Source: an uncultured virus (IMG/VR IMGVR_UViG_3300028840_007129)
Taxonomy: Duplodnaviria; Heunggongvirae; Uroviricota; Caudoviricetes
Virus record (IMG/VR): IMGVR_UViG_3300028840_007129
DNA: 64,000 nucleotides
Strand: one strand, 5' to 3'
Under the pieces are notes generated by a model, which was not told where the DNA came from, did no database searches, and worked only from the letters and a program-made list of their open reading frames with translations. The translations under genes were made by a program, and so were the position numbers. Shown piece by piece: positions 1-64,000 of the stretch (the first letter of the stretch is position 1; every line of letters starts with the position of its first letter).

Positions 1-696
1 AAATGTAAACGGTAAGATCAGAGCTTTAACAAATGACAGTCCTGCAATAACCGCAATTAGTGATATATCATCTGGTATAGGTATTTTAGGTCAATTAAAT
101 GTTGATAGCGCCGGTGTTGCTGTAAGGGGCCAACTCCCTTCTGCTGCTACGGCCGGTGACCTATTCCAGGGTCGTGTTGGTTCTTCTGAATACTTCAGCG
201 TTGATTATACGGGTAGTCTTAGTGCCCGTGCAAATGCAAACGTCACCTCTTATCTTGGTCGCGCTGCAATTGGATATTGTGGTCTCTCAGACTATGCTAG
301 TTTCGCTCATTATGATAAGAATACGACGACTGATTACTCTCTAATGCAGAGCTCCTCCGGAAATACTTATTTGAATGCTTCCACCGGAGCAACGATATAT
401 TTCAGGATTAATAATTCTACTGTAGCCCATTTCAATTCATCCGGTAATCTTGGAATAAGTACGGGCACCGCTCTTTATCCATTACATGTAGAAGGGACCT
501 CCCTGTTAAATGGAACTGTTGGTATAGGTACTACAGATTCTGCTGGATTAAATTTAAATGTAAACGGTAAGATCAGAGCTTTAACAAATGACAGTCCTGC
601 AATAACCGCAATTAGTGATATATCATCTGGTATAGGTATTTTAGGTCAATTAAATGTTGATAGCGCCGGTGTTGCTGTAAGGGGCCAACTCCCTTC
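1..696 (+). repeat. Exact direct repeat of at least 141 bp (1-141 and 556-696), period 555 bp
   Basis: Identical sequence read at both positions; the downstream parts stay similar at protein level (TSYLGRAAIGY). Confidence 0.95.
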
Positions 697-1280
697 ATAC
701 TGGTTCATTAAGATCACGAGCTAATGACGATATCACATCATATCTTGGCAGAGCGGCTATAGGATATAACGGTACATCAGATTTTGCTACATTTTCCCAT
801 TATGATAATAATGATACATCTAGTTATTCTCTAGGCCAGAACACATCTGGCGACACAATGGTTAATGCCGTAACAGGTAGAAGAATATACATAAGAATTA
901 ATAACTCGACAGTTGCAACCTTCTATAATTCTAATTTAGGTATTAATTCAAATACTCCTGCAAGGACTCTTGATGTAGGAGGAGATGTAAGGATAGGTAC
1001 TGACGGTTCTACAATAACCAGTATAAAAATTGTAACCGGTACAACAGCAGCTGCTGCATTTACGGATGTTTCATACCCTTCTGGATGGACCCGCGATAAT
1101 ACTCAGTTTGTTAGTGGAAAAATTCAACAGAATGCAACTTTGGATTGGTGGCCAATATCATGGTATATTAGTAGCTCAGATTATTCAAGGGTCATTTTTA
1201 GATCCGCTAGTATAAGAGTGTACCATCCTGATTCAACTTTTCAGGAGAGGCCATACGAGATCGTTCTCATGCAGGTGTAA
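2..1280 (+). CDS. C-terminal part of a tail fibre / adhesin-like beta-repeat protein, 5'-truncated, with a frameshift at about 697
   Basis: Frame open from 2 to 724; homologous repeat sequence resumes in another frame from 699 to 1280. G/S/T/N-rich with GNLGISTGT, VGIGTT, LGINSNTPARTLDVGGDVRI motifs typical of phage fibres. Confidence 0.7.
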
Positions 1281-1303
1281 CTCTAACTTAAAGGAGCCGT
1301 TTC

Positions 1304-1588
1304 ATGTCGGATAACATCACATCCAATCTCGAAGAGCAGTTCAATCAGACCACCGAGGCCGCACAGGCACAACAGTCCATGCCTCAACAGCAGATCAATC
1401 TGGATGGCCAGACGTTCTTCATGATCAAACTCCAGGAGTTTGATAAGATGATTGCCGAGGCTGAGGCTCAGGTAAGTAATCTGAAGCTCCAGAGGGCCAC
1501 ATTCGTTTATGATACGAATGTTCAGCAGCTGATTGCCCAGAAAAATCAGCAGGCTCAGGCACCCGTTCAGCCACAGGAAGGTGCATGA
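1304..1588 (+). CDS. Q-rich coiled-coil hypothetical protein
   Basis: ORF with AAGGAG RBS; heptad-like central segment. Confidence 0.7.
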   Translation: MSDNITSNLEEQFNQTTEAAQAQQSMPQQQINLDGQTFFMIKLQEFDKMIAEAEAQVSNLKLQRATFVYDTNVQQLIAQKNQQAQAPVQPQEGA

Positions 1589-1589
1589 T

Positions 1590-2429
1590 ATGATACTCCT
1601 GACAGATATAGGCCGGGATATTGATGATGCAGTAGCTCTGGTCTATGCTGTCATTAAAGGAGTACCTTTGAGGTGGATAATCACCACCTCAAAGGATGCC
1701 GTTGAGTCTGCAAACATCTGTAAGAATATCATTGAATCTCTCTCTGATAAATATCCTAAAGCTAAGAGTATTGAAGTGATACCCGGCAGCACAGAGCCCC
1801 GGAAGCATGGTTCTATTCTTGGGAACCACTATAAGGGTGATTTTTCTAAGGGTCACTTCAGGTACGATAAGTTTGACCCGCTAAAGTTAAAGAAATCAGA
1901 TGTTATATCGATAGGACCAACTACAGACCTACTTAAGTTAATAGAGAACGATCGAGTCAAAAGAGTCCTGTTCATGGGTCAGTGTAAGAAAGAAGGCCGT
2001 GCTATTGAAGTGGATCAGGACGCTTATAATTTCAGATGTGACCCATATTCCTCAGAGGCATGCTTCCAATATCAGGATAGAATACCACTAGCATTTGTTG
2101 GTAAAACTCTGGCTTATCGAGTGCCCCTCTATAAAGAAGACATGAATAAAATAGGAGATACGAGACATCCTGTGGGTGAGTTTTTAAAGGACCACGCATT
2201 CACGTCATATGAAATCTTTAAAGAGCAAGGTAAAGATTTGTATGAAAAGCTCTATAAGGGGACAGATAGATTGAGCTTCTGTTATGACCCTCTTACTATC
2301 CTTTCAGTTTTACAACCTAAGCTTTTTATCTTTGAGGCATTCGGAAAACATAGAATAGGTGTTGATATAGATGGTGAAAAAGCCCGTAATGAAATCCTAT
2401 CTACTGTCATTAAGGGCCTCTCGGAGTAA
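1590..2429 (+). CDS. Nucleoside hydrolase (IU-NH family)
   Basis: N-terminal LTDIGRDIDDAVAL (DxDxxxDD), IGPTTDL, YNFRCDP and CYDPLT motifs. Confidence 0.8.
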   Translation: MILLTDIGRDIDDAVALVYAVIKGVPLRWIITTSKDAVESANICKNIIESLSDKYPKAKSIEVIPGSTEPRKHGSILGNHYKGDFSKGHFRYDKFDPLKLKKSDVISIGPTTDLLKLIENDRVKRVLFMGQCKKEGRAIEVDQDAYNFRCDPYSSEACFQYQDRIPLAFVGKTLAYRVPLYKEDMNKIGDTRHPVGEFLKDHAFTSYEIFKEQGKDLYEKLYKGTDRLSFCYDPLTILSVLQPKLFIFEAFGKHRIGVDIDGEKARNEILSTVIKGLSE

Positions 2430-2431
2430 GA

Positions 2432-2707
2432 ATGAGATCAGTTTATTCACATGCCGTAAAAGAAGCAATGAAGGTGAAAAAAGGTGATGTAAGGAATACC
2501 GTCCTTAGGCATATAAAAAGACTGGAAGAGAGCGTTGATTATCTAACACAGGGAAAGAGTATAAAGGAAAAGGAATATAAGGAGTTTAAGGGTGAAAACA
2601 AGGGGAACTATCTTAGAAAACAGATAGATATAATCGAGAACGGGATAGGACACATAAAAGGGGCTATTAAAGAACTTAAGGAATATAAGGATGTCACTGT
2701 CACTTAA
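2432..2707 (+). CDS. Hypothetical protein
   Basis: ORF tightly packed in the operon. Confidence 0.6.
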   Translation: MRSVYSHAVKEAMKVKKGDVRNTVLRHIKRLEESVDYLTQGKSIKEKEYKEFKGENKGNYLRKQIDIIENGIGHIKGAIKELKEYKDVTVT

Positions 2708-2724
2708 TTTTTCAAGGGCTATTT

Positions 2725-3447
2725 ATGATCTGCTTGGTTGGCGCTGACACACCAATAGGAAAAATACTATCAACGATAAAGGGACCGGTGTCCTACAAAG
2801 CTCATGGTCAGAAGCCTGACCCTGATGCTGATATTCTCATTTATGCCGGTGAAAACAAGGATACCGTCCATGCCACTGATATCCTAAAATCTTATTTTAA
2901 TCTCTTCAAGGGCCGCTTCATATATATAAGTTCATATCATGTATATGGGCATGGGTTTAAAGCTCTTACTGAATATTCTAATCTGAGGCCCATATCAGAA
3001 TTTGGAAAAATGCAGGCTATTCATGAAAATATGGTACGAGAGCGTAATGAATATGTCGTGCTTAGGATATCAGAGACTTATGGGTTGAAAAACGGGGGCG
3101 ACCTCGTAAGTGATATTACATCCAGAGTCCTTAATGATGTCCCTATCACAGGAAGTAGTACAATACTTGATTTTATCTACAAAGATGACCTGGTAAGGGC
3201 TATAAATGCAGTGATAGATAATAACATTGTCTGTAAGACTCTTAATGTTGGAACAAATATAGGAACTTCAATATTAGAACTGTCCAGAATGATAGGTAAA
3301 ATATATGGTAAAGAACCTATCATGAATGTTGTTGAAGATGGATCAGCGTCTTTCAATATCCTTAACGCAGATAAAATAAGGCATCTTACTGGATGGGTAT
3401 CACGCGTTGAACTTAAACAAGCCCTTCCAGTTATAAAAGCAATGTAA
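2725..3447 (+). CDS. NAD-dependent epimerase/dehydratase-like (extended SDR), divergent
   Basis: FIYISSYHVYG, LRISETYG, DFIYKDDL and LNVGT motifs; YxxxK appears as FGKMQ. Confidence 0.75.
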   Translation: MICLVGADTPIGKILSTIKGPVSYKAHGQKPDPDADILIYAGENKDTVHATDILKSYFNLFKGRFIYISSYHVYGHGFKALTEYSNLRPISEFGKMQAIHENMVRERNEYVVLRISETYGLKNGGDLVSDITSRVLNDVPITGSSTILDFIYKDDLVRAINAVIDNNIVCKTLNVGTNIGTSILELSRMIGKIYGKEPIMNVVEDGSASFNILNADKIRHLTGWVSRVELKQALPVIKAM

Positions 3448-3458
3448 GGGGGCTATCA

Positions 3459-3809
3459 ATGCGTAGGTTCTTAAAATGGATAAAGAGTCTCTTCAAAAAA
3501 GATAAAAAACCTACTGAAAAAACAGCTGTAATAGTTGACGAGAAGGCTTTTTTTGGTGACCCCCCTGCGGATATAGATAATCCGGAATGGGAGCCCCTTC
3601 TTGTGGATCCTAATGGGATTATCGTTACTTGGCAGGAGAAATACGGTACAGAAAAAACAATGATCTGTATCGGGGTATGGTTCAGTAAGAAACGGGATGA
3701 ATACATGCTGACGTGGAAGGATGAACGGAAGGTCTATATACCTAAGAGTAATCTCAATTCTATTGAATATAAGAAGCAGAACTCAATAAGTAAAGAGACT
3801 AGCCCATAA
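3459..3809 (+). CDS. Hypothetical protein, last + strand gene before the strand switch
   Basis: ORF with a GGGGG RBS-like element. Confidence 0.6.
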   Translation: MRRFLKWIKSLFKKDKKPTEKTAVIVDEKAFFGDPPADIDNPEWEPLLVDPNGIIVTWQEKYGTEKTMICIGVWFSKKRDEYMLTWKDERKVYIPKSNLNSIEYKKQNSISKETSP

Positions 3810-4400
3810 TCTGAGAAAACCTTATCGATTGCGTATATGGCTTGGTCGGCATAAGTGAATCTTCTTTCCGTATGTTCGAGACTGTCTTCATACGATCTCC
3901 TTTAGCACGTACACGGGCGTGTGATTACAAACGAGAAATAGACTAGGCTTTTCTCCTGGCTAAACGAAAAATCGACCCATCGTTGAACACAAGACTATCG
4001 TCAGTAATCGACTTCACAGTACGACCAATGAATCGAGCATTCGGATTATTAGTCTTATGTTCGCAAGCTTCTTTCTTACGACAAACGTTAGACGCGTAAA
4101 AACGACACGTCGTATCGATATCTGAGATAGCAGTAGTCCAACGTCCTCGTACTGTGCAATAGAACTCTTTCATTTACATTCCTTTCTCTATCTTAGCTCT
4201 ACACCAAGAAACTCAGCTAGGACTACACTAGGAAACGCACCTAGACAAGTGTGCTGACCTACAGGCTGCGTCGAAAAGCTCTTGAATCGTTCGCTTAGCA
4301 TCTCTAGAAGACGTTCCGTAGAAAGACTGCTCGAAAACTTCTCATCTGTCCAATTTTCGATTCGTTGATCACATCGTTAATCAGTGCCTCATGGGCGGTC

Positions 4401-4976
4401 TTATACTTTCCTGTACTCGGAAAGCCACGAATACTGATTATCTTCAATATGAATACCTGGAAGAAGTTCTCCCAGTTCTTTGATTCCAAGATATCTTACA
4501 TGCTGACCACCCACGGAATCCTCAGGTCTCGGAGTTGTAATTAAAAAATTTCCACCCGGTTTTAAAACACGGACTATCTCTTTAATTACCAGCTCAATAT
4601 CCAGGACATGTTCAAGTATCTCTCCGGCTATAATATGGTCAAAGCAATCATTTCTGAAAGGTAGACTTTCAACTGCACAAGTACAAGTTTTGGATAAAGG
4701 AGCATTATTTTTCGTGTTATAAACGAAAAAATAGGCTATGTCGACTGCTACATATTCGCAAGGTATAGTTTCCGTCAGGTATTTGGCCAAGCCGCCATTA
4801 GAGCACCCACAATCAAGTATCTTCCCATATGGTTCTATTCTCGGCAAATAGAACGTCGTTCGATGCCAATGCGGTCCGTTGGCGGTAAAGTCATCCATAA
4901 AAGGATATTGAGGAGCATGATCCCTATACCATCGAGCATATTCTGAAAAGGACATTTTGCTGAAATCCTCATCCAT
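4401..4976 (-). CDS. Class I SAM-dependent methyltransferase
   Basis: ILDCGCSNG, VAVDIA, LPFRNDCFD, EILEHV and RVLKPGG motifs. Confidence 0.9.
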   Translation of the reverse strand: MDEDFSKMSFSEYARWYRDHAPQYPFMDDFTANGPHWHRTTFYLPRIEPYGKILDCGCSNGGLAKYLTETIPCEYVAVDIAYFFVYNTKNNAPLSKTCTCAVESLPFRNDCFDHIIAGEILEHVLDIELVIKEIVRVLKPGGNFLITTPRPEDSVGGQHVRYLGIKELGELLPGIHIEDNQYSWLSEYRKV

Positions 4977-5599
4977 TTATTCCTTCTTTCGTCCAGGTGA
5001 ACTTTCGGATCGGGTTCCTTTATCGAATATAAGAACATAATTAAGGGTCTATGACCATTGTATAACGATTGTGCTCCGTCATTTCTACGAAGTCCCTCTC
5101 CGTACTACTTCGAGAAACTTCTTCATCTATTTCCGTCGTTTCTATAAAATCCGCCCCCACCTCTACAGTCTCTTCTCCTGAAGGTGGTCTTGAAAAACCA
5201 CGTTCCACTTCTTCAGGAGTAAAAGGTCTAGGTACTGCGGATTCTCTCGATCTGCTTAGGCTAGATACGATACAGATACATACAAAAAATGCGACTTCGG
5301 TAATAATCGTTGCTTTAAGATGAGTGGGAGACTGCTCATAAATGTATAATGCTGTGGATATGATAAAAAGAAATAGTGAAAGTGTACAAAGTGCTGGTAA
5401 CAAATGTTTCATGATATCACGCTCCGGTCGATGTGCGGATCCCATAAGGTGATACTGCAAGAGCGGATAATAAAACCTAAAAGAAAGGTATGAATTTAGG
5501 GACAATTATATGCAGAGCTGTGCAGGATACAAATATGCCAAGGCCTAAAAGGTGCGGAGTTAACTCTCTATAATTCACGGAGTCTTCTCCTAAGCGCCC

Positions 5600-6235
5600 C
5601 TAGAACCCATAAATTCTGAAGTCTCCCAGAGTAATAGTGTACTGTTCCTTCTTACCAGTGGCTATATACCTGATAATGACCTCAGTGGCCACGCTGACCG
5701 CCAGAAGTATAACGTTGCGTGCAAGGGGATACTCACAGATATCAGCCCCTTTAGAATCACCATCGAGATGATACTGCTCATTCCATATGGCCTCGGCATA
5801 GTTCTGAAACAGACCCACATGCAGGCAGTCTATACCATTCTTCCGGCAATAATCGGTAACTATGCCTCGACTCTGGGCATTATCGAAGCCATCAACAACA
5901 AGACTGCCCTTGGTAAGCAATGAAGACACCGTCTTCTCAGTTAGCCTCAGCTTCTGGGCCTCTATCTGTACAGACATGTTGTTAAAAACGATGCTCCTCA
6001 GAGCCTGCACCTTAAGCGACCCAACATCCCTCCTCGAATAAATTTGGGTCTGGCGATTGTGGTCCTCAACGCGATCGTCATCTATCACCGTTATCCTGGT
6101 GAAACCCTGACGAACCATGTTATCTATAAGGTTTGACCCTATAGCACCGGCACCGCAAACAACTATGGAATAGGACCCAATCTTCTTCATCAGGTCCTCA
6201 CCACGAAAATTTATCTCGTGTTCAAGCGTCCTCAT
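5600..6235 (-). CDS. ThiF/MoeB/E1-like adenylyltransferase
   Basis: VCGAGAIGS, IDDDRVEDHNRQTQ, DVGSLKV and VVDGFDN motifs; C-terminal ICEYP cysteine. Confidence 0.9.
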   Translation of the reverse strand: MRTLEHEINFRGEDLMKKIGSYSIVVCGAGAIGSNLIDNMVRQGFTRITVIDDDRVEDHNRQTQIYSRRDVGSLKVQALRSIVFNNMSVQIEAQKLRLTEKTVSSLLTKGSLVVDGFDNAQSRGIVTDYCRKNGIDCLHVGLFQNYAEAIWNEQYHLDGDSKGADICEYPLARNVILLAVSVATEVIIRYIATGKKEQYTITLGDFRIYGF

Positions 6236-6500
6236 CAATATCCTCTTCTTCTGAATCATCAGACGAGTCTTTGTTCATATCGCTTTTTTCCAAAATAGAC
6301 CCTGAATTCCCCCAGGCAAGCCTTATCTTACCTCTCCAAGGATATAGGGGACATAAGACACTCGTACATTCACGAGGATGGGATTCAAAGCCCATGCATT
6401 CCGTACACATGGCCTTTATTGCTCGACCACGATTCAACTCAGTCGTAATAGTGCCACCATTGACTGCCCTGATAGTATGCACAGCTTTTTGCATCTTCAT
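6222..6500 (-). CDS. Small Cys-rich putative Zn-binding protein
   Basis: CTECMG...C...CPLYPWR; overlaps both neighbouring genes. Confidence 0.6.
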   Translation of the reverse strand: MKMQKAVHTIRAVNGGTITTELNRGRAIKAMCTECMGFESHPRECTSVLCPLYPWRGKIRLAWGNSGSILEKSDMNKDSSDDSEEEDIDEDA

Positions 6501-7378
6501 GATCCTCTCAAAATATCATTACAGATCTTCGATATAGACCTAAGAGCCCCCTCATACTTGCCCCGATCCACAATAGAACCTTCGAGAGAACCAAAATGCA
6601 AGGTCAGACATTCAAGCAGCAGTGATTTTATGGCCCTATCGTCGGGTACAGCCGGTAAATCGGATTTATGATAAGCCTCTTCCAGATGACGCTCTTTGTC
6701 CCTAAAATACTGCTCCACCCTGCTTAGCTCCCAACCGCCATTACGTATGTCCTTAAGTTGTTCTTTGCTCCTCTGAAGGTCCAGAGTACCCTCAATAAGA
6801 ATCTGCTCCACCTCATTTATAAGCCGGACCAGATTATAGGCATATTTAACGTCGTACCCGAATCTCTCTACAACAGCATCTCTCTTACCTGATGGCTTCT
6901 TGTTGCGAATCTTGTTGAGTTGCTGATAAGCATAACTCTTGAATCTTTGATAGCATCCTTTATGAAGAAAAAGATGCCTGTTCTCCCTGACCAGGTTCCC
7001 AATAGGGCTATATCGGACGATACAGTTATCGGGAACGAATAAGGAATCTATCATATTCGGGTTGTTTTTCATGCAGAGATCGAAAAACTTCACGATAGAG
7101 TAAATCGTGAAATCACAGGGCTTACCGCTCGAAGTATCCTCGAATCCATGCTGCTGGTATGTCTCAAACCCCTTATGGTTCTCACCGAATCCGTGTATGT
7201 ATCCCTTCAAATGAGGGAATATGTCCTCTTTTGAAGGTATGGTGAACCCATAGAAATCATAGTCGCTCTCGTCGGTAGACACCCCATAGCTCTGACTACC
7301 CATAATAACCAGATACTGCGTGTTGTCGATAATCCACTTCGGGCATTTCAGGCTATTGAAAATCCTTGAATGGTTCAT
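6497..7378 (-). CDS. Pol-beta superfamily nucleotidyltransferase, RlaP/YcgL-like (RNA-repair associated)
   Basis: MGSQSYGVSTDESDYD (GS-x-DxD), KNNPNMIDSLF and GYDVKYAYNLVRL motifs. Confidence 0.85.
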   Translation of the reverse strand: MNHSRIFNSLKCPKWIIDNTQYLVIMGSQSYGVSTDESDYDFYGFTIPSKEDIFPHLKGYIHGFGENHKGFETYQQHGFEDTSSGKPCDFTIYSIVKFFDLCMKNNPNMIDSLFVPDNCIVRYSPIGNLVRENRHLFLHKGCYQRFKSYAYQQLNKIRNKKPSGKRDAVVERFGYDVKYAYNLVRLINEVEQILIEGTLDLQRSKEQLKDIRNGGWELSRVEQYFRDKERHLEEAYHKSDLPAVPDDRAIKSLLLECLTLHFGSLEGSIVDRGKYEGALRSISKICNDILRGS

Positions 7379-7737
7379 TTAGAGGTCACCCACCCCATAT
7401 AAAGAGACCTATTGAGGAAAGATGGTATCTTTCTATAACAGATATATTTCCCCTTCCGATAGAATATCCAACAGCTCTGCACCCCTGAACATATCACGCC
7501 ACATATCAAAGGCCTGCCTTCTGCCCTGACCCAGGCCTTCATAGTTGTGATGTCCTCATCACTGAGAAATGGCTCACCAAAAGGATGGGTGTGATAAAAC
7601 CCAAGGACCTTTTTGGAAACGGCTTCGTTCCAATCAAAATTAACTGATGTGGTAGATCCAAACGAATGATACACCCGTTTGCCCAGGAGAAAAGGCCCTA
7701 CTCTTTTTCCTTCAATGAACCAGCATTCCTCAATCAT
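7375..7737 (-). CDS. JAB/MPN (Prok-JAB) metallopeptidase
   Basis: N-terminal Glu plus GFYHTHP...LSDED (HxH-x7-S-xx-D). Confidence 0.85.
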   Translation of the reverse strand: MIEECWFIEGKRVGPFLLGKRVYHSFGSTTSVNFDWNEAVSKKVLGFYHTHPFGEPFLSDEDITTMKAWVRAEGRPLICGVICSGVQSCWIFYRKGKYICYRKIPSFLNRSLYMGWVTSK

Positions 7738-8587
7738 CGTCACCATCCAAGTTGAACACCTCGAAGTAAGCGTTGGTCAGGTGACCCTCTTTCAGAACCG
7801 GGATAAGACTCTTAAGGTCAAAGTTCCTGTCGCCACCACTAAGACATATCCCGGCCGAAAGAACACCGAATCCGTCATTCTTCTGTACGAAAGACGTGTA
7901 TTTGCGGCCATCGACATTATAGGTTACGCTGAAGTGGTCTGACCGCTCCTTATAGGATACAAATTCACCCCCACCATGCTCCACGGCATCTACAAGGCGG
8001 TCTTTTACGGACCGAACTCTTTTCTTTTCCTCCAGCTTCAACTTCATGGCATAAGCTGATTTTTCAGCGAAAGATAGCCCCTTGTATTGGAGTTTATCTA
8101 CTCCAGTCCCTTTTTCGAGCTCCATCCTCAAGTATTCAGTGAGGGTCAGGTCTACTCTGGTGTTCAGGTCATGGAACCATATCCGGCATCCATCAAACCG
8201 ACCAACTATATGGTCGAAAATATCCACGGAATCATTCGGGAGTAGAACCTGATAAACCTCCTGTAAATCGATAGGAACCCTTGTAACGGGCACACCCAAC
8301 CAGTAGTTCCCCTCACGCTGAAAAAGAATGAGATAAACCCTTTGCAGCTTCTTGAGGTAGGAATCGATTTCCCCCATGTGGGCTTCCCGGCTGACGCGGG
8401 CGTTATGGAAATCGAGCGGTTTGAAGCTGTACCAGCCAGGCTTGGTCTGTGGTATTTGGAACTGATAGGTTACACCGCTGAGACGGGTAACTATCTTTCT
8501 GTTGTAGAAGACGGGAGAGATGACCTCCTGATTTGTGAGGTCACTCTCCTTCTTCCCGAGGTTCTCTATCAGATCCAGAATCGACAT
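7730..8587 (-). CDS. Putative E2-like conjugating protein
   Basis: C-terminal beta-rich domain with SAGICLSG cysteine motif; lies between Ubl/TROVE and JAB/E1. E2 call is inferred from context. Confidence 0.5.
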   Translation of the reverse strand: MSILDLIENLGKKESDLTNQEVISPVFYNRKIVTRLSGVTYQFQIPQTKPGWYSFKPLDFHNARVSREAHMGEIDSYLKKLQRVYLILFQREGNYWLGVPVTRVPIDLQEVYQVLLPNDSVDIFDHIVGRFDGCRIWFHDLNTRVDLTLTEYLRMELEKGTGVDKLQYKGLSFAEKSAYAMKLKLEEKKRVRSVKDRLVDAVEHGGGEFVSYKERSDHFSVTYNVDGRKYTSFVQKNDGFGVLSAGICLSGGDRNFDLKSLIPVLKEGHLTNAYFEVFNLDGDDD

Positions 8588-8683
8588 CTCTATAGAACTT
8601 CTTTGATAAAAGAACTATCATCCCTATAAGAACATGGAACCCAAAGACTACTACTGCTATCCCCAACAGGACCCTCTCGTTCA

Positions 8684-10291
8684 TTAGACCTCTGCATACT
8701 CAGCAAAAGGTCTGCGAACCGGGAGAGGTGTGTCCATAATCTCATAGAGCAGGTCGAGTTTGCTGTTCTTGGTCAGAAGAGGCAGCAAACCAGGAAGACC
8801 ATAGTAATCCTTCCCATCCGGCTGATAGGTATCAAACGCAATTTGGCTCTGTCTCAGTCTCATAGAAAGATTTCTGGACTCAGAGCTCGGGATGTACAGA
8901 ATCACCACATTGGGTGTAATTCCCATCTCCTTTTCATAGCGCTTGAAGACATCAGAGAAGAGAGGGCCCTCATTCTCACCCTCATCCGTAATGATGATGA
9001 TCTGCTCCACCCGGATCTTGTCCCTGAGCAACTTCTCAAGGGCACACCCGACGGAGGTCCAGCCGTGAGCCCGGATCCGTGAGAAAGCCGCTTCCCAGTC
9101 AGAAAGATCCTTCCCCTTTGCCCTGACCTCCATGGCCATGTTATCAAAAGCCATGACATAGAGGTCCGACTCCGTTACTCCTGAGACCATGGCTGCCAGA
9201 CGAGTACCTACCTCGATGGCACTGCTCATTGACGAGCTCTTATCGACGAAGATAGCTGTAGGAATCTTGATGACTCCGCGCTTCTTGATTTGCTTATCAG
9301 CTACTTCATCGAGCTTCTTGGCCAGGGTCTCATCCTTGACCTGGGCCTTAGCGGCCTTAGACTTCAGAGCCGTGACCTTGGAGCTCTTAGCGGCCCTAGT
9401 GAGCTTCTTATCAATGAGAGCAGAGATATCCTGGTTCTCCCTGGCACCACGAGCCTCAAGAGATGCCATGTTCGTGATAAGCTCCTGGGAGCTCATGGCA
9501 TTGATGAGCGCTACCATAACCGAGGGGGTCATCTGCTTGATGAGTCCCACGGCAATACGATAGGGTACCTTGTTCTGGACAATGAGCTTAGCCGCATCCT
9601 CAGGGGACTTGGCCTCGATAATCTTCTTGTAGATACCGAGTTTGCTGTCCTCTGGGTACTTCCTCTCGAAGAGCACTTCATTGTGCCTCTCGGGGGGCCT
9701 GCGATGAATGCTGGCATAGAGCCCCTTCAGGGCACGGGCATTGCTCATGACCCTTGAGTCGAATCGATCGTTATCCTCCTCAAGCCACTTCAAGTACTGA
9801 GTAATCTCAGTCTTGAGAGCAGAGGGGATGTTTCGGTCCATACCGACATGGATAAGCTCAATCTTGTGCTTATCGATAATCTTACGGCCCTTCTTGATCT
9901 TCTCGCCGGTCTTGATCCGCTGCTTTACCTTCTTACCCTTGAGGAACCCCTTAATCTTGTCCTTCATGAACAGAGGGCTCTGACGGAACAGTGCGAGGCC
10001 AGTCTCCCGGTTCTCGATAAACGGGTCGTTCAGGAGCATGGCCGTGAACACTTCCTTATGGTCACGGATGTCACCCTTCTTGAAGTACCAACTGGCCAGC
10101 TTTGGATAGAAAGCCGGATCATTGGTCCTCAATACCTCATGAATCTCCTTGACCTTATTCGTGTCTCTGTGGGGGCAGGACATGAATGAGTTGAGGAGCT
10201 GCAGCCGGGTATCCTGTTCCTGACTGGGAGCAGTTGCGGCTGCGGAGGTCTGACTGGTGGTCCTGGTACGGGTGGTCCGAGTCCTGTTCAT
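8684..10291 (-). CDS. Ro60/TROVE-like helical protein with C-terminal vWA domain
   Basis: vWA MIDAS FVDKSSSM, GWTS, IIITDEGEN; helical N-terminus with DPAFYPKLASW; adjacent Y-RNA-like array. Confidence 0.75.
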   Translation of the reverse strand: MNRTRTTRTRTTSQTSAAATAPSQEQDTRLQLLNSFMSCPHRDTNKVKEIHEVLRTNDPAFYPKLASWYFKKGDIRDHKEVFTAMLLNDPFIENRETGLALFRQSPLFMKDKIKGFLKGKKVKQRIKTGEKIKKGRKIIDKHKIELIHVGMDRNIPSALKTEITQYLKWLEEDNDRFDSRVMSNARALKGLYASIHRRPPERHNEVLFERKYPEDSKLGIYKKIIEAKSPEDAAKLIVQNKVPYRIAVGLIKQMTPSVMVALINAMSSQELITNMASLEARGARENQDISALIDKKLTRAAKSSKVTALKSKAAKAQVKDETLAKKLDEVADKQIKKRGVIKIPTAIFVDKSSSMSSAIEVGTRLAAMVSGVTESDLYVMAFDNMAMEVRAKGKDLSDWEAAFSRIRAHGWTSVGCALEKLLRDKIRVEQIIIITDEGENEGPLFSDVFKRYEKEMGITPNVVILYIPSSESRNLSMRLRQSQIAFDTYQPDGKDYYGLPGLLPLLTKNSKLDLLYEIMDTPLPVRRPFAEYAEV

Positions 10292-10398
10292 GGTTTTCTC
10301 TCTTCAGGTTTTAGCACTATGATAGTAGCCCTGCAATCCTGGGTGAGGGTAGGCCCCCTTAAGAACTTTGATAAGTCTTTCGAGGGCACTTTCCCTGC

Positions 10399-10656
10399 TC
10401 ATCCGAACGTGGCTTTCGGACGGACTGTCATGTTCCCGTTGTCGTGGGGTTCCACCACGTAATCAGAAAACTCACCCAGACCGACATCGAAGTACTGGGC
10501 AAGAGCAGTACGAACGATACCGGTTCCGATAGTGGCCGCAGTGGGTGGGACGTTTCCTGGGATACCGAGGGCCTCATACTTCTCCTCGGGAAAGAGGTCC
10601 ACGAACTCGATGTCTTTCGACTCTCCGTTGTACCGAACGTGTACGACACTCATCAT
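10399..10656 (-). CDS. Putative ubiquitin-like (beta-grasp) modifier
   Basis: 85 aa, beta-beta-alpha-beta pattern, ends RPKATFG in Gly; same cluster as E1 and JAB. Confidence 0.6.
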   Translation of the reverse strand: MMSVVHVRYNGESKDIEFVDLFPEEKYEALGIPGNVPPTAATIGTGIVRTALAQYFDVGLGEFSDYVVEPHDNGNMTVRPKATFG

Positions 10657-10725
10657 TTCCTCCCGTGTAGAGGTACAGCTATTTGATGATACTCGGTTCT
10701 TGTTCGTTTATAAAGTTACAGACTC

Positions 10726-10763
10726 AAAAAAGAAGGGGGCCCGGAATCGCTCCGGGCCCCCTT
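10726..10763 (-). terminator. Intrinsic terminator after the ncRNA array
   Basis: 13-bp stem AAGGGGGCCCGGA/TCCGGGCCCCCTT followed on the minus strand by a U-tract. Confidence 0.8.
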
Positions 10764-10777
10764 ATGACTAAGAAAAG

Positions 10778-10868
10778 ACGGTGGAGCAGTGCCTTATAGG
10801 ATAAAGTCTCCTTGCGGCATCAGATTCGTACCGTATGTAATCGCTAATCTTTTCATATACTCCACCGT
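10778..10868 (-). ncRNA. Y-RNA-like unit 1 (minimal)
   Basis: Terminal stem ACGGUGGAG/CUCCACCGU, inner helix UAG(C)GAU/AUCCUA with bulged C, UACAU motif, T-loop-like GGUACGAAUC. Confidence 0.55.
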
Positions 10869-10878
10869 AAGTAAAAAA

Positions 10879-11011
10879 GAGATTGTGCTAGTCGCGGATG
10901 CAGAGTTTGGTACACGAAGATGGGTTTGAACCATCGACTGTCAGGTTAAGAGCCTGATGCCCTACCACTGGGCGATTCGCATGTATGCATCTACAGTTGG
11001 GGCACAATCTC
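10879..11011 (-). ncRNA. Y-RNA-like unit 2 enclosing a full tRNA-Lys
   Basis: Terminal stem GAGAUUGUGC/GCACAAUCUC, inner GAUGCA/UGCAUC, motifs CCAAC, UACAU and GACUA. Confidence 0.75.
10908..10982 (-). tRNA. tRNA-Lys(CUU)-like with encoded CCA
   Basis: Cloverleaf: AUGCGAA/UUCGUGU, D arm GCCC-AGUGGUA-GGGC, anticodon arm UCAGG-CUCUUAA-CCUGA, T arm GAUGG-UUCAAAC-CCAUC, ACCA. Confidence 0.8.
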
Positions 11012-11038
11012 CTTTATTTTGTTTCAGTTACTTATATA

Positions 11039-11205
11039 AGAAAAGGTCACTCTAGTCATCATGCTGTTTTTTACTGAGCTATCCCCCCGCTGGATGCTCT
11101 TTAAAGCACCGAGCGGGGGGATGACGATTTGAACGTCAGACCATCAGTTCCGATAACTGAAGCTCTATCCATGTAAGCATGCGTAGTTAGGGAGTGGCCC
11201 TTTCT
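11039..11205 (-). ncRNA. Y-RNA-like unit 3 enclosing a circularly permuted tRNA-like domain (11073-11170)
   Basis: Terminal and inner stems, UACAU and GACUA; order is 3' D half, anticodon arm, T arm, hairpin-closed acceptor stem, 5' D half. Confidence 0.75.
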
Positions 11206-11220
11206 TGTTCTCTTTTTTAG

Positions 11221-11359
11221 AATGAGGCTGCATTAGTCGATAATGCAGGTTTGGTCGCTAAAGAGGGATTTGAACCCTCGACATTCAACTAGTAAGGTTG
11301 ATGCCCTACCACTGGGCTACTTAGCATGTATGCATCACCCGTTGGGATGCAGCCTCATT
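11221..11359 (-). ncRNA. Y-RNA-like unit 4 enclosing a full tRNA-Val
   Basis: Perfect 13-bp terminal stem AAUGAGGCUGCAU/AUGCAGCCUCAUU; motifs CCAAC, UACAU and GACUA. Confidence 0.75.
11252..11326 (-). tRNA. tRNA-Val(UAC)-like with encoded CCA
   Basis: Cloverleaf: UGCUAAG/UUUAGCG, same D arm as unit 2, UCAAC-CUUACUA-GUUGA, GAGGG-UUCAAAU-CCCUC, ACCA. Confidence 0.8.
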
Positions 11360-11365
11360 GCGCTA

Positions 11366-11394
11366 ATAATATACATTTTGCCGGGCAAAGTCAA
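11366..11394 (-). promoter_or_regulatory. sigma70-like promoter for the ncRNA array
   Basis: TTGACT-N17-TATTAT; predicted start near 11359-11360 coincides with the 5' end of unit 4. Confidence 0.7.
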
Positions 11395-11426
11395 GAAGAA
11401 AATTTCTTTTTTTATAAGATACTGAT

Positions 11427-12326
11427 TTATTTGCTCTTTATAGCTTTGTTCAGGGCTTCCGCTGCATCCATGAGATCTTTTTTATTCATGCTTTGACCTC
11501 TAGGGCTTCCTGCAATACCCCCGTGACCACCGGCTTCTGGTCCCCATAAATCCTGTACAATTTTTTGGCATGATACCCCAGGTATAGGTCTTTCTAATGA
11601 TATGGTTACAGACCCGTGTTTTGTGTTCATGGCGGCAACACCCTTATAGACTTTTTTATCATGGTTATAAAGGTGGTTAACAAACTGGTCAGCCTTTCTA
11701 ACTATTACATCACCTACGATTTTAATGAAGCTGTCTTTCTCTAACTGACTGTTTTGTTTTTTTAAATCCCGGCCTTTTCCGATGAGTTCCGCGTCTTTTG
11801 CTTCTATTTTAGACAGTAACTCTCCAGCCTTCAAAATATCAGATGTTACATCAGATACTTTATCTCGTGGTTTTCTCTCCATAGCTTCTTCTCTAGCCCA
11901 CCATGCATGAATTTTATCGATGTCTTCTTCAGAGAGATTCAAATCATTAAGACGGTGAGGACCATTAACATCTACAAAGCCTGAAATTTCACGGAGTCCA
12001 TCAGATACTAGATTACTCTTTCCTAATAAATCCAGGCATGCAATTATCGTATCTAGATCGAGGTGAGATACCAATATGGTACCCGATGAAAGAGGTGAAG
12101 GTTTAAGGGTTGAAACGGCCGGTTTCCCCTTATATTTACCCGTGTGATGGGCGAGAGTCCTTTCTGTGCCCCCTTTTACTTCTGATCCGTACTCGGCCTC
12201 TACTGTAACCTCAGCATCGATATCTTTTGCCAGATCCCATGTGGGGGCTAGGATCACCTTCACAGATCCGGCTATAAGACCTTTGTACCAGCCTTCAACG
12301 ATATCTCTCTCTGAAATAGTTCTCAT
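11427..12326 (-). CDS. DHH/DHHA1-like phosphoesterase
   Basis: TLAHH, VSHLDLDT and C-terminal AGGHGGIAGSPR motifs. Confidence 0.55.
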   Translation of the reverse strand: MRTISERDIVEGWYKGLIAGSVKVILAPTWDLAKDIDAEVTVEAEYGSEVKGGTERTLAHHTGKYKGKPAVSTLKPSPLSSGTILVSHLDLDTIIACLDLLGKSNLVSDGLREISGFVDVNGPHRLNDLNLSEEDIDKIHAWWAREEAMERKPRDKVSDVTSDILKAGELLSKIEAKDAELIGKGRDLKKQNSQLEKDSFIKIVGDVIVRKADQFVNHLYNHDKKVYKGVAAMNTKHGSVTISLERPIPGVSCQKIVQDLWGPEAGGHGGIAGSPRGQSMNKKDLMDAAEALNKAIKSK

Positions 12327-13596
12327 ACAATTAGACCCTTTTTTAAGGTTTAAAAGTACAAGAGGTATTAATACTTAATTATGTATAACTCCTTAGTTAT
12401 CGACACTTATATTTATCGATACAGCGGTAATGATGAAGGAGGAATTATGGGGTTTTCTCGTATCGTAATGATACTCATCGAATGTTCCTTCTCGGCTCAA
12501 AGCAGACTCTAGCTCTCTCTTCAGTTCGTCCGTCATGTCGATTGTTTCGTACCCTTCGTTATAGCTCGTCTCTTTTTGTAAAAGATATGGTGTGGCTCTC
12601 TACTCCCGCATTCAAGAAGAAAGCCTAAAGGTGTAGCTCAGACCTAGGGACCTCAGTGGTTAATGTGAGGCCGTTTTCAGACACCCTGATGAGAACGGTC
12701 TCTCCTCTATCCTCAAGAACATCCACCCACGAGCTGTGACTGACCGTTATCTCCAGTGATTCATTGCCGCTTTTATATATAGTCCGTGTAAGGGGCTTTC
12801 TTAATCTCATATCTTCTTTTTCCCGTCTATAATAGTATCTTGTATAATGTTATGCTCGTTGATAAACCATGCGTATAACTGTTGAGGGCCAGCATCCCCG
12901 TTCACTAAACATTCCTCAAGCAGGGCAATAGCATCAGGGACATTTGAGGGGCTCAAGAGTCGGACTTGTCGAGCGAGTTCCGATAGCTCAAGAGACGCAT
13001 CCATCCTCATTTCAGCCGCAGCAGCACCTGACAGCCCCTCCAGGCGATCAGAAATTTGAGAAATGGAATCCTGCGTCATTTCTTTCTCCTTGACGACACC
13101 TCTTTGCGGCACTGTTCAAGAAACGCTTTACTTACCTTTGAACTCCGGACCTTTACCAGTTTCAACATGTATACTGCCTCACAATTTGGGCAGTACATCG
13201 CTTTGCTAATCAACCCGCTTGAGACTTCTTCCAAATTATTACCGCAATTCTTACAAGCGGCATCCATTATCGTTGGAACAGCATGAAGACTGAATCCATC
13301 GAAAAGCATAGTTACTCCTCAGGGTATGTATATAAACATCTTCTTTCGATTTAAAGTTGGGAAGCTGTAATCGAGAACTTTCAGCCTAGTAGAACGCCTT
13401 ATTGCACTTTCAATTTGTTCCGGAAGATCCTCTATGATGGCCGTAGGAGCACCCTTTTTGATAGCATCAGCCGTTAAGACAAATACTAGTTCTGTAAATT
13501 TCATTCCACCACTATTATCTAAAACCCGAGCATATGCTAAATCCTCAAGGTTGATTATCTCTGATGGTCCCATGATTGTAGTTCCTTTTGTTTGAA

Positions 13597-14421
13597 TCAA
13601 AGATATCCCTCGTTATCCCTTGCCCATTCCTCTTGTGTAGTCTCTATAGCCTCTGAACCGTCCAAATGACTCAGGTTCGGATTATTGTCTTTTACTATTA
13701 GTTTACTGTCATTGATAATGACGTTTACTCCCCACTGGCCTGCATCCCTGTAATAGTAAGCTCCTTGTTCATTTATCCCGTTTAAAGCCAGGGCTACCCC
13801 AGAAATCGACACATATTTAGGTAGGTTGCGATAGAGGCCCTTGCTGTAGATAAAACCGCGCACATCCGGTAGTATAAGTCCTTCTATGCTTTTTCCAGCT
13901 TCCACCCTACTTCTTATCTCACTGCTTGAAATAGCCATCTGTATAGGGGGATCGAATACTTCTACATTCAGAAATTCGTCACGTGGGTTGCTGTAAGGTG
14001 GCCTCGTAACGAGAATAAAGGAGCACAACTTCTCCAGCTCTCTGTAGTTCACAAATCCCCTGATTTTTGACGCCCAATCCCATCCTATAACCCACTTTAT
14101 CTTTTTATTTGGGTATTTTCTCTTGAAATGGGAGACTGTTTCATATGCACACTCGAACTCATTATCTATATCAGCCATCGATACAGACATACCGGAATAC
14201 TTGAATGTCTTAGAGCACATGTGTGCCCTGTCTTGAGCACTTGTCAGATGCCTGTCTTTCCAAGGAGCCAGATAACTGGGTATCACTACCACCTCATCAG
14301 CTAGGCGCTCAAGTATCTGCCTGGCTACCCATAGATGACCTATATGAGGTGGGTCAAAAGAACCGGCATACAGAGCCATAGTGATGTTTTTAGACTCGAC
14401 AGCTTGGTCCATATTAATCAT
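13597..14421 (-). CDS. nadD: Nicotinate/nicotinamide-nucleotide adenylyltransferase with C-terminal extension
   Basis: YAGSFDPPHIGHL (HIGH), WVIGWD and ISSSEIR motifs. Confidence 0.88.
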   Translation of the reverse strand: MINMDQAVESKNITMALYAGSFDPPHIGHLWVARQILERLADEVVVIPSYLAPWKDRHLTSAQDRAHMCSKTFKYSGMSVSMADIDNEFECAYETVSHFKRKYPNKKIKWVIGWDWASKIRGFVNYRELEKLCSFILVTRPPYSNPRDEFLNVEVFDPPIQMAISSSEIRSRVEAGKSIEGLILPDVRGFIYSKGLYRNLPKYVSISGVALALNGINEQGAYYYRDAGQWGVNVIINDSKLIVKDNNPNLSHLDGSEAIETTQEEWARDNEGYL

Positions 14422-15676
14422 AGAAATCCCTCACATAGCCTTCAAGTTGTGGAGCATCCTGTATTAACTTCACGGTTATTTTAACATTGAACTTGTAGGC
14501 TATCTCTGAAACCAGTTTCATGACTATACCGTTATACTTACGCCCATATAGTTCAAATACCCATTGATTGCGGCCAGCTTCACGGAGCTCGTTGTTAAAC
14601 CATAGAATGCCTATAAAATGACGCCTCCTCTTAAACATCCCGAAAAAAGCTCTTTTCGGTTTATCATCCGGATCATCATAAATAATGCCTATGGAGTCAT
14701 CTTCGACTAGACTCTTCCGTTCAATTCCGGCAGTAGATGCAAGAGTAAAACCCCGCGACAATAAAAACCTTCCCGCTCTTATGGAAACACCCTCTTGGTA
14801 TTCAATGCCTGGGGTATCATTCATAATCTGATTATTATTCTCCATTTCTTACCTGACGCACATATGCTGCACTTTCCATCAGGCCCGCATGTACACCGCT
14901 CTATTCTTAAATTAGAAATAAGTTCAAAAAGTGCCCCAACCAAAAATATGAATAAGAGACCCATAACACATCCAAAAAGAATGTGCATAAGAGTACTCAA
15001 CATTTCAAACCCCTATGATTGTTTTTAGAAGTCTCTCTGTATCAGTAGTCGGAAAACGGACATCAAACTCCCACTGGTCATAGAATATCTGAACAAGCTG
15101 AAATAGGGCGAAAAACACAGAGAATGTGATCAGCCCTATATGGACAGCTAAATGGTCCATTTGTATTTCCAGGTAAATCATCGGAAACCACCAGAGTACC
15201 GTGAAAAGGAAAGAATAGAATCTCAATTTCCTATTACGGTATAATGGCATGACCCTGATGAAAAACCGGTCTCGGGTACGTATCACGGTTTTCATACACT
15301 CACCCACTCCTTCGATCCAAATAAGCACGCGCCATTGCATAACCTTGATCGCTCAGTAGAAGCATACTATTATACTTACTCATAATTTCAAACATGGGAC
15401 CTCTCCACAAATAACCCTGTGCTTCCGTTTCATGAAGCAGCGCTTCAATTTTTGAGGCTAGGGCGTGTACATTCCTGTCATTATAAATAGTAAAATGGTA
15501 GCTATCTAAAATCTGTCTTAAATCATCGATGAAATCAGTGCTATTAAGGTCTATACACATATTTTCGTCAAAAAATATATTCAATCTGCCTTCACTTCGA
15601 TCTGATACTACCCTGTACATGGTAGTACACCCCTCAAACAGTACAGGCTCCATATGGAAGTCCACAGCTAACACTT

Positions 15677-15949
15677 TCAAAATGGTATCCCCGCTTTTTC
15701 AAAGATATGCCGGGCAACATCATTCAAAGGTATGGATGAAAAGATTTCCTTACCCGGATAATCTCTCTTCAGTTCCTCTAATGCTCTTGTGGCCTCTCCA
15801 TGACCAGGATTCGATGAGTGTATCTCATATACTGATACCCAGTCAGAGCTCACGGCTATCGTTATTGTAACCCCCTCGAACCGCCCCTCCATTATTTCTA
15901 CGTCATTATCCTGGAAGAGATATGAGGAAGGTGATTTCTCGTACTTCAT
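15677..15949 (-). CDS. Small GNAT-like protein
   Basis: PGHGEATRAL resembles the acetyl-CoA binding motif A. Confidence 0.45.
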   Translation of the reverse strand: MKYEKSPSSYLFQDNDVEIMEGRFEGVTITIAVSSDWVSVYEIHSSNPGHGEATRALEELKRDYPGKEIFSSIPLNDVARHIFEKAGIPF

Positions 15950-17559
15950 TGGGCACCGTATTTCGGGTGTTCTTCATATTTGTGGAGTGTTTCACCCTCT
16001 TCAACAAGGTCATCCGGATCCAAGTTGTGGAAATTACACTCTCTTATGGCTCTTCGGGTCTCTAAATGTACTTCTATTGCTCGTTCTAAGTACTTAGCAA
16101 ATACCTCTTCTTTAATAGTCCCCTCAAGATTATTCATCCCTATCTCTATAAGGGCCTGCTCAACTACGGCATTGGTTATCTCCGCCTGGGTGAATTTCTC
16201 CCGAACACATTTCTCCATGATATTAAGGACAGGAGCCCTGTTTTCAATTACAATATCTGTATTGCAGTAGTTCTCTTTGACGGCCATGAGACGTGATTCC
16301 ATGACCTCATAGGCCTCCTCAGCCGAATCAGGCGGGAATATCTCTATAACCCTATCCGACCGTCCGGGCCTGTTGATGATGGTATGGTGGACCCCGGAAG
16401 TGTCGTTCACCGTATAAATGATGACCATGTTCAAGTTCTTATTAACATCATCGATGCAATCCAGAAATGCACCCGTCTTCGAGTTCTTCTCACGCATGCC
16501 GCAGGCCTCAAGGTCCTCGATCATCACCACAAGAGGCTGGAACATGCGTATAAGAAAAAATTTGTTGCGTATCATAGAGGCACTACTGAAATCATCAGGG
16601 GTCATATAAAAGACCATGTACTCGGTGAGATGCTGTTCTATATATCTGAGGATGGATGACTTACCGGTGCCCTGGCGTCCGACGAAAGCGTAAGTCCGTT
16701 TCCGGCCACTTTTCAACACAAAACGTATCTCGTCCAGGAACTTATCGGCATCAAACTGATTGAGATGCTCTGTTATTTTTCTACGGGGCTCACCTAAGAG
16801 CACCCCCTCCCCTTCGCTCTGTCCGAATTTGATGATGTTATTCTTGTAATTGAGACTATTCACGTAGTCAAAAATTATAGACTCCCGTATAGTCGCATGG
16901 ATCTCTGAGTTTAAGGACTTTCCAAGTATGAAGGAAGCATTGATATAAGTGTTCCCAAGAGGGCCAGCTACGATAGACATGTCCCAGATATATGTTTCCC
17001 CATTATATTGGAAAATGGCACTGACCTGTTTGACCTCATCAGTGTCTACCGACTCTATCTCCTCCATTTTGATGAAATCAACATACTTGAGAATCTTAAG
17101 TCGTGTTGTGCTGGGACTGTGTAGGAACCATAGAGCTATGCTGGAGTTCAGCTCTGAGGGACAATGGGGGACATCCCCATAAACAGGGTCATCCTCTGAG
17201 ATATTCAATAGCTCAGATATTTTTATCATCCTCTTTCGATAGAGGTCATCATCATCTGGACGGATATTTCTGATGTAGTTATTGAGCTTACTATATAACT
17301 CGGAACCAAAAAGACCCACAGTAAGACCGTACTGGGCAATTTTGATGATGCTCTTAATACGCCTGCTCTTAATCAGGTTCCCCGTTGCCCCAATAGCTAA
17401 GATTCCGGTCAGTCGCTTTAACAGGACCTCCGGGTCATTCTGATACTCATGAGCCAGGAAATTCAGGGGATGGTAGAGGATGTTCTTCCTGCTGATGTTA
17501 ATGATATTTTTTCTGTCTTCGACAGGTTCATTGGTTTGTAATTGGTGATACTTTCTCAT
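15946..17559 (-). CDS. AAA+ ATPase
   Basis: Walker A GRQGTGKS, Walker B VMIEDLE, sensor TVN and arginine finger NRPGRSDR. Confidence 0.88.
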   Translation of the reverse strand: MRKYHQLQTNEPVEDRKNIINISRKNILYHPLNFLAHEYQNDPEVLLKRLTGILAIGATGNLIKSRRIKSIIKIAQYGLTVGLFGSELYSKLNNYIRNIRPDDDDLYRKRMIKISELLNISEDDPVYGDVPHCPSELNSSIALWFLHSPSTTRLKILKYVDFIKMEEIESVDTDEVKQVSAIFQYNGETYIWDMSIVAGPLGNTYINASFILGKSLNSEIHATIRESIIFDYVNSLNYKNNIIKFGQSEGEGVLLGEPRRKITEHLNQFDADKFLDEIRFVLKSGRKRTYAFVGRQGTGKSSILRYIEQHLTEYMVFYMTPDDFSSASMIRNKFFLIRMFQPLVVMIEDLEACGMREKNSKTGAFLDCIDDVNKNLNMVIIYTVNDTSGVHHTIINRPGRSDRVIEIFPPDSAEEAYEVMESRLMAVKENYCNTDIVIENRAPVLNIMEKCVREKFTQAEITNAVVEQALIEIGMNNLEGTIKEEVFAKYLERAIEVHLETRRAIRECNFHNLDPDDLVEEGETLHKYEEHPKYGAQ

Positions 17560-19064
17560 GAATTCCCTTGATACGAATAAGTTTCATCAGCCATCTGGGA
17601 AGCTGAAGCGTGATAATACCCTTTTTTTGACACTTCCAGCACGGCTGAAATATCCCATTCCATAACTGAAGTACTGCAGGTTCCTGACCGCAAACAGGGC
17701 AGGGCATATTATGCTTTGCCCATGGCCCGCCATCAGTAATAATGTCTACTTCCAGAAGCGAGCTCATTTTTCTTCCCCATCATGACGGTCACCAGGACCC
17801 GGAACCAGGCCACCGAATAATGACACCGGTATGCCACTCGCCCAACAGGAGCTACACACCGTTACTGTGTTATCGCTGCGGGGAGTAGATATGATATATT
17901 CCTGACCACGTTTTAAGGACAGAGACAGGTTACCATCTGAAATCACGGTATCTTCCAGGCAAATCCCCCTGAACGTCCTCATTTATTCTTTCCTTTCCGG
18001 ATTGAACGCATTTTTAAGATGCGATAAGGATGAGTTGAGCTCGTTTTTAACGCGCTCTATTTCTTCTTCCTTTTTCTTAATAAGCTCTTCCTCACCAGCA
18101 TCGGCCTTAAAGACGCCACCCGTGATTCCGAAGAATGCAGGGTTGTTGGAAAGGTCTGTAGCCATAATAGCTCCTTCGTTTTAAGTGGTTCCTGGTCTAC
18201 GTAGCCTTGAAAGTACCTTTTTTGCTGCACTGTAACGGCCGTGAATGGTATCGCGATCTACAATGCATTGCTCAGAACGAATCAGCCCCTTATATCCTAC
18301 CAAACGCCCCAAATTTGGGCACGACACTAGGACGAGCGGGTGGCATCTTTCCTAATTCGACGTCCCAGAATGCTCGTAGACGTTCTGCTCCTATATAGGG
18401 GCTATCGCACCGTGAATCACCCCCTCTATCGCCGCCAACACAGTGTATCTCACCACTCTCATGGATCATGAGCTTTACCTCAACCCACCCAGAACCGTAA
18501 GACTCACAGGGGGTATCATCCTTTTCCCAGTGAATGAACCGTTTGATAAAATCATAAACTCTATCGACGATTCTCATGACCATTCGATCCGTGAAACTGG
18601 GCTCGATAGGATTCATCTCAAGGAATTTGTACACATCAGTCTTATTGGGCATCTTACAGACAGATGCACCAGCGGATTTTTTGGCACACTCCTCGATCAC
18701 CAACCCCTGAGATGCCTCAACAGCCTTCTTTGCACACTCCTTGAAAGCCAGGCCCATTATCTCCGGATTTGTGTGTATACCGTTTTCTTTCCAATACTCC
18801 TCAAAATCAAATTTCATTTTTGGTCCTCATCTTTTATTGTAGTGGTTGGTAATGGATTACCACAGTGCCAGCAAAAGGAATAGTAACTCCTAACGATTTT
18901 TCCACACCTGCTGCATTTTATCTTGGTAGTCTCTTTGCTTAGGAAAGGAGATGAAATCCCATAGGCCCCCATAATCTTTTCAACAATGGCTTCGTCCCTC
19001 TCGGTTCGAATTACACCCCGTAGTCCTAACTGTTTCCAGATTTCTCTTAGGACCTTCTCCACCT

Positions 19065-20813
19065 TTATCCCTTCATCGGCTTCCCGTAGAGATTCTGATA
19101 TGCCCTCTTGAAGAGCACACTCGGATATAAGTCCACGCGAGTACCCCGGTAGGTTTTACTCCTTGAATAGCTGATATTCAGGTATCTTCGGGCCCTGGTA
19201 CAGGCCACATAGAAGAGCCTGGACTCCTCATCAATGTCCGTGGAGAACTTATGGGGCCAGGTATCAAACTCCACCCCCACCACGAACACCCGGTCGAACT
19301 CCAACCCCTTACTGGCATGGGCGGTCATGAGCTTCACACCCTTACCGGTGTCCCTTTCAAGGAACGTACTGGCCAGTATGAGCTCATCAACCGTTTTATA
19401 CTGCTGTACCGCTTCCAGGAGGGCTGTAAGCATGTTCAGGTCCGAGTCCTTAGTCAGGGCCTGCCGGTATCCTGTCCGGTCCAGGACCTCGGTTATGGCC
19501 CTGTGGGGTACCATTCCTATGATATCCTTGAGGAGCTTGAGAAAGTCTTCTATAACGGGCATCTCAAGGGCCATGTATTCGAGGTAGGTCCTGCCTTCCA
19601 GATAGAGCTTCTCCTGTTTAGCCTCCCCAAAACCCCTTTTAGGCACGTTCACGATGCGTGCGGTCGATTCCAGGTCTGATGGGTTCGCAGAGGCCTTAAG
19701 GTACGCCAGCATGTCTCTGACGACTCTTCTCTGGAAGAAGGGCTTGTCCCCGATAACCTGATAGGATATACCCATACGGGCCAGGGTCTGTTCAAAGAAC
19801 AGGGACCGGGAGTTCACGCGGTAGAGGATGGCAGTTTCCTCATGGTTATCCATTAGGGATATGCCCGTGGCTATCTTGTTGGCTTCATCCTCCAGGCTAT
19901 CCCAGGCGGACATGGAGATGTTGCCCTTGTTAGAGGACTTTGCCACCATGGGCTTACCGTATTGTAGGAACCCATTGGCCTGTTTGATAATATCCGGGCA
20001 GGACCGGTAGTTATAGGTCAGGTAGCAGACGGTGGGGTGGTATTTCCTCTGGAATTCCACCATGTTCTCGGGGTGTGCGCTTCTAAAGGCATAGATGCTC
20101 TGATTGCTATCACCCACCACGAAGAGATTCTTTGTAGTGGCTTTATTATAAAGGAGTTGGATGATCCTGAACTGTATGATGGAGGTGTCCTGAAACTCAT
20201 CGACCAGGATATGTTTCCATAGCCCCATGAAATAGTCCCTGCAGTCTTTATGTTCAAGGCATTGTATTGCAAGGAGTTGTAAGTCATCGAAGTCACAAGC
20301 GTTGTTTTTTATGAGTATCTGCTGATAGGCCTTGTAGATGTCTCCCAGGGTGATGGTATGGACCTCATCGACGGATTTCCCATCGAGGTCATCGACCAGG
20401 TCATCGGATTTGGCCCGGCTGATGGCACTGAGGACCTCATTGGGCTGGGTGGTTATATTTCGGGCTTTGAGGATGGTTTTGATGACGGATAGCTGGTCGT
20501 TATTATCGTAGATGGAGAAGGGGGGTCTGAGGTAGGTGTGCTTATAGAAGGAGCGGATGATACGTACGCACATGCTGTGGATGGTGGATATCTGCATGTC
20601 GTTGATATTGAAGCCCCTTAGGCGGGACTTCATCTCGTTGGCGGCTTTATTGGTGAAGGTGATGGCGCAGACGGAGGCTGGGGGAGCACCGGTTTTGAGG
20701 ATGGACTCTATTTTGGCTATGAGGCAGCGGGTTTTACCGCTTCCGGCCGAGGCATTTACGAGGGTCGGGGAGGGGGCATGGATGGCCCGGAGTTGTTCGT
20801 CATTGAGTGCCAT
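19065..20813 (-). CDS. uvrD: UvrD/PcrA/Rep SF1 helicase
   Basis: ASAGSGKT, TFTNKAA, VDEFQDT, VGDSNQSIYAFR, NYRS, HASKGLEF and RLFYVACTRAR motifs. Confidence 0.95.
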   Translation of the reverse strand: MALNDEQLRAIHAPSPTLVNASAGSGKTRCLIAKIESILKTGAPPASVCAITFTNKAANEMKSRLRGFNINDMQISTIHSMCVRIIRSFYKHTYLRPPFSIYDNNDQLSVIKTILKARNITTQPNEVLSAISRAKSDDLVDDLDGKSVDEVHTITLGDIYKAYQQILIKNNACDFDDLQLLAIQCLEHKDCRDYFMGLWKHILVDEFQDTSIIQFRIIQLLYNKATTKNLFVVGDSNQSIYAFRSAHPENMVEFQRKYHPTVCYLTYNYRSCPDIIKQANGFLQYGKPMVAKSSNKGNISMSAWDSLEDEANKIATGISLMDNHEETAILYRVNSRSLFFEQTLARMGISYQVIGDKPFFQRRVVRDMLAYLKASANPSDLESTARIVNVPKRGFGEAKQEKLYLEGRTYLEYMALEMPVIEDFLKLLKDIIGMVPHRAITEVLDRTGYRQALTKDSDLNMLTALLEAVQQYKTVDELILASTFLERDTGKGVKLMTAHASKGLEFDRVFVVGVEFDTWPHKFSTDIDEESRLFYVACTRARRYLNISYSRSKTYRGTRVDLYPSVLFKRAYQNLYGKPMKG

Positions 20814-21843
20814 ACCCTATTATAGCGGGATAGTGTCTGGAATTAAATACTATGTTCCGGCAGATGAGCTCTTTCTCGTTAAAAACACACATATGGCCGG
20901 GTATCGTCGTAGCCATCGCCGGTAGAGCCTTTGACCTCTGCGATCTTCTTGACTACTTCCTTCGCCTTGGCAACGTTCTCCCACGTCTTATCGCTCTTCT
21001 GCTCGACAGGCGCTCGTTCGAAATCGGCTATCGGAATGTTGTAATCTTTCGCGATGCGAATGAGCATATTTCGAGCGCTCGTCAACAAAGCAATCGAGTT
21101 ATTCATGACGTTCTCGGGACCATTAACGCCAGTTGGACCTCTAGCGCCAATTGTACGCCGAAATAGTTGAAGAACTTCAAATTCGATTTGTTGAATTTTC
21201 GGAAATACTGTATCTAGTTCGTCGAACACTACGACTTTCTCTGCCATTGTACGTTCTCCTGTTCTTCACGAAATAGTTCAACTAGTCCACAACTTCTGCA
21301 CGTTCGAGATCCACAATATTTCTGTTGAGCGTTCTGAAACACGTTTGACTCGTAAGTCCAGGAAACACGTTTGACTCGTAAGTCCAGGGACCATGCCAAT
21401 TCAATCGACATCGAAGTGGAAGAGGCTTGCGGCATGTGTTCTCTTCTTGGGACTCTTCTCAAATTCAGCGATTATTATACTGTCTCATGTGTTTTTGATG
21501 GGTTCTAGGACACGCATAAGGAAAGAACTCCACCAATTTTCGGCATATGCTTTAGCTTCTTCAATTGTATCGAATTCTTTTGATAGGATATATCCTTTTA
21601 TCTCAGTATCTCCTAAAATATTAAGTTTGCTGCCATGTAAGCGAGTGTAACAGATAAAGACTAAAAGGCCATTTTTGGCGACAAAGCCTACCTCAGCCTC
21701 TTTCCATTCTAGTGGTTTAATCTTGAAATGACGGTTAGTTATTGCCCTCGAAGTCTTTTTCATAGGGGCCCCTTTAGTACATGATAGTTAGATGGGGCCC
21801 TAAATTAAACATGATGATTCATCCCCGCACAAATAAGAATTAT

Positions 21844-22251
21844 TTATAACGAGGGCTTTGCTAATTTTCCGTTGGATTCTATACATGGTTCGCTATATAA
21901 TCTATAAGTTATTGTTGCTATATTTCCAGTCTTATTATAATAAGTAGAACTAACATAGACCAGCCACTCTGCCCCAATAAGTCTAGCTTTCTTTCTTGCT
22001 ATTATATGGGCTGTTTCATAATCTTCTCCTATAGCTGCTAATGGTCCCCAGGTGAGGGTCATTGTACCCATTATTACGCCCATTATGCATTCTGAAACTA
22101 GTATACATTCTTCGATATATGACCCGGATGGTAGTTCAAGAGAAGGCCTAAATTCTCTAAGACAAGAACCTGAATCCACAACGAGTATTGTATCCATAGT
22201 CTGGGCATGCAAAGTTGTCAAAAAGAATATTATAATAAAAAACACCACCAT
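21844..22251 (-). CDS. Putative exported hypothetical protein at the trailer end of CRISPR array 1
   Basis: Hydrophobic signal-peptide-like N-terminus; AT-rich. Confidence 0.55.
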   Translation of the reverse strand: MVVFFIIIFFLTTLHAQTMDTILVVDSGSCLREFRPSLELPSGSYIEECILVSECIMGVIMGTMTLTWGPLAAIGEDYETAHIIARKKARLIGAEWLVYVSSTYYNKTGNIATITYRLYSEPCIESNGKLAKPSL

Positions 22252-22290
22252 AATAGCTCCTATTCACCATTGGTTATATAGGAATACTTT

Positions 22291-22962
22291 CGCTTCATTC
22301 CCAACGTGGGAATACTCGTGGATGCTCAAGTCCAATGTTTGCAGACACGGTTCATCCCCGTGACTTCGACAGCACGCCCGACACGCGGTTAGGTTCATCC
22401 CCGCGCACGGGGAATACGCCGCACGGGAGGGAAAACTGGCCGCACTGGACCGGTTCATCCCCGCGCACGCGGGGAATACGATACGCTCACCGCCGTCCTG
22501 CGTCGTGTACCACGGTTCATCCCCGCGCACGCGGGGAATACTGGACCGGGGGCTGGTTCAGCATCTCTTTGACCGGTTCATCCCCGCGCACGCGGGGAAT
22601 ACTGAGTCGGTCGAGGGTAGTTCTGCACGCTTCACGGTTCATCCCCGCGTGCGCGGGGAATACTGGCCACAGGCCGGGCATCGGTATGGATAGATCGGTT
22701 CATCCCCGCGCACGCGGGGAATACTGATGTGTATTGCAATATTTCTCTAATGCGTCCGGTTCATCCCCGCGCACGCGGGGAATACGAAATTCCCGAACTG
22801 CTTGAAAAATGAATGATATGGTTCATCCCCGCGCACGCGGGGAATACGGTGTGTGGATCCGACGTCAACGATCGGTTCATCCCCGCGCACGCGGGGAATA
22901 CGTATCATCCAACCGCAACGTGATCCGCTGTGACGGTTCATCCCCGCGCACGCGGGGAATAC
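22291..22962 (-). CRISPR. CRISPR array 1, type I-E repeat GTATTCCCCGCGTGCGCGGGGATGAACCG
   Basis: Ten near-consensus repeats (starts 22391, 22451, 22513, 22574, 22635, 22696, 22757, 22819, 22873, 22934) plus two degenerate ones (22291, 22348); spacers mostly 32-33 nt, one of 25 nt. Confidence 0.98.
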
Positions 22963-23039
22963 TCCAATATATTGAAACAAATAGGCCCCTGTTATACAAC
23001 ATGTGGTAGAAAATGTCAAAGAGCAAAATCGGTAGAACT
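22963..23039 (-). promoter_or_regulatory. CRISPR leader 1 with promoter
   Basis: Near-identical to 31340-31416; TTGACA(23019-23014)-N17-TATAAC. Confidence 0.85.
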
Positions 23040-23059
23040 CTAAAGCTCCTATGGAACTA

Positions 23060-23404
23060 CTAATATTTTCCCATGGTAACCCATGCTTTAATGGCAGCGA
23101 CTTGTTGTGTAGTATACATATTTTTATATAAAGCTCTAATTTGTTCAGTACCCATACCCTTTTTTATCATCTTTATTATCTGCCCCCTTATATCGTCTCC
23201 CATCCTCATCACTGACTTTTCTATTTTTTTTGTAACTGCCCTAATTTTTCTGACAGGTGAGTTTTTTTTCAGAACCGCACGAATACCAGCAATTTGCTGT
23301 CTTGTATAAATGTTTCGGTAGAAAAACATGATTCGTTCAGTTGGAAAACCCGCTTTGACCATGATCTCAATTTCTGCGCGGTCGGTAAGAGTCATGTCAT
23401 TCAT
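23060..23404 (-). CDS. Small basic protein with two HTH-like repeats, last gene of the cas operon
   Basis: Internal repeat GFPTERI..FYRNIYTRQQIAGIRA / GMGTEQI..LYKNMYTTQQVAAIKA; GGAGG RBS. Confidence 0.7.
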   Translation of the reverse strand: MNDMTLTDRAEIEIMVKAGFPTERIMFFYRNIYTRQQIAGIRAVLKKNSPVRKIRAVTKKIEKSVMRMGDDIRGQIIKMIKKGMGTEQIRALYKNMYTTQQVAAIKAWVTMGKY

Positions 23405-23414
23405 AGAAGACCTC

Positions 23415-26231
23415 CTATGGTATGATTCTATCCCTGGGTATTTCCGCTTTGAACGATACCGAAAATTCTGGTAGTGCCGCTACTTTGTTTAATTTACTGA
23501 GAGCTTTCCATGTTCCCTTATCAAAAGCATATTGAGAGTTCCTGTAAGTTAGAATATATGATTTTCCATGGGGTTTGAGAGACCTCCCCCCATAACATAC
23601 GGCCTCTATTCCGGAACCATCATGCTTAGTTATTCTTGCAAAAAAATTTGATATGAAAGTCATACCCCTTATACTAAGCGGATCATTTTCAGAAGCGACT
23701 ACTGTTACCCACCGCCCTTTAAGGTCCTCTTGATATTTTGACAGTTCAATATACTTTGGTTTAGATATCTTTATTGAGGAAAGATCAGTCAATTCTTTTT
23801 CTATAGCCACCTTATCAACTGCGTCTTTTACTACTTCATTTTCTTTGCTTAATTCACCCCTTGCTATAATATTTTTTAATTCATTCTCTATTTCCTTGAA
23901 TGTGAAATAATCTATTCCTTCTTTTGTTCCAAATATCCTGAAATCTCCCCTGATATATTTCTCGAATACTAGGTCGAATTTTTCTCTAAATTCGTCAAAA
24001 TTGAAATTAGATAGGTCATAAAAACCACTCTCAGATAATGAATCAAAGATGTTTTTTCTCTCATTTCCTAGAAATTGCCTGATGAGCTTATAGTATGAGA
24101 ATTGAGCAAAGTTGCTGAAATATGTTCTATTTATTCTTTTACCGCTACCCCCTATTTCAATACCCCCCTTTATCTTATCGTAGAAATTAGAACCTATTTC
24201 TCTTAGCTCCTTGATGATAATATCCTGATCAGTTATGCCACGCAGTTCTATCTGAGCCGCATATCTTAGAATTTCAGCTTTCAGAGCTGCATAATTTGCA
24301 TCCCCTATGATATTATAAAGGGGCTTGTACTCAGGACGAGCGTGTGACCCTATAATGGGTAATGCAATCGGGATAAAGAGGTCATCCATCATGAGAGATA
24401 CAAGTATGGCATTTACTCGGTCAGAGCATTTTATTCTCAACCCCTTAGTTTCAGACCTGGGAAGATAGCAATGGATATTTATCTCTGTTTTACCTTTATA
24501 TTTTCTTAAAACGCGACCTATCAGCTGACTCATCACTCGTATAGAATTTACTGTTTTTAAAATATGAAGGACGCTGGCCCATGGCCAATCTGTTCCCTCA
24601 TTCATCATGTCCACTGCTATAACTATATCATAAAAATCATCATTTTTCTTATTGAACAGGTCTTTTTTATTGTATTTCTGGTTTTTCCTATCAACGAGGT
24701 CGCAGACCTCTCCAAGGGCACCTATTCTGCTCCTAATGACCTTATAAACCCTATCACCATCAGTTCTTAGTCCTGTATTTGATGGCGGAAATACTATGAT
24801 CTGTTTTCGACCCCTGTACTTTTTTACTTGCTGAGGTATTAATTTTTTAGCATGGTTAACGTTAAAGAATATATAGTCAAAAAAGACCTTCTTTATACCA
24901 AGACTCCTGAAGTGCTCGTGAAAAGGTACATCAAACCTCTCGAAAAGATCATGGTATGTTTTATAATCTACTAGGGGAAGCCAGTCAGTCCTGTATGGCG
25001 TGGCTGTAAATAGATGGACACCAAAACTTTTATCTTTAAATCTTATAGCTTCATCTATGTATCTTCCTATATTAGTCGGCCTTGAGTTATTTTTTTCATC
25101 TTCAACTCCTTGATGGTGGCACTCATCTACATAAATATGAAGATTTTTGCAAATTTTCCGTCTCTCTTCTTTTGAACACCGTTTCCATACTTCTACAAAT
25201 CCAGCATGAGTCGCAGTCGCAGTATTGTGGACTCTCGGTCTACTTAAAAGCCACTTTTTAAGTTCTTCTGCCACATTTCGGCAATCTCTGTCACTAAATC
25301 TTGTTGCCGGTGACCAATTGAGGACCTTACCCTTTAATCGAAATTTAGCGGGTTCGGCATAGAAATAAGTAAGGTGCCCTTGGGGTGCTATGATCAATGA
25401 CTTTTGAGTTTTTTTACGGGAGAGGGTTAGGGCTATTATTAAGACACTCTTGCCCCATCCAGGCGGTGCTACGGTTATAGTATAATTCCTATTAACTGAC
25501 CCATCTAGTATTTCCTTCTGTTTCTTAGTAAGTACAAACTCACCCCTCCTTAAATATGTTGGTTCAAGGAGGTCCCTGTATTTCTCCTTAAAAGTATATT
25601 CGAATGAGGGGGCTGCATCGCTCTCTTCACCTTTTTTCTGAAGAAGGAGCATGCACATTTTAGATCTCTTTTTATATGATTTATATGGGTGGGTTCCAAC
25701 CTCAATAACCTCATTATCTAGGTCCTCAAATGACGCATATTGCTTAGCGAGAGTTTTTATTATTTCCTCTCTTTTCTTTTCTCTTCGATATCTTATGTTC
25801 AAAATGCCATTGATGCAGATAAGAGTTCCCGGAGGAGCCTCCATAATGACAGGTCTTACGGATCGGCCGAGCTCATCGTTATCGACACTGTTTAGGGAAT
25901 CGTAATAAATTATTGCAGGAGGGTATTCATCGACATGTTCACGGAAGGTCGTTCTAAACTCACCCCTGAACCAAGTGGCACTAGAATGAAGCTTTTTATT
26001 AAACTCAATGTTTCGTGGATCCCGATCTACTCCAACAAATTGCTTCTTTTTTATGTATCCCTTGATACACAACTGGTTTATTTCTGAACTCTCCGAATTA
26101 GACTGTTCCCCACATAGAGTCCAGTAATATTGACCCTTTGGAATAAACCTGTTTCCGGTTATTCTGGAATACTCATTGAAAAGCCATTCTCTGGCTTCTA
26201 TCTTCTCTCGGGTCTCGTAACGAGAGCTCAT
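23415..26231 (-). CDS. CRISPR-associated fusion: N-terminal SAM-methyltransferase-like fold plus SF2 (Res/YeeB-like) helicase; no HD nuclease seen
   Basis: Helicase motifs APPGWGKS, VDECHH, TATP, MMNEGTDWP, QLIGRVLR; N-terminal YWTLCG, FVGVDRD, WFRGEF, IIYYDS, PGTLICIN; ATGA overlap with the cas6 stop. Confidence 0.8.
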   Translation of the reverse strand: MSSRYETREKIEAREWLFNEYSRITGNRFIPKGQYYWTLCGEQSNSESSEINQLCIKGYIKKKQFVGVDRDPRNIEFNKKLHSSATWFRGEFRTTFREHVDEYPPAIIYYDSLNSVDNDELGRSVRPVIMEAPPGTLICINGILNIRYRREKKREEIIKTLAKQYASFEDLDNEVIEVGTHPYKSYKKRSKMCMLLLQKKGEESDAAPSFEYTFKEKYRDLLEPTYLRRGEFVLTKKQKEILDGSVNRNYTITVAPPGWGKSVLIIALTLSRKKTQKSLIIAPQGHLTYFYAEPAKFRLKGKVLNWSPATRFSDRDCRNVAEELKKWLLSRPRVHNTATATHAGFVEVWKRCSKEERRKICKNLHIYVDECHHQGVEDEKNNSRPTNIGRYIDEAIRFKDKSFGVHLFTATPYRTDWLPLVDYKTYHDLFERFDVPFHEHFRSLGIKKVFFDYIFFNVNHAKKLIPQQVKKYRGRKQIIVFPPSNTGLRTDGDRVYKVIRSRIGALGEVCDLVDRKNQKYNKKDLFNKKNDDFYDIVIAVDMMNEGTDWPWASVLHILKTVNSIRVMSQLIGRVLRKYKGKTEINIHCYLPRSETKGLRIKCSDRVNAILVSLMMDDLFIPIALPIIGSHARPEYKPLYNIIGDANYAALKAEILRYAAQIELRGITDQDIIIKELREIGSNFYDKIKGGIEIGGSGKRINRTYFSNFAQFSYYKLIRQFLGNERKNIFDSLSESGFYDLSNFNFDEFREKFDLVFEKYIRGDFRIFGTKEGIDYFTFKEIENELKNIIARGELSKENEVVKDAVDKVAIEKELTDLSSIKISKPKYIELSKYQEDLKGRWVTVVASENDPLSIRGMTFISNFFARITKHDGSGIEAVCYGGRSLKPHGKSYILTYRNSQYAFDKGTWKALSKLNKVAALPEFSVSFKAEIPRDRIIP

Positions 26232-26848
26232 AGAGGAGTTATAAGAAGAAGACCGCAACCATAACGTCTTTGACTACCTATACCTCTGAAGATTGAGTTC
26301 AGAAATTGTTCCGCATCAGTTACTATCAGAGTTCCAGTAACTGATACAGTCGTGTATTTGATATCGTCATTATTCTTCTTGTGGTAAAAGGATATATTAT
26401 TGTACTGACCCGTCTGCATTTCAATAACTTCAAATCCGTGTAAGTTCTTTTTTGACTCGAACCATTGCTTTATAGCCTGATAAACCATGACACGCGGGGG
26501 CATCTGTTCTTTAGGAATGCCCTGTTCTCGTAGCCTATTCACGTACTGGGTTACCACATACTCCCTACCTTTTCTGTTCTTTTTCTTATCAGTAGGGTTG
26601 AGGCATATCTGAAAAGAGAAATATCGCCCTTTCGCTATTGCTGGCTGGTATGGTTTGGTTTTTATGAACCATGTCTTACTCTTGAAAATGGGTATGTTCT
26701 CAGATACGACGTATGTGTATGGCGATTCGTAAGCATAGACATACTTAGAATCAGGTATAATCATGCATAATTGGTTTTTGAACCAACCGGGACCGTGGTT
26801 TATTGATAAGTTCCTTTCTTCTTGGAATGTCATCTCACTGAAAAACAT
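26228..26848 (-). CDS. cas6: Cas6e (Cse3) crRNA endoribonuclease
   Basis: FQICLNPT and C-terminal Gly loop GIGSQRRYGCGLL. Confidence 0.9.
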   Translation of the reverse strand: MFFSEMTFQEERNLSINHGPGWFKNQLCMIIPDSKYVYAYESPYTYVVSENIPIFKSKTWFIKTKPYQPAIAKGRYFSFQICLNPTDKKKNRKGREYVVTQYVNRLREQGIPKEQMPPRVMVYQAIKQWFESKKNLHGFEVIEMQTGQYNNISFYHKKNNDDIKYTTVSVTGTLIVTDAEQFLNSIFRGIGSQRRYGCGLLLITPL

Positions 26849-27590
26849 ATACGCCCTCTTTCTCTAGTCTCGGACTGAACATCCTGTGCCCGATAACTAT
26901 ATCATACCGAATATGCTCACGTTTGCAGGTAAAACTGTTATCGGAGCCCTCCCAGAATACGGGCACTTTTCCTTTAACCGGATCATCAGTAATGGGTGAA
27001 TATCCTGAATATGCACGGTTAAGGTTCCGAGCCTCAATGATTTGAGGTTGGGGGGCGCTCTGAAGACAACACTTACGTCCGAGAAAGGGTTGAAATATAG
27101 GATAAAGAATGTGCTCCATCAGGTATTCAAGCTTCACCTTTTTGGATAGGCTCCAAATACAGGCCGTAAAAGAAGCCCCACAGAGATACTCCCTCTCTCC
27201 AATGATGGTATTAGACCTGCTCAGGTCTGTGTGTTTCTCGAATAAGTGATTGAGAGCCAGACGATCTTCCGGCCGCACGTTGAGGGCGGCATGGAAGTAT
27301 CTATTAGGCAATCCATTATCCTGGATATACTTGGAAGTATCCCGATGGAGTAACCCAACCGACTGAAAATCTACAATCTTTGTGCCGGGTCTATTTACAC
27401 GACATGAGAACCCTATAAGGCTGCAGAGTCCCTTAAGATGCTCAGCCTCGGTTAGGCCCAGACAAGCTCCCAGATACCCCACCACTCCGCTTTTGGTTGG
27501 CCTGGACTCCACAGCACGGTTATCGTTTGCTAGGGGGGACCCCCATGCTTGGAAAAGCCCCTCTAGTCCGAATAGGAGGTATTGGCCCAT
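26835..27590 (-). CDS. cas5: Cas5e (CasD)
   Basis: LLFGLEGLFQAWG...RPTKSGVVGYLGACLG, REYL and FLGRKCC motifs. Confidence 0.92.
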   Translation of the reverse strand: MGQYLLFGLEGLFQAWGSPLANDNRAVESRPTKSGVVGYLGACLGLTEAEHLKGLCSLIGFSCRVNRPGTKIVDFQSVGLLHRDTSKYIQDNGLPNRYFHAALNVRPEDRLALNHLFEKHTDLSRSNTIIGEREYLCGASFTACIWSLSKKVKLEYLMEHILYPIFQPFLGRKCCLQSAPQPQIIEARNLNRAYSGYSPITDDPVKGKVPVFWEGSDNSFTCKREHIRYDIVIGHRMFSPRLEKEGVYVFQ

Positions 27591-27592
27591 AA

Positions 27593-28921
27593 TTACCTCC
27601 TGGCCCGAGCTCTTTTCGTAGTGGGACGGCCCCTGCCTCTTTTGACGACCTTTGAACTTTTTGGGGGCCGACCCCTTTTTGCGGGCACGGATGAACGAAT
27701 TTTTTTGACCGGAATGAGGGCCTCCTTGAAAGCCCTGTCTTCTTCATCCTCACCAATTTTTCGGCCCTTGAAGGCTTTTTTGATGTGCTCTGAGATGAAA
27801 GCGTTCACGTTTCCGATATTATGTTTGCTGTCATCCAGTTCGCTCTCTTCGATGAAGAGTTCCATGGTATCGACGTCCATCAACTTTTTCCGTTTAATCT
27901 GCTCGATACGGCCTCGGAGTTTTCTGACCGCTCGATCAAACATCGGAGTTTCACCCTGAATGGGCAATTCTTGAACGAAGACGTTGCTGTAGTCCTCATA
28001 ATGCCCCTCACCCCTGGTGAAAAGGACATAATCGGCAAAACTGAGGCCATTGGCGATGGTGGTGCTATGTCCTGAGGGGGAGCATTCAATCATGCCCTTG
28101 ATTAGGTTGCAAACATCCTGGATGTTCTCATCAAGAGAGCGGTCATTGTTCCTGGCTAAAACACCCAGGTCGATGATAACACTGTAGGCGTAAAGAGCAC
28201 CATCTCTGAGCCATATATCTCCAAGGTGACCGGCACCCTTGGAATCACTGAGCTGATCGATCGCCGTGAAGAAATCCTTCCTGATACGTGTTTGATGAAC
28301 CGTTATGGCATGACCGAAGCGGCATGCCGCTTCAACTCTGTACTTCAGGTATGGGGGGCTGGCGTGCCTACCAAACAGTGATATATCGCTGGTAACATTG
28401 CGCCGATAAAGGTTAAAGAGCTCAGTTTTTTCTTCTTTGATTATCCAGTCGGATACGTCTTCTCCATTGGCCAGCTTTTCGATAAGTTGATTTACGGCAT
28501 TGAATTCACATGGTTGAATTTTCAAGACCTCAGTCTTGAATTTATCATCATTATTGCCATTCTTACCATTTTTGTTGTTTTTTGCTACTTTTTTCTTTTC
28601 ATCACTTTTCTTAGCGAAGGACTCTTTTATTTTTATGGCAAGAGCTTCAGCTTTTTCTTTCTTCATGCCCTTCTCGATGAGTTTCTCATAGGCATAAGCA
28701 CCAATATGCCCCGTCTGTACAGAGATGACCCCGCTATCAGCAAGAGCATCCCTGATAATGCTCCTTTTCCGGGACTGTGAGGAATCTCTGCCTCTCTCCG
28801 ATCCCAGGCAATTGGCCCCCTTCGGAAGACCATCACGGTCACGATTCACGTTAGAGGGACCCCTCTTAAAAAGTACCGTGGCCGTGATGAAAAAGCTTTT
28901 TGTCCGGTTGTAGAGACTCAT
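27593..28921 (-). CDS. cas7: Cas7e (Cse4) with basic AT-hook C-terminal tail
   Basis: PSNVNRDRDGLPK, SSQSRKR, LFGR, HAITVH, DFFTAID and GAGHLG motifs. Confidence 0.92.
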   Translation of the reverse strand: MSLYNRTKSFFITATVLFKRGPSNVNRDRDGLPKGANCLGSERGRDSSQSRKRSIIRDALADSGVISVQTGHIGAYAYEKLIEKGMKKEKAEALAIKIKESFAKKSDEKKKVAKNNKNGKNGNNDDKFKTEVLKIQPCEFNAVNQLIEKLANGEDVSDWIIKEEKTELFNLYRRNVTSDISLFGRHASPPYLKYRVEAACRFGHAITVHQTRIRKDFFTAIDQLSDSKGAGHLGDIWLRDGALYAYSVIIDLGVLARNNDRSLDENIQDVCNLIKGMIECSPSGHSTTIANGLSFADYVLFTRGEGHYEDYSNVFVQELPIQGETPMFDRAVRKLRGRIEQIKRKKLMDVDTMELFIEESELDDSKHNIGNVNAFISEHIKKAFKGRKIGEDEEDRAFKEALIPVKKIRSSVPAKRGRPPKSSKVVKRGRGRPTTKRARARR

Positions 28922-30747
28922 CCTGTTCCTCCTATGATGATATTATAGAACTTCTTGTACTCAATAAATGCTGATACAACCTGGAAAAGATCAACGGATT
29001 CGAGATCCTTAATGATCTGGATTAAGTTATCGCCACTTATGGGTTTAAGGAGATGTGCGTTAGGAGAGGATGAGACTTGATCTATAAAGGGCACTTCGTT
29101 TGATAGGCCATTTATGGAGGCTATACCCTTCGCTATGAGAGTTGCTCTATTTCTGTCGACCTTCAAAGACTCAATGAGTTCATCCACAATAGCACTATCG
29201 CAGTCAGAGCCAGTCGACCTGAGAATGTTCCTGAGTGAAAAATCTTTTTGAATCTCCAGGAACCAGTTTTGAATCAGCGTCCTTTGTTCTTTAGAAAACT
29301 TTACCAAATCAGCTGGAAATAGCTTATCCTTGTCAATAGGCTTTAGACCAAACTCCTCTTCTATTTCTTTCAGGGTCTCGACCATACGGCCTTTTTCCCC
29401 ATAACTTAGGGGCTTGATCTTATTAAGGCTCTGAAAAACTATGCGGTTATAGAAAACAGAGGGACTATTATAGTTCTCGAAGAATAAATTCTCCGTATCA
29501 TCGTAGAAAGATTTTAAGGCCGTTAATCTTGAGGTGAACCGCCTCTCGTATAGAAAAGAATAATAATCGCTGAATCTTTGTGCGACCTCAATAGACTTTA
29601 GGAAATTGTCTCTTTCAGAGGCTCCAGGAATCGGAAGTATCCTTGTAAGATACTCGATGAACTGAGCTTGTCTGTAAATTGGAGCGTCTATCTTTATCTC
29701 GAAAGGCCCGTCATATCTAGAAAGGTATGATGCTATTACTGGTGCTGGTGACCTTTTCTGAAGTTTATCCTTTTTATTTTTCCTTGGTTTAATCCACTCA
29801 GAAATGTACCGACCCAAAGAAACGTAAGAAGTTGTATATACGGGCCAATTCTTAGTTGTACTTATTCGGCCTGGGGCATAATAACTTAAGATTTTATCGT
29901 TGATTTTATAGGGGCATAATGGGTGTGGGGTTTTAAACTTACGGACCTTATAATTAATTCTGATAAAGTTACTTACAGTGATTGACACCTGTTGCCCGCA
30001 TATATCACAAATTCCCTGTTCAGAATCTTCATTAGAGTCTTCAATAAGATAAATTGTTCTACAACGCTCGAAATAATGAGACAGGGCATGATTGCGATTA
30101 AATTTCTTATCCCAAAAGAATGGATTTCCGGTCCATTCCCCAGTAAATTCCGATTTGAGAATAACGTTGCTCCATAAACTTTCCCAAAGAGTCCGGCCCC
30201 GTACTGTTGTAATTGTGGTCCCCAACGCAGTCATGCAAGATGACGGGTAATGTCCTGGGCCGCCCATGGGGCCCCTCGCTTGAAGCATATAAACACTAAT
30301 AAAGGCACATTCAAGGCATATTTTTCTGTATTTATCTTCAGATATAAAAAAGTCACGATTATCTTTTATACGTTCTTTCCTTGGTGTTTCTGGTATAAGC
30401 TCACCGATTTTTTTCTCATAACCACTTTTTGTGGGCTTGTTTCCCTGTAATGGCCTGGGGTCGTTACTGAGGAGGTCAAAGTATTTAGACGGAAATATTT
30501 TTTTCAGAGTTCTAGAAGAAGGAGGCGTCCTGAGGAATTTTTTATGAGCCTCTTTTGACCCTGGGGGCATTCCAAATTGAAGGGACGCAATAACGAACTG
30601 TTCGAAGGAGCTGTTGAAGTCCGGCCTGGAGAAGCCAAACTCTATAACGGGGTTGGTCCTATAATTTGAGGTGATCTCAGAAAGGGGGATCCTTTCAACC
30701 AGGCCATTTTTACGGATTACTGGAATCGGGTCGATAAAAGGATTCAT
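28918..30747 (-). CDS. cas8e: Cas8e (Cse1), probably fused to a C-terminal Cas11 (Cse2)-like domain
   Basis: RPDF, NRDFF, CLECA, GGPG and LWESLWSNV motifs; last ~130 aa (NWFLEIQKDFSLRNILR) resemble Cse2, and no separate cse2 gene exists. Confidence 0.85.
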   Translation of the reverse strand: MNPFIDPIPVIRKNGLVERIPLSEITSNYRTNPVIEFGFSRPDFNSSFEQFVIASLQFGMPPGSKEAHKKFLRTPPSSRTLKKIFPSKYFDLLSNDPRPLQGNKPTKSGYEKKIGELIPETPRKERIKDNRDFFISEDKYRKICLECAFISVYMLQARGPMGGPGHYPSSCMTALGTTITTVRGRTLWESLWSNVILKSEFTGEWTGNPFFWDKKFNRNHALSHYFERCRTIYLIEDSNEDSEQGICDICGQQVSITVSNFIRINYKVRKFKTPHPLCPYKINDKILSYYAPGRISTTKNWPVYTTSYVSLGRYISEWIKPRKNKKDKLQKRSPAPVIASYLSRYDGPFEIKIDAPIYRQAQFIEYLTRILPIPGASERDNFLKSIEVAQRFSDYYSFLYERRFTSRLTALKSFYDDTENLFFENYNSPSVFYNRIVFQSLNKIKPLSYGEKGRMVETLKEIEEEFGLKPIDKDKLFPADLVKFSKEQRTLIQNWFLEIQKDFSLRNILRSTGSDCDSAIVDELIESLKVDRNRATLIAKGIASINGLSNEVPFIDQVSSSPNAHLLKPISGDNLIQIIKDLESVDLFQVVSAFIEYKKFYNIIIGGTG

Positions 30748-30824
30748 TCTAGCTCCGCTTTTTTGTGGTGCGGATTTTTAATTTTTGTTATTAAAATATT
30801 TTGAGCACTGTCACCTTTATCTAA

Positions 30825-30853
30825 ATTATAATAAAAAAAGAACCAAAAGTCAA
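30825..30853 (-). promoter_or_regulatory. sigma70 promoter of the cas operon
   Basis: TTGACT(30853-30848)-N17-TATAAT(30830-30825). Confidence 0.85.
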
Positions 30854-30872
30854 TATCTTTTTTGTAAAACAG

Positions 30873-30933
30873 TCCCCTCTAGGGATTACGCATTTTCAGC
30901 ACAGTCACTGGTTCAACCCCAAACGGGGACTGC
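30873..30933 (-). ncRNA. CreR/CreA-like regulatory mini-crRNA targeting the cas promoter
   Basis: Short spacer between degenerate repeats; 30892-30908 matches 30798-30814 at 15/17, mismatches at positions 6 and 12, 5'-AAG PAM. Confidence 0.8.
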
Positions 30934-31339
30934 ATGACATAAACATGCTACTGTTGTGAGTGCATCATCCTCAGTAAGAGGAATACAGTTTCCGAAGTCA
31001 AGCCTGTTCGTATCGTTCGATTCATCCCTAAAGGGGAATATCTGGAAGTCTTAATCTCAACATCGCAGGGTTTGGTTCGTCCCAGCACGGGGAATATGTA
31101 TCATCAAACCGCAACGTGATGCGCTGCATCGGTTCATCCCCTCGCACGCGGGGAATACAATGGTAACAAGATGCTTTTAGGGGCAGCCAATGGTTCATCC
31201 CCGCGCACGTGGGGAATATACATCGACGAATGGCTATGCCGTGCTGCTAATCGGTTCATCCCCGCGTGCGGGGAATACTCAGTCCCAGGTGCCTGGATGT
31301 CAACCTCGTACGGTTCATCCCCGCGTGTGCGGGGAATAC
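30909..31339 (-). CRISPR. CRISPR array 2, same repeat family
   Basis: Four near-consensus repeats (31130, 31191, 31252, 31311) and four shortened degenerate ones (30909, 30961, 31018, 31073). Confidence 0.95.
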
Positions 31340-31416
31340 TCCAATATTTTGAAACCAATAAGTGCCTTTTATACAGCATGTGGTAGAAAATGTCAAAGAG
31401 CAAAATCGGTAGAACT
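31340..31416 (-). promoter_or_regulatory. CRISPR leader 2 with promoter
   Basis: Homologous to leader 1; TTGACA(31396-31391)-N17-TATAAA. Confidence 0.85.
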
Positions 31417-32647
31417 TTGGACCCCTCATATATTATACTAAAAAACTGGTCAGAGTCCAGAAAATAATTTCTGGTAGGAATTTATTTTTGTTTCACACAC
31501 GTCGCGTATTGATACCCACCAGGAATTTTACAATACATCGAACAATCTGGATTCGCTTTATGGGGCTTCTTATGAAAGCATACGAAGTCACGACAATCTT
31601 TAGATCTTTTACATATAACTCTTTGGGTCGTCCGGCTCCGGGTGGGTCTCTTATGGACCTTCTGTTTGGTTCCGCACCAGGGACAGAAAGGATACCGAGG
31701 GGCTATAGATGTGTTGCAATGAGTGCAGACCTTACTTCTCAACATGCGTTCCGCCCGTTGTGAGTCCCGTATTGGCCCACGACTTTTTGGCGGGCATGCC
31801 CTGAGCAGCGGCCCAACAGCCGGTCCCCTCCGTTTCGACGCATGTGCCCGTATCATTGATGCCAGCCCAATATGTATACCCACATTCTGGACATCGCTTT
31901 ACCGTTGACATAATCACTCCCTTTTTTAGCTGGGCCTACAAGACAACGCTCCGCCTATATTCATTTCCTTCTGGATTCCTCCTGAGCCTGTTTGTCTTTT
32001 TCCTGTATTGCGCCCTCATCTATCGTATAAGGAAATACATGCTCAAATCTCTTACAACGCATCTTTTCAGCAATTTCAGGACTTGAATATATACCGCTTA
32101 TTGTCCATCCGTCTTGATCAAGTACTACATATACTTTTTTACCTGTAAGCTCATGCATGAGTCACTCCTTTCAGAGCCAGTTCCTTGTAGGTCCCGATTC
32201 CTTCAATGCTTCAAAGACTGGACTTCTGCAAGGATATATCGTTGGTCTGAACATAAACTCAGCTCCTGCCTGCCGAGTTCTTGGGACTTTCCAAACGACT
32301 AAGGGTCTTTATATACGCCTGTTCCATATAATAAGGAAGATTCTTTAAATCGGGGTATATTCTTTTGGGGAGTTCGGGGTCACACCCAAAATCATTAATT
32401 TCTATGGTGATCGCACCACTCCCCATTCCAATAATAGTACCGGATATCAGGTCTCCTTGTGACCAGTGTTCAACCGTTATTTCCTTACCAATTTTGGGTT
32501 CAAATTGGTGATAGCAGGGGCAACCATAATCAATATTATCAGGTATAATATGGTTTGTTTTATACCAACATCCTTCGCATGACCCACACTTCAAGCCATC
32601 TATATTCATACGCGGTCCTCAGGTTTTTTACCGGTTCCCTTGCAATA

Positions 32648-33301
32648 TCAACAGGTTTCTTTTCTCTGGTCCTGACCTGAAAGGTACTCGCCATCCCCAT
32701 CACACTCGGGACAGCTTTCTTCATCCCTGTCATCCTCTTCCTCAGCTTCCCTTCTGCTCAGCTCCTTATATGGGAGGGTGTCGGGGTCGTTGAAATCATA
32801 GGTCACTACTTCATAGGGAAACGCCCAGTAACATCCCTCAACTTCTAAGGTATCGTTTTCGCCCTCAAAATATTTATGTTGCACCCAACAGAAGCCAGCG
32901 CCCTTCTCGGCTTCTTTTGGAACATAGTTATACGTTTTTTCAAGAGTCAGATTTACCACGGTGTATCCCTGGTAATCTTCCCCGCAGACCAGGTACTTAT
33001 TGCCATTACTATGCCGGATAAAGGTGTATGGAAAAGCGGCATAATTCCGTTTGATATCAGCTATGACACGATCGCCCTTATAAACCAGACCTCGGGTGAC
33101 TGACGAGCAGTTAAGCCGCGTATAATGCTTTTTGATGACTAATTTATAGTCATCGAAGTTTTCCTCATGAATGATCTCACCGGATATTTTGAAGAACCTC
33201 TCTAACCGCTTTCTTCTTTTTCTGTATTTTCGGCTGAGGGCATAATTATCCGGTTCTTCAGGTCGAAACAGACGGATAAGGGCCGTGAACATAGTCCACA
33301 T
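32648..33301 (-). CDS. Hypothetical phage protein
   Basis: Long ORF in the co-oriented gene run; no family recognised. Confidence 0.6.
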   Translation of the reverse strand: MWTMFTALIRLFRPEEPDNYALSRKYRKRRKRLERFFKISGEIIHEENFDDYKLVIKKHYTRLNCSSVTRGLVYKGDRVIADIKRNYAAFPYTFIRHSNGNKYLVCGEDYQGYTVVNLTLEKTYNYVPKEAEKGAGFCWVQHKYFEGENDTLEVEGCYWAFPYEVVTYDFNDPDTLPYKELSRREAEEEDDRDEESCPECDGDGEYLSGQDQRKETC

Positions 33302-34221
33302 CCAGGTTAGGTTTCGGAGGGAGGTACGCTTGTATTGGTCCAGTACTTAACGACGAATTTACCCAAGGGATCTATTACCTGGCTACGTAAAAATCCAGCA
33401 TCTCGTAATCTACCTAATCGGTATTCTCTGCAACGAATATACGGGGGCAACTCATCAGCTTCAAACCAATGGTCTTTTGGGCATAAAGCGTACACCTCTT
33501 TATCGACAGCGGTAAGGGCCTTATTATTTAACATTCTTGCCAATGAGATCGCCGTTCCTTCGGAGACTGCACGTACACGGCCATAATCTTTCCAGTCCAT
33601 AAATCCGAGTATCTTACCGCATAAACGGCAGCGAGGGCCCCGGACAAACTTACCGACGGGAGGACCTGGCCCACCAGTATGAAGAACAGTCACAGTTGAC
33701 CCATATCACGTAAAATGTGTGCATGGGCTTATTTCCGGTCGGATAAAACGAGATTATCCCCAATATTAAAGGAACACATCTCTATACCATTCATTTTTAT
33801 TACAAGTATCTTAAAAGGGGGCATCCAGAGGATTCCATTTACATGAACGCCTAAAGTGGCTGGGACTTGAAACCACCAGGACTTTGAGAATTCGATAATT
33901 GATGTAAGACTTACGTCCTCTTTTTTTGCTGGGATCAACGAATTATCTTTAAAAGTAACCCTTACGTGTCCATTTGTATTTACCTCACCTTTGAAAACCT
34001 TCATCTTCAGGACAAGAATATCCTTACTCTCTCCCGTCTCTGTCCAAAGTGATGTTGAAGCAAAACCGCTATTACTGAAAACGGGCGTATGGACGGTAGT
34101 TCGAAGGTCCACTAGGTCTAACCATTTATCGATTGCATCTAATTCTTCCGCTGAGGACACAAAAAAGAAGATAAGAAGACCGAAGATAAAACGTGACATA
34201 GTTCCTCCTCACCTCTGCATC

Positions 34222-35202
34222 TCACTCAAAACAGCATCCGTAGAGGCTCAGCTTATCTTCTTTGTTGTTTTCATACCGCTCTTGAGAATCCTTTTCATAT
34301 TCCTCATGCTTTTTCTTACATTCCTCAAAGAGCTCCGTAAGCCTCTTTTTCTGGTCATTACTCCAGGATTTACCGGCTATTTTTATGAGGGCCTTGAACT
34401 GGTGATCATAATGATACTTATGGCCAGCCAGCTTCATGAAACACTCCGCACGTAGTACCTGCGTGAGCTTATTCTGTTTCCTGGCTCTTTCTAGGATTAT
34501 ATGCACTTCAGATATTTCTTTGAGGCTGCCCTCGGTCATCAACCGGTTCAGGTCATGATGGCAGCCTTCTTTCGTGAGATACTGGGTAAAAGCGTCGTAA
34601 TCCATGTATGGGTAGCTATCGGTATAGATGAGACGACAGGCCTGAAATAGTACATAGGCTCTGGCGTAGGTATCATCTCCCTTGAATAGATTAAAGCATT
34701 CCCCCTGTATTTTGCTGATGGTTTCGGAGAGGGAGCTTAGGTCCTCAAGAAGTTCATCCCTATACCGACGGAGGTAGTAGACGAGGTGCTCAGACCATGC
34801 AAAGACGTTATAGACGAATTTATAATGTTCTCCAGCCTGTCCTAAAAGCCCCGGAATGCCAAGGAAAGACTTAAAGGCATCGAAGGGCTCATCATCATCG
34901 CTGTTCTTTCGGGCTTTCAGGACCGGACTCTCCTCGTTGAAGAGGCCATCACAGTGTCCCTGAACGGCTATAGACCAGGGGGAAATCGTACCCCAGGTTA
35001 TTTGATTCGTGGCACTAGACCCCACAACCCAGTGGATGGAATTAGCGTTTCGGCCGAGGAGGTCATGCCACAGGTGTTGGATGAGGCCGACGAGCTTTTC
35101 GGGGTAACCCGGCTTCTTCTTATCGAGTTCATCGGCAAATTCGGTGATTTTTGCGACGGCGTAGTAGATCCCTTTGAGGCGCTCTTCGTTCGATAGTCCC
35201 AT
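34222..35202 (-). CDS. Hypothetical helical protein
   Basis: 326-aa ORF with AAGGAG RBS. Confidence 0.65.
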   Translation of the reverse strand: MGLSNEERLKGIYYAVAKITEFADELDKKKPGYPEKLVGLIQHLWHDLLGRNANSIHWVVGSSATNQITWGTISPWSIAVQGHCDGLFNEESPVLKARKNSDDDEPFDAFKSFLGIPGLLGQAGEHYKFVYNVFAWSEHLVYYLRRYRDELLEDLSSLSETISKIQGECFNLFKGDDTYARAYVLFQACRLIYTDSYPYMDYDAFTQYLTKEGCHHDLNRLMTEGSLKEISEVHIILERARKQNKLTQVLRAECFMKLAGHKYHYDHQFKALIKIAGKSWSNDQKKRLTELFEECKKKHEEYEKDSQERYENNKEDKLSLYGCCFE

Positions 35203-37124
35203 GTTCTGTGCGCTCCTTTTCTTTCTTTAGATATTATACAGGGAAAAGGCCCAAAATGTAATTATCCAATAAAATCAAATGGTTACGTGATCCGACTCCT
35301 TATTATCCAGCCGCGCCTCTTCCTCGGTTATCCATTTACGCAATTTGGCAAGGACATTTCGCTTTGTATCAACATCCCGCTGTTGATATTCTCGCTCTCG
35401 CAGGCCACTGCGAATAACGGAACGGCAAACGCCCTCTGTGATGTGCCCGTTTTGTTCCGCGAGCTCTGCGGCGTTTACCTGTCATGGGTATTCCTTTTTA
35501 CTGTGTTATTTTTTGATATACGGGGTAGCTCCACTTTCATTAAGTATCTCCTGAATGGCCTTATCCCCGGCAAGGGCATACATCATATCGAGTTCTTTTT
35601 CCGTGATGGTATTTTCCTCTTTTTCCAGCAGTAATCGATAGAGGACTGCTTTAGCTTTCTTAAGCTTATCCTCAAAACAGAGGTCCCCGCTGATAATAAT
35701 CGTATTAGGTGGGACACCCACCTTATATGGTCTACTGACCAGGGGCCTACCAGCATCGAGGTCTTCTTTGATTTCTTTGATCAGGTCTTCTTTTTTGGCT
35801 TCGTACCCAGACATGCTTCTCTCCTATTGGAAAACCCTCAGATTTACGATGCTTCCGTCCTCAAGGAGGTCACCTTTTATCTTTATTCTGAGGTTCTCAC
35901 ATAATCTATAATGAGCTTTTTCCAATGCTGCCATGTTGGGGTGGTCTATAGATACTAGGTGTTTTCCGGTATCATCTAACTTATTACAGTTTTCCTGCCC
36001 GATATAATGCAGGTTCAGTGCCTTCTGCATAAGGGACCGGTCAAAGGATCCCTGTACTATCGTCTCGAACTCTCCCAGTTTTTTTGAGCTCATTCCATAC
36101 CCCAGTCAGACCTTATTTGGTACACGAGCCCGTTAGCTTCCGCGTCCTTATTTTTTACTCTTAGGGCCTTAACTTTTTTCCAGCGGGGGTCTTTCCAGTA
36201 GTCCGGTTGTCTCTCGCGTTTCTCGAAACCATCCTCAATCTTATTCATACTATGGCATCCTAGGTCTATTCATACCGGTTTTTAGGGATTATGACATCCG
36301 TACCAATTTTACTTTTAGAACTCGGTTGAAATCATCAGATGGCGTTATGTACCACCCACATCTCATGGACATGATTCCGCCATAACGGTAAGCGTGAATT
36401 GTTTCGTTTTCATTAAGGGCATTATCAGGTATCTCCTCAGGGTGGTCTACGACTTCATGACTTACGAGGTTCTTTGCATACTCTCCGGTCTGCTCTTCTT
36501 CTGTGAGAATCCTGAACCTATTTTTATCGACATAGTATTCAAAGCTCCATCCTCTATCGCCCCAAATAAATACTGCCGAATTCCCGTCAGCTTGCTGGAC
36601 GGTAGTTCTGACATACGGTCGATCGGGCTGTATCGTTGGGTAGATCATAAACTTTAATCTATTCCGGCAACCTGCCTGCTTGAATTACTTTTTCTATTGC
36701 GGTTAGAAGGTCATCTGATGGAAACTGACATCCATTTTTAGACCATTGATTATATGCTTCTTTTAAATATATCACGTAAGAATAAGGGAGGGCTATTTTG
36801 TGTCGTTCAGTTAAGAATGTACACCATCGTAAAAGCTGTTCCTGATTTTCATAGTTTTTATTAAATATGCCACTATAGTCCTCATTGAACCATTCCATCA
36901 ACTTTTCTATAGTATAGGGCTCGTCCGAGCATGAAAATTCAAGGAGAGCCTGATAATCATAATACCAGGGTTCATCCTGGTTTAGAAAATCTGATAAAAT
37001 CTACACAGACTCCATCAGACCTTCAAGGATGCCTTTCATCATCCTCAGTGTTTCTCGAACACACGGACTCGACCAGAAATAGAGCCCGATTACCACTGAT
37101 CCTGGATCATTGCTGACCCATGAA

Positions 37125-38342
37125 TCAGCTTGTGCCGTAATTCTCCATCGGAAGATTAAGGCACGGCGGTGTGACCGCTGGCGCTTTCACCTCCACCACT
37201 CTATAGAGGTGGCAGAAGTAGGAGTAAGCCTTCGCCGTGAGAGCGATCTTGAAACCTCTTCCTTCAAGGTTCAGCTTCTTGTTCTCTCCCGGTTCCAACT
37301 TAACCTTGATCTGTTCGCATATCCCCAAGCCCTTACGAGCTATCACTAACGCCGCTGCTGTGTGACGGTTCAATGAATACTGTTTCTGATACTTCAGCAT
37401 CCCGGTGATAGACGTGAAAGCCGGGTTGATTTTCTTGACTTCAACACGATTCTTCATGGCCCTACGTTCGATAGCCTGAAGTAACTGAGAGTAGATGAAA
37501 TTGTGGCGCATCCGGTTGAACTTCTTCGGGCCGTGTTTTCCATCATTGAACTTCAGGTCTTCCAGAACGACCCCCTTGCCCTTTAGGACAGCGAGATCAA
37601 CGACCTGTTTGGCCAGTTCCTCTGTGTCATTCTTCCTTTTGTCCCTGCTGGCAAACTGTAGCCTGTCAGCATGAAGATAGTGATGACCCAACAGGTTCCC
37701 GTCCCTCCCCGTCTCCACTACCGTCAATCCGTCAGGGTTGGTATCGATCCCTATAGTTCCATTGGAGAACCTGAACACTGGTTTCTCATCCGGGATCGTC
37801 AGGCCAATGTAAACGTAGAACTTTCCATCCTTGGCCTTGATCCTCACATCGTAACATTGGCGGTACAGCTCAAACTCATGTTGGAACTTCTCCGGAATAT
37901 AGAGCTTGAAAAACAGGAACTCTCGATGACCGGGAAGACCCACACGGAGCCTATAACCTTCCGGGGTGTTGATGACCCTGATGTTGGGGTTGCCTTGTTT
38001 GGTCACGTCTCCACGGGAGTAGAGTTCTCCGTCACGGGCCTGATGCCACTGATCCTTGGTGACGAGATGGCTGAGCATCTTGTTCCAGAGACGTTTGCCG
38101 CCAAACAGGGCATGTTCCTTCTCCACGCTCTTGGCTCTCAGCACAGCATCCTGGATGTACCGCTGGTTCAGCTTGGCCATGTACAGTGGCTTGCAGGCTT
38201 TCACTACGTCATTGGCCTTGGTCAGCGCATCTATGTGGATGCGCTGATAGGCGTAACGGCGACAGGAGGACTGGCTCCTCATGATCTGTTTGAGGGCGTC
38301 GAAGTCCCCCTGATGGATGGTTCCTGTTATTACTTTTTGCAC
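37125..38342 (-). CDS. tnpB: TnpB-related RuvC protein, atypical
   Basis: IGIDTN, VVLEDL, INPAFTS; RuvC-III region reads NRHTAAA; no CxxC finger. Confidence 0.85.
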   Translation of the reverse strand: MQKVITGTIHQGDFDALKQIMRSQSSCRRYAYQRIHIDALTKANDVVKACKPLYMAKLNQRYIQDAVLRAKSVEKEHALFGGKRLWNKMLSHLVTKDQWHQARDGELYSRGDVTKQGNPNIRVINTPEGYRLRVGLPGHREFLFFKLYIPEKFQHEFELYRQCYDVRIKAKDGKFYVYIGLTIPDEKPVFRFSNGTIGIDTNPDGLTVVETGRDGNLLGHHYLHADRLQFASRDKRKNDTEELAKQVVDLAVLKGKGVVLEDLKFNDGKHGPKKFNRMRHNFIYSQLLQAIERRAMKNRVEVKKINPAFTSITGMLKYQKQYSLNRHTAAALVIARKGLGICEQIKVKLEPGENKKLNLEGRGFKIALTAKAYSYFCHLYRVVEVKAPAVTPPCLNLPMENYGTS

Positions 38343-38914
38343 CGACCGCCCCTCTTACCGTAGATACGTGCCGAGTACGAGGTCATAATGGCTATGATGT
38401 CCTCGGTGATTTCCTCTTCATACCGTTGTTCATCACGGTGGTTGATTATCTCTAATTCGACGTTGAAGGCATCGCATAACTTTTTGATGTACGTGAATCC
38501 GAACCTTGCAAGTCGGTCTTTCCATTCGATAACGACCCGGCACACCTGACCGGCGATGACCATATCAAGGAGTTTGTTGAGTTGTCTGCGGTTTTCATTG
38601 ACCCCGCTGGCTATCTCTTCCAGTACCACGAAGTCGTATTTTTTATCGTGGGCGTGTTCCATGAGCCGGAGCTTCTGCCGGTTCAGATTCTCCCGCTGCT
38701 TTTCGGTAGAGCCCCGGCAGTACAGGACGGTCTTCTTTCCGGAACTGTCTTTGGTCTTCTCCTGACCGATCAGTTTATACAACTCGTCCTCGTCATATCG
38801 ACGGTGTTTGCCGGGGGTGCGGGAAGGCTTTATCAGGCCTTCCCGTTCCCATTCCCGGAGCGTCCCTATGGATATGCCGAGTTTTTCAGACGCGGCTTTA
38901 ATCGACAACGGCAT
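38330..38914 (-). CDS. tnpA: IS607 serine recombinase transposase
   Basis: MerR-like HTH (TLREWEREG, RTPGKHRRY), YCRGSTEKQ, EIASG and DRLARFGF motifs. Confidence 0.92.
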   Translation of the reverse strand: MPLSIKAASEKLGISIGTLREWEREGLIKPSRTPGKHRRYDEDELYKLIGQEKTKDSSGKKTVLYCRGSTEKQRENLNRQKLRLMEHAHDKKYDFVVLEEIASGVNENRRQLNKLLDMVIAGQVCRVVIEWKDRLARFGFTYIKKLCDAFNVELEIINHRDEQRYEEEITEDIIAIMTSYSARIYGKRGGRCKK

Positions 38915-39476
38915 TTCTCAAACCCTCGATGATGCCTTTGTTTTTGTCGAGCATCTTCTGGAGCTGCTTGACGGTGGGCACCTTTTCGAGGGGTTCATCG
39001 AAATAGAACTCCCGACCGTCCTCCAGACGATAATACTCTTTCGTGACCTTGGTGACTTTCATTTCAACTCCGCTATATGTTATCTGGATTTGGATATAAT
39101 TTAGCTCAGAAATTGAAAACTTGGTAATGTACACCCTATCCCAAAAGCGGTGATCATTTCAAACCCCGAGGGAATTTCTACCGTGCTTTTTATTATCAAA
39201 AACACGACGCATGCCATAAAGGCGTAAAGAACGTGACCTGTGATACAGGTTAGCCAAAGCAACTGTGGCCTATAGGGTGGGTGGGGCTCCTGTTCCCATT
39301 CGTAAGGATGATCCCATATATCAATTTTTTTCCACCCATGAGACAGAATTAATATCTCTCCACAAACAAGCCCTATAGTAATACTTATCGGGGGTATGAA
39401 TAAAGCGTGTTTGAGTCTGATGAGAACAAAAAGGACCAAAATATTGACAATCAAAGAAGACCACAGCTTAATAAAT

Positions 39477-40514
39477 CTAAACATCTTTCCTCCTATTGTT
39501 CCATTTTATGTCTTCTATTGGCATTGTACTATCCAGCGTCGGCATGAGAGATGGGTATTTATTATAATGGCCTCTCACTATGATATCAATATAATGATAC
39601 TGACACAGCCCGCTGAGGTACCCGGCGTGGCTTCCACATTCTGGGATGCCACATTTCTCCACGGTCTGCGGATCCCTTAGTTTATTCCCATCATAGTCGA
39701 TGATATGCCCGACATAATATTGAGCATGATGTCGTCTACAAAATCTTTCTCCCGGTTTGTACCTACTGCATTTTCCAGTCCCCGCGTTTCTTCCAACACA
39801 AAAAGGTGATCCGCTACCGGGCTTTCGAGGTGGTACTGGCTTGATGAGTTTACGAATCACGTTTCCATTATAATCAATGATGCCCTTATGGTACTGGTTT
39901 TGATGCTTACCACAGAATCTGCACCTTCCTCTTCTATTAGAGCACTCTCCCTCTCCTTTACCCTTTGCTACACATTGAGAATGAGACCCCTTTTTTGGAT
40001 TTCTTAGGCGGTTGCCCTGTGTATCAATCTCTCCCCTATAGTATGCTGCTCGATGCCTTTGACAAAAGCGTCCATTGATATACCGACCACAAGGAGAATC
40101 AGGTCTCCGTGCAACACATCCCTGAAATATTTTCTTGCCAGGCTTACCTTTTCTCCAATTTTTAGGTTTCAAGTCTCTGAGTTTTTTTCCCTTCCAATCT
40201 ATAATTCTTTTATCATATTGGCTACGGTGTTTAGAACAAAACCTTCCCGCTCTTGTCTGGCTACACTCTCCTGTTCCAGCATTTTTAGCAACACAATCGG
40301 GTTTTTTGTAATTACGCCATCTTCTCAAGGATCTCGGAGTGGGATCACGTAGTTTCTTTCCATTTCTATCAATAAGGCCCGATTCGTACTGTCCTTTATG
40401 CTTTGCACAGAAACGACCGTATATTTTGGGGCCTTTTGTGCAAGGCCCCGCTCCGGAGTTTCTTGCAAGACATGACTTAAATCTAATGGTCATGCTCATT
40501 ACATGTCTCTCCAT
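39477..40514 (-). CDS. Basic protein with five tandem CCCH-type Zn-finger-like repeats
   Basis: Repeats C-x7-9-C-x8-10-C-xx-H followed by Y..G.ID..G..LR. Confidence 0.75.
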   Translation of the reverse strand: MERHVMSMTIRFKSCLARNSGAGPCTKGPKIYGRFCAKHKGQYESGLIDRNGKKLRDPTPRSLRRWRNYKKPDCVAKNAGTGECSQTRAGRFCSKHRSQYDKRIIDWKGKKLRDLKPKNWRKGKPGKKIFQGCVARRPDSPCGRYINGRFCQRHRAAYYRGEIDTQGNRLRNPKKGSHSQCVAKGKGEGECSNRRGRCRFCGKHQNQYHKGIIDYNGNVIRKLIKPVPPRKPGSGSPFCVGRNAGTGKCSRYKPGERFCRRHHAQYYVGHIIDYDGNKLRDPQTVEKCGIPECGSHAGYLSGLCQYHYIDIIVRGHYNKYPSLMPTLDSTMPIEDIKWNNRRKDV

Positions 40515-41434
40515 GACCGTGATACGACATCAGGATTCAGACCATTATTGGTGACGGCTTCGACTTTGAGTTCCTTGTTCAAAGACACAATCGCTTTTAT
40601 ATACCCTACTGGTGTTGGTGACAACCCCCGTTCAGCAACATAGCTCCGAGTATTAAAATTGGCTATGTCATAGAAGCTACCAGTCAGGCAGGTGTACTGC
40701 GTGTACCGAGCCTGAATGCCTTCACGGGGAACAGGTACAATCCGTCGAACCTCTTCCACTCGACAATCATGGGTGTGTCCATAAAAAGCTATCTGGTTCA
40801 GTCTGACGAAATCGTCTTCAGTAAGCTCATTCTCTCTTAAAAAATCCCGTACAATACGGACACGCCCTTGCTCCAAACGGGAGTTGGAGGCTCCATGGAA
40901 AGCCACAGTTCTGAGAGTTGCTATTTTCTTTTTGCCAACAAACAGGTCAAAATAGATATATGCCTTTATACCCAGTGGCTCAACCCCCGTCTCCCGATAT
41001 AGCCGATAGATAGGATCAGAATCCCCTCGGCAGTATTTCAGTTCATGGTTACCTATCAGGGCTCCCACGAAGTGTACCCGCTTGGATTCCAGCAAGGGTT
41101 TAAGAGAGGTTGCTATAAAAATCTGGGCGTCATCCATGGAGCACTTATGTTCCGCAAGTTGAAACCGTTTATCCGTGATGTTAATAGCATCGAAGAGGTC
41201 ACCCATTAGAATTACATAGACATGTCGCTTTTTCGATTCTTCAAGGATTTGACGTACGAATTCGTAGAAGGCTGTCTCGTTAAAGCAAGTGGCTCCGACA
41301 TGGAAGTCTCCGGCTGCAACCAGGGCGATCTCTTCCTCTGGGGATTTTAGGGCAACGGGGATGATTTTTTTCTGGACAGACGGCGTAACGGACCGAACGC
41401 GAGCGTTTTCGGGGCTTTTGGATTTTTTATTCAT
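40499..41434 (-). CDS. Calcineurin-like metallophosphoesterase
   Basis: GDFHVG, MGDLFD, GNHE, FHG and GHTH motifs. Confidence 0.9.
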   Translation of the reverse strand: MNKKSKSPENARVRSVTPSVQKKIIPVALKSPEEEIALVAAGDFHVGATCFNETAFYEFVRQILEESKKRHVYVILMGDLFDAINITDKRFQLAEHKCSMDDAQIFIATSLKPLLESKRVHFVGALIGNHELKYCRGDSDPIYRLYRETGVEPLGIKAYIYFDLFVGKKKIATLRTVAFHGASNSRLEQGRVRIVRDFLRENELTEDDFVRLNQIAFYGHTHDCRVEEVRRIVPVPREGIQARYTQYTCLTGSFYDIANFNTRSYVAERGLSPTPVGYIKAIVSLNKELKVEAVTNNGLNPDVVSRSWRDM

Positions 41435-42629
41435 ATTGTCCTCCTTACCCTAATATATGTCTTTCTCAGACAAAAATCAACAGATATTTTCAGATTTCTA
41501 CAGATTTATCGAAACTGTTTCAAACCTCCATTCTATCGCACGTCTCAGGTTCACCGTTATCGTACATTTTCCCCTCTTTTTATTAATTCATTACAGGTTT
41601 CACAGCATAACCAGCCACCTAGTGCGGGAGAAAATTGTGTCCACCCCTGTGGTAAGGGAAACATTTTTAAAGGGTTAATAGGGCGTTCCCATGTGACGCA
41701 CTTATTACAGAAATGGCACAATATTTGTTTTTTTGTGTATTGTTCAAGCGCTTCATGGTAATCTCTGACTGACTTACATTTTTCACAGACAAGGTAGTCT
41801 CTGCATTGGGATATTTCCCTGTGGAATTCTTTTCCACCGCATTTTGGGCAATCCGTTGGGGACTCTTTTGCAGGAATATCTTCTATCTTTCCGGATTCCG
41901 CCATCTTTCGCTGGCTATCGTTAAGCATGGCTAAAGCTCGTTCCCCCACCTGGATGCGATTAGCTGCCCATTCCGGGTAACGCCTTACCATGTGAAGAAT
42001 ATCGACCTTCTGATTTGAATTGAAAGCGTCGGTGTATCTCTTCTCTAGGTCCATTATTCTACTCCGACTGAGGTCCGGTACTCTTCAAGATTTCAAAAAC
42101 GGGTATTACACCGCTTCCCATACAGGTTTCACATTCAAAAGGCTGTCCAAAATCTCCAACGGTGCTACCGCCGCATGTTGGACAGACAGTTTCTAATGGA
42201 CTGCAATCCTTCTCTTTTTTATCGAACCAGGTTACTGTTATTGTTTCCATCATCCTGCTCCAAGAGGGGCCGGGTGTATGGGCTCTATTAGTTTATATAA
42301 GCCAGACTGCTCACCGGGGAGACTACACTTATATTCATGGCCATCCCACGTGAACCTCACCATTTTATCATTGCCCTCTTCAAAATCCTCTATAAGTAGG
42401 TCCAATACGGTCTCTAGGAAAACATAGTTTTCGCTGTCTAAACAAGCTCTGGCTTTCTTAACTAGTTTTAAAAGTTTCTTATTCCTTTTACCGAGTAGGT
42501 CTTTAATCGTGTCCCTTAAAGCTTCTACTTCATCCTCTAATGTTTTCACTTTACCTTCTAACTCATTTATCTCGTACATACCTATTCGGTCCCTTCTATT
42601 ATCTGGTTTATGATGAAAAGGATTCCACC

Positions 42630-43226
42630 TTAGTAAGTCCCAATCGAGGTGATTTCTTCTATAGAGAGGTCTTTTCCCAGGAGCATTGGCAGATAAGTGA
42701 CAAGGTCCTTTGTATTTTCCTCAATCAGGCCCCTATCTTTATTTTTATAGGTTTTAAAAGGCCGCTTTATTATGCTGAAGGTCTGGAAGTCTTCATTATC
42801 ACAGTGAACATAAAAATCTACAGAAGTTGAACCGCCCATATAAGGAGACATGGCACTAAATGACCTATGTCCGAATATCCATGGAATGAACTCGCCCTTT
42901 CCATGATTTCCTCTTATTATGGAAATAATACCTACATAACGTGGACGTGGTTTCCCAAAATACTGGCAACATTCAAATCTGCTTTTGCATAAAAAAATTC
43001 CATGCTCTTTATGATAGTGGACCTTTGCTCCAAAGTGATATCTGCAGTCAGTAAGAAAACTGATATGGTAGCTTTGACCTTCAACGCCCCTAAATTTGGA
43101 AAGGACTATTTCTGAGGGTAGTTTTCTTGGTTGTTGAGGGACTACGGGAGTCTCCTCATTAAGTTTATCCAGAGACTCCTCACCACCTATAAGAAGTTGA
43201 TAACGACTCATGACTTCACGACTCAT
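42630..43226 (-). CDS. Hypothetical protein, possibly gp32-like ssDNA-binding
   Basis: HY..C..CC cluster followed by beta-rich RY...W.FG...DF; weak resemblance only. Confidence 0.3.
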   Translation of the reverse strand: MSREVMSRYQLLIGGEESLDKLNEETPVVPQQPRKLPSEIVLSKFRGVEGQSYHISFLTDCRYHFGAKVHYHKEHGIFLCKSRFECCQYFGKPRPRYVGIISIIRGNHGKGEFIPWIFGHRSFSAMSPYMGGSTSVDFYVHCDNEDFQTFSIIKRPFKTYKNKDRGLIEENTKDLVTYLPMLLGKDLSIEEITSIGTY

Positions 43227-45991
43227 GACTTCTCTGCAATAGTCTTTGCCAGATAGGTGAAAGCAATGATAATAAGAGCCACCGCCTTAAGGGTCTCGAT
43301 AATATAAATGCCAAGGGTCACATTTTCGATATTAGTCATGGTTACTCCTCAACTTGAGTCTTTAAATGTTCGGGGAGGAAGTTCTTGAAATTCTTTATGT
43401 CGGATACCTCGTTGAGATCCTTAACAGGGACGGAGTACACTTCCCGTTCCCTCACATCTCCCTTCCTGGTAAAAACATCATACTCGTCTTCATTAAATGC
43501 TACCCCAGCTGCCGTGAACATACCGTTATCAATAAGCACCACGGGTACAGCGCCTTTTTTCGAGAATTCCTCGAAAGTAGGTATACAACCAGTCCATACG
43601 TCTGTAGGACCGGAAATCATCTCAAATTGACCCAGAAAGTGCTCTTTAGTCATGTTCCGGGGATTAATGTAGCAGCCCATATAGATACTCCTTATTTAAA
43701 GGCATGCACCTATAATGATAGTCTAGAAGTAAGCAGTTATAAAGAAAGGGGTTAAGTTTTTTGACCCCGCGTTACGGGGCCAATTTCAAAGACTTCGAGG
43801 TGTGGGGCTACTGGGATTGGGTTCCATTACGGATACCGAGGGTAATATTCAAGGCCTTGGTGGGTTTCCTCATGACGACTCCTGAAGAGAGTTTCTCCAG
43901 GAGACCTATCTCGACTTTATTAGCTATCTCGGCTTTTTCTTGGCCGCTCGTATCTTCTTTATAATGAAATCACCTTCTCCGGAGACGGTTCAGACGGTGT
44001 ACCGTTACAGCGAGCTCACCAGCCAAATTTTTTGTACCGAAGTCGAGCCGGGCAAGTTTTGATGTCGAAACCATCTTTGTTCTCATTATCATAGGGATCT
44101 ATTTCAAACATGTAGCACCTCGTCTTATTCCATTCGGCGAGAGTATTATCATTCACCTCATGTTGGAGGCAGAATTCATTGTCACATTGGTCCATCTTAT
44201 TTCTCTTTAGAGAAGGCTCTCAAAACTATGGATAAGTCGGGGGCGCAGCTCGTACATAAAAGGCTCTCCATGGGCTCATTGATTAGACCGATGGTAACAA
44301 AATAACAATCCCATACTAGTCCCTCACGCAACGATCTTCTACACTTGATACATCTTTTCTCATTTTTAGTGTCAGTTTTTAGAACGAGCCGAACTTTATC
44401 CGTGGGGTCCCCAGGAATTTCATACCACAAACCTATTTTAGCGCCAAAAGCTTCTTTAACAGACTTCTGAATGATAATGTTATATCCAAATAAGGATATC
44501 ACCATTATAGGCCCCCTTCCTTCCGTATAGTGTCTGCAAGCAAAATAATAGCGTTTCTAATCTTAAGGTACTTTCCTGGTTTAGAAAATGAGATTTTCAA
44601 GGGTTTCCAGCATTTTATTAATAGTCTTTTATTCATAGCATTTTGTCATCGCATCTTGGAAAGCACCATTGATTCCGAAAAGGATAAAAATGCACACCTT
44701 CTCTATCGTATTGCTAAGCATTGCAGTAGCATGTGTTCTGATCGTGACCGGGCTACTAATTTACTGGAACCGTGACCCTACCAAGAGAATCATGAACCAC
44801 AGGGGCCATAGACGGGACCCGGAGGCAGATTAATCATACTCGGTCATATCCCTATAGGTCCCCTTCATATCATCTATTAACTCCTGGGAGTCGTTCAGGA
44901 AATCTATGGTTTCCTGACGGTCTTCAGCCGACACATCCTCGTCAAACTCCATATCAGGTGCTTCATGATCAAGGCGGTCCATTAGTATCCCTCCGGAGGA
45001 ATAGGATACATCCTACAGTAATAACTCCAACCAGTGATATGGAAACTCTATCTACGAGCAATGCCACTCTCTCATACCCTGACAGTTTCAGAACGAGCCC
45101 TATAAATAGGCAGCTCATGAGAATGGATATTCCTCTTGGAAAAGGTTTACCGGAGAACCAGAACCGACAGACCTTACGCATAGAATGCCTCCAAAAACAG
45201 CTACCAGTTAATATAATTCATCTAGCACCGGTTGGGGCTATGATGTTTTCTTGTCGAGGATCCCATCCTGTTCGGGTGAGAGTCTAAGGCTGCCCAGAAT
45301 GCTCATAAGTCCTTATTACTGCGTGACTTTCATCTCCATGTGTTTCATAGCCCGAAACCTATAACACTACCCAGTTGTTTAGGTTTCTTACAGGGCTTGT
45401 AGCTCCTGTATTTAGGGGACCATTTAAACCACCACTCTCTTCTTTCTTCGGCCATTAAGAGCCCCTCAGCGACTTCCTCTATAAGGGCTATCGGATAAGA
45501 CCCCTCATACATTTCTGCCCAATTCTCAGCCACGGCCTTTTGGGCAACCTCTAATTTTGAGAACCATCCCCAGGTCCTTTGGTCTCTTATTCCGAAATAC
45601 TCCTTCTGACTTGGATAGATCCGGACATTGAACGAGTGATAGAGGCCGTCCCTAGACCTCTTGGCGTTGATGTACCGGGGGCCAATATCCATAGTTGTAA
45701 CGACATATACTTTTTTCATGACTCATCCATATTAAGAGCATTCTCAACCATCTGTTCAACAGTGTTGATGTCTCCTACTTCTAGATTAAGTTTTTGAGTG
45801 GCATCTTTTAGGTTTTTCCAACCACGATTGTTGATGATTTCCATTACCGCCGAACTGTGTGACCCCTTTCTCGAATTGAGGCCAGAAACCAATGCCTTCA
45901 AACATCCCTCAAAGATTTTCAAACCTACATCAGAATTCCCATCTACCTTGAAATGAACGATGTAATACCCTTCATGCATAACAAGACCCCC

Positions 45992-46969
45992 TTAAGCTGC
46001 AAGAAATTTATAGACATTCCCTGATTTTCTGAACAGGTCCGGATCCGTCTTCAACATGGTAAGAAAGGCTACGACATTATCTGTATCAGGTAAATTCCCA
46101 CTCAATCTAACACATACCTCTTCAATAAGGCTCCCATCCTTATAGACTTTGGTGTGCCATTTATTTTTAAATATCTGATAAGTTTTTCCGTCACGGGCTT
46201 TCAATGAAATGAACCCGTTTATGCGGTATGATTTATAGTCCTTTTCTGATATCATCTCACGGAGAGTCTCCAGGGCTCTCTTCTCTGACTCACTCGTTGG
46301 AAAAACGGGACGACCCCTGTGGACCATTTTGCACATCAAATTCATCTTTAACTTAAGGCGCTTTTCCTCCGGTCCTATTCTCTTATCATTTTTATAGGTA
46401 CTATATTCATATGTTTGTATATAAATGGTTACTAATCGTTCTACATTATCGTAGCTAATGCATATGATTTCAGCATTATATTTTGATAGATAATCAATGT
46501 TGAAAAATCCCTTATTTTGATTTTGGACCGTAAGATAGAAAAAGCTATTATCAAACGTGCTACCCTTAATATCTGAAACCATATCAGGTGTAAGATATAA
46601 ACCCCCAAATAATCTTTTTATCCTCACCTCTTTGGTATCTATGTATCGTTCCAGGCGACTATTAACACAGTCTATTATAGGACCCGTTATCTCTTGTTGG
46701 CTAAGGGGCCTTTTAGTAGGATTGATCAGTTGCTGAACGTGAAACCGAATTTGATAGGTTTTCTTTATCTGAAGCCCCATCTCAGAAAAGTCCATCTCTA
46801 CGTGTTCATATCCGGCCCCATAGTGACTCACTACCCCCATTGAGGGTTCAACCATTCTGATAACTTCTGGAAACATATCAGAGACCTTTATAGCACAAAG
46901 AGCCACTTTTAATGACCCTTTTAGGTCTGACCTGTCCGAGGCACTTTTCCGTCGAGAAACATTTACCAC
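45992..46969 (-). CDS. Paralog family A member 1 (conserved ~100-aa C-terminal domain)
   Basis: ALETLREMISEK...GF...YQIF...HTKV...EEVCV...P.TD...GNVYK. Confidence 0.75.
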   Translation of the reverse strand: MVNVSRRKSASDRSDLKGSLKVALCAIKVSDMFPEVIRMVEPSMGVVSHYGAGYEHVEMDFSEMGLQIKKTYQIRFHVQQLINPTKRPLSQQEITGPIIDCVNSRLERYIDTKEVRIKRLFGGLYLTPDMVSDIKGSTFDNSFFYLTVQNQNKGFFNIDYLSKYNAEIICISYDNVERLVTIYIQTYEYSTYKNDKRIGPEEKRLKLKMNLMCKMVHRGRPVFPTSESEKRALETLREMISEKDYKSYRINGFISLKARDGKTYQIFKNKWHTKVYKDGSLIEEVCVRLSGNLPDTDNVVAFLTMLKTDPDLFRKSGNVYKFLAA

Positions 46970-47986
46970 CTATTTTGAGTAAACAGTGACCTTTCTTAGA
47001 GCACTCATAACTACCGCTATTAATGGCTTGTCCTTTTTTAAGCATACCATCTCCTTCAGTATACGCCAGTGTTGAGTTCCTCGATATCAGTATATTCATA
47101 TCTCTGGCCGCAGAGGATGCACTGGTCGTTCGCTAACAGCTTACCATTCTTAATATCTCTTACTACTAAAAGGATACCCTTTTTACATTCTGGGCACTCT
47201 CTTTTATAGATGCTCTCTCCCCAGGGTATCAGACTACCATGTTTCACCTTTTTTACGGGTGAATCCATGTTAATGAGAAGGAGCTTATCATAGCCCTGAT
47301 CAGCATCAAAATCAAGAAACTCTATTTCTGCACCATTTTCAAGGGTGGCTTTCGTTTCTTGTTCCAGGTCCATCTTTATGGTTGTCGGTTTTTCACCTTT
47401 AACTGATATCCTAAATTTAATAATCCCTTTCACTGTCATTCCTTTCTATTCATGGCTTTGATAAGAGATATAACTCCTCTAGCAGTCCCCGTCCAGCCAT
47501 CTACTGACTTTCCGAAATATTCATCGAAAGACATGTTTTTAACGTTATTTTTATCGTGGGCCCCATCCCAATATCTCTGGGCGAGTATCTTCGCTACAGT
47601 TATCAAAATCTCATTGGAAGTAAATACAGCGGGGCTCATATGGGACCTGTAATATCTCTCCTCTATTTTGATCCACCTGTCCTCGATATAAGCATATTTG
47701 TCGAGATGGCCGGTTCGCTCTCCCCAGTATTCTATTCTTGAGGTATTATGAATCCTTCTTACTTTTTCAGCTATTGATAGTCCCCTTTTATTGAACTCTC
47801 GGCTCTTTTCCTTAAGTATACGAAAAGTCTCTTTATCCGTATATTTTCTGCTATAATCCAGTATCCACTCATGGAGTTCTATGATAAGGTCATCAGGAAG
47901 ACCAGACTGATCGTAGTCTACCATTATTCCCGTATCGAGGTCCCATAAACCGGTGCTGGAGAAGTCTGCCATCACTTTGAAGTTCA

Positions 47987-48757
47987 TTATCCTGCCATCT
48001 TGTAGACGTTTCCGAGTTTTTTGATATCATCCTCGGAAGTCTCAATAATGGTTTTCATGGAGATAACCCTATCCGTCTGGGGTATTTTTTTGTCCTTGAG
48101 AGTAACACATATCTCTTCTAACAGTTTTCCATCAAACCAAACGCGCATATGTCCCGTATCTCTAAATATCTGGTAGACCCTTCCGCTTTTACCTAAAACA
48201 GAGATGAATCCGTCCCTTATATATCGCCGGTACTCCTGTTCAGAGATCATTTCACGAAGGGTCTCGATTGCCCTCCATTCATCATCAGATATGCCCGCTA
48301 TCGGTTTCGACCGAGTACGGACGTTAATGACGAGGCCGCTTCTTGCTCTATGGGCAAAGACAGGATGGACTACTCTTACTGTGAACCCATTTCCTTCATG
48401 AATAGGCTCAGAATAGAGTAAATACCCATTCTTGAGAGTCTTGTTGGGATAAAGATTTAAGGGGATGGCGTCGGACCTGAGCTCAAGGGTGTCGCTGAAG
48501 ATAACTTGAGCACCAAGAAGCATTGGATTCAAAGCTGGAGATGGGACGGTAAACAGGTCTGTATTTTTAAATAGATGAACATAATCTTTCTTCGGAAGAC
48601 ATACTTTATCTACGGTGAGGCCATTGTTGTGGACATGGTTGAAAGCGGTACATAGTTCATCAAGTAATACAAATGTTTTCGGATCTTCTGTACAACGCAC
48701 ATCCCCAAATTTTTTGGCTAGTGGATTACAGGGATGGAGGGGTGTTTTCTGATTCAT
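47987..48757 (-). CDS. Paralog family A member 2
   Basis: AIETLREMISEQ...GKSGRVYQIF...EEICV...PQTD...GNVYK. Confidence 0.75.
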   Translation of the reverse strand: MNQKTPLHPCNPLAKKFGDVRCTEDPKTFVLLDELCTAFNHVHNNGLTVDKVCLPKKDYVHLFKNTDLFTVPSPALNPMLLGAQVIFSDTLELRSDAIPLNLYPNKTLKNGYLLYSEPIHEGNGFTVRVVHPVFAHRARSGLVINVRTRSKPIAGISDDEWRAIETLREMISEQEYRRYIRDGFISVLGKSGRVYQIFRDTGHMRVWFDGKLLEEICVTLKDKKIPQTDRVISMKTIIETSEDDIKKLGNVYKMAG

Positions 48758-50448
48758 GGCCGACCTCTTTTTTATCGGTCGATAGTCTTTTTTGAAGATA
48801 TTCTATTTCATCACAGAGCCTGTTTATAGCCAGTACCGCTCCGTGACACGGAAAAGCGTGTATTGAGTGTCCGTCGGAGTTATCGAGCCATTTCATAGAA
48901 TAATTGGTTCGGTAATCCTTCAGGTCTTTCTCACTTAATGGTACGTTCCCACACACGTATACAGACTCCCAGCACGGTTCCAAGAAACGACCCAATAAGC
49001 CCCAGTAAATATCCTAATAGCTTCATAGCCAACCTGTTTTTAAGACCTGATAATTGACCTTAAATTCTTTAAAAATAGGGCACATTTCTGGTCATATAGA
49101 GATACATCAGTACCGCATACAGGTAACGCTATGCAGGTTTCACATACGGGATGATATGATGTGTGCTCATCACACCCCGTGTTATTCCTGGCTTCGTGTA
49201 TGTGGCCTTTACAGCAATCTGCCGGTATCTCCACACCACCATCATCATCACCGACATATGGAAAATAATCAAGGCATCCCTTACAGCTTTCAGGCTTACT
49301 AGGCATCTATATCCCTCACAAGACACCTATCGGTATAAGGTCACTTTTCTTTGCAATGATAGATTCGGTATAGGACTTATCTAAGCGCCTTTTATTCTTT
49401 TTACTCTTGTAGTCCTCTACCATCACAATGAATTTCGGGGCTTGTTTCAAGCTCTCCTCGTCATAGATAGCAACCATGTGTTCTACTATTCCGATCGTGT
49501 CCCTTTCGGGTATGTATACTACATCATTCATCTTCATACCGTTAGAACCTTACTGAGAAATGTTCGGCCTTAAGTGTTTTTACACGGTGCCGGAGCTCTG
49601 GGTCATTATTCATCATCTTAGTAAGGAGCCTTCCAGGCATTTCATCTTCAGACAATGCCGGGTGCTTTCTATGAAACCGAGGTTCATGATTCCAACCATC
49701 CATAGTAGCTGTGAGAGCCAACTTCTTGGCTAAGGCCTCTTTGCTGTAACGATACTCAGTCATACAGCTTCCTTGTATTCAGGGACTGCTTCTATTGCAT
49801 TAATCCTCTTCCATCGGAAAGTACCCTTGCATTTACGGCACTTAAGGATAATATCCTCAACGCGAGAGGCGTCAGGCGGACATGACTCACTAAGAGTTTT
49901 TTTGCCACATTTCGGACACGGAACTCCTCTGACACCCAGAATAGCCATGGTTTCACCTGTTTAGGATGCTGTCTCGATACCTAATAATGCTTTCGTATTC
50001 TTTCTGAATATCCTTATCAGCCTGCAACACTGTAGCTCTGATAAAGATACCTGTAAGAAGACATACTGCAAGTATGACCAGAGCTGCAATGAGATAGGAA
50101 AATCGGTTCATTCCCGGTCTCCCCTGTTCGAATATCCCCCTTTTAGTGGTTTTATTTGATGTTATTCTGATGGATTATTTGGGCAATCTTTTGTATCACA
50201 TACCCATACCTGACGCATTGGTGCTCTGCATGCGGGACATTGAGGCGGACCCTGTTTTTGCTTTTTCTTAATTCGTTCCCATGCATGTAGTGTTACCTTA
50301 TCTGCATTTTTTCTCTTGAGGAAGACATCAACGATATCCGTGTCGCTCAGCATATCTCACACCTCAAAAGAAAAGAAAGGCGGCAGCTTAGCTACATGGG
50401 CAGATAACTGCAGACTGCTGCCGCTCAGCCCTGCAGATACTCCCCATG

Positions 50449-51375
50449 CTACATTTCTTGCACTTCTGGTTGCTTAGATAAGTGCATAACCTCTATTAAA
50501 GGCTTTTTCGATGCTTCTTCGCCCCTCTGAACATAAAAGGGCACGTACTTCAGCAGGTCCATGCCTCTGTATTTCTCAGGAATAGCCATGTCCCAGTACC
50601 TAAAAGAAACATCGTCACGGTGCCGGGCTATGCTATCCATCATCTTAACCTGATCACTGCGACGTTGGGTCCTGGCCAACCCACCGTCTGATGGTTTCAT
50701 GTAAGCCATAATCTGCTTTATAGTGAGCCATCGGCTCACTTCCTTATAGGTTTTCTTCTCAATGGGGAAAGTACAACCATAGGCGTCAAAAAGCAGGGGT
50801 TCCTGACCGTACCAGTTAAGTATCTCAGTTTCTGCCTTAGCCTGTTCGATCGGAAAGTTCTGAGTACCTATACCCCCGTCGGAGTAGACCATCTGATTTT
50901 TCGGGTCATCAAGCTCGCCGAAGTAGAATGGAGCGGCAAAACTTCGACATATACAGTCTACTACTTTCTCGTTCTCGACCTCGGGTTTCCATGATTTGAA
51001 GAAAACATTCTCCTCAGATACCAGGTCAGTTGCTACTATCATCAGCTTGGTTTTGCACTGACCCATCCTGAAATCTTCTCCAACATACTCGTCCCAGATG
51101 TCCCTGAAATTGTCCCGGTCGAATTTCGGGGGACCGAATCCTCTGCGCTTCTTAAAGGCATTCTTAAGGAATCTCGGGTAGTCCTTTTTAAGATCGGCCA
51201 TTTTCATGGCTCCTGTAGCTGCCATGCCAAGGTTGATGGAAGCCACGGAAGCCCCTACCACCAAGCTATAATATTCATGAAGAGGCTTTTTTTCACGTTC
51301 TTCAGCTTCAGCCAATAGCTGGATCTGAAATGCACCCATTGCACCACCACCGGAACCGATTGCCACTGCCTTCAT
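50449..51375 (-). CDS. Patatin-like phospholipase
   Basis: GSGGGAMG, GASVA nucleophile elbow, SFAAPFYF and DGG motifs. Confidence 0.88.
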   Translation of the reverse strand: MKAVAIGSGGGAMGAFQIQLLAEAEEREKKPLHEYYSLVVGASVASINLGMAATGAMKMADLKKDYPRFLKNAFKKRRGFGPPKFDRDNFRDIWDEYVGEDFRMGQCKTKLMIVATDLVSEENVFFKSWKPEVENEKVVDCICRSFAAPFYFGELDDPKNQMVYSDGGIGTQNFPIEQAKAETEILNWYGQEPLLFDAYGCTFPIEKKTYKEVSRWLTIKQIMAYMKPSDGGLARTQRRSDQVKMMDSIARHRDDVSFRYWDMAIPEKYRGMDLLKYVPFYVQRGEEASKKPLIEVMHLSKQPEVQEM

Positions 51376-51383
51376 AAGAGACC

Positions 51384-52418
51384 TCACTTTCGACCGAACC
51401 ATTTCGAGTAAAGTTTCTCGTAAGTTCCGTCGCGCATGATCTCCAACAGGGCCAGGTTCAGGGGCTCTCTTAAGGAGCTGTTTTGTTGAAGGGCTATGCC
51501 GTAATCCTGTTCATCGAAGACAGGCCCGGTCATAGCAATTTTACCGGAATCGTTCAAGACAGCGTACCTGAGTGCTGGCATGTCATAGACCATGGCATCT
51601 ACGCCGTCTTTTATCAATAGATCATAACAGTCCTCAAAAGTGGGCTGCGTTAAGACGTTCGAATTTAAATTGTTAAGTGCATCAATAGAGGTGGTCCCCT
51701 CCACTGTAGTAACTCTTTTTCCGGAGAGGTCCTCTTTAGAGTTTATCGATTGATAGATTTCCTGCATGGTCATCACAAGGCTCATTTTTGCAATGACATA
51801 GGGACTTATAAGGTATATCCCTATCCACATGACAACAATGGCTACGAATTTTCCCAGAGGGGTGTGGGGGGTTTTATCTCCGTACCCTACTGTGGTCATG
51901 GTAACATTGGTCCAGTACATGCCATCGGCTATCCCGTGTAAGGGCCTGTCATCAAATGAGGTACGACCTTTTTCCACACGCCATATGATGATGCCGCATA
52001 GTACAATGAATCCGAAAAATATAGCTATGGTGTCCCAAGATGATGTGAAGAAGAGATAAATGATTCTGAAGAAGCCGGTGCTGCCCTTTTTTTTCACCAT
52101 GATGCCAAGGCCTGATTTAAGATAGGGATGAGAGAAATCGATAATTTTTTCTCTCTTTTCATTGATGGTGATACCAGCTAAACCGACATCAGCGCGACCC
52201 GTTACGAGGCTATCAAAGAGACTCGGGAAATGGCCTATTTTTACATACTCATATTCAAGGTTCAGTCTATCGGCGATAGTTTCCCAGAGGTCTATATCGA
52301 ATCCGGTAGGCTTGGGGGATTCCAGGATTACGCATGGGGGAAAGTCATTAACGGCTACACGAAGGGTATTACCATAGCAGGTCAGGACTAAGACTAGGAG
52401 AATAGTTGGTGTTCTCAT
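51384..52418 (-). CDS. GluR0-like ligand-gated K+ channel (split SBP_bac_3 domain plus pore)
   Basis: Signal peptide, GFDIDL, GITINEKRE, DFSHPY, TM helix, TMTTVGYGD filter, TM helix, YGIAL...LYSKWF. Confidence 0.92.
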   Translation of the reverse strand: MRTPTILLVLVLTCYGNTLRVAVNDFPPCVILESPKPTGFDIDLWETIADRLNLEYEYVKIGHFPSLFDSLVTGRADVGLAGITINEKREKIIDFSHPYLKSGLGIMVKKKGSTGFFRIIYLFFTSSWDTIAIFFGFIVLCGIIIWRVEKGRTSFDDRPLHGIADGMYWTNVTMTTVGYGDKTPHTPLGKFVAIVVMWIGIYLISPYVIAKMSLVMTMQEIYQSINSKEDLSGKRVTTVEGTTSIDALNNLNSNVLTQPTFEDCYDLLIKDGVDAMVYDMPALRYAVLNDSGKIAMTGPVFDEQDYGIALQQNSSLREPLNLALLEIMRDGTYEKLYSKWFGRK

Positions 52419-52504
52419 GTGGGGCTTCTTTTGATAAGTTCTGCGTATTCCTCTAGTTTATCTAAATCATTAGATGAGTCACCATATTATCTATCAGACA
52501 TGAC

Positions 52505-53062
52505 TTATTGGCTTTGTTCGTCTGGTTCACCGTCTATCATTGTTCTTGAAAACTGAATACCCCATCTCTCCTCACCAGTACGTTTAGATTCTTCTTCATC
52601 GACAAAAACATCGATAAGGCGCACCTTCTCGTCCTTTATATACTCATCAGGGGAATGGTTTTCGAGATCAATGTCATAATCTCCGTCGAACTTATAGACA
52701 ATGACTATGTATCCGATATAGTTCCTAAGTTCTTTTACTTCAAGGAAACTGTCACTCATCCGTTTATGGGTGATGCCATTAGGAAGGGTAAACATGTTTA
52801 TGGTATAGTCCTTAAGGTAGAGGTGAATAACCTCTGAATCATCCTTTTCATTTCGAGCAATGGACGCGTTCGCCCACATAACGGCCTCTTCAAGACGTTG
52901 AAGGGCCTGATTTCGCTCGGAGCTCCGAGGGCATGATTCCATAATATATCTGGCCATATTCAGACCGTAGTCCCGGATGTTTTGATACCTCGGGATCTGA
53001 TCCTTTTGTGGTGCGTGGTACTTGAAGTTACGCTCAACCGGATAATATTTATCATCAGACAT
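52505..53062 (-). CDS. Acb2/Tad1-like hairpin domain fused to an unknown acidic domain
   Basis: FKYHAP...CPRSSERNQALQRLEEAVMWANASIAR resembles the Tad1 SRENACALTHVEEALMW helix pair. Confidence 0.65.
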   Translation of the reverse strand: MSDDKYYPVERNFKYHAPQKDQIPRYQNIRDYGLNMARYIMESCPRSSERNQALQRLEEAVMWANASIARNEKDDSEVIHLYLKDYTINMFTLPNGITHKRMSDSFLEVKELRNYIGYIVIVYKFDGDYDIDLENHSPDEYIKDEKVRLIDVFVDEEESKRTGEERWGIQFSRTMIDGEPDEQSQ

Positions 53063-53284
53063 TGGATGAGTCCGATCTTTTAGGGGTGGGCCGTATCTGT
53101 CAATGAGTTGATCTCAGCCTCTACGTATGATATTGACCATTGGTTCTATAACTGTCTCATGCTCCGATATGACGGAAGGGCCATCGTCGTGAATAGAGAC
53201 ACAAGTTTTTTGTATTATCGGGTGACCAAACTGACTGCTCATGACAACAAGTCTCATAAGGGGCCTTCCAAAGTATAGCAGCGA

Positions 53285-53313
53285 CGGTTCAACCCCGCGT
53301 GTGCAGGGAACTG
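53285..53313 (-). repeat. Solitary CRISPR repeat unit
   Basis: 24 of the first 26 nt identical to repeat 31311-31339; stem kept through a G-U pair on the minus strand. Confidence 0.8.
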
Positions 53314-53363
53314 TTGGAAAGACCCCTAAAAGGGGCCCGGAGAATCCCGAGCCCCCTCCCATG

Positions 53364-54014
53364 TCACAGGGAATCAAAAAGGGAAGACCCCTTTTGATTT
53401 CCGAGTGCCTTTTCCGTTTCTTCGTCCAGGCGGTCACCAGTGCTCTGCTCATCCAGTATGGCTTTCGAGGAGTCAAGGCGCTCCTGGAGTCTCTTTTTAC
53501 GGGCCTGAAACTTCTCCAGAGCCGATGAAGCCCCACCCACCTTAATGGTGGTAAGGGATTCATTGGACTGGGCAACATCACGCATAGTTTTCATAAGCTT
53601 GATGCTGCGACGGCCCTCCTCTACGGAACTCTGCAGCTTGTTCTTGTTTTCAAGCTGGGTCTCGTAATGGGCCTTGAGGTCAGTGTAAGAGTTTCTCAGA
53701 ACCTCAACGGTTGCCGTGACGTCCTCGATGATGGCACACTGCTTCATAGCCAAATCCATCATATCCTTGGCCTTAAGCTGACGGGCCTTCTCGGTTCTGT
53801 CTGCAATCTCGGTTTCTTTTTCCTTGATATCGCGTTCCATACCCATGAGCCTGGCCTTGATGTCTCCCAGAGCCTTAATGGCCGCAGAGAGGTCCTTCTC
53901 CATATTTTCAAGGTCTTGCTCAGCGAACTCCACCTCATGCTTCTCTTCGAGTTTGTTGGCGAGTTCGGTATCTTTGGCTTTCCCCCAGGCAACGAGGGAT
54001 TTGAACAGTTTCAT
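53364..54014 (-). CDS. pspA: PspA/IM30 family protein
   Basis: MKLFKSL amphipathic start, 216-aa coiled coil with PspA-like layout, adjacent YjfI-like gene. Confidence 0.75.
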   Translation of the reverse strand: MKLFKSLVAWGKAKDTELANKLEEKHEVEFAEQDLENMEKDLSAAIKALGDIKARLMGMERDIKEKETEIADRTEKARQLKAKDMMDLAMKQCAIIEDVTATVEVLRNSYTDLKAHYETQLENKNKLQSSVEEGRRSIKLMKTMRDVAQSNESLTTIKVGGASSALEKFQARKKRLQERLDSSKAILDEQSTGDRLDEETEKALGNQKGSSLFDSL

Positions 54015-54028
54015 CAGATATTCTCCTT

Positions 54029-54685
54029 TCAGTCGGTCATGTCACTGATTTCATCCATGCTTTTGGCTACGGTGAGAAACATCATCTCGATGGCTGATTC
54101 GACCTCATTGAGGTCGATGTTTTCGATTTCGAGGTTCTCCTTTAAGAGCACGATGTTCTTATCGAGACAGAAAGCACCATGCACAGCCGTGTTGTTGATC
54201 TCAAGGAGTCTTCTCAAGAGCTTTTCATTTATGAGGGGGAGAGTAGCCACTTCAATCATGAAACAGACGGTGGTCTCCTCGACATCGACCACCATTTCAA
54301 GCTCAGTTTCCGGCTCTGAGACCAGGAACACGTCGTCTCTGATCTGCTGCACGGTTATGCCCTCGATTTTACCGAGCATTTCGAGGATTATCTTGGCGTT
54401 CTCAATCTCTTTTTGCGACGGACCCGACATTGTTGAACTCCCTTCCGGATAATGTTCGTCGCAACGTGCTGCTGCGACTGTTGTAGACTGTGCGGGTGGT
54501 TCACTTTGATTTTTAACATTGCTGGAGTTTATTGACCCCATTGCCGCCGCCCATCCACGTTCGTAACCCTGCATATACGCCTTCTGGCGCAAATCACACG
54601 TTTTACCCATGACTAGCATCGCCATATCATGCGATAAGCCAAGGTCAACCAGAGTTCCTACGAATAACTTTTGCCACTCACCCAT
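54029..54685 (-). CDS. YbjN/YjfI (CesT-like chaperone fold) domain in the C-terminal ~130 aa; true start may be 54430
   Basis: LLRRLLEINNTAVHGAFCLD...ENLEIENIDLNE. Confidence 0.65.
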   Translation of the reverse strand: MGEWQKLFVGTLVDLGLSHDMAMLVMGKTCDLRQKAYMQGYERGWAAAMGSINSSNVKNQSEPPAQSTTVAAARCDEHYPEGSSTMSGPSQKEIENAKIILEMLGKIEGITVQQIRDDVFLVSEPETELEMVVDVEETTVCFMIEVATLPLINEKLLRRLLEINNTAVHGAFCLDKNIVLLKENLEIENIDLNEVESAIEMMFLTVAKSMDEISDMTD

Positions 54686-55283
54686 AATCTTTTCCGGCTC
54701 TCATGATTTCGACTTCATGGGCTTTTATTTCGGTACCGTAGAAAATCTCCATATAACCTTCACCGTCCGGGTTATCTATCCAGTCCAGGAAGGCATGGGG
54801 GTTATCCGGCCAGGTATCATTTTGATACTCACAGATGTGGTGAGGGGCTTTTCCTGAACCTTCGGTAGAGTTGTAGGTGACCCCAAAGGTTGTTCCAGAG
54901 TCCTTTTTTACCCACAGGACATCTTTAGCTTCCTCGCCGTCTTCAATGCTCCCGATGAAGGTATCCTTGAAATCATCCCGCTTATCATTGAGAAAGGTCG
55001 CTGCGATTCCATCATCGATGACGAAACTACCGACCCTATAACATATGAGCATGTCAAAATCGTTTCCTACCTCTCGAATGATAAGCATGAGCCCATCGCT
55101 ATCGTTATTCTCCATGAGGTAACAGGTGTATTTAAACACGCCGTTGGGTTCGATGTATTCCCTGGTCTCAGTGATCATGAAATCAACGCTGGACTCGTTG
55201 AAGGTTTCCTGTGTCTGAAGGTCGGATAGGGTCACCACGTCTCCGACACCAAAACGGAGGAAATCGTTTATACTTTTCGCCAT
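54678..55283 (-). CDS. Acidic beta-rich protein, YjfK/DUF4178-like
   Basis: VGDVVTL start and EIFYGTEI end; pspA-cluster context. Confidence 0.4.
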   Translation of the reverse strand: MAKSINDFLRFGVGDVVTLSDLQTQETFNESSVDFMITETREYIEPNGVFKYTCYLMENNDSDGLMLIIREVGNDFDMLICYRVGSFVIDDGIAATFLNDKRDDFKDTFIGSIEDGEEAKDVLWVKKDSGTTFGVTYNSTEGSGKAPHHICEYQNDTWPDNPHAFLDWIDNPDGEGYMEIFYGTEIKAHEVEIMRAGKDYG

Positions 55284-55687
55284 TTCATACTCTCCAGTAG
55301 GTGGGGGGCTTTTTCAGTAAGTACAGCTTTCCACGTCTGGTCAACGTCGTTCCAGACTGATTCTGGGAGTTCTAAGACTAGACATTTCACTACCTTACAG
55401 AATTCCTTTATAGCATCATCATCGTCTTTAGTAAGTACTTCTTTCCATTTATGTTCAACGTCGTTCCAGACTGATTCTGGGAGTTCTAAGGCTAGACATT
55501 TCACTACCTTACAGAACTCTTTTACAGCATCATTCTCATCTTTAGTAGGTATGTCGGCTAACCTACACGCCTCATCACGCATAAGGCGCAGCATAGCCCC
55601 CTGAGAGCTTGACCCTCCTAATCCTGTTTTGTCGAGAGACCACACCAAATCACGCACCAATCGTCTTAATTCAATATCCCTGCTCAT
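55268..55687 (-). CDS. Hypothetical protein with a recent 38-aa internal duplication
   Basis: 114-bp period DNA repeat at about 55315-55550. Confidence 0.7.
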   Translation of the reverse strand: MSRDIELRRLVRDLVWSLDKTGLGGSSSQGAMLRLMRDEACRLADIPTKDENDAVKEFCKVVKCLALELPESVWNDVEHKWKEVLTKDDDDAIKEFCKVVKCLVLELPESVWNDVDQTWKAVLTEKAPHLLESMKWRKV

Positions 55688-56469
55688 ATAACCGCCCTGA
55701 TGATGTAGACTAGGCCACCGATGACCACGAGACCCCCAACAACACTGAGCACGATGATACCCGTATTATTAGAGCGATAAGGTACAGGAGCCCCTACTGG
55801 AGTATAACTGCCGTAACCGTGAGAGGAGAGCATGGCATCAGTAACAATCATGTCGGTCATCATATCCAGCATTATCCATGTACTAATCCCATTCACTGTG
55901 TTCCAGTATCCGTAGCTGCCTTCATTGTAGATTACGGTATAGTTCGTTCCGCCACGGGATACCGATGCCGGTATGTATTCAGGTCTAGAAGCCGGTTCTC
56001 GGTCGAACTTATTCGTATACCTCGTTGAGAATGATGGGTCATTCTTAATCTTGGACTTAAAGGCTTCCTGTGCTTTGGATCGGGACCCATACATCTTAGC
56101 GGCTTCGGCATTCTTCTTAGCCAGCTTAGAATCTATCTTAGTTTTAGTGACAGTTTTTGTTTGAGTGACCGTGGTAGCCCTGTTAGTCTGACTTACCTGT
56201 GCCGGTTGCGCTGATTGAGTAGACTTGAAAGAGGATGCAGGACGTGGGTTCGTTGGGGCCACTTTTGGCTTTGACGCGGGTCGAAAACTCGAAGATGAAG
56301 ACCTTGATCGTGATGAAGAGGAAGACCTGAAGCTGCTGCTGGACCGTGCAGCGAAAATATCAGAGTCCCCGATAAGAAGTACGGCAGTGAGGATAACGAG
56401 AAAACGATGCATGAGCGCCCCCTTTTTATTTAGATATGATAGACCTAAAGTGGTATAGCCGGGACCCAC
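55684..56469 (-). CDS. Exported Ser-rich protein with C-terminal membrane anchor
   Basis: Signal-like segment, RSSSS tract, terminal TM helix. Confidence 0.7.
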   Translation of the reverse strand: MGPGYTTLGLSYLNKKGALMHRFLVILTAVLLIGDSDIFAARSSSSFRSSSSSRSRSSSSSFRPASKPKVAPTNPRPASSFKSTQSAQPAQVSQTNRATTVTQTKTVTKTKIDSKLAKKNAEAAKMYGSRSKAQEAFKSKIKNDPSFSTRYTNKFDREPASRPEYIPASVSRGGTNYTVIYNEGSYGYWNTVNGISTWIMLDMMTDMIVTDAMLSSHGYGSYTPVGAPVPYRSNNTGIIVLSVVGGLVVIGGLVYIIRAVI

Positions 56470-56860
56470 ACTCCATCTCTGAGTGTCTCCGTGTGCCCAC
56501 TATTCTCTACGTGTTCCTTCAGATAATTTTCCCAAACCTTAAAGCGGTCATCTACATCACCGGCATATAGGCCCATGAAGAGGTCATAACCGCATTTAGA
56601 CGCACGTTCATCGCTGATAGTCTGTGCAACCCTTCGTATGAGGTCTGCGTATTTTTCGTAGTCACTCATAACAGTTTGAGAGCCAGATGAAGAGAGGAAA
56701 TAACAATAGATACCCAGACGACGATGTTTATGAGTGTACCTATAGTTTCATTCGGCCATGATAGGCGCATTCCGGACAGGCTGCCTATAAGTTTTGCCAG
56801 GGTAATTACAAGTGCGACCAGAACTATCGTTGAGTTTATAAGAGGCATATGGGCTCTCCT

Positions 56861-57601
56861 TTAAGCTGCTGATTTGATGAATTTGTAGACGTTCCCGCTA
56901 TGCTTAAAGCTCTCTTCGGAAGTCTCCACGGCAACTTTGAAGGCTATGACATTATCAGTCGGAGGTATCTTGATGTCTTTTATTCTTACGCATATCTCCT
57001 CAACGAGTTTACCGCCCCTCCAGACTTTAGTATGTGCGTTATTTCTGAAAATCTGATAGGTGTCACCGCTTTTACCTCTGACGAGTATAAATCCGTACCT
57101 TAAATATTTCCGGTACTCCTTCTCAGTAACCATCTCTCGAAGGGTTTCGAGAGCCACCTGTTCCTGAGCACTCACCTTATCAACGGGGGCAGCCCTGGTT
57201 TTTATGTGGACAGATAGGCCACTAAAAATTTTAGGTTTATCTTCTTCCCCTAAGACGATACCACCATTTATGGTACTTATATAGGATGGGCAGTAATAAA
57301 CAACATGGGGGCTATATATGGAATAATCCGCTCCAATGGTAAATTGGTTTCGGTTGGTTGGTCCTGTGATATACTCAGGGCCTGCGATATACTCACATCT
57401 ATCAGTGGTACCAGAATCTATGTAAGTGGGGGGAACCGATACTGAAAGGGCTCTCCCGATGTATACTAAATCGTCGTGCGTTAGGGTGCTGGAAGTGTTG
57501 TTTGTGCGTGTGGTATTGTTGACCTGATAAGAGGTGCCCGTGGTATAAACCAGGCCTGAGCCTGAGTATTTTGAATAATGGCTTAAAGATGTTCCAGGCA
57601 T
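56861..57601 (-). CDS. Paralog family A member 3
   Basis: ALETLREMVTEK...GKSGDTYQIF...HTKV...EEICV...PPTD...GNVYK. Confidence 0.75.
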   Translation of the reverse strand: MPGTSLSHYSKYSGSGLVYTTGTSYQVNNTTRTNNTSSTLTHDDLVYIGRALSVSVPPTYIDSGTTDRCEYIAGPEYITGPTNRNQFTIGADYSIYSPHVVYYCPSYISTINGGIVLGEEDKPKIFSGLSVHIKTRAAPVDKVSAQEQVALETLREMVTEKEYRKYLRYGFILVRGKSGDTYQIFRNNAHTKVWRGGKLVEEICVRIKDIKIPPTDNVIAFKVAVETSEESFKHSGNVYKFIKSAA

Positions 57602-57607
57602 GCTTCC

Positions 57608-57922
57608 TCACAGTTTTTTCAGGAAGTCCCGTATCTGAGTCTTAACATCACCTGCGGTTTTAAGGAACACGAAATAAGCATTATCGAGGAACACGAAATA
57701 AGCATTATCGTTTTTACCTAAATACAGGCTGGTTTCGGTAGTGCCCTTAATTTCGATAATGCCCTCTTCTCCCATGAGCTCATCAAAGGCATACTGCACA
57801 TCATTCCGAAAATTCTCTGATGACCCAATAAATTTTATGTTGCGGGAATCATCATGAATGTGGATGGTGCCATTGTCGTACTTCTGAAAGCGAAGGCCGG
57901 AAATACTCACAGTATCTTTCAT
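57608..57922 (-). CDS. Paralog family B member 1; contains a 24-bp tandem duplication (57663-57710)
   Basis: GTIHIHD motif shared with 58637-58993; DNAYFVFL occurs twice. Confidence 0.65.
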   Translation of the reverse strand: MKDTVSISGLRFQKYDNGTIHIHDDSRNIKFIGSSENFRNDVQYAFDELMGEEGIIEIKGTTETSLYLGKNDNAYFVFLDNAYFVFLKTAGDVKTQIRDFLKKL

Positions 57923-58221
57923 ATTTCATTCCGTTTCCAAGAGTACTTTCCCACTCTTACCTTGAGTAATAGAATTAGTGGAAATAGGGCCTTGTTCACA
58001 ACTTCTACCCTGGGTAATAGAACTAGAAAAGATATTGCCCTGCTCGTCACACCGATAATATAGGCTTATACCATTAATCAGTATGTTCCTGATATAAAAG
58101 CAACTACCATCTGGTTGATGTATCCTGTATATATCATTAGAGTTATGTACTGACTCGACCTCTGATGATGAACACAGAAGGAAAACCAGAGCCAGAATGG
58201 TTAATATTAGTCGCATCCTTA

Positions 58222-58635
58222 TTATCCCTTAGCAGTTGGCGGGATCATGAGGATTTCCTCGGCGTCGATGTCGAACTCCTCTATCTTACGGTTCTTATTA
58301 CCACTGACATCGACGCTGTATGCCGTGTAACCCTTTTTCAGGAGCTCCTCGAATTTGGCCTTGGCTTCCTTGGCCTCTTTCCCATTCTCCTTGTCCCAGA
58401 TGATACGGTCATCGCCACTCTCACAGAGGATTTTCATAACCCTTTTTGCCGTTCTGAGGGCCTTGACGATGATTTCCTCGGCATAGGGCTTAAAGCGCTC
58501 CATACGCTCACCCGTGGCCGTAAGGATTTCATGCCCACGTGAACGATAGAGGAGGTACGTCCTTTTCGCCTCATCAATTTCCTTTAGGGAGTCTTTATTC
58601 CAGATGATTCTGAGGTCCATGACGAGGTCGCTCAT
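58222..58635 (-). CDS. Two-repeat protein with MoaD/ThiS-like C-terminus
   Basis: RIIW...EAK...G...F..AEEI twice; ends EEILMIPPTAKG. Confidence 0.6.
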   Translation of the reverse strand: MSDLVMDLRIIWNKDSLKEIDEAKRTYLLYRSRGHEILTATGERMERFKPYAEEIIVKALRTAKRVMKILCESGDDRIIWDKENGKEAKEAKAKFEELLKKGYTAYSVDVSGNKNRKIEEFDIDAEEILMIPPTAKG

Positions 58636-58636
58636 T

Positions 58637-58993
58637 TCAATTCCCCCTCTTCTGAAGCAGTCCACGGAGCTTCTCGATAGTATCAAAGCCTTTCTTCTCA
58701 AGGCTTATCTGAAAATCTCCGTCTTTTTTTGTGAATACGAGATTGTCGTTATCTCCAGAACCTTTTATGGTATGAGACTTACCCTCTATGACCTCGTCGA
58801 AGTTGATCTGGTCCAACACCTTCTCGAACTCATCCATGTTCTTCTTGAACAGGAGTTTTCCATCCGTTATGTGGATGACACCCCTTTTATAAATTTTGTA
58901 CTTGGTTGTTCCCAGGGATCCGGCTTCAAGAATATCCCCATCATCTTCCTCTTTAGTACCCGATTTCTTTTTGAAGGGCACAACTTTGTTCAT
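58637..58993 (-). CDS. Paralog family B member 2
   Basis: GVIHITD...FDE...IKG pattern shared with 57608-57922. Confidence 0.65.
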   Translation of the reverse strand: MNKVVPFKKKSGTKEEDDGDILEAGSLGTTKYKIYKRGVIHITDGKLLFKKNMDEFEKVLDQINFDEVIEGKSHTIKGSGDNDNLVFTKKDGDFQISLEKKGFDTIEKLRGLLQKRGN

Positions 58994-59004
58994 GCGAGTT
59001 CCTT

Positions 59005-59319
59005 TTATTGAAGGATGGCTTTTGTTTCTTTCCACAGTCGATTCATGAATCCTGCCGCATCCCTTGAAAGGTCTTTTTCAGTATCCCTGAGCACGTCCGT
59101 GCAGGAGGACTTCATGGGCCTGATATCTTCTATCAGGATAGATGTGCTGTTTTCAGGAAAACGGGTATCGGTGATTTCCCCGTTAAGAACCTTCCGATAA
59201 TGTATATGCCCGCAATTTGGACAATGTATTCGATAGTTGCCCTCAAGGGACGTATTCAGCTTGAAGTTGAAGTATTTACCGCATGAAGTGCAATGAAACT
59301 GGAACAGGACCCGTGCCAT
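59005..59319 (-). CDS. Zn-ribbon protein
   Basis: CTSC...CPNCGH. Confidence 0.7.
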   Translation of the reverse strand: MARVLFQFHCTSCGKYFNFKLNTSLEGNYRIHCPNCGHIHYRKVLNGEITDTRFPENSTSILIEDIRPMKSSCTDVLRDTEKDLSRDAAGFMNRLWKETKAILQ

Positions 59320-59976
59320 TCGAATTTACCACCGGTTTAAAGCTTCTAAGAACTCACTGGCGAATTTTTTATCATTTTTATCCACTCTCAGGCGCATTGC
59401 TTCATTGATGGCTTTGAAACAAGAGAGGTGTTGATTTGGCAGTTGCCGGAACTCCCTAATAACCCCTCCAGCCCTATGACAAAGCCTGTGGGTTCTTCTT
59501 TCTCCCTTTTGTTTTGTCACGTCATTGGATACTATAAAGTAATCTTTATGGCCCCGTCCGAAAACATCCCATCCTTTTGTAACGAGTCTCATGTCCCTAA
59601 CCTTATTATAGGTCAGAACCATTCCATGGCAAAGAGGCAGAGACCTCGTGTGCTCTTTTATCATGGAGTGACTTCCACTAAAAAGTTTGGGTCCGTCGGG
59701 TAGATATAGCCATGCTAAGCAGAAGGCACTAGACATGGCTTCTTTATCCCTATAAAGTTTATTCTTCTGGACACCACAGAACGTAACGGGTAACCTCTTC
59801 CTCTCATGGACAGGAAGCTGCTTACTATTTATGATTTTGTATCTGTTCATTTTTATAGAGGACTGAGGGTCTGTGGCTGAAAAGCGTTTATAATAATGCC
59901 ACGAGCTTCCATTATTGTTGTTGCGGCTTAAGAGAAGTTACTAAAAATACCGCGCTTCAATAAGAGAAGAGACCCG

Positions 59977-60936
59977 TCAGTCCTTTTCCGGACAGTAGTA
60001 AAAGGTATCCGTAAGTTTGCAGAACGGAGTCCAGTTATTACCGGCAGTTTTATTGTTTAGGATAAAGTCACTCGAATGTCTGACCATGGCATCGAGAGCA
60101 TCTATCTGAGAAACAAGCTGGGCCTCAGGAAACATCGCATCCACATGTCCCTGGTCTTCATGATGAGAAACAATGATATGAGCGATTTTAAGATAGGTGA
60201 TGTCGTTCTCGTCGACTCCCAGTTCTCGGTTAATGTCCCTGAACATCCCGTATCCAAGGCTAGTATGGTGTAGGAGCCTGCCTGAATCATTCATCTCGAT
60301 GGCCTTGGACCAGTTATAGGACTGTATCTTACCTATATCGTGGTAGAGACACCCCGTGAGTAGTATATCCCTGTTTATGGGGGTTTTCAGAAGAATAGTG
60401 TTACATACCTGGTCTGCAATGCGTAACATCGAGACGGTATGTTCCAGGAGGCCCCCCAAATAGTTATGGTGGACCGTCCCGACCCCTCCGGGGCACTCGC
60501 AGAAGGCATCATAGATGGGTTTTCCGCAGATAGAACTCCAATATCCTGCACAGGTGGCATCCCTGATACTCATATGGAATGTTTTGAGGTCTATTTTAAG
60601 GGAGGCAAGCTCTGTGTAATCCAAAGAAGGTAGGAAATCAGACTGGTCGTACTCTGTGACCCCTTTTATGGTCTTGATTACTACCTGGGGAGAGTCGTTA
60701 TAACGAGTAGCTTCACCGGTAATTTCAACTACACCTTTACCGGTTAAAGAGGCGGCAAATTTTTCGGCATTATCCCATATGACCCCTTTAACGGACCCAG
60801 TCTTATCGAGAAGTTCACAACTGAGGAAGTTTCCTGGCTTACGTAAAAAGGTTTTCAGTTCAATCTTGGTGATGACATAAGTCCCTGATATATAAGCGTT
60901 TCTTTTTGAGGCTTCGATTATTTCGGAGACGTTCAT
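59977..60936 (-). CDS. yhaM: YhaM/Cbf1-like 3'-5' exoribonuclease (OB fold plus HD domain)
   Basis: DKTGSVKGVIWD, HHNYLGGLLEHT, YHDIGK, SHH and IDALDA motifs. Confidence 0.9.
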   Translation of the reverse strand: MNVSEIIEASKRNAYISGTYVITKIELKTFLRKPGNFLSCELLDKTGSVKGVIWDNAEKFAASLTGKGVVEITGEATRYNDSPQVVIKTIKGVTEYDQSDFLPSLDYTELASLKIDLKTFHMSIRDATCAGYWSSICGKPIYDAFCECPGGVGTVHHNYLGGLLEHTVSMLRIADQVCNTILLKTPINRDILLTGCLYHDIGKIQSYNWSKAIEMNDSGRLLHHTSLGYGMFRDINRELGVDENDITYLKIAHIIVSHHEDQGHVDAMFPEAQLVSQIDALDAMVRHSSDFILNNKTAGNNWTPFCKLTDTFYYCPEKD

Positions 60937-61920
60937 GGATACTCCCTGTATAGCGAGTCAGCTACCTATGTTTAGATGATAGCTGTATATCCCCCCACTT
61001 TAAAGTTTTTTAGTCGTTATCTTCCTCAAGCCCTAACCATAGATAGTCCAAAGTGCCCTTATCTATAGGTTCGGTGGGATTATCTTCTTCCATCCGTAGA
61101 TCAAGGCCATCAACGGGCAATCCTGCCGAGGATGCCAATGCCGAGCTGCTTATATCTAGGGTATCAGAGAGCCCCTTTCTCTGATTTATAATTTCTAGAG
61201 CTAATTCTGGAGAGAAATCATAATCAGTATCCCAAAAGAAGACATCGAGTATAGATTCTAAGTTGAGTTCTTTTATTTTTTTGCGTTTATATCGAAGTAT
61301 CGGATCCCACGTTCCATCATTATAGAGACCACAATGAAGCCTTATTACTCTGTCTAAAAGTTGAAAGTGCCTGTCGGTTGGCATGTAGCATTTTGAGGAT
61401 TGATGCGCCTTAAGGAGTTTTTCAAATTCACGTAGCAAAAGCTCGGCTCCATTAAGTCCCCCGCCAAAAGCCCGAATAATTTGGTCCTCTAGAAAAAAGA
61501 TTTCTTCTGGTTCATCATCTTTTATACTTTCCTTGATAATCCAAGAGGCGCTTTTCAGAGCCTCAGTAAGAAACTTTGAAAATACTGCATCCGGCATACA
61601 TGCAAATCGAAGCATAAGCTTACTTTATTTTTATAGGCGTGATAGGTTCGACTAGAATTCCTGACTCGTGTATAGCGGCCGAATTCTCAAAGTGGTTGAT
61701 CAGCTCTTGAGACGTTGCTTTTTTCAGTCTTAAAGACAAATAGTCAAAACTCATTACAATAAGGAAGTGACAGTCATTATGTTGCATACAGGATTCGGGA
61801 TGACACCCATTACATTCGGGGGGGTTTGGAAGAGCTCTTCCTAGAATGTCTTCAAGAATACTTCTCAGAATTGTTGTTTCTTCTTCAATACCATCATTCA
61901 TGGTTCTACTTCTTTAAGAT

Positions 61921-61952
61921 AAAAAAGGGCCCGAAATAGGGGCCCTTTTTTT
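61921..61952. terminator. Bidirectional intrinsic terminator
   Basis: A-tract, GGGCCC stem, T-tract. Confidence 0.8.
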
Positions 61953-62422
61953 AGAGTCCGTCCTTTTTAAGCCCTATTCCATCTTCCGAACTTCAATCAT
62001 CCTCGGATTGGTGATCTCGATGATCTGGACTTTAACGTTCAATTGGTTGAGTATTTCTCTCACGTCATCCAGGAAAAGAATTGGTTCATCACCTTCCAGA
62101 ATGTTTTTAGTGTAGACAGTCACATAACTGGATCCTGAAACGATCTCGGAAGCGACCGATAAGGGCTCTGTTTTCAGAACGACAGGAACCTTGGATTGTA
62201 CCGAACTGGATGGTACAAGGTCCAAGTACTTGGCCCGGTAGTTATAGAACATGGTGTCGGAGATGCCGGGGTTCCTGGTGGCCTTTTTGTAATCTCCGTA
62301 GGTAGACCTCATTCCGTTCTCGGCCAAGAACTTGAAGACCTTCTTTCGTATGTGCATCTTCGGACTTTTGCGCTGTTTTTTAACAGCCATTTTTCCCCCT
62401 TTATGGTTTGAGGGATAAAGGT

Positions 62423-63208
62423 TTATAGAGGAAGTTTATCGATGAGCTTTTTCTGAGCGTCCAGAAGAGAAAGGGCCCCTTTTAGAACTTCGTTATAGGC
62501 TTTGGCTTTCTTAACGAACTTATCGAAGTCCTCCTGATATTGACCGGGGAGGAACTTGATTACTTCTCGGGCCCTATCCAGGTCGATAACGATGAAATCT
62601 GAAGACTCCTCGACCAAGCCCTCCGAGTTCAACTGCTCCAGTGTGTTGATGATGTTGATAGGCTGCCGTTTTACTTTTGGCTTAATGACCTTCAAGCCCA
62701 TTTGATTCATGGGTGATGTTCTGCCATGGATTGGTATGGAGGCTCTTCCTCGGACCTTTGAAACAGAGATACCGAATTCCGAAGAAGGACCAACATAAAC
62801 GTACTTTCCTTCTACCTGGTCGATTCGATATCCCTTTCCGCGTACATCACTTATAGCGGCACACATCGTACCCTTGGTACCATACTCCATAAGCTTCTGA
62901 AGTTCCTCAAAGGGTACTCCCTCCGGACGGCTATTGAGGAGGTCCAGGAGTTTCTTCTGCTTATCTCTTAGCCTTGAATCCTCCCGGCTGTTTGCTGTGG
63001 CAGATTTAGCACCATTACCAGGTATTGGACCTTCAAGGGTATAAAGGCCGTTTATCATCCTTATAGGCCACCCACGATGCCGCCGTAACCTGGAGATGTT
63101 GCTGTAGACAGCCGACCTCGATAACATGACGGTTTTAGCAAGGTCATCGAGGGAAATACCATTCGGGTACTGTTTCAGAACATTCATTACCTGCTCTGTT
63201 ACTGACAT
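62423..63208 (-). CDS. Tandem winged-HTH DNA-binding protein
   Basis: Two wHTH-like repeats (GISLDDLA...SAVYSNISRLR; GVPFEELQ...AAISDVR). Confidence 0.7.
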   Translation of the reverse strand: MSVTEQVMNVLKQYPNGISLDDLAKTVMLSRSAVYSNISRLRRHRGWPIRMINGLYTLEGPIPGNGAKSATANSREDSRLRDKQKKLLDLLNSRPEGVPFEELQKLMEYGTKGTMCAAISDVRGKGYRIDQVEGKYVYVGPSSEFGISVSKVRGRASIPIHGRTSPMNQMGLKVIKPKVKRQPINIINTLEQLNSEGLVEESSDFIVIDLDRAREVIKFLPGQYQEDFDKFVKKAKAYNEVLKGALSLLDAQKKLIDKLPL

Positions 63209-63218
63209 CAGATGGCTC

Positions 63219-64000
63219 CTATGCCGATTTTATCGTTGCACCCCATTTACTACTTAAATTCTTTGCGAGTTCTGAAAGGTTCTTTTCCACTTTGGGCGGT
63301 GAAGTGGAAAGTTTTATAATCCGATCAGGACTAATCGGCTGAGGCGTGACCACTTCTACCGCAGTCTCTTCCGTTTCATCATCCTTTCTGGTATACCAGC
63401 CCATAAGACGGCAGTAGGAATCCTCAAGGAGTTTCTCGTACTGATCACGAGCCATTTCCTTGCACTCGTTGCGGATGATGGTATTGAGAGCAATGATGCG
63501 CTGATAGTTCTTCAACATCAGTTTCCCAATACTTCTCTTATCCTTTGAGAGGGTCATATAATCTGGATGGTCCGATGATACCTGAACCATGGTGCCCTCA
63601 ATTCGAGCCCGACGAATGTCCTGTTTACCGAAGGGCACTACGTCATAGCTGAAGCCGAACCCGTGTTTCTTTTTCCTCGGTTCGCTGTCACCGGTAGGGG
63701 TCGTATACTGTGGCTTACCTTCCGAGGTCGGGGTGCGCCCTATCGGTTTAGTGTATATTCGTCTGGCCCAAACATTACCGCAAGTTCCACAAACATACTT
63801 ATCTGAGTCTTCAAAAGCGTATATATGCCCGGCAACCGGCTTGCACCTTGGACATCTGGTAGGGGGCATGGTCAGACCACAGCTGGGGCACTTTGCCTGA
63901 TACCGTGCATCCACGGGGTCCAGGTTCGATGTAGACATGATATCTTTGAAGAGGTCTGGATTATCCTTGAAGAAGGCATCCATGTCCTTCTGCAGGTCAC
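63219..64000 (-). CDS. C-terminal part of a larger Zn-ribbon-containing protein running off the window
   Basis: Frame open to the window edge; three CxxC pairs; VSSDHPDY motif. Confidence 0.6.
   Translation of the reverse strand, partial: DLQKDMDAFFKDNPDLFKDIMSTSNLDPVDARYQAKCPSCGLTMPPTRCPRCKPVAGHIYAFEDSDKYVCGTCGNVWARRIYTKPIGRTPTSEGKPQYTTPTGDSEPRKKKHGFGFSYDVVPFGKQDIRRARIEGTMVQVSSDHPDYMTLSKDKRSIGKLMLKNYQRIIALNTIIRNECKEMARDQYEKLLEDSYCRLMGWYTRKDDETEETAVEVVTPQPISPDRIIKLSTSPPKVEKNLSELAKNLSSKWGATIKSA

Follow-up and report, generated by a model that had tools for sequence, protein, structure and literature searches.

The window, a stretch of 64,000 nucleotides from an uncultured virus, resembles part of a huge-phage genome, with nearly all open reading frames (ORFs) on the minus strand and few family matches. 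These matches include type I-E-like Cascade genes, helicases, an NMN adenylyltransferase-like gene and an Acb2/Tad1-like gene. On the minus strand, four stem-enclosed units lie within a single promoter-to-terminator stretch (11394-10724), and the second of them encloses a permuted tRNA-like module (Table 1). The ~640 nt between the promoter-like site and the terminator-like hairpin are free of ORFs and fold at z = -8.6 relative to 20 shuffles, and the 171-nt stretch of unit 2 folds at z = -7.3 relative to 200 shuffles.

Table 1. Features of the array, of the permuted module within unit 2 and of the flanking genes, with positions in the window.
Feature	Position	Strand	Remarks
299-aa gene upstream of the array	11427-12326
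Sigma-70-like promoter ahead of the array	11366..11394	-	TTGACT-17 nt-TATTAT; 10 of 12 matches, by consensus only
Unit 1, scaffold stem around native-order tRNA-Val(UAC)	11223..11357	-	ARAGORN, Rfam, folding
tRNA-Val(UAC) of unit 1	11252-11326	-	Encoded CCA; 62.6 bits
Unit 2, Y-RNA-like unit around permuted module	11042..11202	-	Folding, covariance model
Unit 2 outer stem	11202-11192 with 11052-11042	-	11 pairs
Unit 2 5' loop	11191-11186	-	CCUAAC
Unit 2 inner stem	11181-11176 with 11065-11060	-	6 pairs
Unit 2 UACA	11175-11172	-
Permuted tRNA-like module	11073..11170	-	Break in D-loop between nominal positions 16 and 18
D 3' half	11170-11162	-	GGAUAGAGC
U26	11161	-
Anticodon arm	11160-11144	-	UCAGU-UAUCGGA-ACUGA; A at position 33
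Nominal anticodon loop	11155-11149	-	UAUCGGA
Variable loop	11143-11139	-	UGGUC, 5 nt
T arm	11138-11122	-	UGACG-UUCAAAU-CGUCA
Acceptor 3' strand	11121-11115	-	UCCCCCC
Linker hairpin closing the acceptor	11114-11089	-	26 nt; length checked
Acceptor 5' strand	11088-11082	-	GGGGGGA
U8-A9, D-stem 5' strand and D-loop start	11081-11073	-	UAGCUCAGU
Unit 2 3' loop	11057-11053	-	GACUA
Unit 3, same scaffold around native-order tRNA-Lys(CUU)	10878..11012	-	ARAGORN, Rfam
tRNA-Lys(CUU) of unit 3	10908-10982	-	Encoded CCA; 61.5 bits
Unit 4	10778..10868	-	9-bp stem, 10868-10860 with 10786-10778; encloses ~70 nt
Intrinsic-terminator-like hairpin with T run closing the array	10724..10763	-	Hairpin 10763-10733; 14 pairs, 10 of them G-C
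85-aa ORF between array and Ro60 gene	10399..10656	-	Place conserved in relatives
Putative divergent Ro60/Rsr, 535 aa	8684..10291	-	TROVE ring and vWA domain; fold and weak profile matches
285-aa ORF downstream of Ro60	7730..8587	-	Weak OB/S1-like fold matches

Units 1 to 3 have a common layout. On the 5' side, an outer stem of ~11 pairs is followed by a 5' loop, an inner stem, GC-N-UACA and the cargo; on the 3' side, an A-rich joint and the returning inner-stem strand lead to GACUA, which directly adjoins the outer stem. Unit 2 has CCUAAC as its 5' loop, whereas CCCAAC stands there in units 1 and 3 as well as in close relatives. Unit 4 has neither a tRNA-like part nor the GACUA element. The tRNAs enclosed by units 1 and 3 are the only ones that ARAGORN and Rfam call in the whole window.

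Searches with the array itself returned little. Over the array, no credible match to ribozymes or other Rfam families appears at E up to 10, and the YrlA model (RF02553), run over positions 9000-14000, has no match to unit 2 at E up to 10. By blastn, no array-like DNA was found in phage records, and both the motif pattern of units 1 and 3 and the scaffold pattern gave 0 matches in the viral contig collection. Two matches to the scaffold pattern in the genome contig collection were judged to be chance; they are coding-like and have neither stems nor tRNA.

The adjacent Ro60-like gene and its neighbours

Approximately 430 nt downstream of the array terminator begins a 535-aa ORF that we take to be a divergent Ro60, a reading adopted because several weaker lines, namely profiles, the fold of a structural model and a metal-site motif, agree. 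The protein has no curated family match at threshold, and a sequence search with it gave no Ro60 match at E 10; its match to NCBIfam Rsr is weak (E 0.007). Among 8000 candidates scored, 755 proteins belong to the family of this ORF at E up to 0.001, and their contigs reach ~512 kb. A profile built from 42 members has two TROVE chains as its best PDB sequence matches, co-linear and at E 0.078, and Pfam matches among these members are to vWA_Ro60 in 12 of 42 and to VWA_2 in 37 of 42. The AlphaFold (AF2) model has a mean pLDDT of 81.5, and its 12 best Foldseek matches in the PDB are all Ro60/Rsr/TROVE proteins aligned over nearly the whole chain (E 1.5e-11 to 8e-9, TM 0.53-0.66), among them the Ro60 of Thermus phage phiLo, with plain vWA domains ranking after them. 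The vWA metal-site motif DxSxS is invariant across the family.

A search of viral contigs with the Ro60 profile yielded 15 huge-phage loci (L083-L097) whose Ro60 proteins are 32-55% identical to that of the window; L084/L085 and L087/L088 are duplicates in the part examined. The recurrent gene order is array, 85-aa ORF, Ro60, 285-aa ORF, JAB and ThiF-like E1. Near Ro60, the 85-aa ORF is present in 11 of 15 loci, the 285-aa ORF in 12, JAB in 9 and ThiF in 5, counts in which an absence may mean that the gene is out of range, as the flanks end ~2.5 kb downstream. For the 85-aa ORF, a ubiquitin-like fold is a lead only. A glycine is invariant in 10 of 10 of its sequences; a mature ubiquitin-like protein ending in that glycine was considered and rejected, since the frame continues past it in 7 of 9 relatives. 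For the 285-aa ORF, fold matches to RNA-binding domains of the OB/S1 type are weak and of low TM (best E 8.8e-4, TM 0.17), and a profile of the ORF found nothing useful among PDB sequences.

The 299-aa gene upstream of the array was likewise considered as a partner of the array and set aside: its closest relatives examined, in L002 and L003, have no array downstream. Its family numbers 698 matches, but among 79 loci (L002-L080) a tRNA lies immediately downstream of the gene in L021 and L031 only. No relatives of the 299-aa protein were found in the viral contig collection.

The permuted tRNA-like module and its homologues

Read 5' to 3', the module runs from the 3' half of the D arm through the anticodon arm, the T arm and the 3' acceptor strand to a hairpin, and from there through the 5' acceptor strand to the 5' half of the D arm. 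The break in the D-loop lies between nominal positions 16 and 18, so the elbow-forming nucleotides, the D-loop GG and the T-loop UUCAAAU, are preserved. In folding, the acceptor helix passes unbroken into the linker for 3 further pairs, the linker being a perfect continuation of the helix, and the module encodes no CCA. Two features set it apart from a tRNA in the sense of RF00005. Firstly, such a tRNA is a 5'-to-3' cloverleaf with free acceptor ends, whereas here the 26-nt hairpin seals the acceptor. Secondly, a tRNA has U33 in a 7-nt anticodon loop, whereas position 33 is A here and G in close relatives, and the nominal anticodon loops of the L091 and L096 homologues differ in length from 7 nt.

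In native order, the module receives no call from ARAGORN or Rfam. Re-joined at the D-loop, it is called as a 75-nt tRNA-Arg(tcg) at the ARAGORN default threshold. At a relaxed threshold, 20 of 72 junction variants are called, which are all the variants with at most 3 extra junction nucleotides. None of 300 shuffled-core controls is called, and cuts of the same geometry along both strands of the window produced a single called construct among 25,562, namely the one starting at 11170. A search of positions 11170-11113 alone with the Rfam tRNA model gives an alignment of 11170-11114 to model positions 17-71, a tRNA truncated at its 5' end, with a score of 23.8 bits, which is below the gathering score of 29 (E 0.0015 in this 58-nt search).

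Homologues of unit 2 were sought with a covariance model built from the window's unit alone, with the structure written out by hand. Full-length matches (1-161) occur in L083 (93.6 bits), L091 (84.0 bits), L087 and its duplicate L088 (71.4 bits), L096 (36.1 bits) and L089 (35.2 bits). ARAGORN calls the re-joined form in 2 of the 6 units of this class, those of the window and L083. In an alignment fitted to the model structure and comprising only 6 distinct sequences, 96.1% of cells are paired, a share that falls to 41-49% if the partner columns are displaced by 1-3. In the same alignment, both members are changed in 34 of 48 pairs, and none of 500 shuffles attains any of five covariation measures. 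Covarying pairs occur in every helix: 9 of 11 in the outer stem, 3 of 6 in the inner stem, 2 of 4 in the D stem, 4 of 5 in each of the anticodon and T stems, and 12 of 17 in the acceptor with linker. The D stem of L087 and of L091 is degenerate. All 6 units have the GG just past the UACA region and a UUCNANN T-loop, whereas the nominal anticodon loop is conserved in neither sequence nor length.

The original prediction, made from the window alone, had described a tRNA with all four arms, permuted at the D-loop and sealed at the acceptor end. Each of its elements is found where it was placed on the minus strand, and the D-loop entry with a sealed acceptor is borne out by the tRNA call on the re-joined form and by covariation of the fold in five other huge-phage loci. 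Two of the checks it had named came out in its favour, with in silico re-permutation giving the tRNA-Arg(tcg) call against controls of 0/300 and 1/25,562, and a covariance search giving full-length matches in five further distinct loci with covariation in every helix.

The scaffold, its cargo and alternative readings

The scaffold extends well beyond unit 2. Every one of the 15 related loci has an ORF-free gap of at least 150 nt within 2.5 kb upstream of Ro60, and folding of these gaps reveals the same unit design; scaffold units lie within 2.6 kb upstream of the Ro60 gene in 14 loci, with none in L093. Of the 26 tRNA matches that Rfam gives across the 15 loci, all except one are in the upstream part, and two span model positions 7-64 only and so are without an acceptor stem. 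A motif-and-stem search gave 58 candidates, from which 8 whose outer stem and UACA are over 31 nt apart, 7 duplicate rows and two evident chance matches (L083 1293 and L086 minus 1517) were dropped; 41 distinct units remained, distributed over the window and 13 distinct loci. By construction, every unit of this census has UACA and ACU. A spacing of 14-16 nt between outer stem and UACA and a C two bases ahead of UACA, neither of which was a search criterion, are each found in 40 of 41 units, and the 5' loop consensus is Y-Y-N-A-M. When this spacing and this C are used together as a strict test, 43 units occur in the 78 kb upstream of Ro60 genes and 2 in the remaining 112 kb of the Ro60 loci, whereas 79 unrelated huge-phage loci (L002-L080), 650 kb in all, have 1.

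Arrays reach up to 6 detected units per locus, with mixed cargo topologies. The cargo of the 41 units was classified with ARAGORN (on native and on doubled, trimmed sequences), Rfam and the covariance model. Native-order tRNAs with the acceptor end towards the scaffold account for 17 units, most of them followed by N73-CCA and an A-rich tail, and in 3 further units the scaffold takes the place of the acceptor stem of a tRNA body. The D-loop-entry class of unit 2 has 6 members. Another 8 units are entered through the variable region and comprise, in this order, a T arm, a closed acceptor, a D arm and an anticodon arm; several of these have class II D-loops, so the scaffold sits where the long variable arm would be. 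One unit, L096 1980-2079, is entered from the anticodon side. Its match to the Rfam YrlA model is full-length (1-114), with an E of 0.00023 and a score of 36.4 bits that falls short of the gathering score of 69, and the classic YrlA layout thus appears to share its scaffold with the new ones. The remaining 6 units have no called tRNA-like cargo, a count that leaves out the window's unit 4, which is not among the 41. The idea that tRNA-like cargo is grafted in several ways onto one scaffold, also part of the original prediction, therefore holds for native, acceptor-less, D-loop-entry, variable-region-entry and anticodon-side units.

A scaffold of this kind could simply serve processing. The stems would then be signals at which RNase III or a phage endonuclease releases tRNAs, Ro60 would be coincidental or would act on other RNAs, and unit 2 would be a chance-preserved by-product of rearranged tRNA genes. 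The design of two helices and an internal loop presumably resembles phage RNase III sites, native-order tRNAs make up the 17 units noted above, and units 1 and 3 are ordinary-looking tRNAs with encoded CCA whose scaffold could be mainly a processing stem. Such a reading nevertheless seems improbable when the related loci are considered together. The D-loop-entry unit is kept with compensatory changes in 6 distinct loci, whose Ro60 proteins are no more than 32-55% identical to that of the window. The same scaffold also carries 8 variable-region-entry, 1 YrlA-like and 6 non-tRNA units, it is tightly tied to the Ro60 gene (43 strict units in 78 kb compared with 1 in 650 kb), and the order of array, 85-aa ORF, Ro60 and 285-aa ORF is conserved.

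Close relatives of the array offer a second view of unit 2. Versions ~93% alike over units 1 and 2 occur in contigs from three other studies (X4 and X6 are the same 931-nt record); they keep the permuted order intact and have different sequence in place of unit 3. For the most part, the changes in unit 2 are compatible with the fold or strengthen it. In the outer stem a C x A mismatch becomes U-A, CCUAAC becomes CCCAAC, an A-U pair of the anticodon stem becomes G-U, and both changes in the linker hairpin sit in its loop; in X8 alone, one change breaks a linker pair. The anticodon loop of unit 2 changes from UAUCGGA to UGCAUAA, five consecutive changes, and the re-joined relative with UGCAUAA is called by ARAGORN as tRNA-Met(cat). 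The anticodon loop of unit 1 is also altered. Over these two loops, 7 of 14 positions (X4) or 8 of 14 (X8) are changed, compared with 16 of 345 (X4) or 19 of 345 (X8) outside them, an enrichment with Fisher p values of ~4e-6 (X4) and ~8e-7 (X8) that overstate independence, as adjacent changes may be single events and the relatives share ancestry.

These changes bear on whether unit 2 is a true permuted tRNA gene. In that case the stem would be cut, the D-loop ends would be ligated into a circle and the acceptor hairpin would be opened by RNase P and a 3' nuclease, after which CCA addition would yield a working tRNA-Arg(UCG). The default ARAGORN call on the re-joined sequence agrees with this, as does the resemblance of units 1 and 3, on the same scaffold, to normal tRNAs, and A20 and C35/G36 of the module are what we take to be arginine identity elements. 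Processing of this sort has been raised as possible for YrlA (10.1101/312249, in the passage on that RNA), and the 7-pair acceptor has the length that allows RNase P cutting and CCA addition on Mycobacterium smegmatis YrlA. In vivo, that RNA, with its closed acceptor stem of 7 bp, is cleaved by RNase P and given a CCA end (PMC4201824, in its account of that RNA), which makes the earlier statement that a sealed topology cannot be charged too strong as a rule. For unit 2, RNase P cutting would be less likely because the acceptor helix continues 3 pairs into the linker.

A maturing tRNA-Arg nonetheless appears very improbable. The nucleotide at position 33 is A in unit 2 but G in two close relatives, the loops of homologous units vary in length and sequence, and the D stem is degenerate in two of the six loci. 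Unit 2 is without an encoded CCA and its acceptor helix runs on into the linker, and its flanks are without a bulge-helix-bulge motif. Among the 88 non-nested ORFs of at least 85 aa scanned in the window, none matches an RNA ligase, polynucleotide kinase or CCA-adding enzyme family, although a ligase may be encoded in another part of the genome or by the host. Finally, the anticodon changes from UCG to CAU in close relatives with the body unchanged, a poor fit to a fixed amino-acid identity.

That unit 2 is an assembly artefact, or a functionless dead remnant of a tandem tRNA duplication, would be in keeping with a window taken from a metagenome assembly and with the proposed origin of permuted tRNA genes in tandem duplicates (10.1101/312249, where that origin is discussed), but is vanishingly improbable given that the stretch is complete in two sequencing runs, both possible sources, that the ~93%-alike versions come from other studies' contigs with the permuted order intact, that homologues in five other loci keep all helices via compensatory changes, and that the linker perfectly extends the acceptor helix.

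A probable Y-RNA-like family with tRNA mimics, compared with known systems

Unit 2 has a conserved, covarying fold, adjoins the Ro60 gene and is built on a scaffold common to the other units. The scaffold units adjoin a divergent Ro60 gene, which makes them candidate Y RNAs, and unit 2 matches the Y RNA frame in place, stem design and tRNA mimicry, so that it may be read as a new topological variant. On these grounds of sequence and predicted fold, unit 2 is probably a Y-RNA-like partner of the divergent phage Ro60 that carries a tRNA mimic in a new topology.

Several features would contribute to such an arrangement. Firstly, the basal stem of each array unit would be built from the unit's own 5' and 3' ends. 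The second feature is a putative Ro60-binding module, comprising the CCYAAC/GACUA loop, the inner stem and GC-N-UACA at fixed spacing; binding of Ro60 at this CCYAAC/GACUA/UACA region is what we infer from its sequence. Finally, the apical tRNA-shaped fold of unit 2 would be attached to the scaffold via its opened D-loop, such that Ro60 grips the stem and the tRNA-shaped head engages tRNA-recognising proteins.

What the head might engage is suggested by its loops and setting. As bait or inhibitor, it could engage host anticodon nucleases or other tRNA-targeting factors, an option with which the variable anticodon loops, the non-U33 position, the sealed acceptor and the counter-defence-flavoured neighbourhood would be consistent. 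The nuclease-decoy role proposed in the original prediction may fit one observation in particular, the accumulation of close-relative changes in the anticodon loops. A tether would fit as well. Y RNAs tether Ro60 to PNPase, as in Deinococcus, and by analogy the head may engage RNA-processing or repair enzymes.

A bolder proposal, which we regard as doubtful, is that the array forms a phage counter-defence rack of tRNA look-alikes held by the phage Ro60. Some of these would be real tRNAs, and those like unit 2 would be sealed, uncharged and unusable by ribosomes, with the anticodon arm on show. Their anticodon loops would be adapted, and rapidly readapted, to whichever nucleases the current host uses to cut tRNAs, and the mimics would bind or soak up these nucleases or pass damaged RNA to degradation or repair, possibly under the control of the neighbouring ubiquitin-like/E1/JAB genes. 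Entry through the D-loop and through the variable arm would then be alternative displays of an intact anticodon arm, impossible for classic YrlA.

Whichever role applies, tRNA-mimicking Y RNAs are already known, with a tRNA-like part that is without an anticodon arm. What is new is a widespread Ro60 clade in huge phages whose genes are accompanied by arrays of scaffolded tRNAs and of mimics with at least three additional topologies, and in two of these topologies a whole anticodon arm is on display. The array would link Ro60 to phage-host conflicts over tRNA, and the change focused on anticodon loops provides a testable handle on the purpose of the tRNA-like head of Y RNAs. The units also supply natural designs for a folded tRNA mounted on a carrier stem. 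Full-text literature searches found no description of scaffolded-tRNA arrays beside phage Ro60 or of the present huge-phage Ro60 clade, and none of tRNA mimics entered through the D-loop or the variable arm, the Chen 2014 supplements with phage YrlA candidates lying outside the scope of the search.

Y RNAs adjoin Ro60 in bacteria and phages and carry tRNA-like domains (PMC4201824); their hallmarks are a Ro60-bound basal stem and a gene beside Ro60, to which the YrlA class adds a tRNA-like head with a closed acceptor (PMC4201824; 10.1101/312249). Unit 2 lies beside the Ro60 gene (~430 nt here, with the adjacency seen in 14 of 15 related loci), has a long end-to-end stem with an internal loop, and has a tRNA-like domain with a T arm, D-arm elements and a closed acceptor. 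The bacterial Ro60-binding motif is GNCGAAN0-1G / CGAA (PMC4201824, PMC12135203), and this motif is absent from the 5' strand of unit 2.

YrlA (RF02553), of bacteria and some phages, is close in design. Like unit 2, it lies beside a Ro60 gene, has a basal stem formed from both RNA ends, and bears an apical tRNA mimic with a T arm, D-arm elements and a closed acceptor stem-loop; it has already been described as resembling a circularly permuted tRNA (PMC4201824; 10.1101/312249). The two differ at the joint. YrlA is joined via the anticodon stem, without an anticodon loop, as these sources have it and in agreement with the connection stated in the original prediction, whereas unit 2 is joined via the D-loop and displays a full anticodon arm. 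The anticodon-stem joint and RF02553 match of YrlA proper are both absent from unit 2. In addition, CCYAAC stands in place of GNCGAA, possibly as a divergent motif for a divergent Ro60.

Phage phiLo provides a viral counterpart. Its Ro60 is phage-encoded and binds two Y-like RNAs, Yrl1 and Yrl2, which are encoded upstream of its gene and have a stem-bulge-stem form (PMC12135203). In contrast to unit 2, Yrl1 and Yrl2 were chosen by the CGAA motif, and the passages of PMC12135203 that treat them describe no tRNA folds. The Ro60 of the window, moreover, is too diverged for a sequence match.

Circularly permuted tRNA genes, which mature to working tRNAs via a circle made by a splicing endonuclease and a ligase, are a further point of comparison. 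They occur in Cyanidioschyzon merolae, some green algae and Thermofilum (as cited in 10.1101/312249). As in these genes, the 5' part of the tRNA in unit 2 comes after the 3' part, an intervening stretch connects the acceptor ends, and re-joining yields a canonical tRNA as judged by ARAGORN. The anticodon loop of unit 2, in contrast, is non-canonical and variable, and the flanks are a Ro60-linked scaffold. Inspection of the fold finds no 3-4-3 bulge-helix-bulge motif at the junction, where ~10 nt of each strand form an internal loop on top of a 6-pair stem. A literature search found no report of permuted tRNA genes in bacteria or phages.

Deinococcus radiodurans Yrn1 shows that Y RNAs use more than one tRNA-like layout, as it can be drawn with a T arm and an anticodon-like arm (PMC4201824, in the part on that RNA). 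Its loop is 6 nt long, and it is without a variable arm or a clear D arm, whereas unit 2 has four arms and a canonical elbow. Compared with these systems, unit 2 is one member of a conserved, previously unremarked class in a Ro60-linked RNA family of huge phages.

Exchange of units and their orientation

Array units seem to be swapped as cassettes. In relatives whose contigs are ~93% alike over units 1 (a tRNA-Val) and 2 (the permuted tRNA-like fold), both of these units are retained along with part of unit 4, whereas the region of unit 3, a tRNA-Lys (window 10866-11037), is replaced by 87 other letters in the X4/X6 contigs and rearranged in the X8 contig. Across the huge-phage loci encoding the same Ro60 clade, an anticodon arm with the loop CUAUUAA (nominal AUU) is common to units of differing topology in three loci (table), and an A34 anticodon of this kind is unusual for bacteria. 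Further odd cargo anticodons are AAU and UCA, together with loops called '???'. The array can also be divergently oriented relative to Ro60, as in L090, where the units at ~1100-2030 and the Ro60 gene are on opposite strands.

Immediately upstream of the L089 array, a HEARO RNA was found at 645-830 (+) with 90.2 bits. Control locus L048, fetched for another gene, contains one strict-criteria scaffold match (~4078-4253, +), which may be a real unit.

Genes flanking Ro60

Because the order 85-aa ORF, Ro60, then JAB-peptidase and ThiF/E1-like genes is seen again in relatives (L083-L096), Ro60 may be associated with a gene set of the ubiquitin-like conjugation or sulfur-carrier type. The 85-aa ORF has an invariant glycine at or close to its C-terminal end, with the frame continuing beyond this residue in seven of nine relatives, and its weak structural look-alikes include ubiquitin-like folds (Prok_Ub, Ufm1). 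A 285-aa ORF follows Ro60 in 12 of the 15 related loci; its predicted model (pLDDT 85.6) gives no more than weak, low-TM matches to OB/S1/cold-shock-type RNA-binding domains, which belong to RNase II/R, exosome caps and protein S1.

Features of the window and related loci
Feature	Locus	Position	Strand	Remark
ThiF/E1-like gene	window	5600-6259	-	downstream of Ro60
RlaP-type nucleotidyltransferase	window	6497-7378	-	
JAB-peptidase gene	window	7375-7746	-	downstream of Ro60
285-aa ORF	window	7730-8587	-	downstream of Ro60
85-aa ORF	window	10399-10656	-	between array and Ro60 gene
299-aa protein	window	11427-12326	-	immediately upstream of array
Nicotinate/nicotinamide mononucleotide adenylyltransferase-like gene	window	13597-14421	-	
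Type I-E-like Cascade set	window	23415-30747	-	Cse1-, Cas7(CT1975)-, Cas5-, Cas6e-like genes
Patatin-like phospholipase	window	50449-51402	-	adjoins fusion gene below
Solute-binding domain fused to potassium-channel-like pore	window	51384-52418	-	
Acb2/Tad1 hairpin-domain protein (cyclic-nucleotide sponge family)	window	52505-53062	-	
CUAUUAA-loop unit	L091	1487-1603		native order
CUAUUAA-loop unit	L096	1639-1752		native order
CUAUUAA-loop unit	L089	1560-1681		variable-region entry

Other genes of the window

The 299-aa protein belongs to a large family (698 matches) without a Pfam match, and no link between its gene and the array was found in the relatives examined. Its invariant AHH, SHxDLD and GGH motifs may be reminiscent of DHH-type phosphoesterases.

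The Acb2/Tad1, adenylyltransferase-like and RlaP-type genes, all within the window, lend it a counter-defence and RNA-repair flavour; the flanking sequence retrieved from the 15 related loci contains no counterpart of the RlaP-like gene. The Cascade set sits within phage-like sequence, and a 947-aa helicase-like ORF precedes its Cse1-, Cas7(CT1975)-, Cas5- and Cas6e-like genes. The solute-binding/potassium-channel-like fusion has a glutamate-receptor-like layout.

Follow-up and report, generated by a model that had tools for sequence, protein, structure and literature searches.

Can the decayed tail of a CRISPR array encode a guide by which the Cascade encoded next to it controls its own synthesis? 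The question is raised by two near-identical 17-nt words in the window (i.e. the whole stretch of 64,000 nucleotides that was analysed), one of which directly follows the last recognisable repeat of an array (array 2) and the other the predicted promoter of a type I-E Cascade operon. The explanation that we prefer, and that we consider likely in view of the sequence, is that the last unit of array 2, consisting of a pseudo-repeat, a 19-nt pseudo-spacer and a second pseudo-repeat, would act as a regulatory mini-array of the CreR type, by which Cascade is directed to its own promoter.

The window looks like a part of a large phage or of another mobile element, for which the contig on record measures 186 kb. 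It contains long runs of uncharacterised ORFs on one strand, and no structural gene was seen in it. Among its other contents are genes for tRNA-Lys(CTT) and tRNA-Val(TAC) (10908-11326, minus strand), an ORF (52505-53062, minus) with an Acb2/Tad1 hairpin domain (Pfam 2.7e-14), the family of which comprises phage sponges that bind cyclic-nucleotide defence signals, and an IS607-like pair (37125-38914, minus) formed by a MerR-HTH serine recombinase (194 aa) and, behind it, a 405-aa ORF with transposase (TnpB-like) PHROG matches. An unusual cargo for a mobile element is the ORF at 51384-52418 (minus), which combines a solute-binding domain with an ion-channel pore and is glutamate-receptor-like. 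There are also perfect two-copy tandem repeats at 21336-21388, 43203-43232 and 57663-57710 (periods of 26, 15 and 24 nt, respectively) and a 114-bp tandem repeat at 55316-55551.

The reading frames of cas8e, cas7e, cas5e and cas6e are intact, and all four are matched by Pfam as well as by PADLOC (Table 1). The curated cut-off of NCBIfam is reached by Cas5e and Cas6e, the scores of Cas8e (51.9 versus 70) and Cas7e (136 versus 178) being below it. The ATG of cas8e is found at 30747, with GGAG 5 nt before it. No ORF of the operon matches cas11/Cse2 in Pfam, NCBIfam or PADLOC; Cas11 may be fused to, or internally translated from, the long Cas8e or Cas7e. Likewise, no cas1 or cas2 was recognised in the window among the ORFs that separate or adjoin the arrays. 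The position of cas3 is taken by an SF2 helicase of 947 aa that matches generic DEAD/Helicase_C models only and for which Pfam, NCBIfam, PADLOC and the PDB sequences gave neither a Cas3 nor an HD match; a recognisable HD-nuclease Cas3 was not found within the window. Searches of the protein databases gave no homologue of this helicase except itself, and its look-alikes in the Atlas are generic helicases only (scores below 0.9). The orphan helicase, together with the absence of cas11, cas1 and cas2, suggests a nuclease-free, type IV-like use of a type I-E Cascade. Since neither cas11 nor a recognisable cas3 was found, we take it as an assumption in what follows that this Cascade is active; our sole ground for treating it as functional is that the four frames are intact.

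Table 1. Features of the Cascade locus, in window coordinates
Feature	Position	Strand	Remarks
Array 2 leader promoter	31368-31396	minus	predicted, 11/12; TTGACA (31396-31391), 17 nt, TATAAA (31373-31368)
Array 2, well-preserved part	31098-31339	minus	four 27-29-nt repeats (GTATTCCCCGCACACGCGGGGATGAACCG type) and four 32-nt spacers
Array 2, decaying part	30936-31097	minus	degenerate repeats 31097-31073, 31041-31018 and 30986-30961; spacers of 31, 31 and ~25 nt
Pseudo-repeat 1	30909-30933	minus	GCAGTCCCCGTTTGGGGTTGAACCA; last recognisable array 2 repeat
Pseudo-spacer (guide)	30890-30908	minus	GTGACTGTGCTGAAAATGC, 19 nt; read from the window sequence
Pseudo-repeat 2	30870-30889	minus	GTAATCCCTAGAGGGGACTG; 5' part and 5-bp hairpin (3'-handle part) retained
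cas8e promoter	30825-30853	minus	predicted, 11/12 consensus; TTGACT (30853-30848), 17 nt, TATAAT (30830-30825)
AAG, PAM position	30815-30817	minus	immediately before the target, read on the strand identical to the guide
Target	30798-30814	minus	GTGACAGTGCTCAAAAT; 15/17 bases shared with the pseudo-spacer, differences at 6 and 12
cas8e	28918-30747	minus	609 aa; Pfam CRISPR_Cse1 3.4e-25, PADLOC Cas8e 9e-26
cas7e	27593-28921	minus	442 aa, ~85 aa longer than the family model; Pfam, PADLOC
cas5e	26835-27590	minus	251 aa; Pfam, PADLOC
cas6e	26228-26848	minus	206 aa; Pfam, PADLOC
SF2 helicase, in place of cas3	23415-26258	minus	947 aa; start overlaps the end of cas6e
Array 1 with leader promoter	22290-23019	minus	~11 spacers, decaying tail; array itself 22962-22290

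The intact repeat of the arrays is 29 nt long (GTATTCCCCGCACACGCGGGGATGAACCG and close variants) and forms a 7-bp hairpin (-14.3 kcal/mol), which is followed by ATGAACCG, eight bases that would form the 5' handle of a mature guide. The hallmark of type I-E, i.e. a palindromic 28-29-nt repeat with an 8-nt 5' handle, is present, and a variant of the handle, ATGAACCA, is seen in both arrays, in repeats that are intact in other respects; in Rfam no CRISPR-repeat family reached the threshold, two tRNAs being all that was found. Array 2 extends on the minus strand from its leader at ~31400 down to 30870. Its leader (31340-31400) is near-identical to that of array 1 (22964-23040), and array 2 gives the impression of an older copy of array 1 that is decaying. 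The stems of its three degenerate repeats are shortened, each of them still folding as a hairpin in the same register; in one of these repeats (within 30961-31097) CCUC/GAGG replaces CCCC/GGGG, both sides of the stem having changed. For the spacers of this degenerate part (30961-31097) no PAM-flanked partial targets were found in the window.

Behind the handle of pseudo-repeat 1, the minus strand at 30908-30892 reads GTGACTGTGCTGAAAAT (a direct reading of the window), and it is this word that recurs as the target, the copies lying 94 bp apart on either side of the cas8e promoter. Cascade flips out every sixth crRNA base. Over positions 1-17 pseudo-spacer and target are mismatched only at positions 6 and 12, with identity at all pairing positions (15/15). 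Positions 18 and 19 of the pseudo-spacer are mismatched too and there the likeness stops, and upstream of guide position 1 there is no similarity between the surroundings of guide and target; the match is sharply bounded and begins exactly at the handle/spacer junction. The flanks are AAG at the target and CCA (repeat) at the guide's own DNA. The target lies 51 nt upstream of the cas8e ATG. The core of these observations had been put forward in the initial annotation: its guide and target sequences are confirmed by the minus-strand reading, the confinement of the mismatches to positions 6 and 12 within 17 nt by a search of the window, and the AAG at 30817-30815 does stand immediately before the target. 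The guide-target observation is real.

Resemblance by chance was weighed by scoring matches as Cascade reads them, i.e. as a run that is anchored at position 1 and in which every sixth base is ignored. At its target the pseudo-spacer scores 15. When the 125 nt that separate the array from cas8e were simulated 20,000 times with a first-order Markov model, the maximum was 8 (0/20,000 came near the observed value), and the analytic expectation of such a match is ~1.8e-7, before AAG is required. The target is the sole site for the guide in the 64-kb window at ≤3 mismatches, a second site being absent. The remaining 18 spacers of the two arrays reach scores of 8-11 anywhere in the window, and among the 364 handle-like sites in the window a comparable run is seen only in the 114-bp tandem repeat and in the two similar tRNA genes. 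In addition, the odds that two mismatches fall at exactly positions 6 and 12 are 1/136 (1/816 when position 18 is counted), and mismatches limited to these positions are the pattern that is expected if only the pairing positions are under selection. Nothing but the AT-rich composition of the region speaks for a chance resemblance, the probability of which we put at next to nil, and a chance origin of the match is excluded by the figures given.

Two copies that flank a promoter at a distance of 94 bp could, in principle, also be the binding sites of a protein regulator or some other repeat at the DNA level, in which case their adjacency to a repeat remnant would be coincidental. A small ORF at 23404-23060 does give faint helix-turn-helix hints (E 0.17-0.19). 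Such operator sites, however, leave unexplained that the match starts at the junction, that one copy is flanked by AAG and that the mismatches fall at positions 6 and 12; moreover, the shared 17-nt word is not palindromic and no regulator gene was recognised. We consider this explanation highly improbable.

With respect to the promoters, sigma-70-type matches to 11 of the 12 consensus bases occur five times in the window, all on the minus strand (mean in shuffled sequences: 1.7), and three of the five head array 2, cas8e and array 1, the predicted leader promoter of array 1 consisting of TTGACA (from 23019), a 17-nt spacing and TATAAC. The TTGACT of the cas8e promoter starts sixteen bases beyond pseudo-repeat 2, and seven bases past the -10 box comes the AAG, with the target next to it. 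If transcription is assumed to start 7 nt after the -10 box, the predicted span of the target is ~ +5 to +21. The locus combines a mini-array-like unit with a seed-anchored partial match at the promoter of the effector cas genes. The leader promoter of array 2 is presumed to be the source of the mini-guide transcript.

The anatomy of the unit itself is asymmetric. Pseudo-repeat 1 retains a hairpin (CCCC-GTTT-GGGG, 30928-30917) and, directly behind it, the handle TTGAACCA (30916-30909), which agrees with the variant ATGAACCA at 7/8 and with the consensus at 6/8 positions, its first base being unlike that of the intact repeats; of the first five bases of the repeat only three are kept. In pseudo-repeat 2 four of the first five bases are kept and only 1/8 of the handle, and behind it follows a short U-run that a scan flagged as terminator-like. 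The pseudo-spacer is enclosed, as in a mini-array, by two repeat-like flanks with the handle part upstream and the hairpin part downstream, and the inner halves of both pseudo-repeats are better kept than the outer halves; the preserved parts would be only those that end up in one mature RNA. Compared with the usual 31-33 nt, the pseudo-spacer lacks 12-13 nt, which corresponds to two Cas7 steps of 6 nt each. Pseudo-repeat 1 forms a weak hairpin (local fold of -8.5 versus -14.3 kcal/mol for the intact repeat), and when the tail is folded as a whole, the structure of lowest energy has the 5' arm of this pseudo-repeat paired with the 3' arm of pseudo-repeat 2 over 8 bp, a pairing by which both local hairpins would be hidden.

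This weak hairpin with its competing fold, the location of the unit in the most decayed part of an array that lacks an adaptation module, and the failure to find cas11 and cas3 could all be taken to mean that the unit is a relic, i.e. a spacer that once matched its own element or was regulatory, that has ceased to be processed or loaded (or the Cascade of which is inactive), and the match of which persists merely through recency. Neutral decay, however, should scatter the differences, whereas here all 15 pairing positions are kept and only non-pairing positions differ (1/136), and this next to repeats and spacers that are heavily diverged. The better preservation of the inner halves of the pseudo-repeats and the four intact Cascade frames likewise argue against a relic, which we judge to be unlikely.

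The regulatory mini-array thus stays the preferred reading, and the further claims of the initial annotation are in line with it. Upstream of the target there is indeed a TTGACT-N17-TATAAT promoter (11/12 consensus), and the repeat remnant that was said to close a spacer of ~19 nt was recovered at 30889-30870, the spacer being exactly 19 nt long. The claim that the unit is an autorepressor is supported at the level of the sequence: the start at the junction, the mismatches at every sixth position, the AAG, the split repeat halves and the target at a promoter are all as this claim would predict.

From the observed anatomy, statistics and gene content we infer the following course of transcription, processing, assembly, binding and repression. 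The mini-array would be transcribed together with array 2 from the leader promoter, and cleavage of pseudo-repeat 1 by Cas6e, past its hairpin, would leave the handle UUGAACCA on a short guide. Cas5e, Cas7e and Cas8e would then assemble on this guide, probably with four Cas7 subunits rather than six, as the spacer falls 12-13 nt short of the usual 31-33 nt. The AAG would be read by Cas8e, and the guide would pair with the template strand at positions 1-5, 7-11 and 13-17, i.e. at ~ +5 to +21 of the cas8e promoter. There the bound complex would block RNA polymerase at the cas8e promoter as well as read-through from the array, and by way of the block at this promoter Cascade is proposed to limit its own synthesis. 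Whenever Cascade is titrated by ordinary crRNAs, or is inhibited, repression would drop and the operon would be switched up. Given that the guide is short and that no recognisable Cas3 nuclease was found, the binding would be harmless to the element's own DNA.

A more far-reaching reading can be added, which we regard as rather doubtful: the locus as a whole might be a silencing machine that was derived from type I-E and is carried by a large phage or mobile element, a machine without Cas11 and adaptation genes, with an HD-less SF2 helicase (IV-A/DinG-like), with a 19-nt guide in a four-Cas7 Cascade, and with a guide that originated on the spot from an array tail in decay. If true, it would offer a snapshot of the birth of a CreR from such a tail, and it would be the first virus-borne Cascade with its own autorepression loop.

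As for the PAM, AAG is the PAM that is named for type I-E (Liu et al., bioRxiv 10.1101/2023.03.10.532045; Shmakov et al., PMC10120712); for the Cascade described here its putative role is read from this single target site. Protospacers that could provide an independent PAM were sought in the viral contigs, from which the spacer core is absent. Of three spacer patterns that were compared with these contigs two were without a match, and the third gave one match (L118), with an AAA flank, that was rejected as a protospacer and judged to be due to chance (mismatches at 6 and 12, unmatched tail). A blastn search with both arrays against phage records returned borderline matches only, none of them usable. 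Within the window, spacer 7 of array 1 has a possible self-target at 10153 (minus strand, in the ORF 8684-10291) with an 11-nt seed and AAG; it was judged a chance match as well, since 2/26 run-11 pairs carry AAG among the 364 handle-like sites. Furthermore, a near-duplicate spacer is common to the two arrays (22902-22933 and 31098-31129, minus strand), with 5/32 positions differing.

The Cascade belongs to a remote lineage, the nearest relatives among 5.8 billion clustered proteins showing 32% (Cas8e) and 34% (Cas7) identity. A search with Cas8e alone gave no relatives in the genome-contig or viral-contig collections; an alignment-based scan recovered 41 distant I-E loci in genome contigs and none in viral contigs. 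A guide/target pattern yielded 72 single-site loci in viral contigs that were rejected as chance matches (the repeat is present in 0/72), and the intact repeat is absent from the viral contigs. Using the spacer-core pattern, two further metagenome contigs of the same element were found, in which array 2, guide and target are letter-for-letter identical. The locus is present in two DNA sequencing runs that show no difference in array 2, guide or target, and no RNA run carries it among the runs listed.

A scan of both strands of the 900 nt that precede cas8e in the 41 distant I-E loci, in search of guide-target pairs with an anchoring handle and a PAM flank, gave a hit in one locus (L101), as against 0 hits in five shuffled sets; a same-strand scan gave 4 weak pairs, all without a handle, which were rejected. 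The locus that scored, from Azohydromonas aeria, contains at 5670-5850 (minus strand) a textbook CreR-type mini-array that lies upstream of cas8e and is divergently transcribed. Its handle is ATGAACCG, its guide measures 32 nt and its distal repeat lacks a handle; the two partial targets, each flanked by AAG, lie 25 bp apart at ~130-150 bp upstream of cas8e and are likewise mismatched at 6 and 12. The build of the mini-array recurs there with an unrelated sequence. With a comparable element in only 1/41 of the distant I-E loci, the mini-array is not a general trait of this Cas8e group.

The array repeat of the Azohydromonas locus is of the same type as that of the window and has the same handle, ATGAACCG, a common I-E type by which a further explanation is brought in, namely, that the guide is used by a type I-E Cascade of the host, instead of or besides the element's own, with the result that the element's cas operon is silenced or that the host Cascade is occupied by RNAs of the element. 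In the same sequencing runs the repeat of the window also occurs on other contigs, where it is combined with different spacers, and phage mini-arrays that use a host Cascade have been published (PMC10120712; bioRxiv 10.1101/2024.10.29.618823). Several array 1 spacers (22290-22700, minus strand) are GC-rich as compared to the element (~44% GC), and these spacers, together with the shared repeat in the same runs, suggest a GC-rich host or competitor that shares the repeat type. What stands against host usage is that the target is the element's own cas8e promoter, directly behind which follow the element's own genes for Cas6e, Cas5e, Cas7e and Cas8e. We hold it to be quite unlikely, and return to the mini-array as a device of the element's own Cascade.

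As regards known systems, the mechanism itself is already published and has been experimentally shown for types I-E and I-F1. In the case of the I-E CreR of S. enterica, 15 matching nt with an AAG flank bring about an 8.6-fold repression of the casA promoter (Liu et al., bioRxiv 10.1101/2023.03.10.532045). The unit of the window resembles this CreR in being a degenerate two-repeat mini-CRISPR within a cas locus, with a target at the promoter of the first Cascade gene and proposed autorepression, in its AAG-flanked match of ~15 nt at the putative PAM-proximal end, and in the asymmetry of its repeats, the first pseudo-repeat having the 5' handle and the second the part for the 3' handle (Liu et al.). 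It differs in that it forms the end of a longer array that is in decay, whereas the S. enterica CreR is a stand-alone gene; its spacer has only 19 nt; its match comprises 15/17 bases with gaps at 6 and 12 instead of 15 consecutive bases; its target lies at the predicted transcription start, 51 nt from the ATG, instead of ~140 bp upstream; and its operon is very divergent and without cas11, cas1, cas2 and a recognisable cas3.

The I-F1 mini-array of P. aeruginosa YL84, the spacer of which is shorter and is mismatched at 6 and 12, represses its promoter (Shmakov et al., PMC10120712). With this and the other I-E and I-F1 mini-arrays of that study the window shares the short spacer, the mismatches at 6 and 12, a putative cognate PAM, the target at a cas8 promoter and the degraded distal repeat; YL84 differs in type (I-F1) and PAM (CC), and the I-E cases are stand-alone mini-arrays between cas3 and cas8e on bacterial chromosomes (PMC10120712). 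Mini-arrays are found in ~19% of bacterial I-E loci, and their origin from the terminal unit of an array was proposed in the same study (PMC10120712). The E. coli Cascade is described to assemble on shortened spacers with fewer Cas7 subunits, interference requiring >20 nt, and Cas11 to be dispensable for silencing in that species.

Three other systems are related in a wider sense. CreA of the Haloarcula hispanica I-B CreTA module is also a crRNA-like RNA of partial complementarity that uses Cascade as a transcriptional repressor; unlike the guide proposed here, it chiefly represses a toxin RNA gene. The Cracr arrays of phages encode crRNA-like guides on a mobile element, the I-E types with 24-nt pseudo-spacers and an 8-nt handle (bioRxiv 10.1101/2024.10.29.618823); Cracr RNAs, however, use the Cas proteins of the host against a host cas promoter, whereas the target in the window is the promoter of the element's own Cascade. 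The tracr-L of S. pyogenes (II-A) shares the short duplex of guide and promoter (11 bp) and the autorepression of an effector, yet it is a class 2 system that works with Cas9 and an RNA of other origin. A narrow search of the literature on phage-encoded CRISPR systems with crRNA-like guides or cas promoters returned, in the parts of the texts that were covered, no virus-borne Cascade that represses its own promoter.

What is unusual here is that the unit has remained part of a longer array, as its tail, that its guide measures 19 nt, and that it belongs to an orphan Cascade lineage with a non-Cas3 helicase and no cas11, cas1 or cas2 on a probable mobile carrier. As judged from its sequence, the locus would be a clean and statistically unambiguous example of crRNA-like autorepression, in which the mismatch pattern, with drift at the flipped-out positions only, resembles a footprint of the Cascade backbone, and in which the guide-target pair is a ready-made test of the activity and the PAM of an orphan Cascade. 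Being still joined to its parent array, the regulatory unit supports the published origin of mini-arrays from terminal units, and it would extend the CreR principle to a very divergent, adaptation-less variant of type I-E on a probable mobile element.
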